The notes under the pieces are model-generated. The model saw only the letters and a list, made by a program, of their open reading frames with translations. It was not told where the DNA came from and did no database searches. A stretch of 64,000 nt of DNA from Antedon mediterranea (Eukaryota > Animalia > Echinodermata): the NCBI RefSeq assembly GCF_964355755.1, contig NC_092676.1, positions 6,859,888 through 6,923,887 on the forward strand, in the 5' to 3' direction. Of this stretch, positions 1 through 64,000 are shown piece after piece (within the stretch, counting starts at the first letter, position 1; each line of letters starts with the position of its first letter). The position numbers were made by a program, and so were the translations under genes.

Positions 1-1996
1 GTACTTTACACATTGGCCAATCAATGTCACTTTGACCCCGTCCCCAACAAAAATCATTCCGTGCACCTAAATCATGTTCAAGACTTACCTTTGAATATAC
101 AAGCAAATATGACAAGCAAAATTTTAAAGCAATGTAATATTTCTAAATGATAAGATTTCTTTTATTTTATTTTACTTTGTCGACGAATTACGGAACTAGA
201 GCGTGAAAATTAAGCATAAATAATACTAATACATATTTCGTTTATGACAAAGTTAATCGCTTAAGATTATTTTATTGAAATTAATATAAATAAAATAGTT
301 AAAACGACATATTTGAACTCATGAAACAGTTACATTTCACTGATCAATCACATACGTCCGTTCTCCCTTTTAGTCTAAGTTTTACTACTAGAACTAGTGA
401 GCCCTGTTAGAAAATAAAAGGAAGAAAAATTATAATAATAGAAAACCCGACTGCTTCTGGTATACTAACCTTCTCACGCAAGGTACCTTATAATAGGTCT
501 GTAAATCCTGTGATGTGCTGTAATACAATTGATCTAGAACTTGCATGCTTACTTTTCAATATGAACAACAATGGAATGAAACGCTTGAGGTACAAATCAA
601 ATACCAGGCTTACTGTTATAGGTCCATGGTTATAGTAAAATCAACGATCACTGATTCACAACATTGAACGACTATTATTCAGATACAGACATACTTTTAT
701 TATGAAACAGAATAAAAGTAACATATCTTACTAAAATTGCGATAATCATCAGTATTAAACATTTTCTTTTTTTTAAGCAGACCAGCATTAGCAGACATCA
801 CCTTTACCTTTACGAAAAACGAATATGCGTCATCAAGTAAAATATCTTTGTTTAATGTTATCTCTTCGGAATTGCAACTTTGTCAATATATTATGCGAAA
901 GATGAGGACAAGTTTAGTTTTTTATAATAATTATAGCGCGTGTACAAATATTTATCGTAAGAAACTTATGGTAACATTGCTATTGCTATCAAATCTGACG
1001 TTTAAAATACTACAAATTCAACAAATGCGTAGAGAATAAATATATAATTGTATAGGCCTGTATATAAAATGTATACACTTATACACCAGTAGCTCACTTT
1101 AAAGAACTCATGCGACATATTAAAATATGCTCAGACCATTTCTTACTTCGTATAAGCCACTAACGCGTTTAGTGTGAGGACGAATATTACAATCAAACAA
1201 TGATGATAATAATAATTAGCTTGTAGGGTTTATTAGGTATTATTCTGTCGAAATTATTAAAGCAGTGCTTTCTCTAATAAAATGAATATTCACCAATATA
1301 ACGTTGATGATGTGTTAGGATGCGGTTGACAAAACAAATGACGTAGTATAGGGTCGTGTGCAAATTGTTTAGTACCGTATGTCAATTGATGCATGCAGCC
1401 TTTTTTTAGGGCTAGGATCTTCATGGACAAACTGTGTAACTAAACATTTTGAATATTGAGTCTGATCTTGAGTCTCACTTTTTTTTCCACATAAAGTAGT
1501 TACTTAACTTACTGTTACACATTACATAAATCATTTGTTAATGAATATAGTTTTTCTTTTTTTTCGTTTCACCTTAAAGCAATACGTGCAATTAATTTTT
1601 ATTTTAGTAAATAGTTTTACGTTAGTATGTACTTCCTCGAACCCTTAAAATACCAGAATGGTGTCCGGCGGGGTTTAGTTTTTTACCAACCCCGAAACCG
1701 GGATGGACCGGTGTTTCACCATGTAGTTTAAGTTCTATTTATTTGTTGTTATCCGAAATCGTTCAATTCATTTCAATTTAAATGTTTGTTATATATTTAC
1801 AAATGACAATAAATTTACTTACTTAATAATGTATGGTACAAAAAATTATAAATTAAATCAGTTAATTTAATTTAAAATATTATAGATTGATTTTATCTAA
1901 TTTCATTAAAAAAAGAATTACATTTCAGGATGTTAGAAGCCACTAATTTATCAGACAAATTTCAAAAAACAGTTTAGCAGAATCTCGGCCACTAAC

Positions 1997-2210
1997 CTCT
2001 CTCCGATGATGTAGAATAACACAAAGTATAGTTTCTCTGTAACGTTAGCTTGCTACCAGGGAAGAGTGAGCGAATGAGTGAGTCTCACTCTTCCCTGTTT
2101 TGGTGGTTGCGTAGCGTATGCACGATATAATCCGTAGTTGACATCAACGGTTTTCAGATCTCAAATGATTCTGAACCCTGATACTAAATACAAATACCCG
2201 TTATGGCATT
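1997..2210 (-). other. Putative non-coding first exon of a third NLR paralog lying left of the window
   Basis: Homologous to 36803-37015 and 61722-61925, which sit upstream of the two DED exons; all three end in AG|GTTAGT on the minus strand. 5' boundary approximate. Confidence 0.5.
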
Positions 2211-2368
2211 GTAATAATCACAATAATAGATTCAACCAATGAAATATAAGCAAACAAACAACAATAACAAGATTTTAAAAGACCTGGATATATTTAACAG
2301 ATATAATACAAAGAACGTCCAACAATAACACACAAAATATTGTTAACAAAAGGAATGTTAACAGATTT

Positions 2369-5300
2369 GGCAGGGCATATCGTTTCCTTTTATAGACACG
2401 TACCAGAATATTCAAGGGTTAACAAACTTTATCATAACTGAATAGTAGGGTTCTCTTCGCTGATTGTATGAAAAATGATAAATGATAAAAATTAGGCTGA
2501 AAGAAAAATATGTTTAAATAAATTAGTTAGTGTCACGTATATGACCTACAGTAAGACCTAAGACTAATACACGATTATGGCAGGGCATATCGTTTCCTTT
2601 TATAGACACGTACCAGAATATTCCAGGGTTAACAAACTTTATCATAACTGAATAGTAGGGTTCTCTTCGCTGATTGTATGAAAAATGATAAATGATAAAA
2701 ATGAGGCAGAAGGAAAAATATGTTTAAATAAATTAGTTAGTGTCACGTATATGACCTACAGTAAGACCTAAGACTAATACACGATTATGGCAGGGCATAT
2801 CGTTTCCTTTTATAGACACGTACCAGAATATTCCAGGGTTAACAAACTTTATCATAACTGAATAGTAGGGTTCTTGTTGAACCCACAAATGTGAAAACGC
2901 CCACAAATGTGAAAACAACCACAAATGTGAAAACGCATCACCCACAAATGTGAAAACAACCACAAATATGAAAACGCATCACCCACAAATGTGAAAACAA
3001 CCACAAATGTGAAAACGCATCAACCACAAATGTAATAAACAGCGCCCACAAATGTGAAAACGATCATCGCCCACAAATGTGATAACGCCCACAAATGTAA
3101 AAAAAAATGAGAATTTTTCGGCCACAAATGTAAAAAAAAAAATCAGATCAAATTTAATGCTAGACTCAAACAATTTTGATCGAGGTACTACATTATATCA
3201 TGATTGTATTGAGTTGTTTCAATAATTGTTTGTTCACGATACGTCTGTTAGGGTCGTGGTTAACGCGTTGGATCATTATAATTTGCTGCTCATGCGCGCG
3301 ATATTTGCACGTTAACTCGTTTGTTTAATGAACGTAATAGTTCAAGACGATATTTGTTATTTGCTGCGCGCGTACACGATACTTCAAGGTCAAGGCCATG
3401 TTATATCATTGTTGCTTCTACTGTATGTGTGGTTGTTGGCTTACTATTATGTACGTATAGTTATAAGTCGATGTTCGATGTTTTTTTGCGCGTGCACACG
3501 ATACTAAAAGGTCAAGGTTAAATTGCTACTTGTATGTAGTGTGTGGTTATTAACTCGTTGGCTTACTGTTATGACTTCTAATGCTCATACAATTAGTGTT
3601 TCTTATAGGCATCTCCAATCAAGTGTAAGCCTACTATTAGTAGATAACATTATTTAATCGCATTGCAAATTTTGTTAGGTAATTCATGAAGCCAGTTTGT
3701 TCCTCATTAACAATACCGTTATACCTTGTACGTTGACTTATTTACTTATAATTATATTATACATAATTCTATTTCTTTAAATTGTCGAATATACGTTTGA
3801 TAAGTAAATCAGTTAAATTTTAATGCATTCAATAGGTAATATTATTCTCCGTATATCTTTATAATTATCCGCTAAAAATAGATATACAAATTAAACAATA
3901 AGCATCAGATTAAACCACGAATGTAAATTAATAGTAGTATAGTAGGAAGTTTTGTCCATTAGTATAATTGTTATAGATTTCATAGTATGTTTTCGTGACA
4001 AGTTTGATACTATCGTATCGTGTATTATATTTGTTTGGATATTGGTGTTACGGTATTATTCTATGTTACAATTTGTTTATCGCTCTAAAATAAAGAAATA
4101 TTCTTTTATTAGTTGTTCTTGCTCTAGCTCTTGTATTATTATCTTGTGGTTATAGTTTTGTAAAAAAATTGAACATTAGGAACTACTGCAATAATTGAAC
4201 GACGAGTATAGCATTGATCTTGTAGTATCGTGTACACCGAGCATCGACTTGGAGCTATAATACGTACATAATACTAATATAGTAAGCCCAACTGCACTTC
4301 AAGCAGCAATGATATATGACCTTGTAGTATCGTGCACGCGCACAAAAAAACATAGAATCGACCATCGACTTGGAACTATACGTACATAACAATAAGCCAA
4401 CGAGTTAACAACCACAAGTAGCAATAGTATATATGGCCTTGACCTTGTGGTATCGTGTACGCGCCCAAAAACATCGAATCGAGCATCGACTTGGAACTAT
4501 ACGTACATAACAGTATGCCAACGAGTTAATAACCACACACTACATACAAGTAGCAATTTAACCTTGACCTTGTTGTATCGTGTGCGCGCAAAAAAAAAAT
4601 ATCGAACATCGACTTATAACTATACGTACATAATAGTAAGCCAACAACCACACAGTAGAAGCAACAATGATATAACATGGCATTGACCTTGAAGTATCGT
4701 GCACGCGCGCAGCAAATAACAAATATCGTCTTGAACTATTACGTTCATTAAACAAACGAGTTAACGTGCAAATATCGCGCGCACGAGCAGCAAATGATAA
4801 TAATCCAACGTGTTAACGACGACCCTAACAGACGTATCGTGAACAAACAACTCAATACAATCATGATAATAATGTTTGTCTGAATCTAGCATTAAATTTG
4901 ATCTGATTTTTTTACATTTGTGGGCGAAAAAGTCTCTCTTGTTTTTACATTTGTGGGCGTTATCACATTTGCGGGCGATGATCGTTTTCACATTTGTGGC
5001 CGCTGTTTTCACATTTGTGGTTGATGCGTTTTCACATTTGTGGTTGTTTTCACATTTGTGGGTGATGCGTTTTCACATTTGTGGTTGTTTTCACATTTGT
5101 GGGTGATGCGTTTTCACATTTGTGGTTGTTTTCACATTTGTGGGCGTTTTCACATTTGTGGGTTCAACAGTTCTCTTCCTTCGCTGATTGTATGAAAAAT
5201 GATAAATGATAAAAATTAGGCTGAAGGAAAAATATGTTTAAATAAATTAGTTAGTGTCACGTATATGACCTACAGTAAGACCTAAGACTAATACACGATT

Positions 5301-5511
5301 ATGGCAGGGCATATCGTTTCCTTTTATAGACACGTACCAGAATATTCCAGGGTTAACAAACTTTATCATAACTGAATAGTAGGGTTCTCTTCGCTGAGTG
5401 TATGAAAAATGATAAATGATAAAAATTAGGCTGAAGGAAAAATATGTTTAAATAAATTAGTTAGTGTCACGTATATGACCTACAGTAAGACCTAAGACTA
5501 ATACACGATTA
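2369..5511. repeat. 210-bp tandem repeat, 4 units, third unit split by a foldback element
   Basis: ggcagggcatatcgtttcc starts at 2369, 2579, 2789 and ~5303. Confidence 0.95.
2875..5169. mobile_element. Non-autonomous foldback-type DNA transposon with ~700-bp modular TIRs
   Basis: TGTTGAACCC...GGGTTCAACA ends; 5-bp TSD GTTCT (2870-2874, 5170-5174); outer TIR domain of ccacaaatgtgaaaac tandem repeats; arms ~2875-3573 and ~4506-5169; neighbouring repeat units and copy B are empty sites. Confidence 0.93.
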
Positions 5512-5837
5512 TTCTACTCTCATCAAACATGAAATACACCAATAGCAAGGTGTTTACAAGTGCCACAGTGTGGTACTTAATTTCTCTTTAAATCGATTCC
5601 GAACGGATTCAAACTTTCTGAACAAAGACAAAAGTATGAAATATATACATAAAAAAACGAAAATAAAAAGTCGAAGATTCCAACATTTTGTTTATAAAGA
5701 CTCCAATCCTAAGAAAATTCCGTTTGAGAGAATCAATTGAGCTGTTGAATTACTACAAAAGCCAATCTTTGTGTTTATGGGCTTGTTATAGTTTTTCCTA
5801 AACTATGCTTCTAATGAAGCTCTGATTTTGCAGTATC

Positions 5838-6455
5838 AGTTCCATTTCACTGATCAATTGCATACGCTAGATCTCTCATATTTATCTAAGTGTTACTACT
5901 ATAGGATATTGAAATTAGAGAAGCCTGCTAGAATACGGATGATTTTAAAGGAAATATTGACTTCTGACATGTTATTTGTATAATTGTATCATGTAAATCG
6001 TGCATATCAAACTTCTCACGCAAGGTACCTTAGATAATAGGCCTGTAAATCCTGTGGTGCTGTAATACAATTGGTCTTGAACTTGCTCGCTTACTTTGCA
6101 ATATTAACAACAATAGCAGGAATGAAACGCTTGAGGTACAAATCAAATACCAGGGTCACTGTCAATAGTCCATGGTTATAGTAATAATCACAGATTCACA
6201 ATATTGAACGAATATCATTCAGATACAGACATTAATTTTTCTAATCAGAGTATTAGAGCAGAATAAAAGTAACATATCTTATTTACTAAAATTGCGATAT
6301 ATCATCATTATTATTCCTTAGACAAGTTTCATTTTTTAAAGCAGACCAGCAGTAACAGAATCACTTTTACGAATATGCGTCAACTAGTAAAATATCTATC
6401 TTTATGTTATCTCTTTGGAATTCTAACTTTGTCAATACATGCAACAGATGAGGAC
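5838..6455. repeat. Diverged ~600-bp copy of 329-911 (further copies ~35125-35680, ~37930-38550, ~58480-59160)
   Basis: Shared blocks such as catttcactgatcaat, cttctcacgcaaggtacctta, tgaaacgcttgaggtacaaatcaaatacc. Confidence 0.8.
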
Positions 6456-6522
6456 AATTTTACATTTTAACATAAAACCATTTTTAAATAGAATTTTGTT
6501 TAAACACATTATGGTCCTTGAT

Positions 6523-7495
6523 AATTCAATTCAATTCAATTCAAATCAACATTTATTTCTTCCACATAAAATAAGAACAAACATCCTTTTTTTTTTATTA
6601 AATGTTTAATCTTACTTTTTATTTATACTTGCTTGATTGATGAAAATAAATATGTAAATATCTTTTTTTTATTATTATTTTATTTTCTATATTTCATAAA
6701 ACAGTATACATTACTTAACTTGATTACAGTACATTACAAAGTAATACAAAATAATAATAAAGTAACATTTTCAAGTTACAAAACATATATATGGCTATTT
6801 TTATACATAAATATCAACACAGATTTCATTTTAACAAAAAAAAAAGAATGATGCAAAATAAAAGTCTAGCTATTTTTAAAAACAATGTACTTTTCAATTT
6901 CTTTATACCTCTCATATACCGATTTGAAGTGATTTATGTGAGGTTTTTGTTCGTTAACTTTGCAGTTATAAATATACAATTTTGCAATCAGTATTAAGTT
7001 ATTAATTGCATTGTTATTTCTATGATTTTCAATACCAAAACATATCCTTTCTTTATCTAAAGTCACTTTTCTTTTAAACTATTGTTCAATAATAACTTGT
7101 ATTTACCTCCACATGACATCAATTATTTTGCATTCCACGAACATGTGTATTAAAGTTTGTTCTTTTTCTAAACAAAATTCACAAATTGGTGATTCAACAA
7201 TTGATATATTATGTAGAAAAGAGTTAGTATAAATGATACGGTGAATAAATTTATATTGAAAGGTTTTAAGTTTTGTATTGATTGTGCATTTATGCAAAGT
7301 TGTGAATATCATATCCCATTGCAATTGTATAGTATCAAGTTCATTTTCCCATCTGGACTCGATTCTATCGGGCACTGTTGCATATTTTTTAACGAAATAA
7401 GAATACAAGTGTTTACAGCTTCTTTTTGTTTTCATCAATTTGTTTATTTTAGAATGTTCGATTATTAAATTTGATGGGTTTGTATCGGTGTTCTC
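6523..7495 (-). mobile_element. 5'-truncated L1/Tx1-like LINE 3' end (zf-RVT region) with (GAATT)n tail
   Basis: ORFs 7103-7438 and 6866-7066: KLKTFQYKFIHRIIYTN...CEFC...ETL-like QTLIHMFVEC; in-frame stop at 7103-7105; aattc repeats at 6523-6545. Confidence 0.85.
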
Positions 7496-8117
7496 AAATA
7501 TCCAATATAACTCATTTTAATGATTAAAACAAATTCAAACAAAAAAACCCTAAAGCCTATAGCAATGTGTTTTGTGTTTGTGGGCCTCCTTTTGTTATTG
7601 TTTCTCTCAACTATAATGAAATTTCACTTTTGCAAAGTATTAGTTCTATTTCACTGATCAATCAAAGATATGGTGTATTGTCTGGCTGGGCTCTGTATAT
7701 TCAATCGGTATGCTTTTTGAAATACAATTTATTCTTTCTGATTATGCTAGTATTGACTAAATAAACACTTTATATCACAGTTAGGCCGCAACTTATAACC
7801 GCTTAGAATTACTGTATATTGCAATTTTTACCAGGGATAGTAATATAAGCCTTTATACATTTCTTTTTTTTCCGTCAGTTGCAGCTCCGCCTTATCAATA
7901 TATATATATACTTATTGTTTTCACATTAAAACATGTTGGCATTGTAGTATTTTCTTAAAGTAATTCCAGGTGAGGAAAAGTCATTTTATACACATTTAAT
8001 ATTATAACCAATGTTTGTCCATTATTATTCAATGCGTCAATATGTTTTTAATAAATACAGAAATACTCCGCTAAAGCATTACATACATAACGTATGTTAA
8101 AATAATGTAACCTTTAG

Positions 8118-8286
8118 GATGTTAAATGCAAGTTTGATGCTAGCCTTGTAATTGTTATCACTGATACCGGTTACACAGATGTCCAGTCAGGCAGCGAAAC
8201 CGAACTAAAGAGTGCTGTAGCCACTGCTGGATCAATCTCAGTTGCAATGGGTACTAGCCACAAGTCATTTCAGCTCTACCATCAAG
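8118..8286 (+). pseudogene. Orphan cathepsin L-like (papain family C1A) exon
   Basis: tttag|GAT...CAAG|gtatt; translates DVKCKFDASLVIVITDTGYTDVQSGSETELKSAVATAGSISVAMGTSHKSFQLYHQG, matching the cathepsin L TDTG...LKxAVAxxGPxSVA...SFQxYxxG segment. No other cathepsin exons recognised. Confidence 0.8.
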
Positions 8287-8671
8287 GTATTATTTGTTTC
8301 TATCCCGATTTTCTTGTTCATGGTGAGGAAACCCAGTTCCAACAAGTCAAACGAATTATGTTTATATATTCATCCATATGTACGTGTCCTGTGGTTTTAA
8401 TAACACAACACAAGCCAGTTGACCAATCACGAGCTCACATTGCTTGTGATTGTTCAAATCAATTGCGTTAAGCTTACGTCATTGCCTTTCGTGTCTAGTG
8501 GAAACTAAGCATAATGCAGTCTCCAATAAAGTTTTGTTAAATGGCAGAAGAGTAGCAGTTTGTATCTTTATGTTTGTTCCTTAATTGCAATTATTTAAAT
8601 GTTTTATATATTATAACGTTATATGTATTTGTTTTAATTTTTGGATAAGTAAAGAACGAAGTTATAAATCC

Positions 8672-9128
8672 TATTTATTATCACTGTGCGCTACTGCTAC
8701 TAAAATGGGTATAATAGCGTACAGTGGTAAACTAATCATATTTATTATCACTGTGCGCTAGTGCTACCAACATGGTATAGTAGCGCACAGTGGTAAACTA
8801 ATCATATTTATTATCACTGTGCGCTAGTGCTACCAACATGGTATAGTAGCCCACAGTGGTAAACTAATCATATTTATTATCACTATGCGCAAGTTCTACC
8901 AAATGGGTATAGTAGCGCACAGTGGTAAACTAATCATATTTATTATCACTGTGCGCTAGTGCTACCAAAATTGATATAGTAGCGCACAGTGGTAAACTAA
9001 TCATATTTATTATCACTGTGCGCTAGTGCTACCAAAATGGGTATAGTAGCGCACAGTGGTAAACTAATCATATTTATTATCACTGTGTCATAGTGCTACC
9101 AAAATGGGTATAGTAGTGCACAGTGGTA
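8672..9128. repeat. ~66-bp palindromic (hairpin) tandem repeat, ~7 units
   Basis: Unit tttattatCACTGTGCGCTAgtgctaccaaaatgggtatagTAGCGCACAGTGgtaaactaatca; starts 8741, 8807, 8873. Confidence 0.95.
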
Positions 9129-9132
9129 GTTT

Positions 9133-9610
9133 GACGTCGTTCCGTTACTGTACCGTTATAGTATACGTTGTATTTACTTTTCAAAGCCTATTGTTGTCAC
9201 AGTATAGAAAACGTTCAGCTGACATGTATTATAATAAGCGTATTGTGTATACTATTACGCTACGTCTGTAGTTTTCCGTGATTAGACGTCGTTCCGTTAC
9301 AGTACCGTTACAGTATACGTTGTAGTTACTTTTCAAAGCTTATCGTCAAAGTATAGGAGACGTTCAGCATGTATAAGCGTATTGTGTATGCTATTACGAT
9401 ACGCATGTAGCTAGTTCACCCTGAATAGACGTCGTTCCGTTACTGTACCGTTACAGTATACGTTGTAGTTACTTTTCAAAGCTTATCGTCAAAGTATAGG
9501 AGACGTTTAGCATGTATAAGCGTATAGTGTATGCTATTACGATACGCCTGTAGCTAGTTCACCCTGATGATTAGACGCTTATCGTCAAAGTATAGAAAAC
9601 GTTCAGCTGA
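9133..9610. repeat. ~145-150-bp tandem repeat, ~3 units
   Basis: gacgtcgttccgttac at 9133, 9284, 9428; paralog at 41523-41900. Confidence 0.85.
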
Positions 9611-9683
9611 CAGCCATAAGCGTTTTGGAGTACTGAAAACGCTCTTTGAATATTATATCTAATATCATCATCCTCATCACTAA

Positions 9684-9886
9684 AGCCTGTTTTCCTGTCG
9701 ACGTTATTCGACGCTATCGTCCTTGGTCGTTAACAGTTCAACGACGATCGTTTGAAAACAATCAAGTTGAAATGATAACGATAGCGAGTACCCTTTCCTG
9801 TAAATCGTTTACATTTCAATGATTACGTAGGAGATCGCGATTATTGTTAACGATAGCGTCGAATAACGTCGACAGAAAAACATGCT
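9684..9886. mobile_element. PIF/Harbinger-type MITE
   Basis: ~40-bp TIR agcctgttttcctgtcgacgttattcgacgctatcg; TAA TSD at 9681-9683 and 9887-9889. Confidence 0.85.
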
Positions 9887-9890
9887 TAAA

Positions 9891-10052
9891 ATAATCATCA
9901 TCGTTGATCGTTCATCGTAGTCATCGTCATCATCATCATCATAATCGTCGTCATCATCATCAACGTCGTCTTCATCATCGTTGATCGTTCATCGTAGTCA
10001 TCGTTGTCATCATTATCATCATCATCGTCGTCATCATCATCATCATCATCAT
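9891..10052. repeat. (CAT/CGT)n microsatellite
   Basis: Direct inspection; shorter in copy B (~42185-42261). Confidence 0.9.
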
Positions 10053-11477
10053 GGTATTGTTGTATCTGTGTTACATACGTTTGGTTTCATTTGCTTTATC
10101 ATAAACCACGACATGATTCGTATACATTTAACAATTTAACAACATTGTGTGCAATCATTTCAATTTGTTTTTATTATCATTATTCAATCATAACTAATAA
10201 TAAAGTATATACGAACAAATATTCGTAAACATGAACAAACTACGCCCATTAACACGGCATACATGTAATGTAAACTTATTATTAGCTACTATACTGTACT
10301 GCTACTAACTACTACTACTATACTGTACTAAAGGTGTGTTGTGCCACTTCACGATAACTAAAATCTATTAATAAGTATAACATTGACCTATATAAAACCT
10401 TCTTAACAAGTACGTATTGAATTAATTTGTATACAAAGTTTTCTATACTGTGGATATTCGTTAAAAAAAAAACTAAACTATAACATATTTGCCTCTAACT
10501 ACATATTCCTGTATATTATACGATAACTTACATTCTTACTAAAGCTTATTCTTACTAACAGGCAAATTGTAACATATTATTACTCTGAGATCTGTGTGTG
10601 AACAAAAAAACATGAAAAATTAATGAAAACTTAGCGTAAATGTAGTAAAACGAGTACTGTAATATATAGTTTGCTAAAAAGAAATATTATTTCATGTAAA
10701 TACTCTATACAAGTATTACTATTCAGCATATAACACTAATATAACTATAATGTATACATTTTCTAATAATTATGCACATATGCATTATTATTGAATAAAG
10801 AAAAAATTATTGAAAAACGTATGCAGTTACATTATCAGTTATTATAATATAGTTTAATATAATATATAGTTATATAATGTTATAATTCACAATAATATTA
10901 TTGAACGTATTTAGGGCCTACACAACTACAATGTTTAGAACGATAGTAAACTACAATATCTACTGTACCGTCAATAATTAAATTGAGGGCGTAGTTTGTG
11001 TTATTAACTCGAACGCGTTCATTCAATTAACCCCATGAAGCATTTGCAAGTTGTATTTTTATTTAAAGTAATAATCATTTAAAATGATATTTCTGGTTCA
11101 TATTAACAAACAAAATGTATATAAAAAATAAATTAGAAATTGTTTTCTGGTTTTCTAAACGCTGTGCCTTAGTATTAGGCCTAATGCAAAATCATGTCAG
11201 TATTGAAAGCAACAAAACGTCTAGATATATTTAAATCTCCACTAAACTCCACAACTTCACGCCACGCATTTATGTCACTATTTTTTATATTATCAAAATC
11301 AGTATTACTGGGCAATAGTATCGTAATGTTGGGCAAGAAGTAAAATATGAGAGTGCATATTGTCAAAACGAAGTTGGCATGTTAAAATCATAATAGATTA
11401 TCTTTGTAACATCAAGTTTATTATTTTTACTTTAAGAATGTTTAGAAAGTGTGAAGAAGTAAAACAAAGATTAATCT

Positions 11478-11844
11478 AATGAATAATTAATGTGTGCATC
11501 ATGTAAAACGAGCTGGTTTAAAACTGCTTCATTGTATGATGCATTTCATTGAATAGGTCATTATGTAATATTGTCATGTCAATTTCATTGAAGTTGTTCA
11601 ACTTATTAAACAAATTCGGGTTTATAATATTTAGTACAAATGTCACATGGTAGTTTGAAATTAGGCATGTCGAGCTTAAGCAACTTTGGAAACTTGGTTA
11701 AGAAAGTACCCATTAAACTACCATCAATACTACTGATATAATCATTATAAATCGTCCAAGCGTAGATTATGTAGCTTAGGACACTTACTCATGAAAGTAC
11801 AAAGTAAAGCAACATCGATGTCACTAAAGTCATTTTTATGAATA
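11478..11844 (-). pseudogene. Frameshifted fossil LRR tail beyond the NLR-A stop codon
   Basis: Shifted frame reads LNIHKNDFSDIDVALLCTFMSKCPKLHNLRLDDL*, then YISSIDGSLMGTFLTKFPKLLKLDM in another frame; distal part resembles 43638-43770. Confidence 0.8.
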
Positions 11845-14800
11845 TTAAGCTTGCAATTGTAATTTCAATGTATTTCCTGAAAACATTCTCATCATTTCAT
11901 TCATTACATGACTTGTTAGTTTACAATCATGCATGTCAAGCTTAAGCAGCTTCGGAAACTTACTCAAAAAAGTACCTAGCAACGTACCATCTATGTCTCT
12001 GATATCATTGTTATAAATTGAAATCACTTGTAATTCTAACTCATCTCCTGAATACGCTCTCATCATCTTGTTCATTACGTCTCCTGATAGTTTACAATCA
12101 TACATATAAAGACCAGCAAGTTTAGGACACTTACTTAAGAAAGTACCAAGTAAAGCGCCATCAATATCACTGAAATCATTATTATAAATATTAAGTAATT
12201 GTAAGTCTGACTTATATCCTGAATACGCTCTCATCATTTCATTCATTACATTTCCTAATAGTTTGCATTCATGCATGTCAAGCTTAAGCAGCTTTGGAAA
12301 CTTGGTTAAGAAAGTACCCAGTAAACTACCTTCTATGTCTCTGATATCATTATTATACATTGAGATCACTTGTAAATCTAACTCTTCTCCTGAATACGCT
12401 CTCATCATCTTGTTCATTACGTCTCCTGATATTTTACAATCATACATATAAAGACCAGGAAGTTTAGGACACTTACTCAAGAAATTACCAAGTAAAGCAC
12501 CATCAATATCACTGAAATCATTATTATAAATATGAAGCAATTGTAAGTCTGACTTATCTCTTGAGTACGCTCTCATCATTTCATTCATTACATTTCCCGA
12601 TAGTTTGCAATCATGCATGCTAAGCTTTAACAGCTTTTGACACCTACTTAATAAAGTACCCAGCAACCTACCATCTATGTCACTGATATCATTATTATAA
12701 ATTGAGACCACTTGTAATTCTAACTCATCTCCTGAATACGCTCCCATCATCTGGTTCATTACGTCTCCTGATAGTTTACAATCATACATATAAAGACCAG
12801 GAAGTTTAGGACACTTACTTATGAAAGTACCAAGTAAAGCGCCATCAATATCACTGAAATCATTATTATAAATATGAAGCAATTGTAAGTCTGACGTATC
12901 TCTTGAATACGCTCTCATCATTTCATTCATTACATTTCCTGATAGTTTGCAATCATGCATTTCAAGCTCAAGCAACTTTGGAAACTTGGTTAAGAAATTA
13001 CCGAGTAAACTACCATCTATGTCTCTGATATCATTATTATAAATTGAGACCACTTGTAATTCTAACTCATCTCCTAAACACGCTCTCATCATCTTGTTCA
13101 TTACATTTCCTGATAGTTTGCAATCGTGCATGTCAAGCATAAGCAACTTTGGAAACTTGGTTAAGAAAGTCCCGAGTAAACTACCATCTATGTCTCTGAT
13201 ATCATTATTATAAATTGAGACCACTTGTAAATCTAACTCATCTCCTGAATACGCTCTCATCATCTTGTTCATTACTTCTCCTGATAGTTTACAATCATAC
13301 ATATAAAGATAAGGAAGCTTTGGGCACTTACTCAAGAAAGTACCAAGTAAAGCACCATCAATATCACTGAAATCATTATTATAAATATTAAGCAATTGTA
13401 AGTCTGACTTATCTCCTGAATACATTCTCATCATTTCATTCATTACATTTCCTGATAGTTTGCATTCATGCATGCTAAGCTTTAACAGCTTTTGACACCT
13501 ACTTAATAAAGTACCCAGCAACCTACCATCTATGTCACTGATATCATTATTATAAATTGAGACCACTTGTAATTCTAACTCATCTCCTGAATACGCTCTC
13601 ATCATCTGGTTCATTACGTCTCCTGATAGTTTACAATCATACATATAAAGACCAGGAAGTTTAGGACACTTACTTATGAAAGTACCAAGTAAAGCGCCAT
13701 CAATATCACTGAAATCATTATTATAAATATGAAGCAATTGTAAGTCTGACGTATCTCTTGAATACGCTCTCATCATTTCATTCATTACATTTCCTGATAG
13801 TTTGCAATCATGCATTTCAAGCTCAAGCAACTTTGGAAACTTGGTTAAGAAATTACCGAGTAAACTACCATCTATGTCTCTGATATCATTATTATAAATT
13901 GAGACCACTTGTAATTCTAACTCATCTCCTAAACACGCTCTCATCATCTTGTTCATTACATTTCCTGATAGTTTGCAATCGTGCATGTCAAGCATAAGCA
14001 ACTTTGGAAACTTGGTTAAGAAAGTCCCGAGTAAACTACCATCTATGTCTCTGATATCATTATTATAAATTGAGACCACTTGTAAATCTAACTCATCTCC
14101 TGAATACGCTCTCATCATCTTGTTCATTACTTCTCCTGATAGTTTACAATCATACATATAAAGATAAGGAAGCTTTGGGCACTTACTCAAGAAAGTACCA
14201 AGTAAAGCACCATCAATATCACTGAAATCATTATTATAAATATTAAGCAATTGTAAGTCTGACTTATCTCCTGAATACATTCTCATCATTTCATTCATTA
14301 CATTTCCTGATAGTTTGCATTCATGCATGCTAAGCTTTAACAGCTTTTGACACCTACTTAATAAAGTACCCAGCAACCTACCATCTATGTCACTGATATC
14401 ATTATTATAAATTGAGACCACTTGTAATTCTAACTCATCTCCTGAATACGCTCTCATCATCTGGTTCATTACGTCTCCTGATAGTTTACAATCATACATA
14501 TAAAGACCAGGAAGTTTAGGACACTTACTTATGAAAGTACCAAGTAAAGCGCCATCAATATCACTGAAATCATTATTATAAATATGAAGCAATTGTAAGT
14601 CTGACGTATCTCTTGAATACGCTCTCATCATTTCATTCATTACATTTCCTGATAGTTTGCAATCATGCATTTCAAGCTCAAGCAACTTTGGAAACTTGGT
14701 TAAGAAATTACCGAGTAAACTACCATCTATGTCTCTGATATCATTATTATAAATTGAGACCACTTGTAATTCTAACTCATCTCCTAAACACGCTCTCATC

Positions 14801-17800
14801 ATCTTGTTCATTACATTTCCTGATAGTTTGCAATCGTGCATGTCAAGCATAAGCAACTTTGGAAACTTGGTTAAGAAAGTACCGAGTAAACTACCATCTA
14901 TGTCTCTGATATCATTATTATAAATTGAGACCACTTGTAATTCTAACTCATCTCCTAAACAAGCTCTCATCATCTTGTTCATTACATTTCCTGATAGTTT
15001 GCAATCGTGCATGTCAAGCTCAAGCAACTTTGGAAACTTGGTTAAGAAAGTACCAAGTAAAGCGCCATCTATGTCTCTGATATCATTGTTATAAATTGAA
15101 ATCACTTGTAATTCTAACTCATCTCCTGAATACGTTCTCATCATCTTGTTCATTACGTCTCCTGATAGTTTACAATCATACATATAAAGACCAGGAAGTT
15201 TAGGACACGTACTTAAGAAAGTACCAAGTAAAGCGCCATCAATATCACTGAAATCATTATTATAAATATTAAGCAATTGTAAGTCTGACGAATCTCCTGA
15301 ATACGCTCTCATCATTTCATTCATTACATTTCCTGATAGTTTGCAATCATGCATGCTAAGCTTTAACAGCTTTGAAAACTTGGTTAAAAAAGTACCCAGT
15401 AAATTACCATCTATGTCTCTGATATCATTATTATAAATTGAGACCACTTGTAATTCTAACTCATCTCCTGAATACGCTCTCATCATCTGGTTCATTACGT
15501 CTCCTGATAGTTTACAATCATACATGTACAGTTCAAGCAGTTTGTGAAACTTACTCAAAAAAGTACCTAGCAACGTACCATCTATGTCTCTGATATCATT
15601 GTTATAAATTGAAATCACTTGTAATTCTAACTCATCTCCTGAATACGTTCTCATCATCTTGTTCATTACGTCTCCTGATAGTTTACAATCATACATATAA
15701 AGACCAGGAAGTTTAGGACACGTACTTAAGAAAGTACCAAGTAAAGCGCCATCAATATCACTGAAATCATTATTATAAATATTAAGCAATTGTAAGTCTG
15801 ACGTATCTCTTGAATACGCTCTCATCATTTCATTCATTACATTTCCTGATAGTTTGCAATCATGCATTTCAAGCTCAAGCAACTTTGGAAACTTGGTTAA
15901 GAAATTACCGAGTAAACTACCATCTATGTCTCTGATATCATTATTATAAATTGAGACCACTTGTAATTCTAACTCATCTCCTAAACACGCTCTCATCATC
16001 TTGTTCATTACATTTCCTGATAGTTTGCAATCGTGCATGTCAAGCATAAGCAACTTTGGAAACTTGGTTATGAAAGTACCGAGTAAACTACCATCTATGT
16101 CTCTGATATCATTATTATAAATTGAGACCACTTGTAAATCTAACTCATCTCCTGAATACGCTCTCATCATCTTGTTCATTACGTCTCCTGATAGTTTACA
16201 ATCATACATATAAAGATAAGGAAGCTTTGGGCACTTACTCAAGAAAGTACCAAGTAAAGCACCATCAATATCACTGAAATCATTATTAAAAATATTAAGC
16301 AATTGTAAGTCTGACTTATCTCCTGAATACATTCTCATCATTTCATTCATTACATTTCCTGATAGTTTGCATTCATGCATGTCAAGCTTAAGCAGCTTTG
16401 GAAACTTGGTTAAGAAAGTACCCAGTAAACTACCTTCTATGTCTCTGATATCATTATTATACATTGAGACCTCTTGTAATTCTAACTCTTCTCCTGAATA
16501 CGCTCTCATCATCTTGTTCATTACGTCTCCTGATATTTTACAATCATACATATAAAGACCAGGAAGTTTAGGACACTTACTCAAGAAAGTACCCAGTAAA
16601 GCACCATCAATATCACTAAAATCATTATTAAAAATATTAAGCAATTGTAAGTCTGACTTATCTCCTGAATACATTCTCATCATTTCATTCATTACATTTC
16701 CTGATAGTTTGCATTCATGCATGTCAAGCTTAAGCAGCTTTGGAAACTTGGTTAAGAAATTGCCCAGTAAACTACCATCTATGTCTCTGATATCATTATT
16801 ATACATTGAGACCACTTGTAATTCTAACTCATCTCCTGAATACGCTCTCATCATCTGGTTCATTACGTCTCCTGATAGTTTACAATCATACATGTACAGT
16901 TCAAGCAGTTTGTGAAACTTACTCAAAAAAGTACCTAGCAACGTACCATCTATGTCTCTGATATCATTGTTATAAATTGAAATCACTTGTAATTCTAACT
17001 CATCTCCTGAATACGTTCTCATCATCTTGTTCATTACGTCTCCTGATAGTTTACAATCATACATATAAAGACCAGGAAGTTTAGGACACGTACTTAAGAA
17101 AGTACCAAGTAAAGCGCCATCAATATCACTGAAATCATTATTATAAATATTAAGCAATTGTAAGTCTGACGTATCTCTTGAATACGCTCTCATCATTTCA
17201 TTCATTACATTTCCTGATAGTTTGCAATCATGCATTTCAAGCTCAAGCAACTTTGGAAACTTGGTTAAGAAATTACCGAGTAAACTACCATCTATGTCTC
17301 TGATATCATTATTATAAATTGAGACCACTTGTAATTCTAACTCATCTCCTAAACACGCTCTCATCATCTTGTTCATTACATTTCCTGATAGTTTGCAATC
17401 GTGCATGTCAAGCATAAGCAACTTTGGAAACTTGGTTATGAAAGTACCGAGTAAACTACCATCTATGTCTCTGATATCATTATTATAAATTGAGACCACT
17501 TGTAAATCTAACTCATCTCCTGAATACGCTCTCATCATCTTGTTCATTACGTCTCCTGATAGTTTACAATCATACATATAAAGATAAGGAAGCTTTGGGC
17601 ACTTACTCAAGAAAGTACCAAGTAAAGCACCATCAATATCACTGAAATCATTATTAAAAATATTAAGCAATTGTAAGTCTGACTTATCTCCTGAATACAT
17701 TCTCATCATTTCATTCATTACATTTCCTGATAGTTTGCATTCATGCATGTCAAGCTTAAGCAGCTTTGGAAACTTGGTTAAGAAAGTACCCAGTAAACTA

Positions 17801-20800
17801 CCTTCTATGTCTCTGATATCATTATTATACATTGAGACCTCTTGTAATTCTAACTCTTCTCCTGAATACGCTCTCATCATCTTGTTCATTACGTCTCCTG
17901 ATATTTTACAATCATACATATAAAGACCAGGAAGTTTAGGACACTTACTCAAGAAAGTACCCAGTAAAGCACCATCAATATCACTAAAATCATTATTATA
18001 AATATGAAGCAATTGTAAGTCTGACTTATCTCTTGAATACGCTCTCATCATTTCATTCATTACATTTCCCGATAGTTTGCAATCATGCATGCTAAGCTTT
18101 AACAGCTTTTGACACCTACTTAATAAAGTACCCAGCAACCTACCATCTATGTCACTGATATCATTATTATAAATTGAGACCACTTGTAATTCTAACTCTT
18201 CTCCTGAATACGCTCTCATCATCTTGTTCATTACGTCTCCTGATATTTTACAATCATACATATGAAGACCAGGAAGTTTAGGACACTTACTTAAGAAAGT
18301 ACCAAGTAAAGCACCATCAATATCTCTGAAATCATTATTATAAATATTAAGCAATTGTAAGTCTGACTTATCTCTTGAGTACGCTCTCATCATTTCATTC
18401 ATTACATTTCCTGATAGTTTGCAATCATGCATGCTAAGCTTTAACAGCTTTTGACACCTACTTAATAAAGTACCCAGCAACCTACCATCTATGTCACTGA
18501 TATCATTATTATAAATGAAAAGCTCTTGTAATTCTAACTCATCTCCTGAATACCCTCTCATCATTTCATTCATTACTCCACCAGTTAATTTGCAATTCTG
18601 CATGTAAAGTTTAAGCAAATTCGAAGACCTGCTCAAATAAGTACCAAGTAAATCAGCATCAATGTCATGAATATCATTATTCCCAATGTTAAGCAATTGT
18701 AATTGTAACTCATCTGTATCTGCATATACTCTAATAATTTCATTAACTTTCTCCCCAGATAAATTGCAATTAAACAAATTAAGTATAAGAAGTTTGGGAC
18801 ACGTGCTCAAGTAAGTACCAAGTAAAGCACCATTAACGTCTCTGATGTCATTATTCCCAATATAAATCTCCTGCAATTCAAACTTAACTGCTGCACAAAC
18901 CCCTGCCATTTCATTAATTACGACACCTGATAGTTTACAATCATGCATGTCAAGCTTAAGCAACTTTGGAAACTTGGTTAAGAAATTGCCCAGTAAACTA
19001 CCATCTATGTCTCTGATATCATTATTATACATTGAGACCTCTTGTAATTCTAACTCTTCTCCTGAATACGCTCTCATCATCTTGTTCATTACGTCTCCTG
19101 ATATTTTACAATCATACATATAAAGACCAGGAAGTTTAGGACAATTACTCAAGAAAGTACCAAGTAAAGCACCATCAATATCACTGAAATCATTATTAAA
19201 AATATTAAGCAATTGTAAGTCTGACTTATCTCCTGAATACATTCTCATCATTTCATTCATTACATTTCCTGATAGTTTGCAATCATGCATGCTAAGCTTT
19301 AACAGCTTTTGACACCTACTTAATAAAGTACCCAGCAACCTACCATCTATGTCACTGATATCATTATTATAAATTGAGACCACTTGTAATTCTAACTCAT
19401 CTCCTGAATACGCTCTCATCATCTTGTTCATTACGTTTCCTGATAGTTTACAATCATACATATAAAGACCAGGAAGTTTAGGACACTTACTCAAGAAAGT
19501 ACCAAGTAAAGTGCCATCAATATCACTGAAATCATTATTATAAATATGAAGCAATTGTAAGTCTGACTTATCTCCTGAATAGGCTCTCATCATTTTATTC
19601 ATTACATGACCTGATAGTTTACAATCATGCATGTCAAGCTTAAGCAGCTTCGGAAACTTACTCAAAAAAGTACCCAGCAACGTACCATTTATGTCACTGA
19701 TGTCATTATTAGAAATTGAGACGACTTGTAATTCTAACTTATCTCCTGAATACGCTCTCATTATCTGGTTCATTACGTCTCCTGATATACTGCAATTATT
19801 CATTAGCAATATTAGTAACTTTACAGATTCACGCAAAAAGGTACCTATTAAAGTACCATTAATTTTACTGAAATCATTATTTCCAATATCAAGCTTTTGT
19901 AATTGTAATTTAAAATTGTCTACAGCATACGCTTTGATGATGTTATTCATTACGTGTCCTGTTATTCGGCAATTACTCATGCTAAGTGTAAGCAACTTAG
20001 GGGCCCTACACAAGAAATTACCAAGTGAAGAACCATCAACCTCTCTCATGTCATTATGTCCAATATAGATCTCTTGTAATTTCATCTTCCCGCACTCTCT
20101 GGTCATTTTGTTCATTACGTCACCTGATATTTTGCAATCATTCATAAGAAATTTACTCAGGTTAGGACACTTACTCAAGAAATTACCCAGTAAAATACCA
20201 TCAATGTCACTTATATCATTATTGTCAATAAAAAGACATTTCAATTGTAACTCTTTTGCTGCATATGTTTCCATCATTGTATTAATTATTTTACCTGATA
20301 ATTTGCAATGACCCAGGTCAAGTATTTGCAATTTAGGAGACTTCATTATTAAAGTACTAAGTAAATTACCATCAATGTCACTGATATCATTATTCCCAAT
20401 ATAAAATTCTCTTAATTCTATCGTATCTCTTTCATATCTGTTTATGATTTCGTTCATTATGCCACCAGTTAATTTGCAATCATGCATCACAAGCTTGGAC
20501 ATTTTAAGAGATTTTCCCAAAACAGTACCCAGTAAAGTACTATCGATGTTACTAATATCATTTTTCCTAATATTAAACTGTTGAAGTCGGTACTCTCTTT
20601 TTGCGTACACTCTGTTCATTTCATTCTTATCTGAATGATCCTCTATTTCATTCATTTTTAGCTTATTAGGTTTACTAAAAAATGTACCAATTGAGGTACC
20701 GTCAATTTTACTGATGTCAATTTTCTCCGCATTATTCGCTTGTAAATAGGTCTTATCTGATAGATTGAAATCATTGAGGTCAACTATGCTTAGCTTTGGG

Positions 20801-23270
20801 GAGGTACTCCAGAAATTACCCAGCAAAGTGCCGCCAGTTATGTCACATATATCTTTATTTCCAATATTAAGCTCTTGTAATTGTAACTCATTTCTCTCAT
20901 TCAATTCAATCATTAATGTATTCAGTACTTCACCTGATAGATTACAATAATGCATGTCAAGTACACTCAGATTAGGAGACTTACTCAAGAAAGAACCCAG
21001 TAAATTTGCATCGATATCACTGATATCGTTGTTTGCAATATCGAGCACTTGTAATTCTGACTTTGGATACTCTCTCATCATTTTATTCATAACGTCACCA
21101 GACAGTTCACAGTCATGCATGCCAAGTTTAAGCAGCCCAGGAATCCTAGTCAAGAACTTCCCTAATAAATTACCATCAATGCCACTGATATTGTTTTTCT
21201 CGATACAAATCTCCTGTAATTTTAACTCATTTCCTTTATACGCGCATATCATTTCATTCAATGTGTGCCCCGATAGTGCGCAGTCATGCACGTCGAGTGT
21301 TAAAAGCTTAGGAATTGTGCTAAAAACGTTACCCAGTAACGTACCCTTTACGTCACTGAGATTATTTTTTGCTATATTAAGCATAAATATTTCCATACTT
21401 TCTTTACAGTACGTACTAATGTCATTCATTAGTTTACCTGAAAGATTACAATCGATCATATCAAATGACAGGTAGAAATTTACCGACGTCATTAATTCAT
21501 GAAGTAATTTGGCATCAATCCCATTGAGATTATTTTCGCTGATTATGAAACGGTTAAAATTCAGCTCACCGCCCATTTTAGACCATTCTGTAATCATAAC
21601 ATTCATTGCACCACCTGTTAGATTGTAATTATGTAAGTCAAGTGTATGCGTACAAAAATATACAATGTGTGCAAGGACATTTCCTCTACTATCAACAGAT
21701 AATGTATTACAAAATGTTCTCAAATCAAGTTCATTAAGATTCAAGATACTGAGTTGCATTACACGATCTATAAAATGCTCGCCAACAACAGCTAAATTTG
21801 AATTAAAGTAATCAATACATGCTTTTAATGATTTTAATACATCTGTGTATTGGTTTACTTTTGTGGGAATTTGGATTAAGGCATGTTTCACTTTTCCCCA
21901 ATGTTTATCGTTAACAAATTTCAAAAAATGATGTATCAAAGGACGATACGTTGATAAGTTATCTGTAACCCAATGCTGTAGTAATTTATCTGCATCAGCA
22001 CCAAGAAATTCAACTGCAAATATATATGCACTAATAAGATATTTAGATTTTTTTACATCGGTTGTACATTCATTTATCATATCTCCTCGTTCACAAAGTT
22101 TGTAAATATAAAATCCTACTAGTGATTCCAGTATTGATTTGTGTGTTGGCATGTAAATTTCAGGCTCCGAGTCAGATCTTAAAAGTGATGGTATTCTACA
22201 AACAAATCCTAGTTTAAATGCCAGCTTAACTAAATCATCTTCATCGTTCTTTTCAATTGAAAGTTGATTTTTTTTCAGGCTACTATACATACATTCTCCT
22301 AAGAACATCATAGCATCTACATACTTTTCTGGAATTTTTTCAAATATAGCAATTTTTTTTTGCTGTATCCCATTTTTTTTAATGTAATGATTCAGAATAC
22401 AACGGAAAATTTCTTTAAAGAGGTCAGCATTATTCGAAGGAAGGCGTCGTTCATCTTCCCAAATAATACAAATTGAGAGTAGAAACATAGGGTTTTTGCA
22501 CAATTCATTATGTTGCATCTCTGATACATTCTGGTCAATTTGTAATTCATGTATAAGGTCATGCCCCAATTCAGGGTTTTCAAAATAATTAAAATGGTTC
22601 TTAATATATTTCCCAATGCTATATCTGTTAAATCCTTTCACCGTCACATGTATATTACAGTCTTTTATGAATTCATCGATGTGTTCTGATCTTGAAGTAA
22701 GTAGCACAACACTCCTACCTAATAATTTTCCTCTAAAAAGATTTACCAAGCTTTTATTTTCAAAACGTAATTCATCTAATCCGTCTAATAACAGCACCAT
22801 TGTATCGTCATATTTCTTTATAAATTGTTTAATCAACTTTGGATTTTCTTCGAGACCTGTATCTAAATTGAAATCTTCCATATCAAGTTGTTCTTCAATC
22901 ACGTCAAAGATGCTGTTGTCTTTTTCAAAATCCCTTACGTTAAATAGAAAAACAATTTTACCTTTGAATGCGATAGGTTGCTTTTCAGTTGTTTTGTATG
23001 CCAAGTACCTTAACATGGTTGTTTTTCCGATGCCAGCCTCGCCTTCTATAAGAACTCTGCATCCAGGTGTGCTTTCTATAGTAGTTAATATGTCTGGCAA
23101 TGTTGTTGGTTGGTTTTTTCTTGTCTTATCATTTTCTATTATGAGGTCCAACTTGGTGAAGACGTCAATGTCGAGATTGTCCTTGCTATTCATTATTGAT
23201 GGTGTCAAATTTTTATACTCCTTCTGACACAGCATTTGTTGTCTTGCAAGCAGGTACTTTTCTATTTTTT
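11845..23270 (-). CDS. NLR-A terminal coding exon: NACHT NTPase + very long RI-type LRR array
   Basis: 3813-aa ORF; Walker A GEAGIGKTT, Walker B LLLDGLDE, LLTSR, LCKNPMFL, winged-helix THKSILE; 57-aa LRR pairs; phase-1 acceptor ttcatag|AA at 23270, conserved in the paralog. Confidence 0.95.
11850..19790 (-). repeat. Homogenised 171-bp coding minisatellite (~46 units) with 855-bp and 1368-bp higher-order repeats
   Basis: Diagnostic aagataaggaagctttgggcac at 13306, 14161 (+855 = 5x171), 16213 (+2052 = 12x171), 17581 (+1368 = 8x171). Confidence 0.95.
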
Positions 23271-23696
23271 CTATGAATATAAACAATTGAATTATGGCTG
23301 GGATTACATCACATTATATCACAGTATGCTTTGATAGTTATTGACATGATAATGTGAACTTTCTGACGAAGGTTTACATGGCGAGATTAAATGTTGATAT
23401 AAAGTTCACGGTACACCACCATAAAGGCCCTGGGCGTTTATTGGAGGGGCGTTTGTTCAGGCGTGAGTTTATTTGGGGTGTTTTAAATAAATACGTTAAT
23501 AATTATATTATTAGCAACAATTAATTCACTAATAAACAAAATGTTAAATTCCTACAGTAATATTACTCAAAATATAAAATAGCATTATTTAAATAATAAT
23601 TATTACTTATACAATGCTAGTAACCATCAATCACAACATCAACAACTGATATAAATACCGTCATTAGAATCGAGTGAATGAAATAATTTCTATCCC

Positions 23697-25369
23697 TTAT
23701 AACAAAGAATATATATCACAAGAATGAGTATTCCGCGATTTTTGCATGAGAAATTTGTAACAGAGAGCTCCAGTGAGTGATGCCCGCCCTCATAAGGGCG
23801 GATGTATACATACTAAATAAGACTTGATTTAATAGACATGATACATGTCACATTAAATAGAATTATGATGATAGTTTTTGCAATTGTAAACTATTTTATA
23901 ATACATATTTATTAACAAACTAGTGTTTATTCACTTTTACAGACAATTATTTACTAACATTAACGTTTGTATTAGTCATAGTCATATATACTTATACTTT
24001 ATTGTCCATTTAAAAAACAGAAATGTGATTTGAAAACTGGCAAAATACAAAAATATAAAATACAATTTACAAAAACACACACAAAAAGTTAAGAGGCTAA
24101 AAATTGTTAAAATTAGATAAAAATTATCGGTTACATTTTACCTTTGTACTCTGGAGTTATATAAGTGTATAGCATTAGGTACAAACGAGCACCTAAACCG
24201 TTTTGTTTTGGTATTAAGTGCACGTAGTCTTATGCCAGAATTCATGAGAGCAAATTGTTTGTGAAGAGGATGTGTTTCATCATCAATGATACTTTTTACT
24301 TTTTTTAACACATTTTCTTTATACAAGGATTCAACATCAGGTAAGTGCTCTCCTACTAGTCTAATTGCTCTATTTCCTATTCGATTAAGTTTAATTTTAT
24401 CTTTTTGCATTGTATTACCATAAAAACAAACATTACAAAAAAGTATTACACTGAGAATTACAGAGTTATAAAACAATTTAAGTATAGTTTTGTCAATTTG
24501 TAGGTACTTCATTTTTCTTAAAATAAACATCCTTTGGTTGGCTTTGCATGTGGCTTTATTTACATTATTTATCCAATTTAGCTTATTGTCAATTATACAA
24601 CCCAGATATTTGTACTCATTTACTACTTCAATCTCATTTTCATTTATAATCAGAGGTTCTAAGGGTTCTTTAATTTTCCTAAAATCAATTTGCATTTCTT
24701 TTGTTTTCTTTATGTTTAGTTTCAGGTTGTTATTGCAGCACCAGTGATAAAAATCACATCCTAGTTGTCTATAGCTTATAACATGCTAAGTTAGTTCACA
24801 AAAAAGGCCTAACACAGCAACACCAAAAATCAACGAATATTACTCAGCACGGCCTATTCTTTACCATTGCCGTGTACTACTGTACGCCCGGTAAATTAAG
24901 TATTGTTTTTATGATATAAATTAGTATAAAACACATGTTATTAATAGGAGAAAATGTTAGATGTCATTAACATTTATTTGTTTTACCAGAAACAAGTTAA
25001 ATATAGGAATATTATTAAACTATCCTTCGTGAAAACGCGTAAACACCAACACGCCCGGTCACGCTATCGTAGCGCCCGGTTGATAAATCAAACTGTTTAT
25101 ACGGCAGTTTTTACTAAATAAATTGCATAAAACGAACAATTAAATATTCAAATAGTATTTAACATAATGTTGGCATGTAGTTGATAACATTTTTATCATC
25201 GGAAAATACTCCGGTGGTCCAGCATTTGATTAGTGAAACCTTCACAAAAAGTTGTATACATCCCAGATACATCCACACTTATGGCGGCGCCCTACCACAT
25301 GGACAATATTACTGTTACAGGGAAAATCGCGGATTACTCAATCTTGTGATATATATTCTTTGCTTATAA
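23697..25369. mobile_element. Non-autonomous TIR element (~50-bp TIRs) in NLR-A intron, containing a nested LINE fragment
   Basis: ttataacaaagaatatatatcacaagaatgagtattccgcgatttt at ~23697 is the reverse complement of ~25323-25369; absent from the equivalent NLR-B intron. TSD not resolved. Confidence 0.7.
24010..24750 (-). mobile_element. 5'-truncated CR1-group (Rex1/Babar/L2-like) LINE, RT C-terminal region
   Basis: WCCNNNLKLNIKKTKEMQIDFR...EYKYLGCIIDNKLNW...HPLH...RFRCSFVPNAIHLYN (ORF 24138-24695). Confidence 0.85.
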
Positions 25370-25891
25370 TTATATGATAAGACCTTTTCAACACATTTAA
25401 GCATGGTTCGACTCTCTTATGATTCCTGTTTGTTATTCTTTACTAACAGAAACACAAGCTAAATCAGAATTGAGAGTAAGAAGGCTGGATTATGATTTAG
25501 ACTTACAAAAGAAGATTCTGAAAAAATCGAATCAGATAACCAATTTCAGCTATCTCGGTATCATGATCATTTTCTACTGTTTTTGATGTACTGTAAAACT
25601 ATTTAGACCAATTTTGTTTAACTTTATTATTTCTTTAAATAAATCTAATGACAAAAAATAGTTATTATGAGCAACTTCCATGGTAAAGTCGATTGCAGTG
25701 TGTGCGTTATTTAGCTTGTCCTGAAAACTTATAAGTCTCAGTCATTGTTTGCTTCCCGTAAAATCGATTAACCTGAAAGTTGTATGCAGTAAAATAAGCA
25801 TTGATTATATTGACTTCAAATTGTTTTAAGACCTATATTTTCTTATTTCTACTTTTGTTTACTGATCATCATAAAGAAATAAAATATATAC

Positions 25892-25936
25892 TTTCACCAG
25901 ATGCCTGTGGGGGTGTTACTGGATTTACTCCATTAT
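25892..25936 (-). CDS. NLR-A linker micro-exon 3 (45 nt, phase 1-1; DNGVNPVTPPQASGE)
   Basis: tttttttgtccag|AT...GAAA|gtatat; open, frame-preserving. Confidence 0.6.
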
Positions 25937-25954
25937 CTGGACAAAAAAACACCT

Positions 25955-26756
25955 TTTTAGTCGCGTGGACGCGACTCTATAGTTCACTATGTCGGTCGGT
26001 TGGTCGGTCTGTCTGTCTGTCTGTCGGTCTGTCTGTCGGTCCGGTATCACTATGCGTTTTATCGCTTTCTGACCTTATCTTGATATCAGTTTAATCTAGC
26101 TAGGTCAATTTTTCACAGTATTTTCCTTATGGCCAGGAATCGATGTGGTTATGTTTTCACGGTGCGCAATAAAACATTACGCGGTCTACGCACGATTTAA
26201 CGAAATCACGTTTGTAATCATATCTTCACAACCATGAATCACAATTAAATAAAATTTGGTACTCATAAATTTCAGGGCATAAATCATCATATGGCAATAC
26301 AAATACGTGCGTAGCGCATGTAACGCATGCGTACGCACGCTTAAAATTTTCAAATTTTATTTTCGATGAAATAAGAGTACGTTTCAGGCAATTTTAAGCG
26401 TTTACAAAATTGCCATGAGTGCGCATATTTTTGCACGTGCACTGCGCGTTAAATGTTATTGCGCACTCTTTTTGCCCGATTTCTGTTTTCTTGACTTACT
26501 TTTCAACTCGAAATCACGTTATACGAGCACGTCAAAAGTGACAGGCTACGCACGTGTAAATTAAAAAAATATAAATGTTTTTAAACATTTCAACATTTTT
26601 AAACATGTTCAGTAATTTCGGTCAGTATAGTTCACTATGTCGGTCGGTCGGTCTGTCTGTCTGTCTGTCGGTCTGTCGGTCTGTCTGTCGGTCTGTCTGT
26701 CGGTCCGGTATCACTATGCATTGTAGCACGCGACTTAATGGCTGTTGGCCTTGTTT
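25955..26756. mobile_element. Helentron-associated non-autonomous element (HINE/DINE-1-like), copy 1
   Basis: T-run insertion site, subterminal inverted repeats agtcgcgtg / cacgcgact, (GTCY/GTCG)n microsatellites, short 3' stem ggctgttggcc; no TSD. Confidence 0.75.
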
Positions 26757-27121
26757 CTTATTAGACAAGTTTATTTTAATAGATTCACTTGCAAGATTAA
26801 TATGCCATGATAGGTCTATACTAATATTAATAATACAATACTTAAATTGTTGTTAGAACCAGGTGATAAGGGTGTAATTTATTTTACAAATAAAGTGCAA
26901 TTATTTGTCTTCATTTGTTTGGTTCAATTCAAGTAATTTAGTTAATTATCACGTTTTTGCTCTCTTTGTGCTGCTACAATGTTATACTAGACAAAGTATA
27001 TTTTACAAATTTAAAATCATTTATTTTATCACAACTATGTATGACAAGCGTTTACATAATCTAAATGCATTCGTTTATTTAATTATTCAAACGTGTGTCT
27101 TTCTATAACTGTGTATGTTTT

Positions 27122-27910
27122 TTTTAGTCGCGTGGAAGCGACTCTATAGTTCACTATGTCGGTCGGTCGGTCTGTCTGTCTGTCGGTCTGTCTGTCTGTC
27201 GGTCCGGTATCACTATGCGTTTTATCGCTTTATGACCTTATCTTGATATCAGTTTAATCTAGCTAAGTCAATTTTTCACAGAATATTCCTTATGGCCAGG
27301 AATCGATGTGGTTATGTTTTCACGGTGCGCAATAAAAAATTACGCGGTCTACGCACGATTTAACGAAATCACGTTTGTAATCATATCTTAACAACCATGA
27401 ATCACAATTAAATAAAATTTGGTACTCATAAATTTCAGGGCATAAATCATCATATGGCAATACAATTACGTGCGTAGCGCATGTAACGCATGCGTACGCG
27501 CGCTTAAAATTTTCAAAATTTATTTTCGATGAAATAAGAGTACGTTTCAGGCAATTTTAAGCGTTTACAAAATTGCCATGAGTGCGCATATTTTTGCGCG
27601 CGCACTGCGCGTTAAATGTTATTGCGCACTCTTTTTGCCCGATTTCTGTTTTCTTGACTTACTTTTCAACTCGAAATTACGTTATACGAGCACGTCAAAA
27701 GTGACAGGCTACGCACGTGTAAATTAAAAAAATATAAATGTTTTTAAACATTTCAACATTTTTAAACATGTTCAGTAATTTCGGTCAGTATAGTTCACTA
27801 TGTCGGTCGGTCCGTCTGTCTGTCGGTCTGTCTGTCTGTCGGTCTGTTTGTCTGTCGGTCCGGTATCACTATGCATTGTAGCACGCGACTTAATGGCTGT
27901 TGGCCTTGTT
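27122..27910. mobile_element. HINE/DINE-1-like element, copy 2 (near-identical direct copy)
   Basis: Same structure as 25955-26756 with different flanks. Confidence 0.75.
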
Positions 27911-28011
27911 TTTAAATATATTTTGTCTATCTTATTTGTTAATAATCTAAATCTAAATGAAATACAAGACATTAGATTGCAACATCACGGTTTTCATTTT
28001 TTCTTAATTAC

Positions 28012-28065
28012 CTTTACTGGAACTAGTTGTTTCAGCTGCATCTTTTTCATTTTTCTTACTATCAT
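28012..28065 (-). CDS. NLR-A linker micro-exon 2 (54 nt, phase 1-1; DDSKKNEKDAAETTSSSK)
   Basis: tttgtttctag|AT...AGTAAAG|gtaatt; open, frame-preserving. Confidence 0.7.
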
Positions 28066-28393
28066 CTAGAAACAAATTGTTAATTATTTGTATATGATTA
28101 ATTATGATGAGTATTAAAATTAAAGTATGCATTAAGTAGATAGTAGAGGCTAAATAAGTTTTTTTTAAAGTCTTGGATTTTTATGGATCCCATAGCATGG
28201 ATGTTCATATATTTTTTATTAAACTAAAATAACATTTTGAACATATATTTTTATTTTTGTTTCTACAAATAATTTCATTATAAGGAATATTCTAAAAAGA
28301 AATATTTTAAATGCTTTATTCACGAATTTAGTATTTGACTATGACATGCACAAACTTTACGGTTGTCGAAATTATGATAATTTCATTATATAC

Positions 28394-28447
28394 CTTTACT
28401 CGTTGCTTTACCTTCATTGGCTTCAAGTTCTTTACTCTGATCAAGAT
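28394..28447 (-). CDS. NLR-A linker micro-exon 1 (54 nt, phase 1-1; DLDQSKELEANEGKATSK)
   Basis: tatttatttctag|AT...AGTAAAG|gtatat; same length and ends as micro-exon 2. Confidence 0.7.
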
Positions 28448-29329
28448 CTAGAAATAAATAATGATTGATATTGTTTAATTAATTGTAATGATTAATACAT
28501 AATAGTAAATCAAAATCAAATCAATTTCTAAGAACCGGCAAATAATCATCCAATAAATTGAAATCATCAGACAATCATAATGGTGTATTGTTTACTGGAA
28601 ATGATTCACACAACGTGTAACATTTATTATATTCAATTAAAAATAAACATAAATTAATATCTCCTTTCATACATAAATGTCATAGTGAAGATAGCTTAAA
28701 AAGCGGGAGCTGCACTCAGACTTTCTCACCTCACTGATATACAAAAATGCCTCAGTTAATATTAGTATATATTATTCAAAAATTAGTAATTTTATATGTT
28801 ATTCAGTCTATTATATTTAACTAGTTTTGTGTACGATTTTATTGGATTTGATTCCAAAGATAAGAGATCAATGTTTAAATACGAAACCGTGTATGTTTTA
28901 ATTTTATAACGGCATACAATGTGTAACGCAAAATGAATTATATTTATAACAAAAACACACTTTTCCAAACCTTATATACAACCGATGTATTCAAATTGTA
29001 TTTACATTTATGTATAGGAGGATCATCAAATAATGACATTTTGTTGGAAATAAAGAGGTTTTAAGAAGAATGGGCACGAGTGGAGCACAAATACTGTATG
29101 AATGAAAGGAAGTAAAGAAAGAAGCGTTACAGAGGATAATTTTGTGGAATGAAAGTTAATAGGAAAAGAAACAGAGGCCGGGAAAAAATATTTTAGGCTA
29201 TTACTATTATATTAGAAATCATGAATAATTCATTACCTTATTTAGTTTCTATTATAAAGAATTGCAACATAGCTGATCTACTTCCTAAACCTAACCCTCT
29301 AAATAATCTCAACTATTAAAAAAAAACTT

Positions 29330-29392
29330 GATAAACCTTGAACCGAAGGCTTCAGTGTTATAGGTTAAAGCCTTTACCACTAGACCAAACAT
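29330..29392 (-). pseudogene. Degenerate tRNA-derived sequence (SINE head or tRNA pseudogene)
   Basis: Minus strand TGGTCTAGTGGTAAAG (A box) ... GGTTCAAG (partial B box); no proper acceptor stem. Confidence 0.4.
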
Positions 29393-30532
29393 TTTGGTTG
29401 GCAAGCACTGTAAGAAACTAGTAGGCCTACATTTTTCGAATGCGGTTACCCGGTGTGCTAGTTCACATACTGTCGTGGACAGACGTAATGCCGCCGTCGT
29501 TGGCTGCCGATGACACGATGTGACCCTTAGGGGAGAAGAATGTTGTTGAAAAAGTGTAACATCTAAGTCCACAGCGCTCTGATCTTCATGAAATAGCGCT
29601 ATAAATATCGCATTATATTATACTTATATAGCGCCCTCTATAATGTCCCGTATTTAAGATAATGAAGTATTCATGATTTCTGCCTTAACCTCATAGGTAA
29701 AAAAAATAATGCGGCCGGGAATAACATACACTAATAACAGAATGGACAGCAATGAGTTATGATGAATGCGCATTCCTCTTTGTAGGCCTATAATTATTGA
29801 TTAACTAAAAATAATGTTGGAACCAGTGATGATATGTGTGTTATTTTACAAATAAAGTGCAACTATTTGTCTTCCTTTGTTTGTTTCAGTACTGTAGTTT
29901 GAGAAAACATTATGTAGGAACTTAAAAAGCTCATATTGCTCTATTGATGGTTGCGCTGCTAACATTTTAACTTAACTTGAACTTTATTATCGCAATTCAT
30001 TATAGAAATAAATTGAAGTTGAACTTTAAATATCGCATATAAAAAATACAAAGCATAGCACTCGTAATCAAAGATAAACAAGATATCGAACAAATACACT
30101 CGCCGGGTTGTTCAGTATTTTAACAGTTCATGAAAACACAATGGTTTGTGTAATAAATGATTTTAAATTTACATAATGATAAATAAAATGTGTTACTGTG
30201 CGTTAGACAAGACGAAGCGTATTTTGAAAATTCAAAATCATTCATTATATCACGAGTATGTATAACAAGTGTAAAATCAACATCTAAATGCATTTGTTTC
30301 TTTTCTAATAATCAATACTGCATGTTATTCTTCTTTTATGTTTATACTGCATATGTTTTATTTTAAAACAGTATCGTAATTTTCAAACCGTCCTATTTTT
30401 TTTTGTTATGAGTCTGAATTAAATAATAAACATTCAAAATGCTGTATAGAAAAATGCTGTATTAGTATTCACTAATGTTATTTCTTTAATTGCGTAAAAT
30501 TAATGCAACATTGCAGATATTCAAATTAGATT

Positions 30533-30634
30533 TAGACTCTACAGCTCACTATGTCGGTCGGTTGATTGGTCGGTCAGTTGGTCGGTAAACACTAACTTTA
30601 GCACGCGACTGCAGCCATATATATGGCCTTGTTT
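30533..30634. mobile_element. Internally deleted HINE remnant
   Basis: gactctacagctcactatgtcggtcgg...tagcacgcgact...ggccttgttt matches the ends of the 25955/27122 elements. Confidence 0.65.
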
Positions 30635-30636
30635 TT

Positions 30637-30706
30637 TTTACTGGGAGCTACTTGTTTGGAACTCATTGCTTCACCTGCATCTTTTTCATGTTCATAATAT
30701 TACCAT
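30637..30706 (-). pseudogene. Dead paralog of linker micro-exon 2
   Basis: HEKDAGEAMSSKQVAPSK resembles NEKDAAETTSSSK; acceptor is ttctaa instead of ttctag, donor replaced by the HINE remnant; flanking intron matches 28070-28330. Confidence 0.6.
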
Positions 30707-31116
30707 TTAGAATTTTTCTTAATTACTTTTACATGATTAATACCTGATGATTATTAAAATTTAACTGTATATTAAATAGACAGTAGAAGTCTAAAAAGTA
30801 AAAACGAACAAATTGAAAAGCCTTACAATATATTAAGTAATTAGAAAGTCATAAATTGTCATGGATTTTCATGTCGGTTTATATGTTTTCAATTAAAACT
30901 CAAATAAACTTTTGTTACATACATTTCGTTCCACAAATAATTTCAATATAAAGAATATCTATAAAGAATCTAACCATTTTTACTGGAATTGATCTCAACA
31001 GTTATTATATTCAATTTATAATATAGAATGAAGGTTTTTAGTCATTGAAAAAAATCAGCACTAAATCTATCTCATCATTAAACTAAATAGTAAAATCCAG
31101 GCAATGAAATACATAC

Positions 31117-31645
31117 CTGTACTAAGTAGGCCGATTTCTTTCTGGGCTCGTTCCCCAAGAAGACTTGCAAACTCAGTTAACTCTTTTGGTAAAATGAGTC
31201 TCTTCTCCAACTCAAATACCACATCCCAGAGGCTTTTATGTGGATCTAGTCGATAATTTGCTGTAACCCTCCGTGTCGCAGCAGGAGATCCAGATTGTTT
31301 AACAGCCCGAAACAGTCGTTCTCGGTCTGGTTTCAACTTATTTTCACCAGTACATTTGATATTGTTATCTGTTATATACTGACGTACAAGATGTTCAGCA
31401 TCTTTTGGGCCGGTTAATCTGGTAATCTCCAACAAAAGGTTGACATCATTTGGTGTAATAACACCACAGCCACCTTCGCTATCGAGCTTGTTGAATAAAT
31501 CATGTGCAATGGTTTCTGCATCAGCAAGGTCTCCTAGTTGCAGATGATCACCTAGGCAAAATCTCAACAATTTGTAGTCTTCGCCTTCATAACACTTACT
31601 AAGTTGGGCTTTCAACCCTCTAAACTTACTCTCAAGGTCTGACAT
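31117..31645 (-). CDS. NLR-A first coding exon: tandem death-effector-domain-like (death fold) module
   Basis: FRGLKAQLS...DYKLLRFCLGD...HDLFNKLD...ITPNDVNLLLEI DED pattern plus second helical repeat; acceptor tttttgcag at 31666, phase-1 donor ACAG|gtatgt at 31117. Confidence 0.8.
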
Positions 31646-32305
31646 TATTCAAAACATGTGTTTGTCTGCAAAAACAATTTAATTTGAACATGTCGAATGT
31701 AATCAAGAATAAGTTTCATGTTGTATTTTTAATTTTGGCGGTTTATTGTGCGCTACTTATGGCTGTCTAATTGTATTTTACCGATGAGCTGGCTACAGAA
31801 TTAGAGTTAGAATTCTATTAGAGGAATATAAATATATATAATACAGGCCTAAACTGCTCTTTTTATATATAGCTTTAACCTTTAACACACCTCCTACAAT
31901 GCCCATTCCTACATTCACAAATTTTGCACTGAATAAACACACATTATAACGTTACAAATACAGTACTCAGTCACCAGTCACTGAACTGTACCGAGACCAC
32001 TACCTCGTGGTATTCCAATTTCAATGTTTCTTTTTTGTTGGACATTTTATTATCATATCATCAACCTGTGTTCTTTCACTAAGGACTTTTTTTTTTCAAT
32101 AGTGTGATCAACTGTATCGACTAATTGGCAAATATCTAAGAAACATGTTTCTTCGATCATTCTTCCTGCTCATTTAGAGATTCAATTCATTCATCAGTCA
32201 ATGATTGTTGGGCGATCTTATCTAAATTCTTATTAGTCTATATTTATTAATATTAATTTAAGCTGAATTGTTTAAACTAGATGGTACCATCTAGGTCGTT
32301 CCCAC

Positions 32306-33572
32306 AGATGGTTCTCGAATACACAGTAATTTCTGGGTAAAAAAACTAGCGATTTCAAATGTACGTACTGCAGGACTATAAAACATTGTCGTTTACAGAA
32401 ACAAATAAATAGACACAATGACTTATGTAGTCAACCAAAATTAGCACCCTGGGAATTTTCTCCGAAAGAGAAACTTGTCACAAATCAAAAATTTGGACTC
32501 ATTTAAACAAACTCAATTTGTGTTTTGTATCTAACATTAGGATTGAGGGTTGGGGATGATGATAGGTAAAAAAAGGAACCATTTTTAAATATATTCTTTA
32601 TATTAAATTATTCTGTATATTTCTTTATTATCCACTCAGTAACGAAATAATTTTTTTATAGGCCTATAAATAATATACGACTAAATAGAGTAAAACATTT
32701 CCGATTTAATAATTTGTTAAAACTGTCACTGTCATAGTCGATTGAAATAGTAAAGTACATGTAACGACCAGTACGACGTTTATATTTTTTGTAATTATTA
32801 ATTAACACAAACGCTGAGAAGCAACTGTCAGTAATAAAGTATTATATTACTATGTGTTTATAATCTAAAAGAAGACCCACACTCACAGTAATAAAGTTTA
32901 TTAGTATATTTGTTTATACTAGATGGTTCTCGAATACACAGTAATTCCAGCGAGAAAAAACTGGCGATTTCAAATGTACGTACTGCAGGACTATAATACA
33001 TTGCCGTTTACAGAAACGAATAAATAGACACGATGATTTATGTAGTCAAATAAAATTAGCACCCTGGGAATTACTTCCGAAGGAGAAACTTATCACAAAA
33101 TGAGTCAAATGTTTTTATCTGGACTCATTTAAACAAACCCAATTTGTGTTTTGTATGTAACATTTGGGTTTTTTTTTTTTATTTTTATTTTATTCAATTT
33201 TCAGGTACAACAATACATGACAATACAGCGGTGCAGCATCCTGAGGATTGCCATGAGTGCAAATCACTATCGAGATGGCTCTCCATATACTGCACTAGAA
33301 CATATAAGACAAACATATACACAAGATGCTCTACATAAACAAAGACTTATTATTAAGTCTTTGGGAGTGGAGTTGTAAATTGTCATGAGAAAAAAACCCT
33401 GACATATGACAGGACTTGAACCCAGGACCCTTAGATTGGTAGCCAAGCATCATAACCACCAAGCCACAGCTTGGTGGTTATGGAAGAAGATAGGTACAAA
33501 GAGAAAACATTTTTAAATATATTCTTGTCCACTCAGTAACGAAATATTTTTTTTTATGTTTTATAGGCCTAT
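32306..33572. repeat. Direct duplication of ~360 bp (32306-32668 and 32921-33572), second copy carrying a SINE
   Basis: agatggttctcgaatacacagtaatt ... tgtacgtactgcaggactata ... ccactcagtaacgaaata in both. Confidence 0.85.
33168..33470 (-). mobile_element. tRNA-derived SINE with A-rich tail
   Basis: Minus strand TGGCTTGGTGG (A box), GGTTCAAGTCC (B box), tail aataaaataaaaataaaaa; absent from the paralogous copy near 32540. Confidence 0.7.
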
Positions 33573-33586
33573 AAACAACTTAACAC

Positions 33587-34570
33587 CAATTATCGTAAGA
33601 AGAGTTAGGAAAATGCGAAGCATCCTCGTATTATTACGGGCGGGTATTTTCAAGATAGACATCCATTAGACAGTGTATACCACGATCGGAAAACACTCCT
33701 ATTTGGAGCAAATCGTTGAACCTAAATTCGTTTTAATTGTCAATAACTAATTGTCAAACTCAATTTAATTAGTAAACAGGGTTAAATCAGGTGGTTAAAA
33801 TCAGTACCGAAAGTACGAACCAACTTTATATACCATCGAGTAAACATTCTAGAAATAACGCGCAATTTACCGAATTTTGCCCTTATGTAAATTTATATAT
33901 AGATTATATCTAACAGTACCAACACACACAATAAGAAATTTGCGATTCAAATGGCGATCAAAAGTGATTAATACCTATTTACAGTATTGTATAGCATTAC
34001 AATACTATTTATGTTTATTCTCCAAATGCCCATAAATTTACCTACTTGTGTTAAACCATGGAGGTATGCAAGCATGGTTAAACCAAATAATTTGGAATGT
34101 TCCATTCATTGCAAATCAATACATTTGTATAATCGTATATTAAATCTATCAAAATAGTATTTTTTAAAGAAAATCGGCCTGTCTTCAACATTATGATGGT
34201 GTACTCTAGCTGTTCAACCGGTGTTTAGCTATTAAAAAACAATTATCGTAGGAGGAGATAGGAAAATGCGAAGCCTCCTCGCATTTTTGTGGCGGGTATT
34301 TTTCAAGATGGACATCCATTAGACAGTGTATACCACGATTGGAAAACACCCCTATTTGGGGCAAATCGTTGAACCTAAATTCGTTTTAATCGTCAATAAC
34401 TAATTATCTAACTTAATTTAATTAGTAAACAGGGTTACATCAGGTGGTTAAAATCAGTACCGAAAGTACGAACCAACTTTATATACCATCGAGTAAAAAT
34501 TCTAGAAGTAAGGCGCGATTTACCGAATTTTGCCCTCACGTAAATTTATATATAGATTATCCGCTAATTG
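33587..34570. repeat. Two ~320-bp direct repeats (33587-33908, 34240-34560)
   Basis: caattatcgta...ggaaaatgcgaagc...taaatttatatatagattat present twice. Confidence 0.85.
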
Positions 34571-36802
34571 ATCTATAGTCAATCTTTGTTTCTTATTTTA
34601 TCTTACTTATAGACCCCAAGAAGATGATGGATATGGTTATATTTAGACCTAAACAATTATACGATTCACAAACAATTACACAACATTACATAGAAGTAGC
34701 CAATTCTTCTAAAACAGGAAACTTCCAAAATCCACACAAACTTGTTGCTCAAAAAAAATGATTTAAAAAAGTATTTCTCTGTTTGAAACCATCTACCGCT
34801 CGGTACTTTACACATTGGCCAATCAATGTCACTTTGACCCCGTCCCCAACAAAAATCATTCCGTGCACCTAAATCATGTTCAAAACTTACCTTTGAATAT
34901 CAGATATGACAAGCAAAATTAGCTCTTTGAAAGCAATTATAATCTTTATGATTGATAAGATTCTCTTTTATTTTATTTACTTTGTCAACGAATTACGGAG
35001 CTATTAAACATAAAAAATACTAAAACATATTTCGTTTATGACAAATATAACCGCCTAAGATTATTTTATTGAAACTTATTCTAAACAAAATAGTTAAAAC
35101 GATATATTAAGACTCATGAAACAGTTCCATTTCACTGATCAATCACATACGTCCGATCTCCCGTTTAATCTAAGTTTTACTTCTAGAACTAGTGAGCCCT
35201 GTTAGAAAACGAACGGAAGAAAAATGATATTAATAGAAAACCCGACTGCTTCTGGTATACTGAACTTCTCACGCAAAGTACCTTAGATAATAGGCCTGCA
35301 AATCCTGTGGTGTGCTGTAATACAATTGATCTAGAACGTGATTGCTTACTTTTCTCACTGTATGAACAACAATGGAATAAAACGCCTGAGGTGGTACAAA
35401 TCAAATAACAGGCTTACTGTTATAGGTCCATGGTTATAGTAATAATCAACGATTATTCAGATACAGACATGCTCTTTTTATAATCAGTTTATTAAAACAG
35501 AATAAAATTGCGATAATCATCAGTATTAATCATTAGACACATTTTCTTTTTTAAGCAGACCAGCATTAGCAGACATCACCTTTACGAATATGCGTCATCA
35601 AGTAAAATATCTTTGTTTTATGTTATCTCTTCGGAATTCCAACTTGTCAATATATTATGCGAAAGATGAGGACAAGTTTAGTTTTTTATAATAATTGTAG
35701 CGCGTATACAAATATTTATCGTATGAAACTTTGGTAACATTGCTATTGCTATCAAATCTGACGTGAAAATACTACAAATTTAACAAATGCGTAGTGAAAA
35801 AATATATAATTATATAGGCCTGTATATAAAATGTATACACTTATACACCAGTAGCCCACTTTAAAAAACTCATGCGACATATTAAAATATGCTCAGACCA
35901 TTTCTTACTTAGTATAAGCCACTAACGCGTTTAGAGTGAGGACGAATATTACAACCAAACAATGATGATAATAATAATTAGCTTGTAGTGTTTATTAGGT
36001 ATTATTCTGTTGAAATTATTAAAGCAGTGCTTTCTCTAATAAATGAATATTCACCAATATAACGTTGTTGATGCGTTAGGATGCGGTTGACAAAACAAAT
36101 GACGTAGTATAGGGTCGTGTGCAAACTTTTCAATAGCGTATGTCAATTGATGCATGCCGCCTTATTTTAGGGCTAGTATCTCCATGGACAAATTGCGTAA
36201 CTAAACATTTTGAATATTGAGTCTGAACTTGAGTCTCACTTTTTTTCCACATAAAGTAGTTACTTAACTTACTGTTACATAAATCATTTGTTAATGAATA
36301 TAGTTTTTCTTTTTTCGTTTCACCTTAAAGCAATACGTGCAATTAATTTTTATTTTAGTAAATAGTTTTACGGTAGTATGTACTTCCCCGAAACCTTGAA
36401 ATACCAGAATGGTGTCCGGCGGGGTTTAGTTTTTTACCAACCCTGAAACCAGTTCTAGAAATATTGGAATGGTGTTCGGCTGGGTTTAGTTTTTTGCCAA
36501 CCCCAAAACCAGTTCTAAAAGTACCGGGATGGACCGGTGTTTCACCATGTAGTTTAAGTTCTATTTATTTCATTTCAATGTAAATATTGTTTTATATATT
36601 TACAAATGACAATAACTTTACGTTACTTACTCAATAATGTATGATACAATTAATTATAAATTAAATCAGTTGATTAAATTTAAAATATTAGATTTATTTT
36701 ATCTAAGTTCATTAGAAAAGAATTACATTTCAGGATGTTAGAAGCCACTAATTTATCAGACAAATTTAAAAAAACAGCATATTAGAATATTAGGACACTA
36801 AC

Positions 36803-37015
36803 CTCTCTCCGATGATGTAGAATAACACAAAGTATAGTTTCTCTATAACGTTAGTTTGCTACCAGGGAAGAGTGAGGAAATGAGTGAGTCTCACTCTTCC
36901 CTGTTTTGGTGGTTGCGTAGCGTATGCACGATATAATCTGTAGTTGACATCAACGGTTTTCAGATCTCAAATGATTCTGAACCCTGATACTAAATACAAA
37001 TATCCGTTATGGTAT
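36803..37015 (-). other. Putative non-coding exon 1 of NLR-A
   Basis: Conserved with 61722-61925 despite diverged flanks; GAGAG|GTTAGT donor; the DED exon has its own acceptor 20 nt before ATG so an upstream exon is required. Confidence 0.55.
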
Positions 37016-37174
37016 TGTAATAATCACAATAATAGATTCAACCAATGAAATATAAGCAAACAAACAACAATAACAAGATTTTAAAAGACCTGGATATATT
37101 TAACAGATATAATACAAAGAACGTCCAACAATAACACACAAAATATTGTTAACAAAAGGAACGTTAACAGATTT

Positions 37175-37600
37175 GGCAGGGCATATCGTTTCCTTTTATA
37201 GACACGTACCAGAATATTCCAGGGTTAACAAACTTTATCATAACTGAACAGTAGGGTTCTCTTCGCTGATTGTATGAAAAATGATAAATGATAAAAATTA
37301 GGCTGAAGGAAAATGAATATGTTTAAATAAATTAGTTAGTGTCACGTATATGACCTACAGTAAGACCTAAGACTAATACACGATTATGGCAGGGCATATC
37401 GTTTCCTTTTATAGACACGTACCAGAATATTCCAGGGTTAACAAACTTTATCATACCTGAATAGTAGGGTTCTCTTCGCTGATTGTATGAAAAATGATAA
37501 ATGATAAAAATTAGGCTGAAGGAAAATTAATATGTTTAAATAAATTAGTTAGTGTCACGTATATGACCTACAGTAAGACCTAAGACTAATACATGATTAT
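37175..37600. repeat. ~213-bp tandem repeat, 2 units (empty site for the foldback)
   Basis: Paralog of 2369-5511. Confidence 0.9.
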
Positions 37601-38614
37601 TCTACTCTCATCAAACATGACCTACACCAATAGAAAGGTGTTTACAAGTGCCACATTGTGGTACTTAATTTCTCTTTAAATCGATTCCGAACAGATTCAA
37701 ACTTTCTGAACAAAGACAAAAGTATGAAATATATACATAAAAAAACGAAAATAAAAAGTCGAAGATTCCAACATTTTGTTTATAAAGACTCCAATCCTAA
37801 GAAAATTCCGTTTGAGAGAATCAATTGAGCTGTTGAACTACTACAAAAAGCCAATCTTTGTGTTTATGGGCTTGTTGTAGTTTTTCCTAAACTATGCTTC
37901 TAATGAAGCTCTGATTTTGCAGAGTATCAGTTCCATTTCACTGATCAATTGCATACGCTAGATCTCTCATATTTATCTAAGTGTTACTACTATAGGATAT
38001 TGAAATTAGAGAAGCCTGCTAGAATACGGATGATTTTAAAAGAAATATTGACTTCTGACATGTTATTTGTATAATTGTATCATGTAAATCATGCATATAA
38101 AACTTCTCACGCAAGGTACCTTAGATAATAGGCCTGTAAATCCTGTGGTGCTGTAATACAATTGGTTTGGAACTTGCTCGCTTACTTTGCAATATTAACA
38201 ACAATAGCAGGAATGAAACGCTTGAGGTACAAATCAAATACCAGAATCACTGTCAATAGTCCATGGTTATAGCAATAATCACAGATTCACATAATTGAAC
38301 GAATATTATTCAGATACAGACATTAATTTTTCTAATCAGAGTATTAGAGCAGAATAAAAGTAACATATCTTATTTACTAAAATTGCGATATATCATCATT
38401 ATTATTCATTGGACAAGTTTCATTTTTGTAAGTAGACCAGCAGTAACAGAATCACTTTTACAAATATGCGTCAACTAGTAAAATATCTATCTTTATGTTA
38501 TCTCTTTGGAATTCCAACTTTGTCAATACATGCAAAAGATGAGGACAATTTTACATTTTTTAACATAAAACCATTTTTAAATAGAATTTTGTTTTAACAC
38601 ATTTTAGTCCTTGA

Positions 38615-39473
38615 TAATTTAATTCAATTCAATTCAAATCAACATTTATTTCTTCCACATAAAATAAGAACAAACATCCTTTTTTTTATTAAATGTTTAA
38701 TCTTACTTTTTATCTATACTTGCTTGATTGATGAAAATAAATATGTAAATATCTTTTCTTTTTTTTTATTATTTTATTTTCTATATTTCATAAAACAGTA
38801 TACATTACTTAACTTGGTTACATTAAAAAATAATAATAAAGTAACCTTTTCAAGTTACAAAACATATATATATATATGGCTATTTTTATACATAAATATC
38901 AAAACAGATTCCATTTTAACAAAAAAAAAATGATGCGAAATAAAAGTCTAGCTATTTTTAAAAACAATGTACTTTTCAATTTCTTTATACCTCTCATATA
39001 CCGATTTGAAGTGATTTATGTGAGGTTTTTGTTCGTTAACTTTGCAGTTATAAATATACAATTTTGCAATCAGTATTAAGTTATTAATTGCATGATTATT
39101 TCTATGATTTTCAATACCAAAAAATATCCTTTCTTTATCTAAAGTCACTTTTCTTTTAAACTGTTGTTCAATAATAACTTGTATTTTCCTCCACATGACA
39201 TCAATTATTTTGCATTCCACGAACATGTGTATTAAAGTTTGTTCTTTTTCTAAACAAAATTCACAAATTTGTGATTCAACAATTGATATCTTATGTAGAA
39301 AAGAGTTAGTATAAATGATACGGTGAATAAATTTATATTGAAAGTTTTTAAGTTTCGTATTGATTGTGCATTTATGCAAAGTTGTGAATATCATATCCCA
39401 TTGCAATTGTGTATTATCAAGTTCATTTTCCCATCTGGACTCGATTCTATCGGGAACTGTTGCATATTTTTTA
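38615..39473 (-). mobile_element. L1/Tx1-like LINE 3' fragment (paralog of 6523-7495)
   Basis: ORF 38948-39406 with zf-RVT CEFC...HMFVEC, here without the internal stop. Confidence 0.85.
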
Positions 39474-39474
39474 T

Positions 39475-40715
39475 CGTGGCGTGAATACGGTTACATTCCG
39501 AGATTACGGAGATCTGTTGTTGACCTGATAACAATCTTCTTCTTATTTTTCTTCAGAATGCAGTTTATCCGTCCAGAGAGACCACGCAGCTTCCACTGCG
39601 TCTCATGTGCTGTCATTTCGCGTAGTAGATTCATACGCAGAGGCGTTAAATTTTCAGTTATAGAGAAAGACGAGTTTATAAGTAGTTTCTTATTTCGAAA
39701 TACCTCTGCTCTTGCGCGGTAGGTGGAGAATGTGACGATAATTGGACGTGGTCTGGTTTTAGTACGTGATTTGTTCTGTTGAATTCCTAGTCCAATTTTC
39801 TTTCGTCCACGACGGTGTGTGCGGTCTAAATCGATAAGTTCAATGTCGTCGCAAATATGAGATGATATGATATCTAAGGCTATCTTATCGGTGTTTTCGC
39901 TATTAGAGAGCTTTCACTATCTCGATCGGGAACGAGCCGCCGAGAAAGTAAGGGTTTTTTGAACGAGTACGAGATCGAGAACCGGTAATTAATGCTGGTT
40001 CTCGTTCTCGATCCGAGATAGCGAAAGTTCTCTATTATCTGTATCATGTACGCCGTGTATTAGTAGGCAATTACGTCTACTATACTGCTCAAGGTCATCG
40101 ACTTTTTTAAGTAAGCTGTTATGATCTTTCGTCAGCCTATTGTTTTTCTCTCGTAGTGACGTAATGTCACTGGCTATTGTCTCGTTGTCAAGGGAAACGC
40201 TGCTATAAATATTTTTACTGACCTGGTCAAGAATGGCGTCACTTAGGCCTATTGATCGTATTACACATTCGTTACCACATATGGATGCAATAATTTTATC
40301 CATAAGATTTGAAGATGAAAGAATATGTTTAGCGATATATACTTACGAGTTCTTTATCGTCTGAAAGGAGGAGCTCAATATTTCGCATTGTCGATGAGTC
40401 CGTTGTCCGTAGGCCAATGTTTATGTTGTTCCGAGTTACCGGTTTTTGGTATACCGGGTGACTCAACGGGCTGTTTGACAGCTTGACATTCATCGCCGAT
40501 CGTGCCTGGATTGACAGTAAACTCCGACATTATTTCGGTTGATTTTCCAGTCGATCGTTTAGATTTAGTACTCGTTCTAGTTGACGTCATACTTTTACAA
40601 TATTAATGTATAATACTTATTATAAAGTTGGATGCCGTAATGTGTTATTATAGAGCAATTCAATGTAATTTTGTGTGCGATTACAACATTCGTTGTTTAG
40701 CTCATAGCATCCTTG
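39475..40715 (-). mobile_element. LINE ORF1-like (coiled coil + RRM, L1 ORF1/Transposase_22-like) sequence, interrupted
   Basis: KVDDLEQYSRRNCLLIHGV...LDRTHR...RPRPIIVTF...ITENLTPLR motifs; split by a MITE, upstream part separated by a stop. Confidence 0.75.
39905..40033. mobile_element. 129-bp MITE with 3-bp TSD
   Basis: TIR agagagctttcactatctcg / cgagatagcgaaagttctct; ATT at 39902-39904 and 40034-40036. Confidence 0.85.
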
Positions 40716-40719
40716 ATCC

Positions 40720-41518
40720 TTTTATTAACACTGTGAGCTAGTGCTACCAAATGGGTATAGTAGCTCACAGTGGTAAACTAAATTATATTTATTATCACTG
40801 TGCGCTAGTGCTACCAAATGGGTATAGTAGCGCACAGTGGTAAACTAATCATATTTATTATCACTATGCGCTAGTTCTACCAAATGGATATAGTAGCGCA
40901 CAGTGGTAAACTAATCATAGTTATTATCACTGTGCGCTGCGCCAGTGCTACAAACATAGGTATAGTAGCGCACAGTGGTAAACTAATCCTATTTATTAAC
41001 ACTGTGCGCTAGTGCTACCAAATGGGTATAGTAGCGCACAGTGGTAAACTAAATCCTAAATGTTATCACTGTGCACTATTGCTATCAAAATGGGTATGGT
41101 AGCGCACAGTGCTAAACTAAATCCTACTTATTATCACTGTGCGCCAGTGCTAAAAAAAATGGGTATAGTAGCGCACAGTGGTAAATTATTCATATTTATT
41201 ATCACTGTGCGCAAGTGCTACCAAAATTGGTATAGTAGCGTACAGTGGTAAACTAATCCTATTCATTAACACTTTGCGCTAGTGCTACCAAAATTGGTAT
41301 AGTAACGCACAGTGGTAAACTAATCATATTTATTAACACTGTGCGCTAGTGCTACCAATGGGTATAGTAGCACACATTGGTAAACTAAATCCTATTTATT
41401 ATCACTGTGCGTCCTGTGCTACCAATAAGGGCATAGGATCGCACAGTGGTAAACTAATCATATTTATTATCGCTGTGACATAGTGCTACCAAAATGGGTA
41501 TAGTAGTGCACAGTGGTA
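40720..41518. repeat. ~66-bp hairpin tandem repeat, ~12 units
   Basis: Same unit as 8672-9128. Confidence 0.95.
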
Positions 41519-41974
41519 GTTTGACGTCGTTCCGTTACTGTACCGTTATAGTATACGTTGTATTTACTTTTCAAAGCATATTGTCACAGTATAGAAAACG
41601 TTCAGCTGACATGTATTGTAATAAGCGTATTGTGTATACTATTATGCTACGTCTGCAGTTTTCCGTGATTAGACGTCGTTCCGTTACTGTACCGTTACAG
41701 TATACGTTGTAGTTACTTTTCAACGCTTATCGTCAAAGTATAGGAGACGTTCAGCATGTATAAGCGTATTGTGTATGCTATTACGATACGCCTGTAGCTA
41801 GTTCACTGTGATTAGACGTCGTTCCGTTACTGTACCATTATAGTATACGTTATAATTACTTTTCAAATCTTATCGTCAAAGTATAGAAAACGTTCAGCTG
41901 ACAGCCATAAGCGTTTTGAAGTACTGAAAACGCTCTTTGAATATTATATTTAATATCATCATCCTCATCACTAA

Positions 41975-42178
41975 AGCCTGTTTTCCTGTCGACGTTATTC
42001 GACGCTATCGTCGTTGGTCGTTAACAGTTCAACGACGATCGTTTGAAAACAGTCAAGTTGAAATGATAACGATAGCGAGTACCTTTTCCTGTAAATCGTT
42101 AACATTTCAATGATTACGTAGGAGATCGCCGATTATTGTTAACGATAGCGTCGAATAACGCCGACAGGAAAACAGGCT
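41975..42178. mobile_element. PIF/Harbinger-type MITE (paralog of 9684-9886)
   Basis: agcctgttttcctgtcg...cgacaggaaaacaggct; TAA TSD. Confidence 0.85.
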
Positions 42179-43637
42179 TAAAATAATCATCATCGTTGAT
42201 CGTTCATCGTAGTCATCTTCATCATCATCATCATAATCGTCGTCATTATCATCATCATCATGGTATTGTTGTATCTGTGTTTACATTCGTTTGGTTTTAT
42301 TTGCTTTATCATAAACCACGACATGATTCGTATACATTTAACAATTTACAAAATGTTGTGCAATCATTTCAATTTGTTTTTATTATCATTATATAATCAT
42401 AACTAATAATAAATTATATACAAAAAAACATTATTAAACATGATGAGCAAAATATGCCCATTCTTAACACGGCATAAATGTAATTTAACTTATTGTTAGC
42501 TACTATACTGTACTACTACTAACTACTACTACTACTACACTGTACTAAAGGTGTGTTGTGCTACTTCACGATAACTAAAATCTATTAATAAGGATAACAT
42601 AGACCTATTTAAACCTTCTTAACAAGTACGTATTGAATTAATTTTTATACTGTGGATATTCGTTCAAAAAAACTACACTATAACATATTTGCCTCTAACT
42701 ACATATTCCTGTATATTATACGATAACTTAAACTAAACTAACTAAAGCTTATTCTAACACGCAAATTGTAACATATTATTACTCTGAGATCTGTGTGTGA
42801 ACAAAAAAACATGAAAACTTAGCGTACTGTAATATATAGTTTGCTAAAAAGAAATATTATTTCATGGAAATACTCTATACAAGTATTACTATTCAGCATA
42901 TAACACTAATATAACTATAATATATACATTTTCTAATAATTATACACATATTCATTCTTATTGAATACAGGAAAATTAATTTTAAAACGTATGCAGTTAC
43001 ATTATCACTTATTATAATATAGTTTAATATAATATATAGTTATATAATGTTATAATTCACAATAATATTATTGAACGTATTTAGGGCCTACACAACTACA
43101 ATGTTTAGAACGATAGTAAACTACAATATCTACTGTACCGTCAATAAAGTTGAGGGCGTAGTTTGTGTTATTAACTCGAACGCGTTCATTCAATTAACCC
43201 CATGAAGCATTTGCAAGTTGTATTTTTAATTAAAGTAATAATCATTTAAAATGTTATTTCTGGTTCATATTAACAAAATGTATATAAAAAATAAATTAGA
43301 AATTGTTTTCTGGTTTCCTATAAGCCGTGCCTTAGTATTAGGCCTAATGCACAATCATGTGAGTATTGAAAGCAACAAAACATCTAGCCTAAATATATTT
43401 AAATCTAACTCCACAACTTCACGCCACGCATTCATGTCATTATTTGTTATATTATTAAAGTCGGTATTATTAGGCAATAGTATCGTAATGTTTGGAAAAT
43501 AAAATATGAGAGTGCACATTGTTCAAAACGAAGTTGGCATGTTAAAATCACATAAATTATCTTTGTTTTATCAAGTATATTCATTTTACTTCTTTAAGAA
43601 TGTTTAGGAAGTGTGATGAAGTAATACACAGATAATC

Positions 43638-45492
43638 TTATGAGTAATTAATGTGTGTATCATGCACATCGGGCTGGTGGGTAAGCTCCTCTAAGATATT
43701 ACCCAATCTAACCTCTCCCATCATTTCATTCATTAAGTCACTAACCAATATATTTACTCCAATTTCACTGTTGTGTTTACTCAAAAAATACTGGTGAAAA
43801 GTATTCAGATTGATATTTGACAAAAACGGTTGTAGAAAGCTCGGTAACTCATCTGATGACGACGTTCTTAATATGTCATTACACAAATCAATGGAACGAA
43901 TAATCCTATCGCTCTCATCGTCACTGATATCATTATTGTTATTAAACAATTGCAATTCTTTTGGATTAGCTCTGGTCAGTGTGTTCATTACATCATCTGA
44001 ACTGAACTGAATTGAACTTTTATTGTATCTCTTTTAAATCAGAGGCACAGTCTCAATGAGATGTGCAACAAGTTTACAGTGAAAAATAAAACATACACAC
44101 TTAAATATACTAAGTACAAAACAAGAAATTAGACATAAGAACAAATTACAAAAAAAAGTTTAAGAAAACTGAGAAAGATTAAATACTAAGAAAATGACTA
44201 AATTAAGTTTGAGAAGGAATTGTATTATAAATATCATTTCGTGTGTTCCAAGCCATGGTCAGAAAAATTTTACAATGTGATAGTTGGCAATTGTTCATAT
44301 CAAGTATACGCAGTTTAGGAGAGATAATCACTAAAGTACACAGTAGAGTAGTGTCAATGTCACTTAAGTAGTTATTCCCAACATTAAGCTCATGCAATTG
44401 TAACTCATCTCTTGCAAACTCTCTGACAATTTCATTCATTATACTACCTTGTAGTTTACAATTATTCATGTTGAGTGTATGCAGCTTAGACGAGTTATTC
44501 AAAGTACTTCCAAGTAAAGTACCATCAATGTCACTGATATCATTATTTCCAATGTCAAGCACTTGCAATCCGCTTTCATACACTCTACTCATAATGTTAC
44601 ATGGCAGTTATTAACAATTATTCATGTTAAGTACAGACAGCTTTGGTGACTTATTTAATAAAGTACCAAATAAAGTACCGTCGATGTCACTAACATTATT
44701 ATTGTAAACATAAAGTTCTTGTAATTGTAACTCAGCTTTTGTATATCATACTTTGAGAATTGTATTCATTACATCACCTGGTAGTTTACAAGCATGCATA
44801 TAAAGTTTAAGCAGCTTAGGAGATTTACTCAAGAAATTACCTAGTATATGACCATCAATGTTTCCGATATCATTATTCGCAATATTAAGTAATTGTAACT
44901 GTGGCACATCAACTACATATACTCTCATCATTTCATTCATTACATCACCCAATAGTTTACAATTATGCATGTAAAGTTTAAGCAGCTTAGGGGATTTACT
45001 CAAGAAATTACCCAGTAAATTGCCATCTATGCTTCTGATATCATTATTCGCAATATTAAGTAATTTTAACTGTGACACATCAACTACATATACTCTCATC
45101 ATTTCATTCATTACGCCACCCGATAGTTTACAATCATCCAAGCGAAGAGTATGTAGATTACGCGACTTACTCAAGAAATTACCCAGTAAAGCACCATCAA
45201 TGTCACCAAAATTATTGTTATTAATATGTAGCTCTTGTAATTCCAACTGATCTCCTACATACAATCTCATCATTGTATTTATTACGTCACCCGATAGTTT
45301 ACAATCGTCCAAGCAAAGAGTATGTAGATTACGCGATTTACTCAAGAAATTACCCAGTAAAGCACCATCAATGTCACCGAAATTATTGTTATTGATATGT
45401 AAATCTTGTAATTCTAACTGATCTCCTACATACAACCTCATCATTTTATTTATTACGTCACCCGATAGTTTACAATTATGCATGTAAAGTTT
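43638..45492 (-). pseudogene. Disconnected distal LRR tail of NLR-B
   Basis: ORFs 44746-45483 and 44203-44592 are in one frame separated by TGA (44746) and TAA TAA (44608-44613); last remnant 43638-43995 follows a retroposed insert. Confidence 0.85.
43997..44272 (-). mobile_element. Short retroposon (LINE-like) 3' fragment with (TTCAG)n tail inserted in the LRR tail
   Basis: ctgaactgaactgaattgaac followed by ttttatt; LRR pattern stops at CQLS and resumes at DVMN on the other side. Confidence 0.55.
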
Positions 45493-46466
45493 TAGACTTG
45501 CCCCAAGTCTGTATTTATTGTCTTTTTTTATATTTATTTGTTTTTATTTCGACCGCGATTTTTCTCTGAAAATACAGACTTGTGAAACACGTATAGAAAT
45601 CGATTTGCAGACCGCAAACATCCGATAAGAATGACGTAGGTTATCATACCGTATTTGGCTATATGGGGCGGGCGGTATGTAAATATGGATTTCGAATCAA
45701 CCAATGATCATTTTGTTTCAGAATGAAAAAGATAGAGTACGTTCAGTGCTGAATGTACGATCGAGACTGAACAACTGTTGAAATATAAAATCGTGTTGCC
45801 AAGTTGTTTTGTTTATTAATTGTTTAGTCCTGGCCTAGGCCTCCTTCGTAGGGATACTCAACTCGTACGTATGACCTGCTAAATAGAACGCCAATAAGGT
45901 ACATACCACCACCGACCCGCACACAACAGGGCTACACCGGCACACAACAGGGCTACACCACCACAAAGAACAGGACAGGGTGGGAAATAAATTAAATTAT
46001 CTCCGCATAATAAATGATCCATTCAATGTTTGATTTGCGGAGAAGCTAGCCTATCATATCAAGACGAGTTTTCATGTTCTTGGGAAAAATCCCATCAAAT
46101 GTTTACCAGACTACTAGGCATATAAAATCATTTCTAGCTTTCAGAAACTTTCATCAATGTACCCAAGTACACATTGTCTAAACGTAATGTAGCGCATGCG
46201 CATCATCTTAGATGTTGAGTCTTTGAAATTCTGAAATATGAATATTAAAACAGTGTACGAGTGAGTAGCCAATCGCATGCAGCTGAAACTAGTCAACCGG
46301 ATAATCGTATGCACCAAGAATTCTTGGTGTCAAACCACGTGACTTGTGCGTGTTTCCCCAGACGGAGTATCCAAACTCAAGTAATACACGTATGAAACGC
46401 CATATGTGCAAAAATATTTATATTTTTACTAATATTAAGACAAAACTCCGTCTGGAGCCCAGACTA
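45493..46466. mobile_element. 974-bp non-autonomous DNA transposon, 9-bp TSD, TAG...CTA hairpin ends (AcademH-like)
   Basis: GTAAAGTTT at 45484-45492 and 46467-46475; ends tAGACTTgccccAAGTCT and (rc) taGTCTGGgctCCAGAC. Confidence 0.85.
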
Positions 46467-49400
46467 GTAAAGTTTAAGCAGCTTAGTGGATTTACTTAAG
46501 AAATTACCCAACAAATTGCCATCAATGTTTCTGATATCATTATTCGAAATAGCAAGTGATTGTAATTCTAACTGATCTCCTACATACAACCTCATAATTG
46601 TATTCATTACGTCACCCGATAGTTTACAATTGTCCAAGCGAAGAGTATGTAGATTACGCGACCTACTCAGGAAATTACCCAGTAAAGCACCATCAATGTC
46701 ACCGAAATTATTGTTATTAATATGTAGCTCTTGTAATTCCAACTGATCTCCTACATACAGTCTCATCATTTTATTTATTACGTCACCCGATAGTTTACAA
46801 TTATGCATGTAAAGTTTAAGCAGCTTAGTGGATTTACTTAAGAAATTACCCAACAAATTGCCATCAATGTTTCTGATATCATTATTCGAAATAGCAAGTG
46901 ATTGTAATTCTAACTGATCTCCTACATACAACCTCATAATTGTATTCATTACGTCACCCGATAGTTTACAATTGTCCAAGCGAAGAGTATGTAGATTACG
47001 CGACCTACTCAGGAAATTACCCAGTAAAGCACCATCAATGTCATCGAAATTATTGTTATTAATATGTAACTCTTGTAATTCTAACTGATCTCCTACATAC
47101 AGCCTCATCATTTTATTTATTACGTCACCCGATAGTTTACAATTATGCATGTAAAGTTTAAGCACCTTAGTGGATTTACTCAAAAAATTACCCAACAAAT
47201 TGGCATCAATGTTTCCGCCGATATCATTATTCGAAATAGCAAGTGATTGTAATTCTAACTGATCACCTACATACAACCTCATAATTTTATTCATTACGTC
47301 ACCCGATAGTTTACAATCGTCCAAGCGAAGAGTATGTAGATTACGCGATTTACTCAAGAAATTACCCAGTAAAACACCATCAATGTCACCGAACTTATTG
47401 TTATTAATATGTAGCTCTTGTAATTCTAACTGATCTCCTACATACAACTTCATCATTTTATTCATTACGTCACCCGATAGTTTACAATTATGCATATAAA
47501 GTTCAAGCAGCTTAGGAGATTTATTCAAGAAATTACCCAACAAATTACCATCAATGTTTCCAATATCATTATTTGCAATATCAATTAATTGTAACTTTGA
47601 CACATCAACTACATATACTCTCATCATTTCATTCAGTACATCACCAAATAGTTTACAATTATGCATGTAAAGTTTAAGCAGCTTAGGGGATTTACTCAAG
47701 AAATTACCCAACAAATTGCCATCAATGTTTCCGATGTCATTCTTCGCAATATTAAGTAATCGTAAATGTGGCACATCAACTGCATATACTCTCATCATTT
47801 CATTCATTACGTCACCTGATAGTTTACAATCATCCAATCGAAGAGTATGTAGATTACGCGACTTACTCAAGAAATTACCCAGTAAAGCACCATCAATGTC
47901 ACAGAAATTATTGTTATTAATATGTAGCTCTTGTAATTCCAACTGATCTCTTACATACAACCTCATCATTTTATTTATTACATCACCCGATAGTTTACAA
48001 TTATACATGTAAAGTTTAAGCAGCTTAGGGGATTTACTCAAGAAATTACCCAACAAATTACCATCAATGTTTCCGATATCATTATTCGCAATAGCAAGTG
48101 ATTGTAATTCTAAGTGATCTCCTACGTACAACCTCATCATTTTATTTATTACGTCACCCGATAGTATGCATTTATCCATATAAAGTTCAAGCAGCTTAGG
48201 AGATTTACTCAGGAAATTACCCAATAAATTACCATCAATGTTTCCGATATCGTTATTAGAAATAGCAAGTAATTGTAACTGTGACACATCAACTACATAT
48301 ACTCTCATCATTGTATTCATTACGTCACCTGATAGTTTACAATCGTCCATGCGAAGAGTATGTAGATTACGCGACTTACTCAAGAAATTACCCAGTAAAG
48401 CGCCATCAATGTCACTGAAATTATTGTCATTAATATGTAGCTCTTGTAATTCTAACTGATCTCCTACATACAACCTCATCATTGTATTTATTACGTCACC
48501 CGATAGTTTACAATTTTGCATATAAAGCTTAAGCAGCTTAGGAGATTTACTCAAGAAATTACCCAACAAATTACCATCAATGTTTCCGATAGCATTATTC
48601 GCAATATTAAGTAATTGTAACTGTGACACATCAACTACATATACTCTCATCATTTCATTCATTACATCACCCAATAGTTTACAATTATGCATGTAAAGTT
48701 TTAGCAGCTTAGGGGATTTACTCAAGAAATTACCCAACAAATTGCCATCAATGTTTCTGATATCATTCTTCGCAATATTAAGTAATTGTAACTGTGACAC
48801 ATCAACTACATATACTCTCATCATTTCATTCATTACGTCACCCGATAGATTACAATTATACATAGAAAGTTCAAGCAGCTTAGGAGATTTACTTAAGAAA
48901 TTACCCAATAAATTACCATCAATGTTTCCGATATCATTATTCGCAATATTAATTAATTGTAACTGTGAGACATCAACTACATATACTCTCATCATTTCAT
49001 TCATTACGTCACTTGATAGTTTACAATCATCCAAGCGAAGAGTATGTAGATTACGCGACTTACTAAAGAAATTACCCAGTAAAGCACCATCAATGTCACC
49101 GAAATTATTGTTATTAATATGTAGCTCTTGTAATTCCAACTGATCTCCTACATACAACCTCATCATTTTATTCATTACGTCACCCGATAGTTTACAATTT
49201 TGCATGCAAAGGTTAAGCAGCTTAGGAGATTTACTCAAGAAATTACCCAACAAATTTCCATCAATGTTTCCGATATCATTATTCGCAATAGCAAGTGATT
49301 GTAATTCTAATTGATCTCCTACATATACTCTCATCATTTCATTCATTACGTCACCCGATAGTTTACAATCGTCTAATCGAAGAGTATGTAGATTACGCGA

Positions 49401-52400
49401 CTTACTCAAGAAATTACCCAGTAAAGCACCATCAATGTCACAGAAATTATTCTCATTAATATGTAGCTCTTGTAATTCCAACTGATCTCTTACATACAAC
49501 CTCATCATTTTATTCATTACGTCACCCGATAGTTTACAATTATGCATATAAAGTTCAAGCAGCTTAGGAGATTTATTCAAGAAATTACCCAACAAATTGC
49601 CATCAATGCTTCTGATATCATTATTCGCAATATTAAGTAATTGTAACTGTGACACATCAACTGCATATACTCTCATCATTTCATTCATTACGTCACCCGA
49701 TAGATTACAATTATACATATAAAGTTCAAGCAGCTTAGGGGATTTACTCAAGAAATTACTCAGGAAATTGCCATCAATGCTTCTGATATCATTATTAGAA
49801 ATAACAAGCACTTTAAATTCTAACACATCTCCTGTATACGCCCTCATAAATCCATTCATCACATCACCTGATAGTCTACAATTGTGTAAGTCAAGAGTAT
49901 GTAGCTTAGGAGACTTACTCAAAAAAGTACCCAGTAAAGTACCATCAATGTTTTTGATTTCATTATAACCAATCGAAAAAACCTCCAATTGTAACTCACC
50001 GTTTGCATACACGCTCATCATTTCATTCAATTCCTTTCCTGATAGTTTACAATTTCTTACGACAAGTTCTTTCAGCTTAGTAGACGTATTCAGAAAAGTA
50101 CCCAATAATGCACCATCAATATTGTTATTCCTAATATCAATCACTTGTAACTCATCACCTACAAGCACTCTCATCATCTTGTTCATTATGCCCCATGGTA
50201 TTTTACAATTCTGCATGAAAAGTTTGACCTTGGGAGACTTACCCAAAAATTCACACAGTAAATTTCCATCAATGTCACTGATATCATTATTCCCAATATC
50301 AAGCATTTCTAATTGATCTCCTTCATATACCACCATCATGCTATTCATTACGTCACTGGATAGTTTGCAACCATGCAACGAGAGTTTACTAAGCTTAGGA
50401 CACTTACTCAAGAAAGCACCTAGTAAAGATCCATCAATATCACTGATATCATTGTTCTCGATCTTTTTTAGTTCTAACTCACTAAATGTGTCCAGTATCT
50501 TTTTATTTAACACATCATCTGGTATTTTACGATTACTTTTAAATTTAATCAGCTTTTGAGATTCAATGTCACTGTTAACATCATTTCTAAAATAAAGCCC
50601 CTGCAATTCCAACTCTTCTCCAGCATACACGCTGTTTTCCGCCTTCATTATGTCACACGATAATTTGTATTCATGTATGTCATGTATACGAAGCTTTAAA
50701 GAGTTAATTGATAAAACACTCAATAAATGCCTTTCATTGTCACTGCTATAATCATTTCCAATATCAAGCTCTTGCAATTCTGATATATTTTTTGTATACG
50801 ATCTAATTATTTCATTAATTAACTCACCGGTCAATCTGCAATTATGCATAAAGAGCTTACACAATCTAGGAGATTTACTCAAAAAAGAACCAAACTGAGA
50901 ACCATCAGTGTCACTTATAGTATTCTTCCCAATTCCAAGCTCCTGTAACTCATTTTCTCCATACACTTTCATCATTTCAGTCATAACTTCACCTGATAGT
51001 TTGCAATTGTACATGTACAGTTTAAGCAGCTGAGGGCATTTACTCAAGAAAGTACCTAGCAAAGTACCATCGATGTCACTGATATCATTATTCCCAATAT
51101 CAATCGCTTGTAAATGCCCATCCCCTACGTACCCTGTCATCATTTTGTTCATCGTCTCACCTGATAGTTTACAATTATGCATGCTAATGCTATGTAACTT
51201 ATGTGATTTACTCAAGAACGCACACAGTATAGTACCGTCGATGTCACTGATGTTATTATTCCCAATATCAATGGTTTGTAACTCATCTCCTGCATACACA
51301 CTCATTATTTTGTTCATCGTGTCCCCTGATAATTTGCAATCACGCATACAAATTTCAAGCAGCTTAGGAGACTTACTAAAGAAATTACCCATTGAGGTAC
51401 CATCAATGTCACTGATATCATTGTTTCCAATATCAATCACTTGTAATTCATCACTCTTATATACTCTGATCATTTCATTCAATATGCGTCCTGATAGTTT
51501 ACAATCACGCACGTCAAGTTTCAACAGCTGGGGAATCTTACTTAAGAAAGTACCCAGTAAAGTACCATCAATGTCGCTGAGATTATTTTTAGCGATATTG
51601 AGCATACTTATTGTTAGAATATCTCCATCATTACACTTACTGACTTCATTTATTATTTTACCTGATATATTACAATCAATCATTTCAAATGAAAGAGGAA
51701 AGGGAGACAACTTCAATAAAGTAAGCAGTAATTCAGGATTAATGCTGCTCAGATTATTTTTGCTGATAATGAGACTGTTTATTATCAACCCACCACCCAT
51801 GTTAGACCACTCTCTAACCATATCATTCATTACATCACCTGATAGATTGTAATTATGTACGTCAAGTGTGGGTGTAACAAAATATGCAATGTGCGCAAAT
51901 AATTTGCCTCTTTTTTCAATTGATAATGTATTAGACCATTTTCGCAAATCAAGCTCATTAATATGCATGTTACTGAGTTGACATATGCGATCTATAAAAT
52001 GCTCACCCACATCTAAATTTGGTTTTATGTAGGCAATACAATCATTAAATGAGTTTGATATAATATCGGTGTGTTGATTTAATTTTTCACTAACCATGTG
52101 ATGTCTTAAGGCTTTATTCACACTACCCTTATGTTGATCTTTAACACATGCCAAGTACTTGTGTATCAAAGGACGATATGTTGGTAAGCTACATGTAACC
52201 CAATACTGTAGTAGTTTATTTGCATCAGCACCAAGAAATTCTACTGCAAACATATTTGCCCTAATTAGATATGTGGAGTCTCTTAAATCTTTTATAAAAT
52301 CATTTGTCATATCTCCTTGTTCACAACGTTTGTAAACATAAAAACCTACTAGTGACTCCAGTATTGATTTGTGTGTAGGCATGTTAATCTCAGGCTCTGA

Positions 52401-53524
52401 GTCAGATCTTAAATTTGAGGATATTTTGTAAACAAATCCTAGTTTAAAAGCCAATTCAACCAAATTACTATCTTCGGCTTTTAAATCATTCTTTTCGATT
52501 GTAAGTTGATTTGTTTTTAGATTTCTAAACATACATTTTCCTAATAAAACCATAGCATGTACATAGTTTTCTGGAATATTTTCAAATTTTAAAATCTTTT
52601 TCTGGTTTCCATGCTTTCGGTTGTAATGATTCAAATTGCAGCGAAATATTTCTTTAAAAAGGTCAACGTTATTAGAAGGAAGGCTTTGTTTATCTTCCCA
52701 AATAATACAAATTGAGAGTAGAAACATAGGATTTTTGCACAAATCATATGCATATGGATATTTACGTTGTATCATAGATACATCCGTGTCAACTTGTAAT
52801 TCCTGTTTAAGTTTAATTCCCAATTCATGTTTTCTAAAATGCTGAAAATGGTTCTCAATATACGTCCCAATGCTATCTCTGTTAAATCCTTTTACTCTTA
52901 CATGTATATTACAGTCTTTTACGAATTCATCTATATTTTCTGATCGTGAAGTAAGTAACACAACACTCCTACCTAATGTTGTCCCTTTAAACATATTTAT
53001 CAAGCAATCATTCTTAAAACGTAGTTCATCTAACCCATCTAATAACAGCACAATTGTTTCGTCATATTTCTTTATAAATTGTTTAATCAGTTTTGGATTG
53101 TTTTTTAGACCTGTACCTAAATTGAAATCTTCCATGTCAAATTGTTTCTCAATAAGATCAAAGATGCTGTTACCTTTTTTCAAATCTCTCACGTAAAGTA
53201 CAAAAACAAGTTTACCTTTAAAAGCAATTGGTTTCTTATCAGTTGTTTTGTATGCCAAATACCTTAGTAGAGTTGTTTTTCCAATGCCAGCCTTGCCTTC
53301 TATAAGAACTCTACATCCAGGTGTGTTTTCTATAGCAGTTAATAATTCTGGTAACGTTGTTAGCATGTTGTCTCTTGTCTTATTATTTTCTTTAAGGAGG
53401 TCCAACTCGGTGAAGATGTTAATGTCGAGAGTGTCTCTGCTATTCATGATTGATGGTGTGAATTTTTCATTCTCCTTCCGACACAGTATATTTTGTCTTG
53501 CACGCAGGTACTTTTCTATTTTTT
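46464..53524 (-). CDS. NLR-B NACHT + RI-type LRR exon, truncated by transposon
   Basis: 2327-aa ORF; GKAGIGKTT, LLLDGLDE, LLTSR, LCKNPMFL, THKSILE; ~31 57-aa units; phase-1 acceptor tttatttatag|AA at 53524. Confidence 0.93.
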
Positions 53525-53851
53525 CTATAAATAAAGCGTTATGGTTAGGAGTAGCAAGTTATATTTTGATCAGATTATGCTTTCATGGTTATTGGCGTTA
53601 TAATCATCCAATCACCATGATCCAATATCATGTTTGGAAATGTCATGTCTGTGGAAACGTATCTTGTATTCCAGTTGATGGTAAAATTTAATAAAATAAA
53701 ATAGTTTATATAGGATATTAGAATTCCACGTATAATATTAATTATTATAATTATAATATTTATAATTTAAAATTATAAATATTATAATTATTAATGTAAG
53801 TAGTAGTAGTAAATTTTACTTGATTAACAAAAATACAACTGGTATACATAC

Positions 53852-53896
53852 CGTCATTAGAATCCCGTGGATGTGTTGCTCGATTAGCTGGAACAT
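53852..53896 (-). CDS. NLR-B linker micro-exon (45 nt, phase 1-1; DVPANRATHPRDSND)
   Basis: ttttctttaaag|AT...GACG|gtatgt; open, frame-preserving. Confidence 0.7.
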
Positions 53897-54719
53897 CTTT
53901 AAAGAAAATAAGTACTGATATTAAGACTTTCATGTCATGTTTGTGTCTTTATGTATCATTCCTGGTATTACATTATGTTTAAGATTATTTTTTTTTCTAT
54001 TCCTTACATTTCTACCACCAACATCTTCAAGTATGGATAGGCTCTCTTATGATTCCCGCTTTACTCACGTTGGTCGTTTATTGTCATGATGCCTAATCAA
54101 TAATTTGGAAATACTTTCAATTGCACAATCTCGCACATCCGGAACTGCATTTTATACATGTTGAAATACCTTGGATTTTGTATCTCTAATCAGATGTTCA
54201 GCAACCATTGTTTGTAATTGGCGGGAAATTAAACGAACGTCTTGTTTCCTTTTAATTTCCAGGCCTAACTTCTTTTCATGTCAATCAAAAACAGTTTAAC
54301 CACTTTTTTATATTTCTTTCCATCGCTTTGATGCAATACAATATATTTCTAAATAATTTAAAACTCTTATCTTACTTCAGTATTGCACTTAAGTCATTTT
54401 TTTAAACACAAAATCCGCTTGACACATTCAAGTAACATATTACATGGTGGCCAGTAACTGTCTAGCAGGATACAAACCAGAATTTATTTTTTTTTTTTTA
54501 ATTTAAAAAGAAATAGAAAAGGAACTTATGGCTTGAAATAAGTTTGATTTTTAAAGTTACCCTGGATCCAACTGGATCGAATGCTCCGTCTGTAGAAAAT
54601 AAGGTAATTTACTAAAACTTGAATGGGTGAATCAATAACATTAGAACAATACTCAGTAAACTCATGACATATTTAGAGGTACACGAGATCAAATAATTAT
54701 AAATGTAATATTCAAGAAA

Positions 54720-55345
54720 CGAAGAGAACAAAATCGAGATGGAGCTCTCTGTTTCATAGACTACAAGAAGGCATTTAAAACAGTTATTCACGGTGTTTTA
54801 TAAAACTCATTTCCATGTATGGGTTTTCCGAGTCATTGTACTCTGCAAAGATGGCAGCGGTAAGCGATGATTTGACAAAATGGTTAGATTAGACAAGGAG
54901 TAAGGCTGCATGGTGTATTATTCCATCGTATAAATCGGTATGCAGAAATAGTAATGAGGTAAACGTTAGTGTCAAACTTTTAGGCCGGGTCATGAAGAAC
55001 TTCCACTTTGTAGATGACGTCATATTAGCAGAAACACAAGATGAACTAGAAAATCTTGTGGAAAGAGTCAGCATTGAAAGTGAGAAGGCTGGATTATGTT
55101 TTAATCTTACAAAAGCAAAAGCGATTCTGAACAAAATCATATAACCAATTTCAACCATCCTTAAACGACAAATTCAACTATCTCTGTGTCAATATAAAAT
55201 TCAATGGCACACAAGAAACTAGAAGAAGAATCACTATGGCAAGGGAAAGTACTTCTCTTACAATGATTTGTGCACAGGTTAAACTGCTGAAGACTTTGTA
55301 TTCCCGATTGCAACGTATGGAACAGAATGTTAGAGCATGAAACAA
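54720..55345 (+). mobile_element. Degenerate RTE-clade LINE reverse transcriptase fragment
   Basis: LCFIDYKKAF, GVR, NFHFVDD, VFPIATYGTEC remnants with frameshifts; piece also at ~25465-25560 in NLR-A intron. Confidence 0.7.
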
Positions 55346-55904
55346 ACGTAGTATCAAAAGAAATCTTCAGTTATAATTACAAAAGCTTCAAGATTGTTCT
55401 GAAAGATTGGTATCATGGGTACTCGTACTAATCCAGTTTTGAAATAATTGCATTAGTTGTCAGTTGAGCAAACTGTAAAGTTCAACATTTGAAGTTCAGG
55501 GGCCGGATTTATGAAACTTGCTTAGCAAAAAAAATCGTCTTAACTTTGCCTTAAATCCTTGATTGTGCTTAAGTCGAATTTATCAATAATACTTAGCAAA
55601 TATATTTCTTGCTTTATAGTGAACAATTTCGTCTTATCTATGCAACAGAAAAATAATGTTTTGACAACGCGAGCGCGCTGGGCCAGAACATCGAACGTTC
55701 GGTATCGTGGACACTAAAATAATGATATTGATCTTCAGTAAGATGGCCTAGAAATTGGGCAAGCAAAACTATTATATCGGGATAGGTACGACTCATTCGA
55801 CTAACCAGCAGTGAGTTACTTTTAGAAAAGTGTATTTGATAAAAATGTTGATTTGATTTAAGTTTAGAGCGAATTATTTGCGGATATATTTCCATGGAGG
55901 AAAT

Positions 55905-56390
55905 AGGGAGTTTTCGCAATCTTACAAATACGATAACGAAAACGGAAAACGTATTCGTTTTTCGTAAGCCAGTAAAAATCTGTTTCGCATGGCAACAAAA
56001 AATTGAGGGCACCGTTCAAAATATAACTGGTGGTAAATTTGAGCAAAGCGCAGGTGCTTGGTGCTTGGCTGCCTAGGCCTGGCGTAACATCAAAGCGAGT
56101 GAGAACTTTAAAAACTGCTATTTTTCTAAATTGACCTGGAATTGTAGTAAATTACTTTAGTAAATTACTTTCAATAAAAGTATAATTATATTATAATCAT
56201 GAATCATTCCTGATTCAAATGCAAAATAGATCAAACACTATACTCGTTTTGTAGTCACGAATTATGACTGGTGATATTCGTCAACACGAATACGCTTTAC
56301 GAATATGAAATGGGGATCAGCTCAACAGTTTCACAAATGTGTGACGTATCCGTTTTCGTTATCGTATTCGTAAGGTTGCGAAAACTCCCT
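55905..56390. mobile_element. 486-bp MITE, 3-bp TSD AAT
   Basis: agggagttttcgcaa...ttgcgaaaactccct; AAT at 55902-55904 and 56391-56393. Confidence 0.85.
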
Positions 56391-56579
56391 AATATATGGT
56401 ATTTCCGACTTTTGTGCTCTTTCTCTTTTTCAAGTAATACAAGCATGCAAGACAATGTTTAAAATAAGACGGTTTGCAAATTAATAATAACGATAAATGC
56501 CAACCCTGGTTTTTATACAGTAATTTTGTATATATTGTGTTATATTGCGCCGGTCTGTATGTGTGAATTATTAAGCAAT

Positions 56580-57076
56580 AGGGAGGTTTCGCAACCTTAC
56601 GAATACGTTAACAAAAACGGATACGTCACACATTTGTGAAACTTTTGAGCTGATCCCCATTTCATATTCGTAAAGCGTATTCGTGTTTACGAATATCACC
56701 AGTTATATTCGTAACTTCAAAACGATTATAGTTTTTGATCTATTTTGCACTTTTGCATTTAAATCAAGAATGATCCTTGATTATAATATAATTATAGATT
56801 TATTGAAAGTAATTTACTAAAATGCTAGGTCAATTTTGATAAATAACAGTTTTTAAAGTCCTCACTCGCTTTGATTTACGCCAGGCCTAGGCAGCCAAGC
56901 ACCAAGCAACACGTACCTGTGCTTCGCTCAAATTTACCGCAGTCATATTTTGGACGGCGCCCCCTCAATATTTCGTTTCCATGCGAAACAGATTTTTTAC
57001 TGGCTTACGAAAACGAATACGTATGCGTGACGTATCCGTTTTCGTTATCGCATTCGTAAGATTGCGAAAACTCTCT
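56580..57076. mobile_element. Second copy of the same MITE, inverted
   Basis: Internal sequence is the reverse complement of 55905-56390; TSD imperfect. Confidence 0.8.
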
Positions 57077-57370
57077 ATAACATGGTGTTACAAAAAATAA
57101 TGCTCTTCGTGTTCACAAATCATCAATTGAACATATACATTTTCAACATTTGATTCGAAATTGTGGAATAACTCACTAAAACAAAACGAACCACCATCAG
57201 TGGCAAATTAAAACAAAATCTTAAAAATACACTAAAAACAAAAATCACAGGATAATCGGTTCTTATAATAAGCGCTTTGTAAAGTGATAATGTTATAATA
57301 TCTCAAAATACATTTTTAATTATATTGTGGCGTTTAGTAACCATTTATCAACAATAAACAGTATACATAC

Positions 57371-57415
57371 CGTCATAACTACCCTGATTAGGTAACGTTG
57401 AACTATCATAAAAAT
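57371..57415 (-). CDS. NLR-B linker micro-exon (45 nt, phase 1-1; DFYDSSTLPNQGSYD)
   Basis: ttttttttttacag|AT...GACG|gtatgtatac; same length and 3' end as 53852-53896. Confidence 0.72.
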
Positions 57416-57714
57416 CTGTAAAAAAAAATCCAAAAAACATTTATTTAAAATGTATTAAATACCAATCGACCAATTAGTAGATTCGTAAACGGTAAATACT
57501 GAACTTATTTAAAAAATGTAAAACAGAATGGCCAAATAAAATAGCCGATACAGTTCTTAAAAATGTCCAATTTTAGTATTTACTGTATTTGTTTCACTGG
57601 TTTTATGTACGACTGAGATTGCTTCAATTTACTCTAAATAATGGCAGAACCAGTTTAAGACGATTTAATTAACTATTCTGACGTTACAATGGAATCAAGA
57701 AAAATAATATTTAC

Positions 57715-58228
57715 CGGTACTTAGGCCCAGTACTTTCTGGGCTCGTTTCCCAAGAAGACTTGCAAACTCATTTAACTGGTCTGGTAAAATGCTTTCCTTC
57801 TCCAAATGAAATATTACATCCCAGAGACGTGTATAAGTAAACTTTTTAAGTTCATAATTTGCAGTAACTCTCTTTAATGCAGCAGGAGATTCAGATTGTC
57901 TAACAGCATTAAAGAGTCGTTTTCGGTCTGACGACAATTTATTTTCCTCGGTATTTGTAATATTGTTATCTTTCATGTACTGAGTTACAAGACGTTCAGC
58001 TTCTTTCGGACCTGTTAGTGTTGTGATATCTAACAAAATTTTGACATCATTATCTGAGATAACACCACGGTCACCAAGTGTATTGAATAAATCATGTCCA
58101 ATGAAAGTTTTATCTGTAAGGTTTTCTAGTGGTAAAATATCAAATAAGCAAAATTTCAGCAACTTGTAGTCTTCACCTTCATAATGCTTACTGAGTTCAG
58201 CTTTCAACTTTCTAAACTTGTCTGACAT
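57715..58228 (-). CDS. NLR-B first coding exon: tandem DED-like module
   Basis: MSDKFRKLKAELSKHYEGEDYKLLKFCLFD...HDLFNTL...ISDNDVKILLDI; paralog of 31117-31645; acceptor tttttgcag at 58242, phase-1 donor ACCG|gtaaat. Confidence 0.8.
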
Positions 58229-59849
58229 TTTGTTCGTGTGTCTGCAAAAACAAACGTTTACAAATGTATTTCTGCTCAACATGACAACTGAAGGTAGTCA
58301 CCATGATATGCATTGTTATTCTTATTTTTGTTTGATTGATTGATTACTTTATTTCAGAATAACATTCCATATAAACAAAACAACATACAAAATGAGTGTT
58401 GTTATTATTGCAGATTACTCGCTGCTAGCGGGTGCACGAGTCTGGGTAGGCCTATATTATTTTTTTTTCGTTATTACTAATAATAGGCCTGTAAAATTGT
58501 TGTGAAGTGATGTAATACAATTGATCTAGAACTTGCTTGCTTACTTTGTAATATAAACACAAATAGCAAGAATGCAACGACTGAGGTACACATCAAATAC
58601 TATATAGTTTACTACTGTTATAGCAAATTACAATGATCAATACCGAATCGTCCAGCCACCGTTTAGTTATAGTAATAAGGGATAAATAGTTCAAAATATT
58701 CAAAGATTATTATCAGATACAGAAATTTAGTTATTCTAATCAGAGCATTAAAATAAATTAAAGTATTTTAGTATTCCTTATCATTATAAATTACCAAAAA
58801 ATGTATGTTTTGGATACGTTTCCTATTTAAGCAGGTCAACATTATAATATTAGCCGATGATTGCAACTGAAATTTACGATATTTCGTTTTCATAATATTG
58901 TAATTAGAATATTTGATATAATCTAAAATGTATTGGACAATTCAATTCAAAATCAAATCAAATAATCGCCTACTGGTTTTAAAATGTTGGAAGAATAAAA
59001 ATAAAAACATGATAAATTCATAAGTTTGAAATTAAAATCATGAGTCACTATTTGAATCTGAAACATGTAAGAATTAGTCTGATTCAGTGATTAACGCCAT
59101 TTACGTATATGTGTAAATAAGTAAAAACATATTTGCTTTATGTTATATCTTCGGATTTGAAAAGTTGGACAGTTTTTCAATTTTATTTTGTAGAGTGTGA
59201 TCTCATGATGCGTCCCACTAAACCCTACTCCTGAGCTTGGTGTTTGCATTTCTTAGTGTAGCCTGTCTACAAGCCCTATTTTTATTCAACCATGAGAATT
59301 TTAAACTTTCTTAGATTAATAACTCACTCTAGGAATATCAACAAGTGTATTTGTTATTATATTGGCCTAAATACGAATAAACCACGCTTATGATAAGCTT
59401 GCTTGTAGTGTTTATGTAAAGCCAAATAAAGTTTATTCTGTCTGTGGTTGAAGTACTGTTTTCTCTAATAAAATAATCACCAATATGAAATTAGTGTTCC
59501 CTCTTTAATAAAATATTAACAAATATAAAGTTGGTGACGTGACAACAAAAGAAAGACAACAAAATGACGTACTAGGCCATTATATAAACATCACAGGCAC
59601 AGAACAAATTCTGAGTACTGAAAATGAAAGAATTAATTTAAAACGATAAAGATGAGGAAATGTAATATTGAGATTCGAACCTTAACCCGGAACCTTCTGT
59701 TTGACATGCATTATATAACTGGGGTTTTCGTAGTATTCAAATGTAATTGGATAACAACTCGTCAACAAAATTATGTTTTCCGAGTCTTCATAAGCCAAAT
59801 TTTCATTTCTGATGTGTTTTTTAGGGGTTGTTGACCAATTCATTTTGCG

Positions 59850-60310
59850 TAATTGACGTAATAAAAAAAACTATCCACTTGGGCAAAGTTGGTAATTTTT
59901 ACTTTCTAGGGAGTCAATCAATCTGTGCGCATGCGCCTGCTTTTGGTTTTCCTCCTCCTCCTCTCTCATTCGAGTCGCTCTTCGATCCTCACGAAAATAC
60001 TGTACTGACATGGTTCTTCGTTTGAACCAGAAGCTAGGCTAATTGAATCGTCACTACCTGCCAAAGATGTAAATCAGACTCGGCCTAGGTAGACCTAGGC
60101 TTCAGCAGCGACGCTACGAATAGAGATCGGACTCACTTGATTGGTGTCGTTTAAAGATGGTCAACTAAATTAAATTAAATAGGGTTTGTTCGATCGGGAT
60201 GTAGAGAGTGCGTCTCGCCAAGCTGCGGCAGCTCTCGTTCGAGTATGCAGCAGCAGCGCACGCGAGAGAAGGGAGAGAAGACGTGACGTAACATAACTGC
60301 CACCTAACTG
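59850..60310. promoter_or_regulatory. GC/CpG-enriched island with promoter-like motifs
   Basis: TGCGCATGCGC (NRF1-like, ~59926), ATTGG (~60140), TGACGTAA (~59854, ~60285); may instead be a TE interior. Confidence 0.3.
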
Positions 60311-61721
60311 CTTAACAAATAATTTAATTATTTAGTTTAGTATTTTTCTGGTTTCTCAGAAACTGCTTGTTTCTATATATAAATTATGGTTAATTAAGAC
60401 ATAGGCGAGCACAATGGAAAAACTTCGGTACTAATCTCCGCCTTATCTATCTCAGATGTACTGCGAAACGTAGATTTGATAACATTAGTTTCCACTATTA
60501 CGATATTGTTCCATATTTCTATCTTAGGAAGATATTATAAAGGGTTTTCTGATTTCAATCGGTAAATTTTAACTCTACGCGCGGTAAGTAATTTCCGGGT
60601 TCACGGTAAGGTGTGTCAAACACCTTGCAAGTTCCCTGCATGGTTGGTTTCAACCAGGGAGTTGTAAAACAACTCTCTGTTTCAACGTTGGCGTTCAACG
60701 TTCAACGTTTTTTGTTTATTTTCGGACCGCGCGTGTGAAGGTATAGTACTGTAGTACATAAAGATCAAATTAAATATATTCATAAAACATAGGAGTAAAT
60801 TGTGGGAAATAATTATATAAAAAAAAGAGTAAGCTGCCAGGACTTTATGTATACTATGCATGCGCTATCTGTGTCCCGTCAGGATCGACCCTGGTATACT
60901 TCTGCCCATGTTGCAAGCCGTCTAAAACGTCTTTCTTCTTAGGCCAAAACGGCTCACTGTGTCGTGGAATAATGTATTAATTATACCAATTAGGATAGTA
61001 TTTATTTGAATAAACGCCCGGAACACCTCCCCAATAAAACATCAATTAAAATAATTATCGCCACCACCAACCCCCCACCCCCTCCCTCCCATCCAAATAC
61101 CATCTAATTAACGCCCATCCACATTTATACACACAATATTATATTATATTTATAACACAATTATACTATTTTTGAGTAGATTTCATCGAACTGTTATCTA
61201 GGCCTACAATTTACCAAGCATTTGTTATTCTTTTTTACCACTTTTCATATATACAATAAACACTATACGTAAAACGCTATTAATCATCTAAGACACTGTG
61301 AAACAGGTTAGTGAGTAGGTTTAGTTTTACGAATATCAAAAGCATTTAAATAATGGTAACCGATCGAAATCGTCCAGGCCAGAATGTCCTTCTAAAACTT
61401 TTTACCCGAGTCATCATTCCGAGAACCATCGTCTACACTTCCTAGAAGGGGAGCGACCGAAGCGAGCTCACCCTCTAGTTTATATGATTTGTTTTGTTTG
61501 TACCCCTACTAATATCAATATACGGTACTGACGTAAATAACAGAAAGAAAAGCCCTGAGTACACCTCCTCTTCAAACCTTAAAATATGCGTTATTTACTA
61601 GAAAAGAAGTTTTTTATGTTATACACTCGAGCCTTGAAAAATTTCAGATATAGGGCTAATAGAAAGAAAACTTGGTAAAAACAAAGAACTGTTTTAAGCA
61701 GAATTTTCTAATGCTACTAAC

Positions 61722-61925
61722 CTTATACAGTTGAAGATATGTAGAATAACTTAAGTATCAGTGTCTCTTAGCTTGCAATTGTGTCAAGACCTCACTCTCA
61801 GAGTGGGATAAACGATCTTCGCATATTTGCCATTGCTGAATATCGTAACTGAGTGGCGTTGACAGTTTTAAATCACTGCTCCTAACTTTATCAAACCCGT
61901 GATTCTGAATACAAATACAGTCGTT
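61722..61925 (-). other. Putative non-coding exon 1 of NLR-B
   Basis: ctaacct...atgtagaataac...ttagcttgc...aatacaaatac blocks shared with 36803-37015 and 1997-2210; AG|GTTAGT donor. Confidence 0.5.
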
Positions 61926-62128
61926 GCGAAATCGTAGCAAACATACGTGGGCAAAACAAACAATTTATTAGATAAAATAAGATTACTAACTTTTAATATA
62001 CTTATCTCATGTCGCAAATTCCCAAAAGTAAATGTTAAATTTAAACTGTTTTTAGTGCAAACAATACATTACAGGGAGTCAATATTTGCCCTTCGATTTC
62101 CCTAACATTTACATGCCAACTATACTAA

Positions 62129-62596
62129 GGCTCTGTCTACACTATTAAATTATGTAAAAAAAAGGTGTGATATGTCCGAATAATGATAGTGATGTGCCCA
62201 AATATGGTAGTGATATGACATCATTATGTCCATATATGGGCACTTTACATGTTTTGTCACATAAAGATGAAAGATATAGAAAAAGTGCAATACCATACCA
62301 GCCTTATCTCGCTTCTAAATGAATAATTATTATGTATCACCCAATATTTCAGCGCAATACAGTTCTTTGTTTCCCTTTATTCACTATTTTTAATGTCTGT
62401 GTTAGCCTTATTGGTCCTTTTGGGTGTTTTTTGGTGTTTTACATTTTAAACTTAACTTTTATAATGTTCCTGTATAGTATTTCTTGTGTCAATATTAATA
62501 ATTATTATAAATATATTATGCGATTACGATATTGAAATAAATGAAAAAAAAATTGTAAAAATTTAAAAAATAAAGATTGATATTGTAGACACAGCT
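62129..62596. mobile_element. Harbinger-type MITE
   Basis: ggctctgtctacacta / tattgtagacacagct imperfect TIR; TAA on both sides. Confidence 0.6.
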
Positions 62597-64000
62597 TAAG
62601 ACGATAACAATTGAATTTACAGATACATTTTCCTACATAAAACAAAATAATTATACGATAACCATTATACAGTCTTTGATGAAAATAATATGTTCAGAAG
62701 TTTAATCAAATGATATCCTAATTAGTAAGAGCAATGATATCGTGCCGCTACAATGATGTTTTGTTCAAATGCCTTGGGTTGGGTATTAGGTCTTCGTTTT
62801 ACCTAAAAAACATTTATAGACACAAAAACGATGATCAACACCAATCCCTAAAAAAATATATTTAATACACTGAGAGAACATTGTTCAACTTAGCATTTTA
62901 ATCCCAATTCACTGTTTGATCGTCGGTGATATGGTGAACAAAGTTGGCTGTTTTCAATATGCTTACTGAGTGTCGGTACAAGCAAGTATAATGAACTACT
63001 GAACTAAACGTGAAGCGTGAATAACACTAGATTACATTTTAACCATCTCTAATGTCATTTTATTGAAAATTATATGTTTAAAATAAAAATGTTGTCTTTC
63101 TTTTAATATTGTCCTTCTTTATTAGTTTAAAAAAGTATGTATGTTCCTTAACGAATAAACACGGTTAACAAAAAATTTAATAAGATTAGGCTACATACAA
63201 AGCAAAAATATTTCTCTAACTATCTAAAAATGAAACTACTTTCTTTGTCCAAAACAGACATTTTGATCTATCCCAAAAAGTTTATAGTTTCTGAAGTTTT
63301 GACAAAAACGAAAAATTAAAAAAATAAAATTAATAACATAATATATATTAACATTTAATTTCATGGTCATTGTATGTTTTATTAGCGGTAAGATAGTGTT
63401 CAATTTATTGTGTGTCATCAATTTAGATACTTTCACGTTCAATACAGAAGCAGATATAATGTGGTGAGCAAAGAAACCCTGTATTCTGTTTTATTGTGTG
63501 TTTATGTTTCACTTAAGACATTCCACCATTGATAGGCGTCACCATAAAATGGTTGTAAGATCATACAATTAAAAATACGCATGACAATTACACAGAAATA
63601 ATGCTATGAAAATTAGTTTTAAAAAGATTATTTTCTTGTACTGTTTTCTATGCAAATGAAATTTCTTAAAATTAAATGAAATGAGATAGTTTACATTTAG
63701 GATGGCGGAACTCAAAACAGTGATGACTCAAAACAGTGATGACTCATAATCTAAACTAAGCGTGTTGGTTGAAAATAGTAAATATTACTAATATTAATTT
63801 ATCAAACTAGGCCTACTAGGCTTACTTATTTATGTTTGCAGTATTTCAACCACCACCATATTACCACCACAATTTCATATCAGCACTTTATAAGCTATAG
63901 TTATTGTTATTGAAACATATTGAAATCCAGAATATATTTTTGTCATACATTAATAATAACATTATTTGGAATGATGCTTTTGCAACAGCGGCACAAACCT

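Follow-up and report, generated by a model that had tools for sequence, protein, structure and literature searches.

A giant DED-NACHT-LRR gene of the crinoid Antedon mediterranea, likely an immune sensor, with a homogenised and recombining repeat array

What kind of gene carries a long tandem array of near-identical 171-bp units, and how did these units come to differ where they do? The question is raised by a 64,000-nucleotide stretch of the Antedon mediterranea genome (the window; NC_092676.1, positions 6,859,888 to 6,923,887). An initial annotation of the array had proposed a "combinatorial cassette code" of leucine-rich repeats (LRRs), diversified by selection and unit shuffling.

Results

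The array region is almost certainly the 3′ part of an Antedon gene of NLR architecture, DED-NACHT-LRR, designated G1. One minus-strand frame, open throughout from 11845 to 23313, encloses the array, and an undivided 11.4-kb main coding exon (11845..23270, minus strand; acceptor AG at 23272-23271) encodes the NACHT domain, a helical region and every LRR. The last 3808 residues are identical to P0024, the public model of G1 itself, labeled in the database as an uncharacterized protein of Antedon mediterranea. The NACHT domain (22591..23055, minus strand) matched PF05729 with 70 bits (cut-off 26.7; E 2.6e-19), and phmmer yielded weak matches to 5irm, NLRC4 (5aj2) and NLRP1 (7crw); the alignment to 5irm, which we take to be a NOD2, takes in the P-loop and Walker B regions. 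C-terminal LRRs were recognized by Pfam (LRR_4), in the predicted model and by fold matches. A DED-like exon, the putative N-terminal death-fold effector, is located at 31117..31645 (minus strand; GT donor in phase 1). Its Pfam match (E 3e-4) is under the curated cut-off, above which the relatives P0015 and P0025 score, and it aligns with the N-terminus of the homolog P0003 (E 9e-46). Two linker exons, of 36 bp (28412..28447) and 54 bp (28012..28065), both on the minus strand and with AG/GT ends, agree with P0024. Splice phases from DED to NACHT are compatible, and the gene model P0024, itself a prediction, joins the DED exon, of which it takes in just the 3′ part. Contigs of run X1, which may be the source sample, match the non-array part of the main exon without difference. 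In run X5, taken for RNA only by guess, one contig is exact over 22984-23272 and departs at the predicted acceptor; another spans intron sequence and cover of the DED region was patchy (23 of 30 bins), and the run was not counted toward expression.

The homogenised array (11926..19794, minus strand; unit table, A/B painting and predicted model) consists of 45 units of 57 residues, each a pair of 28- and 29-residue LRRs, and one unit of 58 residues, and is followed by a partial last unit; repeat detection placed the 171-bp tandem array at 11773-19787 (46.8 copies). Older, divergent units occupy 19795..21627 (minus strand; unit table), several with their nearest neighbor in other genes. As assembled, G1 totals ∼57 two-LRR units, that is, ∼110 LRRs, in a single exon. 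The array units, 31 of the 45 being distinct, belong to two master types (DNA identity 0.90 within A, 0.94 within B, and 0.76 for A versus B). Mean pairwise amino-acid identity over the 45 units is 0.74 and the median to the nearest neighbor 0.98, which makes them near-identical repeats as scored by pairwise identity, a measure other than the published T-REKS one. The array holds two exact duplications (minus strand), one with a 5-unit (855-bp) period and 1281 identical bases (12745..14880), the other with an 8-unit (1368-bp) period and 1194 identical bases (15437..17998). No stop allele was found, against ∼7 predicted for units free of selection (P = 0.001); stops are under purifying selection. 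In three-frame reading of 11644..11925 (minus strand), the last partial unit is cut off by a frameshift and stop, beyond which lie decayed remnants of repeats (11644-11752 matches the array at 84%), and no separate capping repeat was seen there.

A tandem paralog, G2 (46464..53527, minus strand; ORFs, unit table and Pfam), carries NACHT and ∼30 units homogenised separately, and has a DED-like exon of its own (57716..58222, minus strand; tblastn; Pfam DED E 1e-5, under the cut-off). G1 and G2 both terminate by breaks within the array. Repeat relics lie directly behind both genes. In a homolog search, 16 of 21 matches were crinoid relatives. NACHT-LRR models of the same family and unit comprise P0003, P0008, P0013, P0014, P0018 and P0024 of Antedon mediterranea; those of Anneissia japonica, where long arrays also occur, are P0004-P0007, P0009-P0012, P0015-P0017, P0025 and P0026. 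Among the models counted, G1 has the most units (58 profile hits versus at most 40 elsewhere). P0027, a NACHT-LRR match of 6487 residues, was left outside the family, having just 11 partial unit matches. Literature searches listed no account of repeat arrays in crinoid NLRs, nor did sections of PMC8913654 and PMC10236652 bear on repeats; an echinoderm example may be named in the supplement or Fig. 8c of PMC13449251.

In the AlphaFold model (pLDDT 87.7), strands fall at unit residues 24-28 and 52-56 with spacings of 28 and 29, which is the alternating 28/29-residue strand-helix repeat of ribonuclease-inhibitor-like LRRs. The model also places there the xLxLxx motifs that had been annotated as strands. 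All eleven strand motifs listed in the initial annotation were found (seven second-strand motifs in 35 of 45 units, four first-strand motifs in 29 of 45); its list lacked two further first-strand variants that are also common (7 and 4 units). Because the strand residues alternate with hydrophobic ones, positions 24, 26, 28, 52, 54 and 56 would point outward, a face assignment that rests on the predicted model and the LRR register. Ribonuclease inhibitor was matched with Z 31 and an rmsd of 6.2-7.2 Å over 444-448 residues at 14% identity; a match this distant, at 6-7 Å and 14% identity, does not establish that the 57-residue period goes back to a shared ancestor. The best fold matches include several NLRPs of the oocyte lattice. 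When 40 LRRs were modeled, the local fold was retained (pLDDT 78), the overall shape being of low confidence (pTM 0.47). Judging from the curvature of ribonuclease-inhibitor-type repeats, a chain of ∼110 LRRs would be unable to close into a flat ring, which makes the overall shape a structural question.

The scaffold had been described as almost fixed. This is not the case: among 28 distinct core units, just 23 of 57 positions are invariant, and position 33, written as fixed, is divided 21:21 between two residues. Selection tests covered the two window genes, G1 and G2, and distinct units only. The core of the units is under purifying selection, and the six outward strand positions have a higher replacement rate. 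In G1, replacement variation was enriched at the eight positions on which it had been said to focus (permutation p = 0.007-0.017), and of 20000 random sets of six drawn from 33 polar or exposed sites, 143 were as extreme as the six strand sites. The focus is partial, as about half of the variants are convex: of 58 extra residues, those eight positions account for 15, and 21 polar convex or loop positions for 28. The codon model gave omega values of 1.04, 0.45 and 0.16 for strand, polar convex and hydrophobic sites of G1 (strand versus convex, p = 0.002), the strand value ranging from 1.0 to 1.3 across estimates. It was not significantly above 1 (1.04 versus 1, p = 0.87), and comparison of site models M1a and M2a gave no class above 1 in G1 or G2; these tests do not demonstrate the diversifying selection proposed for G1. 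For G2 the corresponding values were 1.84 (strand estimates 1.8-1.9), 0.52 and 0.20, and a fixed-class test of the strands against 1 gave p = 0.017, with just one tree used and recombination left out of account. Recombination-proof allele counts, with G1 and G2 pooled, gave 1.4-1.5, short of significance (p = 0.08-0.12); in the same counts, polar convex sites of G1 were also near 1 (0.9-1.0).

In each of 11 crinoid arrays outside the window, strand sites exceeded their polar convex counterparts; these arrays are related to one another and hence non-independent replicates. The eight top-ranked variable positions across these arrays are all concave. In the homologs P0003 and P0017, single strand positions hold 6-9 residues while the rest of the scaffold is nearly uniform. 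At an 80% cluster threshold the bias was non-significant in G1 (p = 0.18) and significant in just three of seven other arrays. The concave-face bias that the annotation had suggested can be regarded with high confidence as real in G1, its neighbor G2 and the crinoid family. As to its cause, we lean slightly toward positive selection.

Exchange between units is very probably real as well. A PHI-like test, the check for inter-unit recombination that had been called for, detected it in G1 (p = 0.005) and in G2 (p = 0.0002), and the unit shuffling proposed initially is seen in the exact block duplications and in mosaic units, visible in the A/B painting of G1. Strand faces do not combine freely: within units, 16 of 80 possible strand-face pairs occur, fewer than the 26 expected under random pairing, and free combination was rejected. 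Adjacent face pairs along the array comprise 26 distinct ones among 43. Rather than a combinatorial cassette code, the array represents two linked master types between which exchange is patchy. Among 253 distinct units from 18 proteins, 195 have their nearest neighbor within their own gene, and no recent exchange between the G1 and G2 arrays was seen, the nearest G2 unit being 37-53 of 171 bases away from G1 units. Concerted evolution and repeat shuffling, as in fungal HNWD NLRs, are thus observed, and hypervariable sites lie on what the model predicts to be the binding face.

Discussion

By analogy, G1 is closer to the fungal HNWD NLRs than to the lamprey VLRs. According to PMC1805685, PMC4986451, PMC12222747 and PMC13449251, fungal NLRs with high internal conservation (Podospora HET-D/HET-E HNWD; ANK and TPR NLRs) resemble G1 in combining NACHT with near-identical C-terminal repeats; these repeats evolve in concert and are shuffled, and their variable residues lie on the binding face. 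The same regime of repeat evolution is described for HNWD NLRs in sections of PMC1805685 and PMC13449251, the latter stating that such NLRs exist in animals too. However, G1 contains LRRs where the fungal proteins contain WD40, ANK or TPR, and ∼57 units of two linked master types where they have ∼11; the likeness to HNWD documented here does not take in positive selection, length polymorphism or paralog exchange. Vertebrate NLRPs and ribonuclease inhibitor share the 171-bp unit with alternating 28- and 29-residue LRRs and are the top fold matches, but NLRP3 has one exon per unit, whereas all units of G1 are in one exon and homogenised (PMC6642158, in part); NLRPs have a PYD before the LRRs, G1 a DED. 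NLRC5 is likewise a NACHT protein with a very long LRR region, but a transcriptional regulator with 27-38 LRRs compared with ∼110 in G1 (PMC11755879, in part). In candidate receptors of algae and zebrafish, too, diversification goes along with shuffled repeats or gene conversion; unlike in G1, algal repeats lie one per exon, and in zebrafish B30.2 is the selected part and the LRRs are described as little variable. With lamprey VLRs, G1 has the variable concave LRR face in common. VLRs are extracellular, with short LRRs assembled somatically from flanking cassettes, and their defining feature is an incomplete germline gene with such cassettes beside it. G1 lacks this arrangement, being a complete 11.4-kb frame with all units present, and because this frame is already whole in the germline, the VLR parallel drawn initially fails for the mechanism.

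Could the variation have arisen without selection for variety? The gene and the recombination would be the same, the outward strand residues being merely the most tolerant sites of repeats that turn over neutrally under a conserved core. The strand omega of ∼1 in G1, the missing site class above 1 in both genes and the convex sites, with about half of the extra residues, all agree with this, and array length is apparently under loose constraint, because G1 and G2 both break off inside the array. Equally polar convex sites are, however, kept at 0.45-0.52, yet G2 strands reach 1.8-1.9, and the 6-9 residues at single strand positions of P0003 and P0017 stand on a near-uniform scaffold; we consider this explanation unlikely, albeit one to be taken seriously. 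It is improbable that G1 encodes a long solenoid with a structural or scaffolding role, or is a degenerating copy, with length outweighing surface identity. Although ∼110 LRRs would far exceed the need of one ligand, the pTM of the 40-LRR model is low and lattice NLRPs are among the top fold matches, the NACHT domain is intact and accompanied by a death-fold exon, the family is multi-copy, variation is concave-biased and stops are selected against.

The exact 5- and 8-unit blocks might also be over-expanded assembly copies and the array partly an artefact, given blocks of 1281 and 1194 identical bases and a unit number and order taken from the assembly; PMC12222747 calls such repeats unreliable without long reads. 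But 31 distinct units are left once duplicates are removed, the tests ran on these only, the 11.4-kb frame is open, X1 contigs match the non-array part of the exon exactly, and relatives in the second species have long arrays, so that an artefact is very improbable. Somatic assembly or conversion of the units as cassettes, giving different cells different receptors, is hardly credible: the relics behind both genes might serve as donors, but all units lie in one open frame rather than beside an incomplete gene, the G1 and G2 arrays lack recent exchange, and face pairing is constrained.

We favor as likely the reading that G1 is an intracellular immune sensor, its units block-duplicated and recombined and its inner face varied for new binding surfaces; immune sensing taken by itself is quite probable. 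An ancestral A-B dimer (342 bp) would have been amplified, and units exchanged in the germline, likely via unequal crossing-over and gene conversion. Out-of-register exchange may have left A-after-A units that begin with B-type sequence, as well as short stretches of the opposite type, and each new residue would spread through the array and gain new neighbors. The greater variability of residues on the predicted inner face likely reflects an advantage of new binding surfaces, and the solenoid would present many different local binding patches on one chain. By what is generally known of NLRs, the NACHT switch would be freed on binding and the DEDs brought together to recruit a caspase or adaptor.

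More tentatively, crinoids may possess a giant DED-NACHT-LRR family whose intronless arrays are germline generators of diversity, with unit number and order differing between individuals, positive selection on six inner-face residues, dozens of patches per multi-turn solenoid and possibly presence or absence of whole genes between haplotypes. If true, crinoids would have an animal counterpart of the mechanism behind the fungal HET-E repertoire, in a protein three to four times the length of NLRC5. The repeat-shuffling regime has been worked out in fungi and for animals merely mentioned in passing. With at least 18 related gene models available from two crinoid species, a simple unit and six testable positions, the family lends itself to study, and, with variable faces on a near-constant scaffold, it offers binder design a natural library. 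How receptors are diversified in invertebrates without adaptive immunity is a long-standing question, for which this crinoid family provides a concrete animal case.

Structure of G1 and its repeat array

The DED-NACHT-LRR gene G1 occupies the minus strand. Its main part is a single open frame (11845-23313), which contains the repeat stretch described in the initial annotation and encodes a NACHT domain (PF05729, E 2.6e-19), with LRRs from there to the stop codon. A DED-like exon (31117-31645, minus strand) was tentatively assigned by domain match and splice phase, and the splice phases of two small linker exons fit as well (28412-28447 and 28012-28065, both minus strand). Over its last 3808 residues, the G1 product is identical to P0024, annotated as an uncharacterized protein (3951 aa) of the feather star Antedon mediterranea; P0024 begins inside the DED exon, without the first half of the latter, and an intact start is present upstream. 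This public model may be incomplete or represent an alternative form. With the N-terminal part of G1 as query, 21 matches were obtained; the best 16, none with an E value above 3e-89, were gene models from Antedon and Anneissia, and the remaining five were far weaker. A tandem paralog with the same layout, G2, lies at 46464-58222.

A profile search of G1 gave 58 unit matches (55 near full length) and, thus, ∼110 LRRs. The annotated stretch comprises 45 units of 57 aa (31 of them distinct), a single 58-aa unit, and a final unit that is broken. Its master types A and B are 36 bases apart (DNA identity 0.90-0.94 within, 0.76 between types) and mostly alternate. Exact duplications cover 1281 bases with a 5-unit period and 1194 bases with an 8-unit period; these blocks probably reflect recent block expansion, assembly error being less likely. 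Units 15-17 (18424-18939) are old divergent units stranded within the homogenized array, unit 15 differing from its nearest neighbor at 48 of 171 bases. AlphaFold modeling of eight units (pLDDT 87.7, pTM 0.82) placed the strands of the unit at residues 24-28 and 52-56 and its helices at residues 5-14 and 37-46; the closest fold matches of the array model were NLRPs and ribonuclease inhibitors, the latter with Z 31 and rmsd 6-7. The overall shape of a 40-LRR model was of low confidence (pTM 0.47). The G1 array is broken by a frameshift and that of G2 by an insertion; with each gene terminating at a break within its repeats, the chain tolerates an open end.

Variation and selection on the strand faces

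All eleven strand motifs listed in the initial annotation were found in the array. The scaffold, there considered almost fixed, is invariant at only 23 of 57 positions among 28 distinct G1 units (duplicates, divergent units 10, 15, and 17, and the 58-aa unit 16 removed). The proposed focus of variation on the concave face holds per site (p = 0.007-0.017 in G1; 0 of 20,000 permutations in G2), with five residues each at G1 positions 52 and 54, but not by total, as 28 of 58 extra residues in G1 fall on polar convex or loop sites versus 15 at the eight annotated face positions. The G2 set consisted of 17 units after removal of 10, 11, 26, and 30, or of 21 in the permutation and shuffling tests, for which four units behind the insertion were added.

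In a codon model with site classes fixed beforehand, omega at the six outward strand, polar convex, and hydrophobic positions was 1.04, 0.45, and 0.16 in G1 and 1.84, 0.52, and 0.20 in G2. The strand-convex difference was significant in both genes. An omega above 1 at strand sites was not supported in G1 (p = 0.87) and only nominally in G2 (p = 0.017; one tree, recombination ignored), and M2a did not improve on M1a in either gene. Tree-independent counts of new alleles within type gave 1.4-1.5 (both genes pooled; p = 0.08-0.12), G1 convex sites also being near 1. The array contains no stop alleles, whereas ∼7 were expected, and is therefore kept as coding sequence.

Eighteen proteins were also compared at the protein level. 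In all 13 with a cluster of at least five similar units, concave sites carried more residues than polar convex ones, and the eight most variable positions were 52, 54, 51, 24, 23, 26, 56, and 28. With the window genes excluded, the excess was present in 11 of 11 arrays (8 individually at p < 0.05), which are related and, hence, non-independent; at an 80% cluster threshold, it was present in 7 of 7, three individually at p < 0.05, and the value for G1 itself fell to p = 0.18. Thus, the face has been freed from the purifying selection acting on the remainder of the unit, and positive selection of the face residues is likely.

Unit shuffling and homogenization

Unit shuffling, as initially proposed, was corroborated. 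Within the unit, compatible sites are clustered (G1, p = 0.005; G2, p = 0.0002), and the four-gamete minimum was 14 intervals in G1 and 12 in G2, numbers that repeat mutation can inflate. Painting by type revealed a B-type start in every A unit preceded by another A unit (24, 32, 38, 39, 44, and 49), B patches in the second half of A units (26, 34, 37, and 55; 12, 19, 41, 46, and 51), and A patches within B units (22, 30, 42, and 47). A mosaic of this kind would be expected from an A-B dimer array that undergoes out-of-register crossing-over and conversion of short tracts. Of 253 distinct units, 195 had their nearest neighbor in the same gene, and each G1 unit differed from its closest G2 counterpart at 37-53 bases; each array is therefore homogenized separately. 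The G1 array holds 16 face signatures and 26 distinct adjacent pairs among 43. A combinatorial code is not borne out, free pairing of strand faces being rejected (16 of 80 pairs versus 26 under random pairing). Overall, the initial observation was partly confirmed and its interpretation partly supported.

The flanks behind G1 (1-11517) and G2 (34803-43678) share 84-96% similarity across most of their extent, more than the genes themselves (NACHT region 76%, arrays ∼70%), which suggests recent unequal exchange or conversion between the tandem copies. Such exchange could also delete or add G1. LINE-like fragments and several minisatellites (periods 210, 67, 143, and 41 bp) share the regions 6866-7516, 38948-40342, and 24138-24785, with zf-RVT matches at 7106-7516 and 38951-39490, and were duplicated along with the flanks. 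A papain-family protease fragment (PF00112, E 6e-8) lies at 8118-8471 on the plus strand. The insertion in the G2 array (974 bp, 45493-46466) shows short terminal hairpins along with a 9-bp target duplication, presumably resembling an Academ-type non-autonomous DNA transposon; G2 units resume behind it and then decay.

In contigs of sequencing run X1 over 19800-23728 versus 52162-53088, the six matching G1 without difference had a depth of 145-166, and pieces with G2-like difference counts one of 269-272; in run X8 (another organism code), depth was ∼150-177 for pieces matching either gene. This is a hint that only one of the haplotypes may carry G1; depth is not a measure of copy number, and the DED region shows several near copies.

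Relation to known systems

The variable lymphocyte receptors invoked initially are not a fitting parallel, as the germline frame of G1 is complete. Fungal HNWD NLRs are described as having repeats that evolve in concert and are reshuffled, with a few surface residues under selection (PMC1805685, PMC4986451). G1 appears to work alike and shows three of five features; of the other two, positive selection is likely and length polymorphism may occur. According to PMC13449251, such repeats are enriched in NLR-like proteins across life, the mechanism apparently also occurring in animals. Human NLRP3 has the same 171-bp, 28/29-residue unit but one unit per exon (PMC6642158), and NLRC5 is credited with 27-38 LRRs compared with ∼110 in G1 (PMC11755879).

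The G1 product is most likely a cytosolic sensor that combines a death-fold effector and a NACHT switch with an LRR solenoid of great length; activation and caspase recruitment would follow by analogy with NLR biology. Germline exchange between units would keep the scaffold uniform, alter length and order, and spread new face residues, so that neighboring strands could form many different patches. No description of crinoid NLR arrays was found in the literature searched. G1 is an animal NLR whose LRR array, with ∼110 repeats of two types, lacks introns, and the pattern is common to a crinoid family.

What the first reader, a model, noticed from the sequence alone, without database searches (positions are those of the whole stretch)
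25892..28447. DED-NACHT linker built from symmetric 45/54-nt phase-1 micro-exons
Seen: not in the ORF track, but NLR-A has exons 28447-28394, 28065-28012 and 25936-25892, and NLR-B has 57415-57371 and 53896-53852. All start AG|AT, end in phase 1, have lengths divisible by 3, are stop-free and encode polar low-complexity peptides. The DED donor and NACHT acceptor are also phase 1. Inference: any subset can be skipped in frame, giving a tunable spacer between effector and NTPase domains; Asp-rich junctions might be caspase sites (speculative).
Basis: partly seen in the sequence, partly recalled or inferred. Interest (0 to 1): 0.7.

Follow-up and report, generated by a model that had tools for sequence, protein, structure and literature searches.

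The report
Mini-exon linker in feather-star NLRs
In two feather-star immune-sensor genes, the spacer between the death-signalling end and the ATPase core is encoded by tiny in-frame exons; two are shown to be spliced in and a third is skipped and likely decaying, so spacer length likely varies mainly by exon gain and loss between gene copies, a known pattern, rather than by free mix-and-match splicing.

Summary
Three joints in one RNA-like run splice DED to 28447-28394 to 28065-28012 to NACHT exactly. 25936-25892 (A3) is left out there and in the RefSeq model. A3 is a homologue of the NLR-B exon 53896-53852 (28/45 in register), but its donor is weakened and a repeat sits 17 nt upstream of it, so it is likely dying. 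Two further dead copies lie in the same intron. In-frame variation is indicated only by predicted models: RefSeq uses a 36-nt form of the first exon, and 3 of 7 isoform-labelled family genes differ by whole linker units. Only one isoform assembled, so 'any subset can be skipped' is not shown. The caspase-site idea is unsupported. NLR-B exons were not tested on RNA. Best reading: a birth-and-death array of frame-neutral exons encoding a likely disordered tether, as in zebrafish NLR N-terminal repeats and human disordered symmetric exons. Real, but a new member of a known kind.

The parts
31117..31665 (-). NLR-A tandem-DED exon (coding from ATG 31645; phase-1 donor at 31117; 5' acceptor at 31665 predicted only)
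   Evidence: ORF; Pfam DED E 3e-4, below gathering cut-off; model pLDDT 90.7 matches caspase-8 tDED, TM 0.72; donor used in X1
30652..30706 (-). A0: dead duplicate of A2 (acceptor AG changed to AA, net +1 nt)
   Evidence: 76% over 146 nt with A2 and its upstream intron; alignment; no joint
28394..28447 (-). A1: 54-nt phase 1-1 linker exon, with an in-frame internal donor at 28412 giving a 36-nt form
   Evidence: 54-nt form spliced in X1; 36-nt form in RefSeq model P0068
28012..28065 (-). A2: 54-nt phase 1-1 linker exon
   Evidence: spliced in X1; present in P0068; 29/54 in register with A1
25954..27911 (.). two ~800-nt copies of a high-copy repeat element; the lower one ends 17 nt upstream of A3
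   Evidence: 96% over 803 nt; very high contig depth; junction sequence
25892..25936 (-). A3: 45-nt phase 1-1 exon, homologue of B2, skipped in both available transcript sources; likely decaying or a minor cassette
   Evidence: 28/45 in register with B2, inner 25/40, shuffle P=3e-5; only 1 of 8 acceptors without a TRAY-type motif in 60 nt, donor AAA|gt; skipped
23659..23680 (-). A4: 3' relic of the B2 orthologue; acceptor half replaced by repeat DNA, nearest AGs give 31 or 37 nt (frameshifting)
   Evidence: 87% over 39 nt with B2 end and donor; alignment; sequence
11845..23270 (-). NLR-A single NACHT-LRR exon (3807 aa plus stop), phase-1 acceptor
   Evidence: ORF; NACHT E 1.6e-19; identical to P0068 to the stop; acceptor used in X1
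57715..58241 (-). NLR-B tandem-DED exon (coding from 58228; phase-1 donor)
   Evidence: ORF; Pfam DED E 6e-6; 67% identical to NLR-A DED; not tested on RNA
57371..57415 (-). B1: predicted 45-nt phase 1-1 linker exon (in-frame internal donor at 57383 would give 33 nt)
   Evidence: top of 1093 candidates; 24/45 in register with B2, P=0.001; not tested on RNA
53852..53896 (-). B2: predicted 45-nt phase 1-1 linker exon (in-frame acceptor at 53887 would give 36 nt)
   Evidence: homology to A3, A4 and B1; not tested on RNA
46464..53524 (-). NLR-B NACHT-LRR exon, cut short by a ~950-nt insertion at about 46466-45502
   Evidence: ORF; NACHT E 1e-18, LRR_4 above cut-off; sequence

Best explanation
The exons at 28447-28394 and 28065-28012 are real spliced exons that join a tandem-DED exon to the NACHT-LRR exon of a crinoid NLR, encoding a 36-residue polar linker that likely acts as a flexible tether and likely changes length mainly by duplication and decay of such exons between gene copies. 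Steps: (1) Shown: the DED exon ends and the NACHT exon starts in phase 1, so only 3n phase 1-1 exons can be gained or lost singly without a frameshift. (2) Shown by sequence homology: the small exons are duplicates of each other (A1/A2, B1/B2, A3/B2), and NLR-A carries two dead copies (A0, A4). (3) Inferred: A3 is being lost after a repeat displaced its branch-point region and its donor weakened. (4) Suggested by predicted RefSeq models only: some in-frame alternative donors and unit skips occur, tolerated because the region is disordered. (5) Inferred from fold likeness and NLR biology: on activation the NACHT oligomerises and the tether lets the tandem DEDs cluster and seed a caspase-8-type DED filament. 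Linker length is permissive (about 0-130 aa of polar linker across relatives) rather than a switch.
For: Joints 31117-28447, 28394-28065 and 28012-23270, all GT-AG on the minus strand, depth 9.65, one contig, in X1; no joint at A3 among the 5 listed. DNA-like runs of one sample have contigs running unbroken across 23270, A1, A2 and A3, which argues against a processed copy. In-register identities: A3/B2 28/45, B1/B2 24/45, A1/A2 29/54. Dead copies A0 and A4. A3 lacks a branch-type motif, 1 of 8 acceptors. Estimated linker length ranges 0-280 aa over 37 protein rows, isoform duplicates included. 7 of 39 relatives have tandem linker units with clade-specific periods of 15-27 aa. The N-terminus folds like caspase-8 tDED. 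General rule in human genes: disordered regions favour symmetric exons, often from internal tandem duplication (PMC3632108, abstract).
Against: Only one RNA-like run from one study was laid, as contigs, which drop rare forms, so constitutive inclusion is not shown. 3 of 7 isoform-labelled family genes differ by whole linker units, and RefSeq uses a 36-nt A1 where X1 uses 54 nt: splicing-level variation may be larger than this reading allows. A3 is still stop-free, 45 nt and bounded by AG/GT, as expected if it is still used at times. In human NLRP3 the linker exon does control oligomer state (PMC13226650, passages), so linkers need not be passive. NLR-B was not tested. Disorder is inferred from composition, not predicted with a tool.
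Confidence: 0.65

Rival explanations
1. Regulated or stochastic combinatorial splicing: A1 (54 or 36 nt), A2 and A3 are cassettes, and their mixes tune the DED-NACHT distance and so the activation threshold.
For: All exons are frame-neutral. Two forms of A1 exist across sources. A3 is an intact exon homologue skipped in both sources. RefSeq pairs P0008/P0007 (67 aa), P0053/P0027 (21 aa) and P0055/P0033 (16 aa, DED joined straight to NACHT) differ only in linker units. Stochastic exon skipping regulates human NLRP3, in its LRR (PMC6642158, passages).
Against: X1 gave one unbranched form. RefSeq isoforms are predictions whose read support I could not see, and near-identical tandem units or paralogues can produce false skips. 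P0068 also has an odd 47-nt intron and an out-of-frame start in the DED exon, which lowers trust in it. These introns are essentially the only coding introns, so isoform differences must fall here. Natural skipping of the NLRP3 linker exon was not observed (PMC13226650).
Confidence: 0.2
2. The phase-1 slot is a plug-in site for functional modules (basic localisation motifs, pathogen bait, integrated domains), and the small exons are under selection for their motifs rather than for length.
For: 9 of 39 relatives have a K-[KR]-x-[KR] cluster in the 90 aa before the NACHT exon. P0021 carries an OTU domain (PF02338) in this slot, and P0034 a segment I read as TIR-like by eye. Precedents: NLRP3 exon 3 polybasic linker (PMC13226650) and the NLRP1 protease-bait linker (PMC7857732, passages).
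Against: 0 of the 5 window exons have such a cluster. None of A3, B1, B2 or Bx matches a relative's linker above shuffled controls (147 regions, P 0.25-0.91). No background rate was computed for the basic motif. These genes end in LRRs with no C-terminal CARD, so the NLRP1 degradation mechanism does not transfer. No selection test was possible.
Confidence: 0.12
3. Asp residues at exon junctions are caspase sites that release the tandem DED.
For: 5 Asp in the ~50 residues around the NLR-A linker. The first junction has Leu at P4, Thr at P2 and Asp at P1, loosely like a caspase-8 site (motif recalled).
Against: 0 strict and 0 loose motif matches in both NLR-A forms. Strict motif in 1 of 37 and loose motif in 3 of 37 family linker rows. 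The NACHT-junction residue is E 18, D 10, other 14 of 42 genes. The Asp arises from donor G plus exon-initial AT.
Confidence: 0.03

Closest known systems
Zebrafish NLR-B30.2 N-terminal peptide repeats (Howe et al. 2016, PMC4852459; section 2.2 and passages read)
   Same: Expanded NLR family with variable numbers of short peptide units upstream of a large NACHT exon, each unit on its own exon, with duplication and exon shuffling
   Different: Units are ~30 aa, with Fisna and B30.2 domains and exon-encoded LRRs. Here units are 12-18 aa, lie between a tandem DED and the NACHT, and all LRRs share the NACHT exon
Human NLRP3 exon 3 linker (PMC13226650; passages read)
   Same: A short in-frame exon encoding the death-fold to NACHT linker, absent in some NLRs and removable without loss of signalling
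   Different: One 40-aa exon with a polybasic motif and a shown role in decamer cage formation; natural skipping not observed. Here several duplicated exons, no basic cluster, no function tested
Symmetric exons encoding disordered modules in human genes (Schad et al. 2013, PMC3632108; abstract read)
   Same: Phase-symmetric exons encode disordered regions, arise by tandem duplication, and when alternatively spliced tend to be the most disordered
   Different: A genome-wide human statistic, not about NLRs or echinoderms
Invertebrate death-fold NACHT-LRR NLRs (sponge PMC3879445, holothuroid PMC8913654; passages read)
   Same: Death/DED N-terminus; NACHT and LRRs on one exon as in sponge clade C; lineage-specific expansion
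   Different: The passages read do not describe linker mini-exons or crinoid tandem-DED NLRs with multi-thousand-residue LRR exons
Schistosome micro-exon genes (PMC10526429; passages read)
   Same: Short, mostly 3n exons among long introns, linked to alternative splicing
   Different: 10-20 exons, mostly 15 nt, form the whole secreted protein. Here 2-3 exons of 45-54 nt form a linker in a cytosolic receptor

Membership tests
Metazoan tripartite NLR | NACHT NTPase domain | tested here: met
   PF05729 70.8 and 68.2 bits against cut-off 26.7
Metazoan tripartite NLR | C-terminal LRRs | tested here: met
   LRR_4 31.6 bits in B (cut-off 27), 23.8 in A (below cut-off; only first 800 aa scanned); long repeat arrays to the ORF ends
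Metazoan tripartite NLR | N-terminal death-fold effector | tested here: met
   Pfam DED is below the gathering score, but the pLDDT 90.7 model's listed PDB matches are caspase-8, cFLIP and vFLIP tandem DEDs (plus one PEA-15 complex); best TM 0.72, E 6e-3
Metazoan tripartite NLR | Ligand-triggered oligomerisation and caspase recruitment | not testable with these tools
   inferred from family knowledge
Microexons (recalled size limits of 27 nt or 51 nt) | Exon length under the limit | tested here: inconclusive
   0 of 5 are 27 nt or less; 3 of 5 (45 nt) are 51 nt or less; the two RNA-confirmed exons are 54 nt
Alternatively spliced cassette-exon array | More than one inclusion pattern in transcripts of the same gene | tested here: inconclusive
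   One form in X1; a 36-nt A1 only in a predicted model; skips in predicted isoforms of 3 of 7 related genes
Schistosome micro-exon genes | Protein built largely from 10-20 very short exons, secreted | tested here: not met
   2-3 small exons make about 1% of a multi-thousand-residue protein
Zebrafish NLR-B30.2 family | Fisna and B30.2 domains, LRRs on separate exons | tested here: not met
   No Fisna hit; LRRs are in the NACHT exon and run to the stop
NLRP3-type linker exon | Polybasic motif in the linker exon | tested here: not met
   0 of 5 window exons match K-[KR]-x-[KR]
NLRP1-type protease tripwire | C-terminal effector released after linker cleavage | tested here: not met
   Both ORFs end in LRR repeats and the effector is N-terminal (read by eye; C-termini not scanned with Pfam)

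The most novel reading that the evidence does not exclude
Crinoid tandem-DED NLRs use the phase-1 slot between effector and NACHT as a splice-programmable cassette. In-frame choice of small exons and internal donors, seen in predicted isoforms of 3 of 7 relatives and as 54 versus 36 nt in NLR-A, would set the reach or localisation of the DEDs and so the threshold for seeding a caspase-8-type filament, cell by cell. This would be a natural version of the engineered NLRP3 linker-exon deletion.
Probability: 0.17. Interest if true: 0.65.

Novelty: new member of a known kind. Interest (0 to 1): 0.35.

Why it matters
It gives an RNA-checked exon structure for a crinoid NLR linker and catches exon birth and death in one intron (two live exons, one skipped, two dead). 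It also flags a RefSeq model that differs from the assembled RNA. If linker splicing proved regulated, these genes would be a natural test of whether death-fold to NACHT spacing sets NLR activation, which has been probed in NLRP3 only by engineered or forced exon skipping. As it stands the pattern matches what is described for zebrafish NLRs and for disordered symmetric exons in general.

Tried and rejected
No whole genome is held for this window, so no genome-wide exon census was possible. No run on record as RNA was listed; X1 is a guessed RNA run that also holds intron-lying contigs at depth about 4.5. The first read-laying showed only 15 of 200 joints, dominated by repeats; it was repeated on X1 alone, leaving no call for NLR-B. 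A search for short transcript-derived proteins spanning the NLR-B junction found none among 16 candidates. Exact look-up of 6 single-exon versions of A and B found 0 of 6, so no NLR-B model was seen. Peptide matching of A3, B1, B2 and Bx to 147 post-DED regions gave nothing above shuffles; the resemblance of B2/A3 to the 13-aa linker of P0054 is by eye only and not counted. A processed pseudogene as source of the spliced contig was rejected because DNA-like contigs cross the exon ends unbroken. Bx (54589-54561) has strong splice sites but is 29 nt, so it was not filed as a linker exon. The extra candidate 55637-55593 has a weak donor and sits beside repeats; left as likely chance. The tree is the quick version, the careful search did not finish; 9 proteins were left out (8 isoform duplicates and P0001). 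Literature searches listed no paper on crinoid NLR linker exons; the library lacks most subscription journals, and no supplements were read. Our-findings look-ups by place and by the full word set were empty.

Full report
What the window holds. Two paralogous genes on the minus strand, NLR-A and NLR-B, each have an N-terminal domain exon and one very long NACHT-LRR exon (ORFs 11845-23313 and 46464-53558). Pfam gives NACHT well above cut-off and DED below cut-off for both. A model of the 176-residue N-terminus (pLDDT 90.7) matches tandem DEDs of caspase-8, cFLIP and vFLIP (best TM 0.72, E 6e-3), so the effector is a tandem DED. Relatives are crinoid RefSeq proteins. P0068, an Antedon mediterranea RefSeq model, is identical to NLR-A from the NACHT exon to the stop. 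NLR-A and NLR-B are sisters in a quick tree (SH-aLRT 98).

Observation. All 5 candidates are at the stated coordinates with AG|AT starts, 45 or 54 nt, GT donors and no stop in phase 1. The DED donors and NACHT acceptors are phase 1. A strict filter finds more such candidates than Markov-resampled introns (A: 2 versus 0.27, P=0.023; B: 3 versus 0.19, P=0.003; none on the opposite strand). The filter was set after the fact, missed A2 and caught one extra weak candidate.

RNA test. No run on record as RNA holds the gene; X1 is a guessed RNA run kept as contigs. Laid on NLR-A, X1 lists 5 joints in all. Three are 31117 to 28447, 28394 to 28065 and 28012 to 23270, each GT-AG on the minus strand, each in one contig at depth 9.65. 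That is the depth of a 463-nt contig whose first 287 nt end exactly at the NACHT acceptor. I infer from depth and length that they are one contig: DED, A1, A2, NACHT. The other two joints have non-splice ends in repeats. No joint touches A3. Three runs of one other sample cover introns evenly and have contigs running unbroken across 23270, A1, A2 and A3, so the joined form is not a genomic retrocopy in that sample.

Second source. The RefSeq model P0068 also includes A1 and A2 and skips A3, but it uses an internal in-frame donor of A1 at 28412, giving 36 nt. I could not see its read support. The same model has an out-of-frame start at 31503 and a 47-nt intron inside the DED exon, whereas the uninterrupted ORF folds as a complete tandem DED, so the model is not fully trustworthy.

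The exons are a family of duplicates. Ungapped in-register identity is 28/45 for A3 with B2 (inner 25/40, shuffle P=3e-5; 2 of 127,912 window positions reach it, one being A3 itself), 24/45 for B1 with B2 (P=0.001) and 29/54 for A1 with A2 (P=0.004); A3 with B1 is 19/45 (P=0.014). A3 is therefore a true exon homologue, not a chance string. However, its donor reads AAA|gt where B2 has ACG|gt. An ~800-nt repeat ends 17 nt upstream of it, and it is the only one of 8 acceptors with no TRAY-type motif within 60 nt (motif recalled). A0 (30706-30652) is a duplicate of A2 with its acceptor lost and a net 1-nt shift. A4 (23680-23659) is the 3' end and donor of the B2 orthologue (87% over 39 nt), with its acceptor half replaced by repeat DNA. 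NLR-A thus shows two live, one skipped and two dead small exons.

Family view. Estimated linker length runs from 0 to 280 aa over 37 protein rows (median 58; isoform duplicates included, ends approximate). The longest contain inserted domains, for example OTU in P0021. 7 of 39 relatives have tandem linker units with periods of 15-27 aa that differ between clades. I looked up 10 of the 46 first hits, chosen for multi-member clusters or isoform labels. They hold 7 isoform-labelled genes. Three differ only by in-frame loss of linker units (67, 21 and 16 aa), one by a single linker residue, two at the N-terminus and one inside the NACHT. These are predicted models, their exon boundaries are inferred from protein, and the linker introns are almost the only coding introns, so some concentration there is expected.

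Caspase idea. Neither NLR-A form matches a strict or loose recalled caspase motif. In family linker rows 1 of 37 match the strict and 3 of 37 the loose motif. The residue at the NACHT junction is Asp in 10 of 42 genes and Glu in 18. The Asp at AT-starting exons follows from the split codon G|AT. Not supported.

Mechanism. Shown: A1 and A2 are spliced in, and the exons arise by duplication and die by point mutation or repeat insertion. Following from the gene structure: with phase-1 ends on both sides, only 3n phase 1-1 exons can come and go singly, so symmetry is a filter and not proof of regulated skipping. Inferred: the polar 30-36-residue linker is a flexible tether that lets tandem DEDs cluster on an oligomerised NACHT and seed a caspase-8-type filament; its length is permissive and drifts between paralogues, with some tolerated in-frame splice variation (0.65). 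Rivals: regulated combinatorial splicing (0.2), motif or bait cassettes (0.12), caspase sites (0.03).

Comparison with what is known. Zebrafish NLR-B30.2 genes have ~30-aa N-terminal repeats, each on its own exon, with shuffling (PMC4852459, section 2.2 and passages). Human NLRP3 has one 40-aa linker exon whose deletion abolishes the decamer cage but not signalling, and whose natural skipping was not observed (PMC13226650, passages); NLRP3 LRR exon 5 is stochastically skipped (PMC6642158, passages). Symmetric exons encoding disordered, tandemly duplicated modules are a general feature of human genes (PMC3632108, abstract). Schistosome MEGs (PMC10526429, passages) and the NLRP1 tripwire (PMC7857732, passages) fail membership. 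Death/DED NLRs are known in echinoderms and sponges (PMC8913654, PMC3879445, passages). Nine literature searches listed nothing on crinoid NLR linker exons; coverage is partial and no supplements were read. Unchecked notes of this scan report similar small-exon linkers in ascidian and shark NLRs and a one-exon disordered linker in a sea-urchin NLR. They suggest the design recurs; I did not test them.

Verdict. Observation confirmed, interpretation partly supported. A real, partly RNA-verified mini-exon linker undergoing birth and death; tunable combinatorial skipping remains possible but unshown. New member of a known kind, interest 0.35.

Noticed in passing
window 46466-45502 (minus strand): A ~950-nt insertion interrupts the NLR-B LRR exon and supplies a stop; further LRRs continue at about 45500-44746 and then decay, so NLR-B is truncated in this haplotype.
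   Followed up: partly
window 11845-23270 and 46464-53524: Single coding exons of 11.4 kb and 7.1 kb with long, near-identical LRR blocks (about 3800 and 2350 aa), suggesting recent intra-exon repeat expansion.
   Followed up: no
window 31473-31427: RefSeq model P0068 places a 47-nt intron and an out-of-frame start (31503) inside the DED exon, removing the first DED; probably a model error, read support unseen.
   Followed up: partly
window 54589-54561 (minus strand): A 29-nt stretch with strong acceptor and donor in the NLR-B linker intron (4th of 1093 candidates); inclusion alone would shift the frame, so a possible poison exon or chance.
   Followed up: partly
P0021, P0034, P0026, P0046 (relatives): Extra domains sit at or near the DED-NACHT slot in relatives: OTU (PF02338) in P0021, a TIR-like segment by eye in P0034, five tandem-DED pairs in P0026, a hydrophobic stretch plus an FN3-like segment by eye in P0046. 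All are predicted models.
   Followed up: no
P0058, P0116, P0119, P0122: The same tandem-DED module occurs in non-NLR proteins: before a P-loop GTPase-like segment, before caspase-like segments and before a TIR-like segment (read by eye), suggesting a lineage-expanded DED signalling network that could supply the NLR partners.
   Followed up: no
P0029 versus P0054: Predicted isoforms of one gene differ by an alternative N-terminus that drops the tandem DED but keeps the 13-aa linker unit: a possible effector-less NLR form.
   Followed up: no
window 25389-25554 and 54019-55159: A shared repeat relic (about 80% identity) lies in both linker introns, upstream of A4 and B2, supporting A4 as the positional orthologue of B2.
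   Followed up: partly
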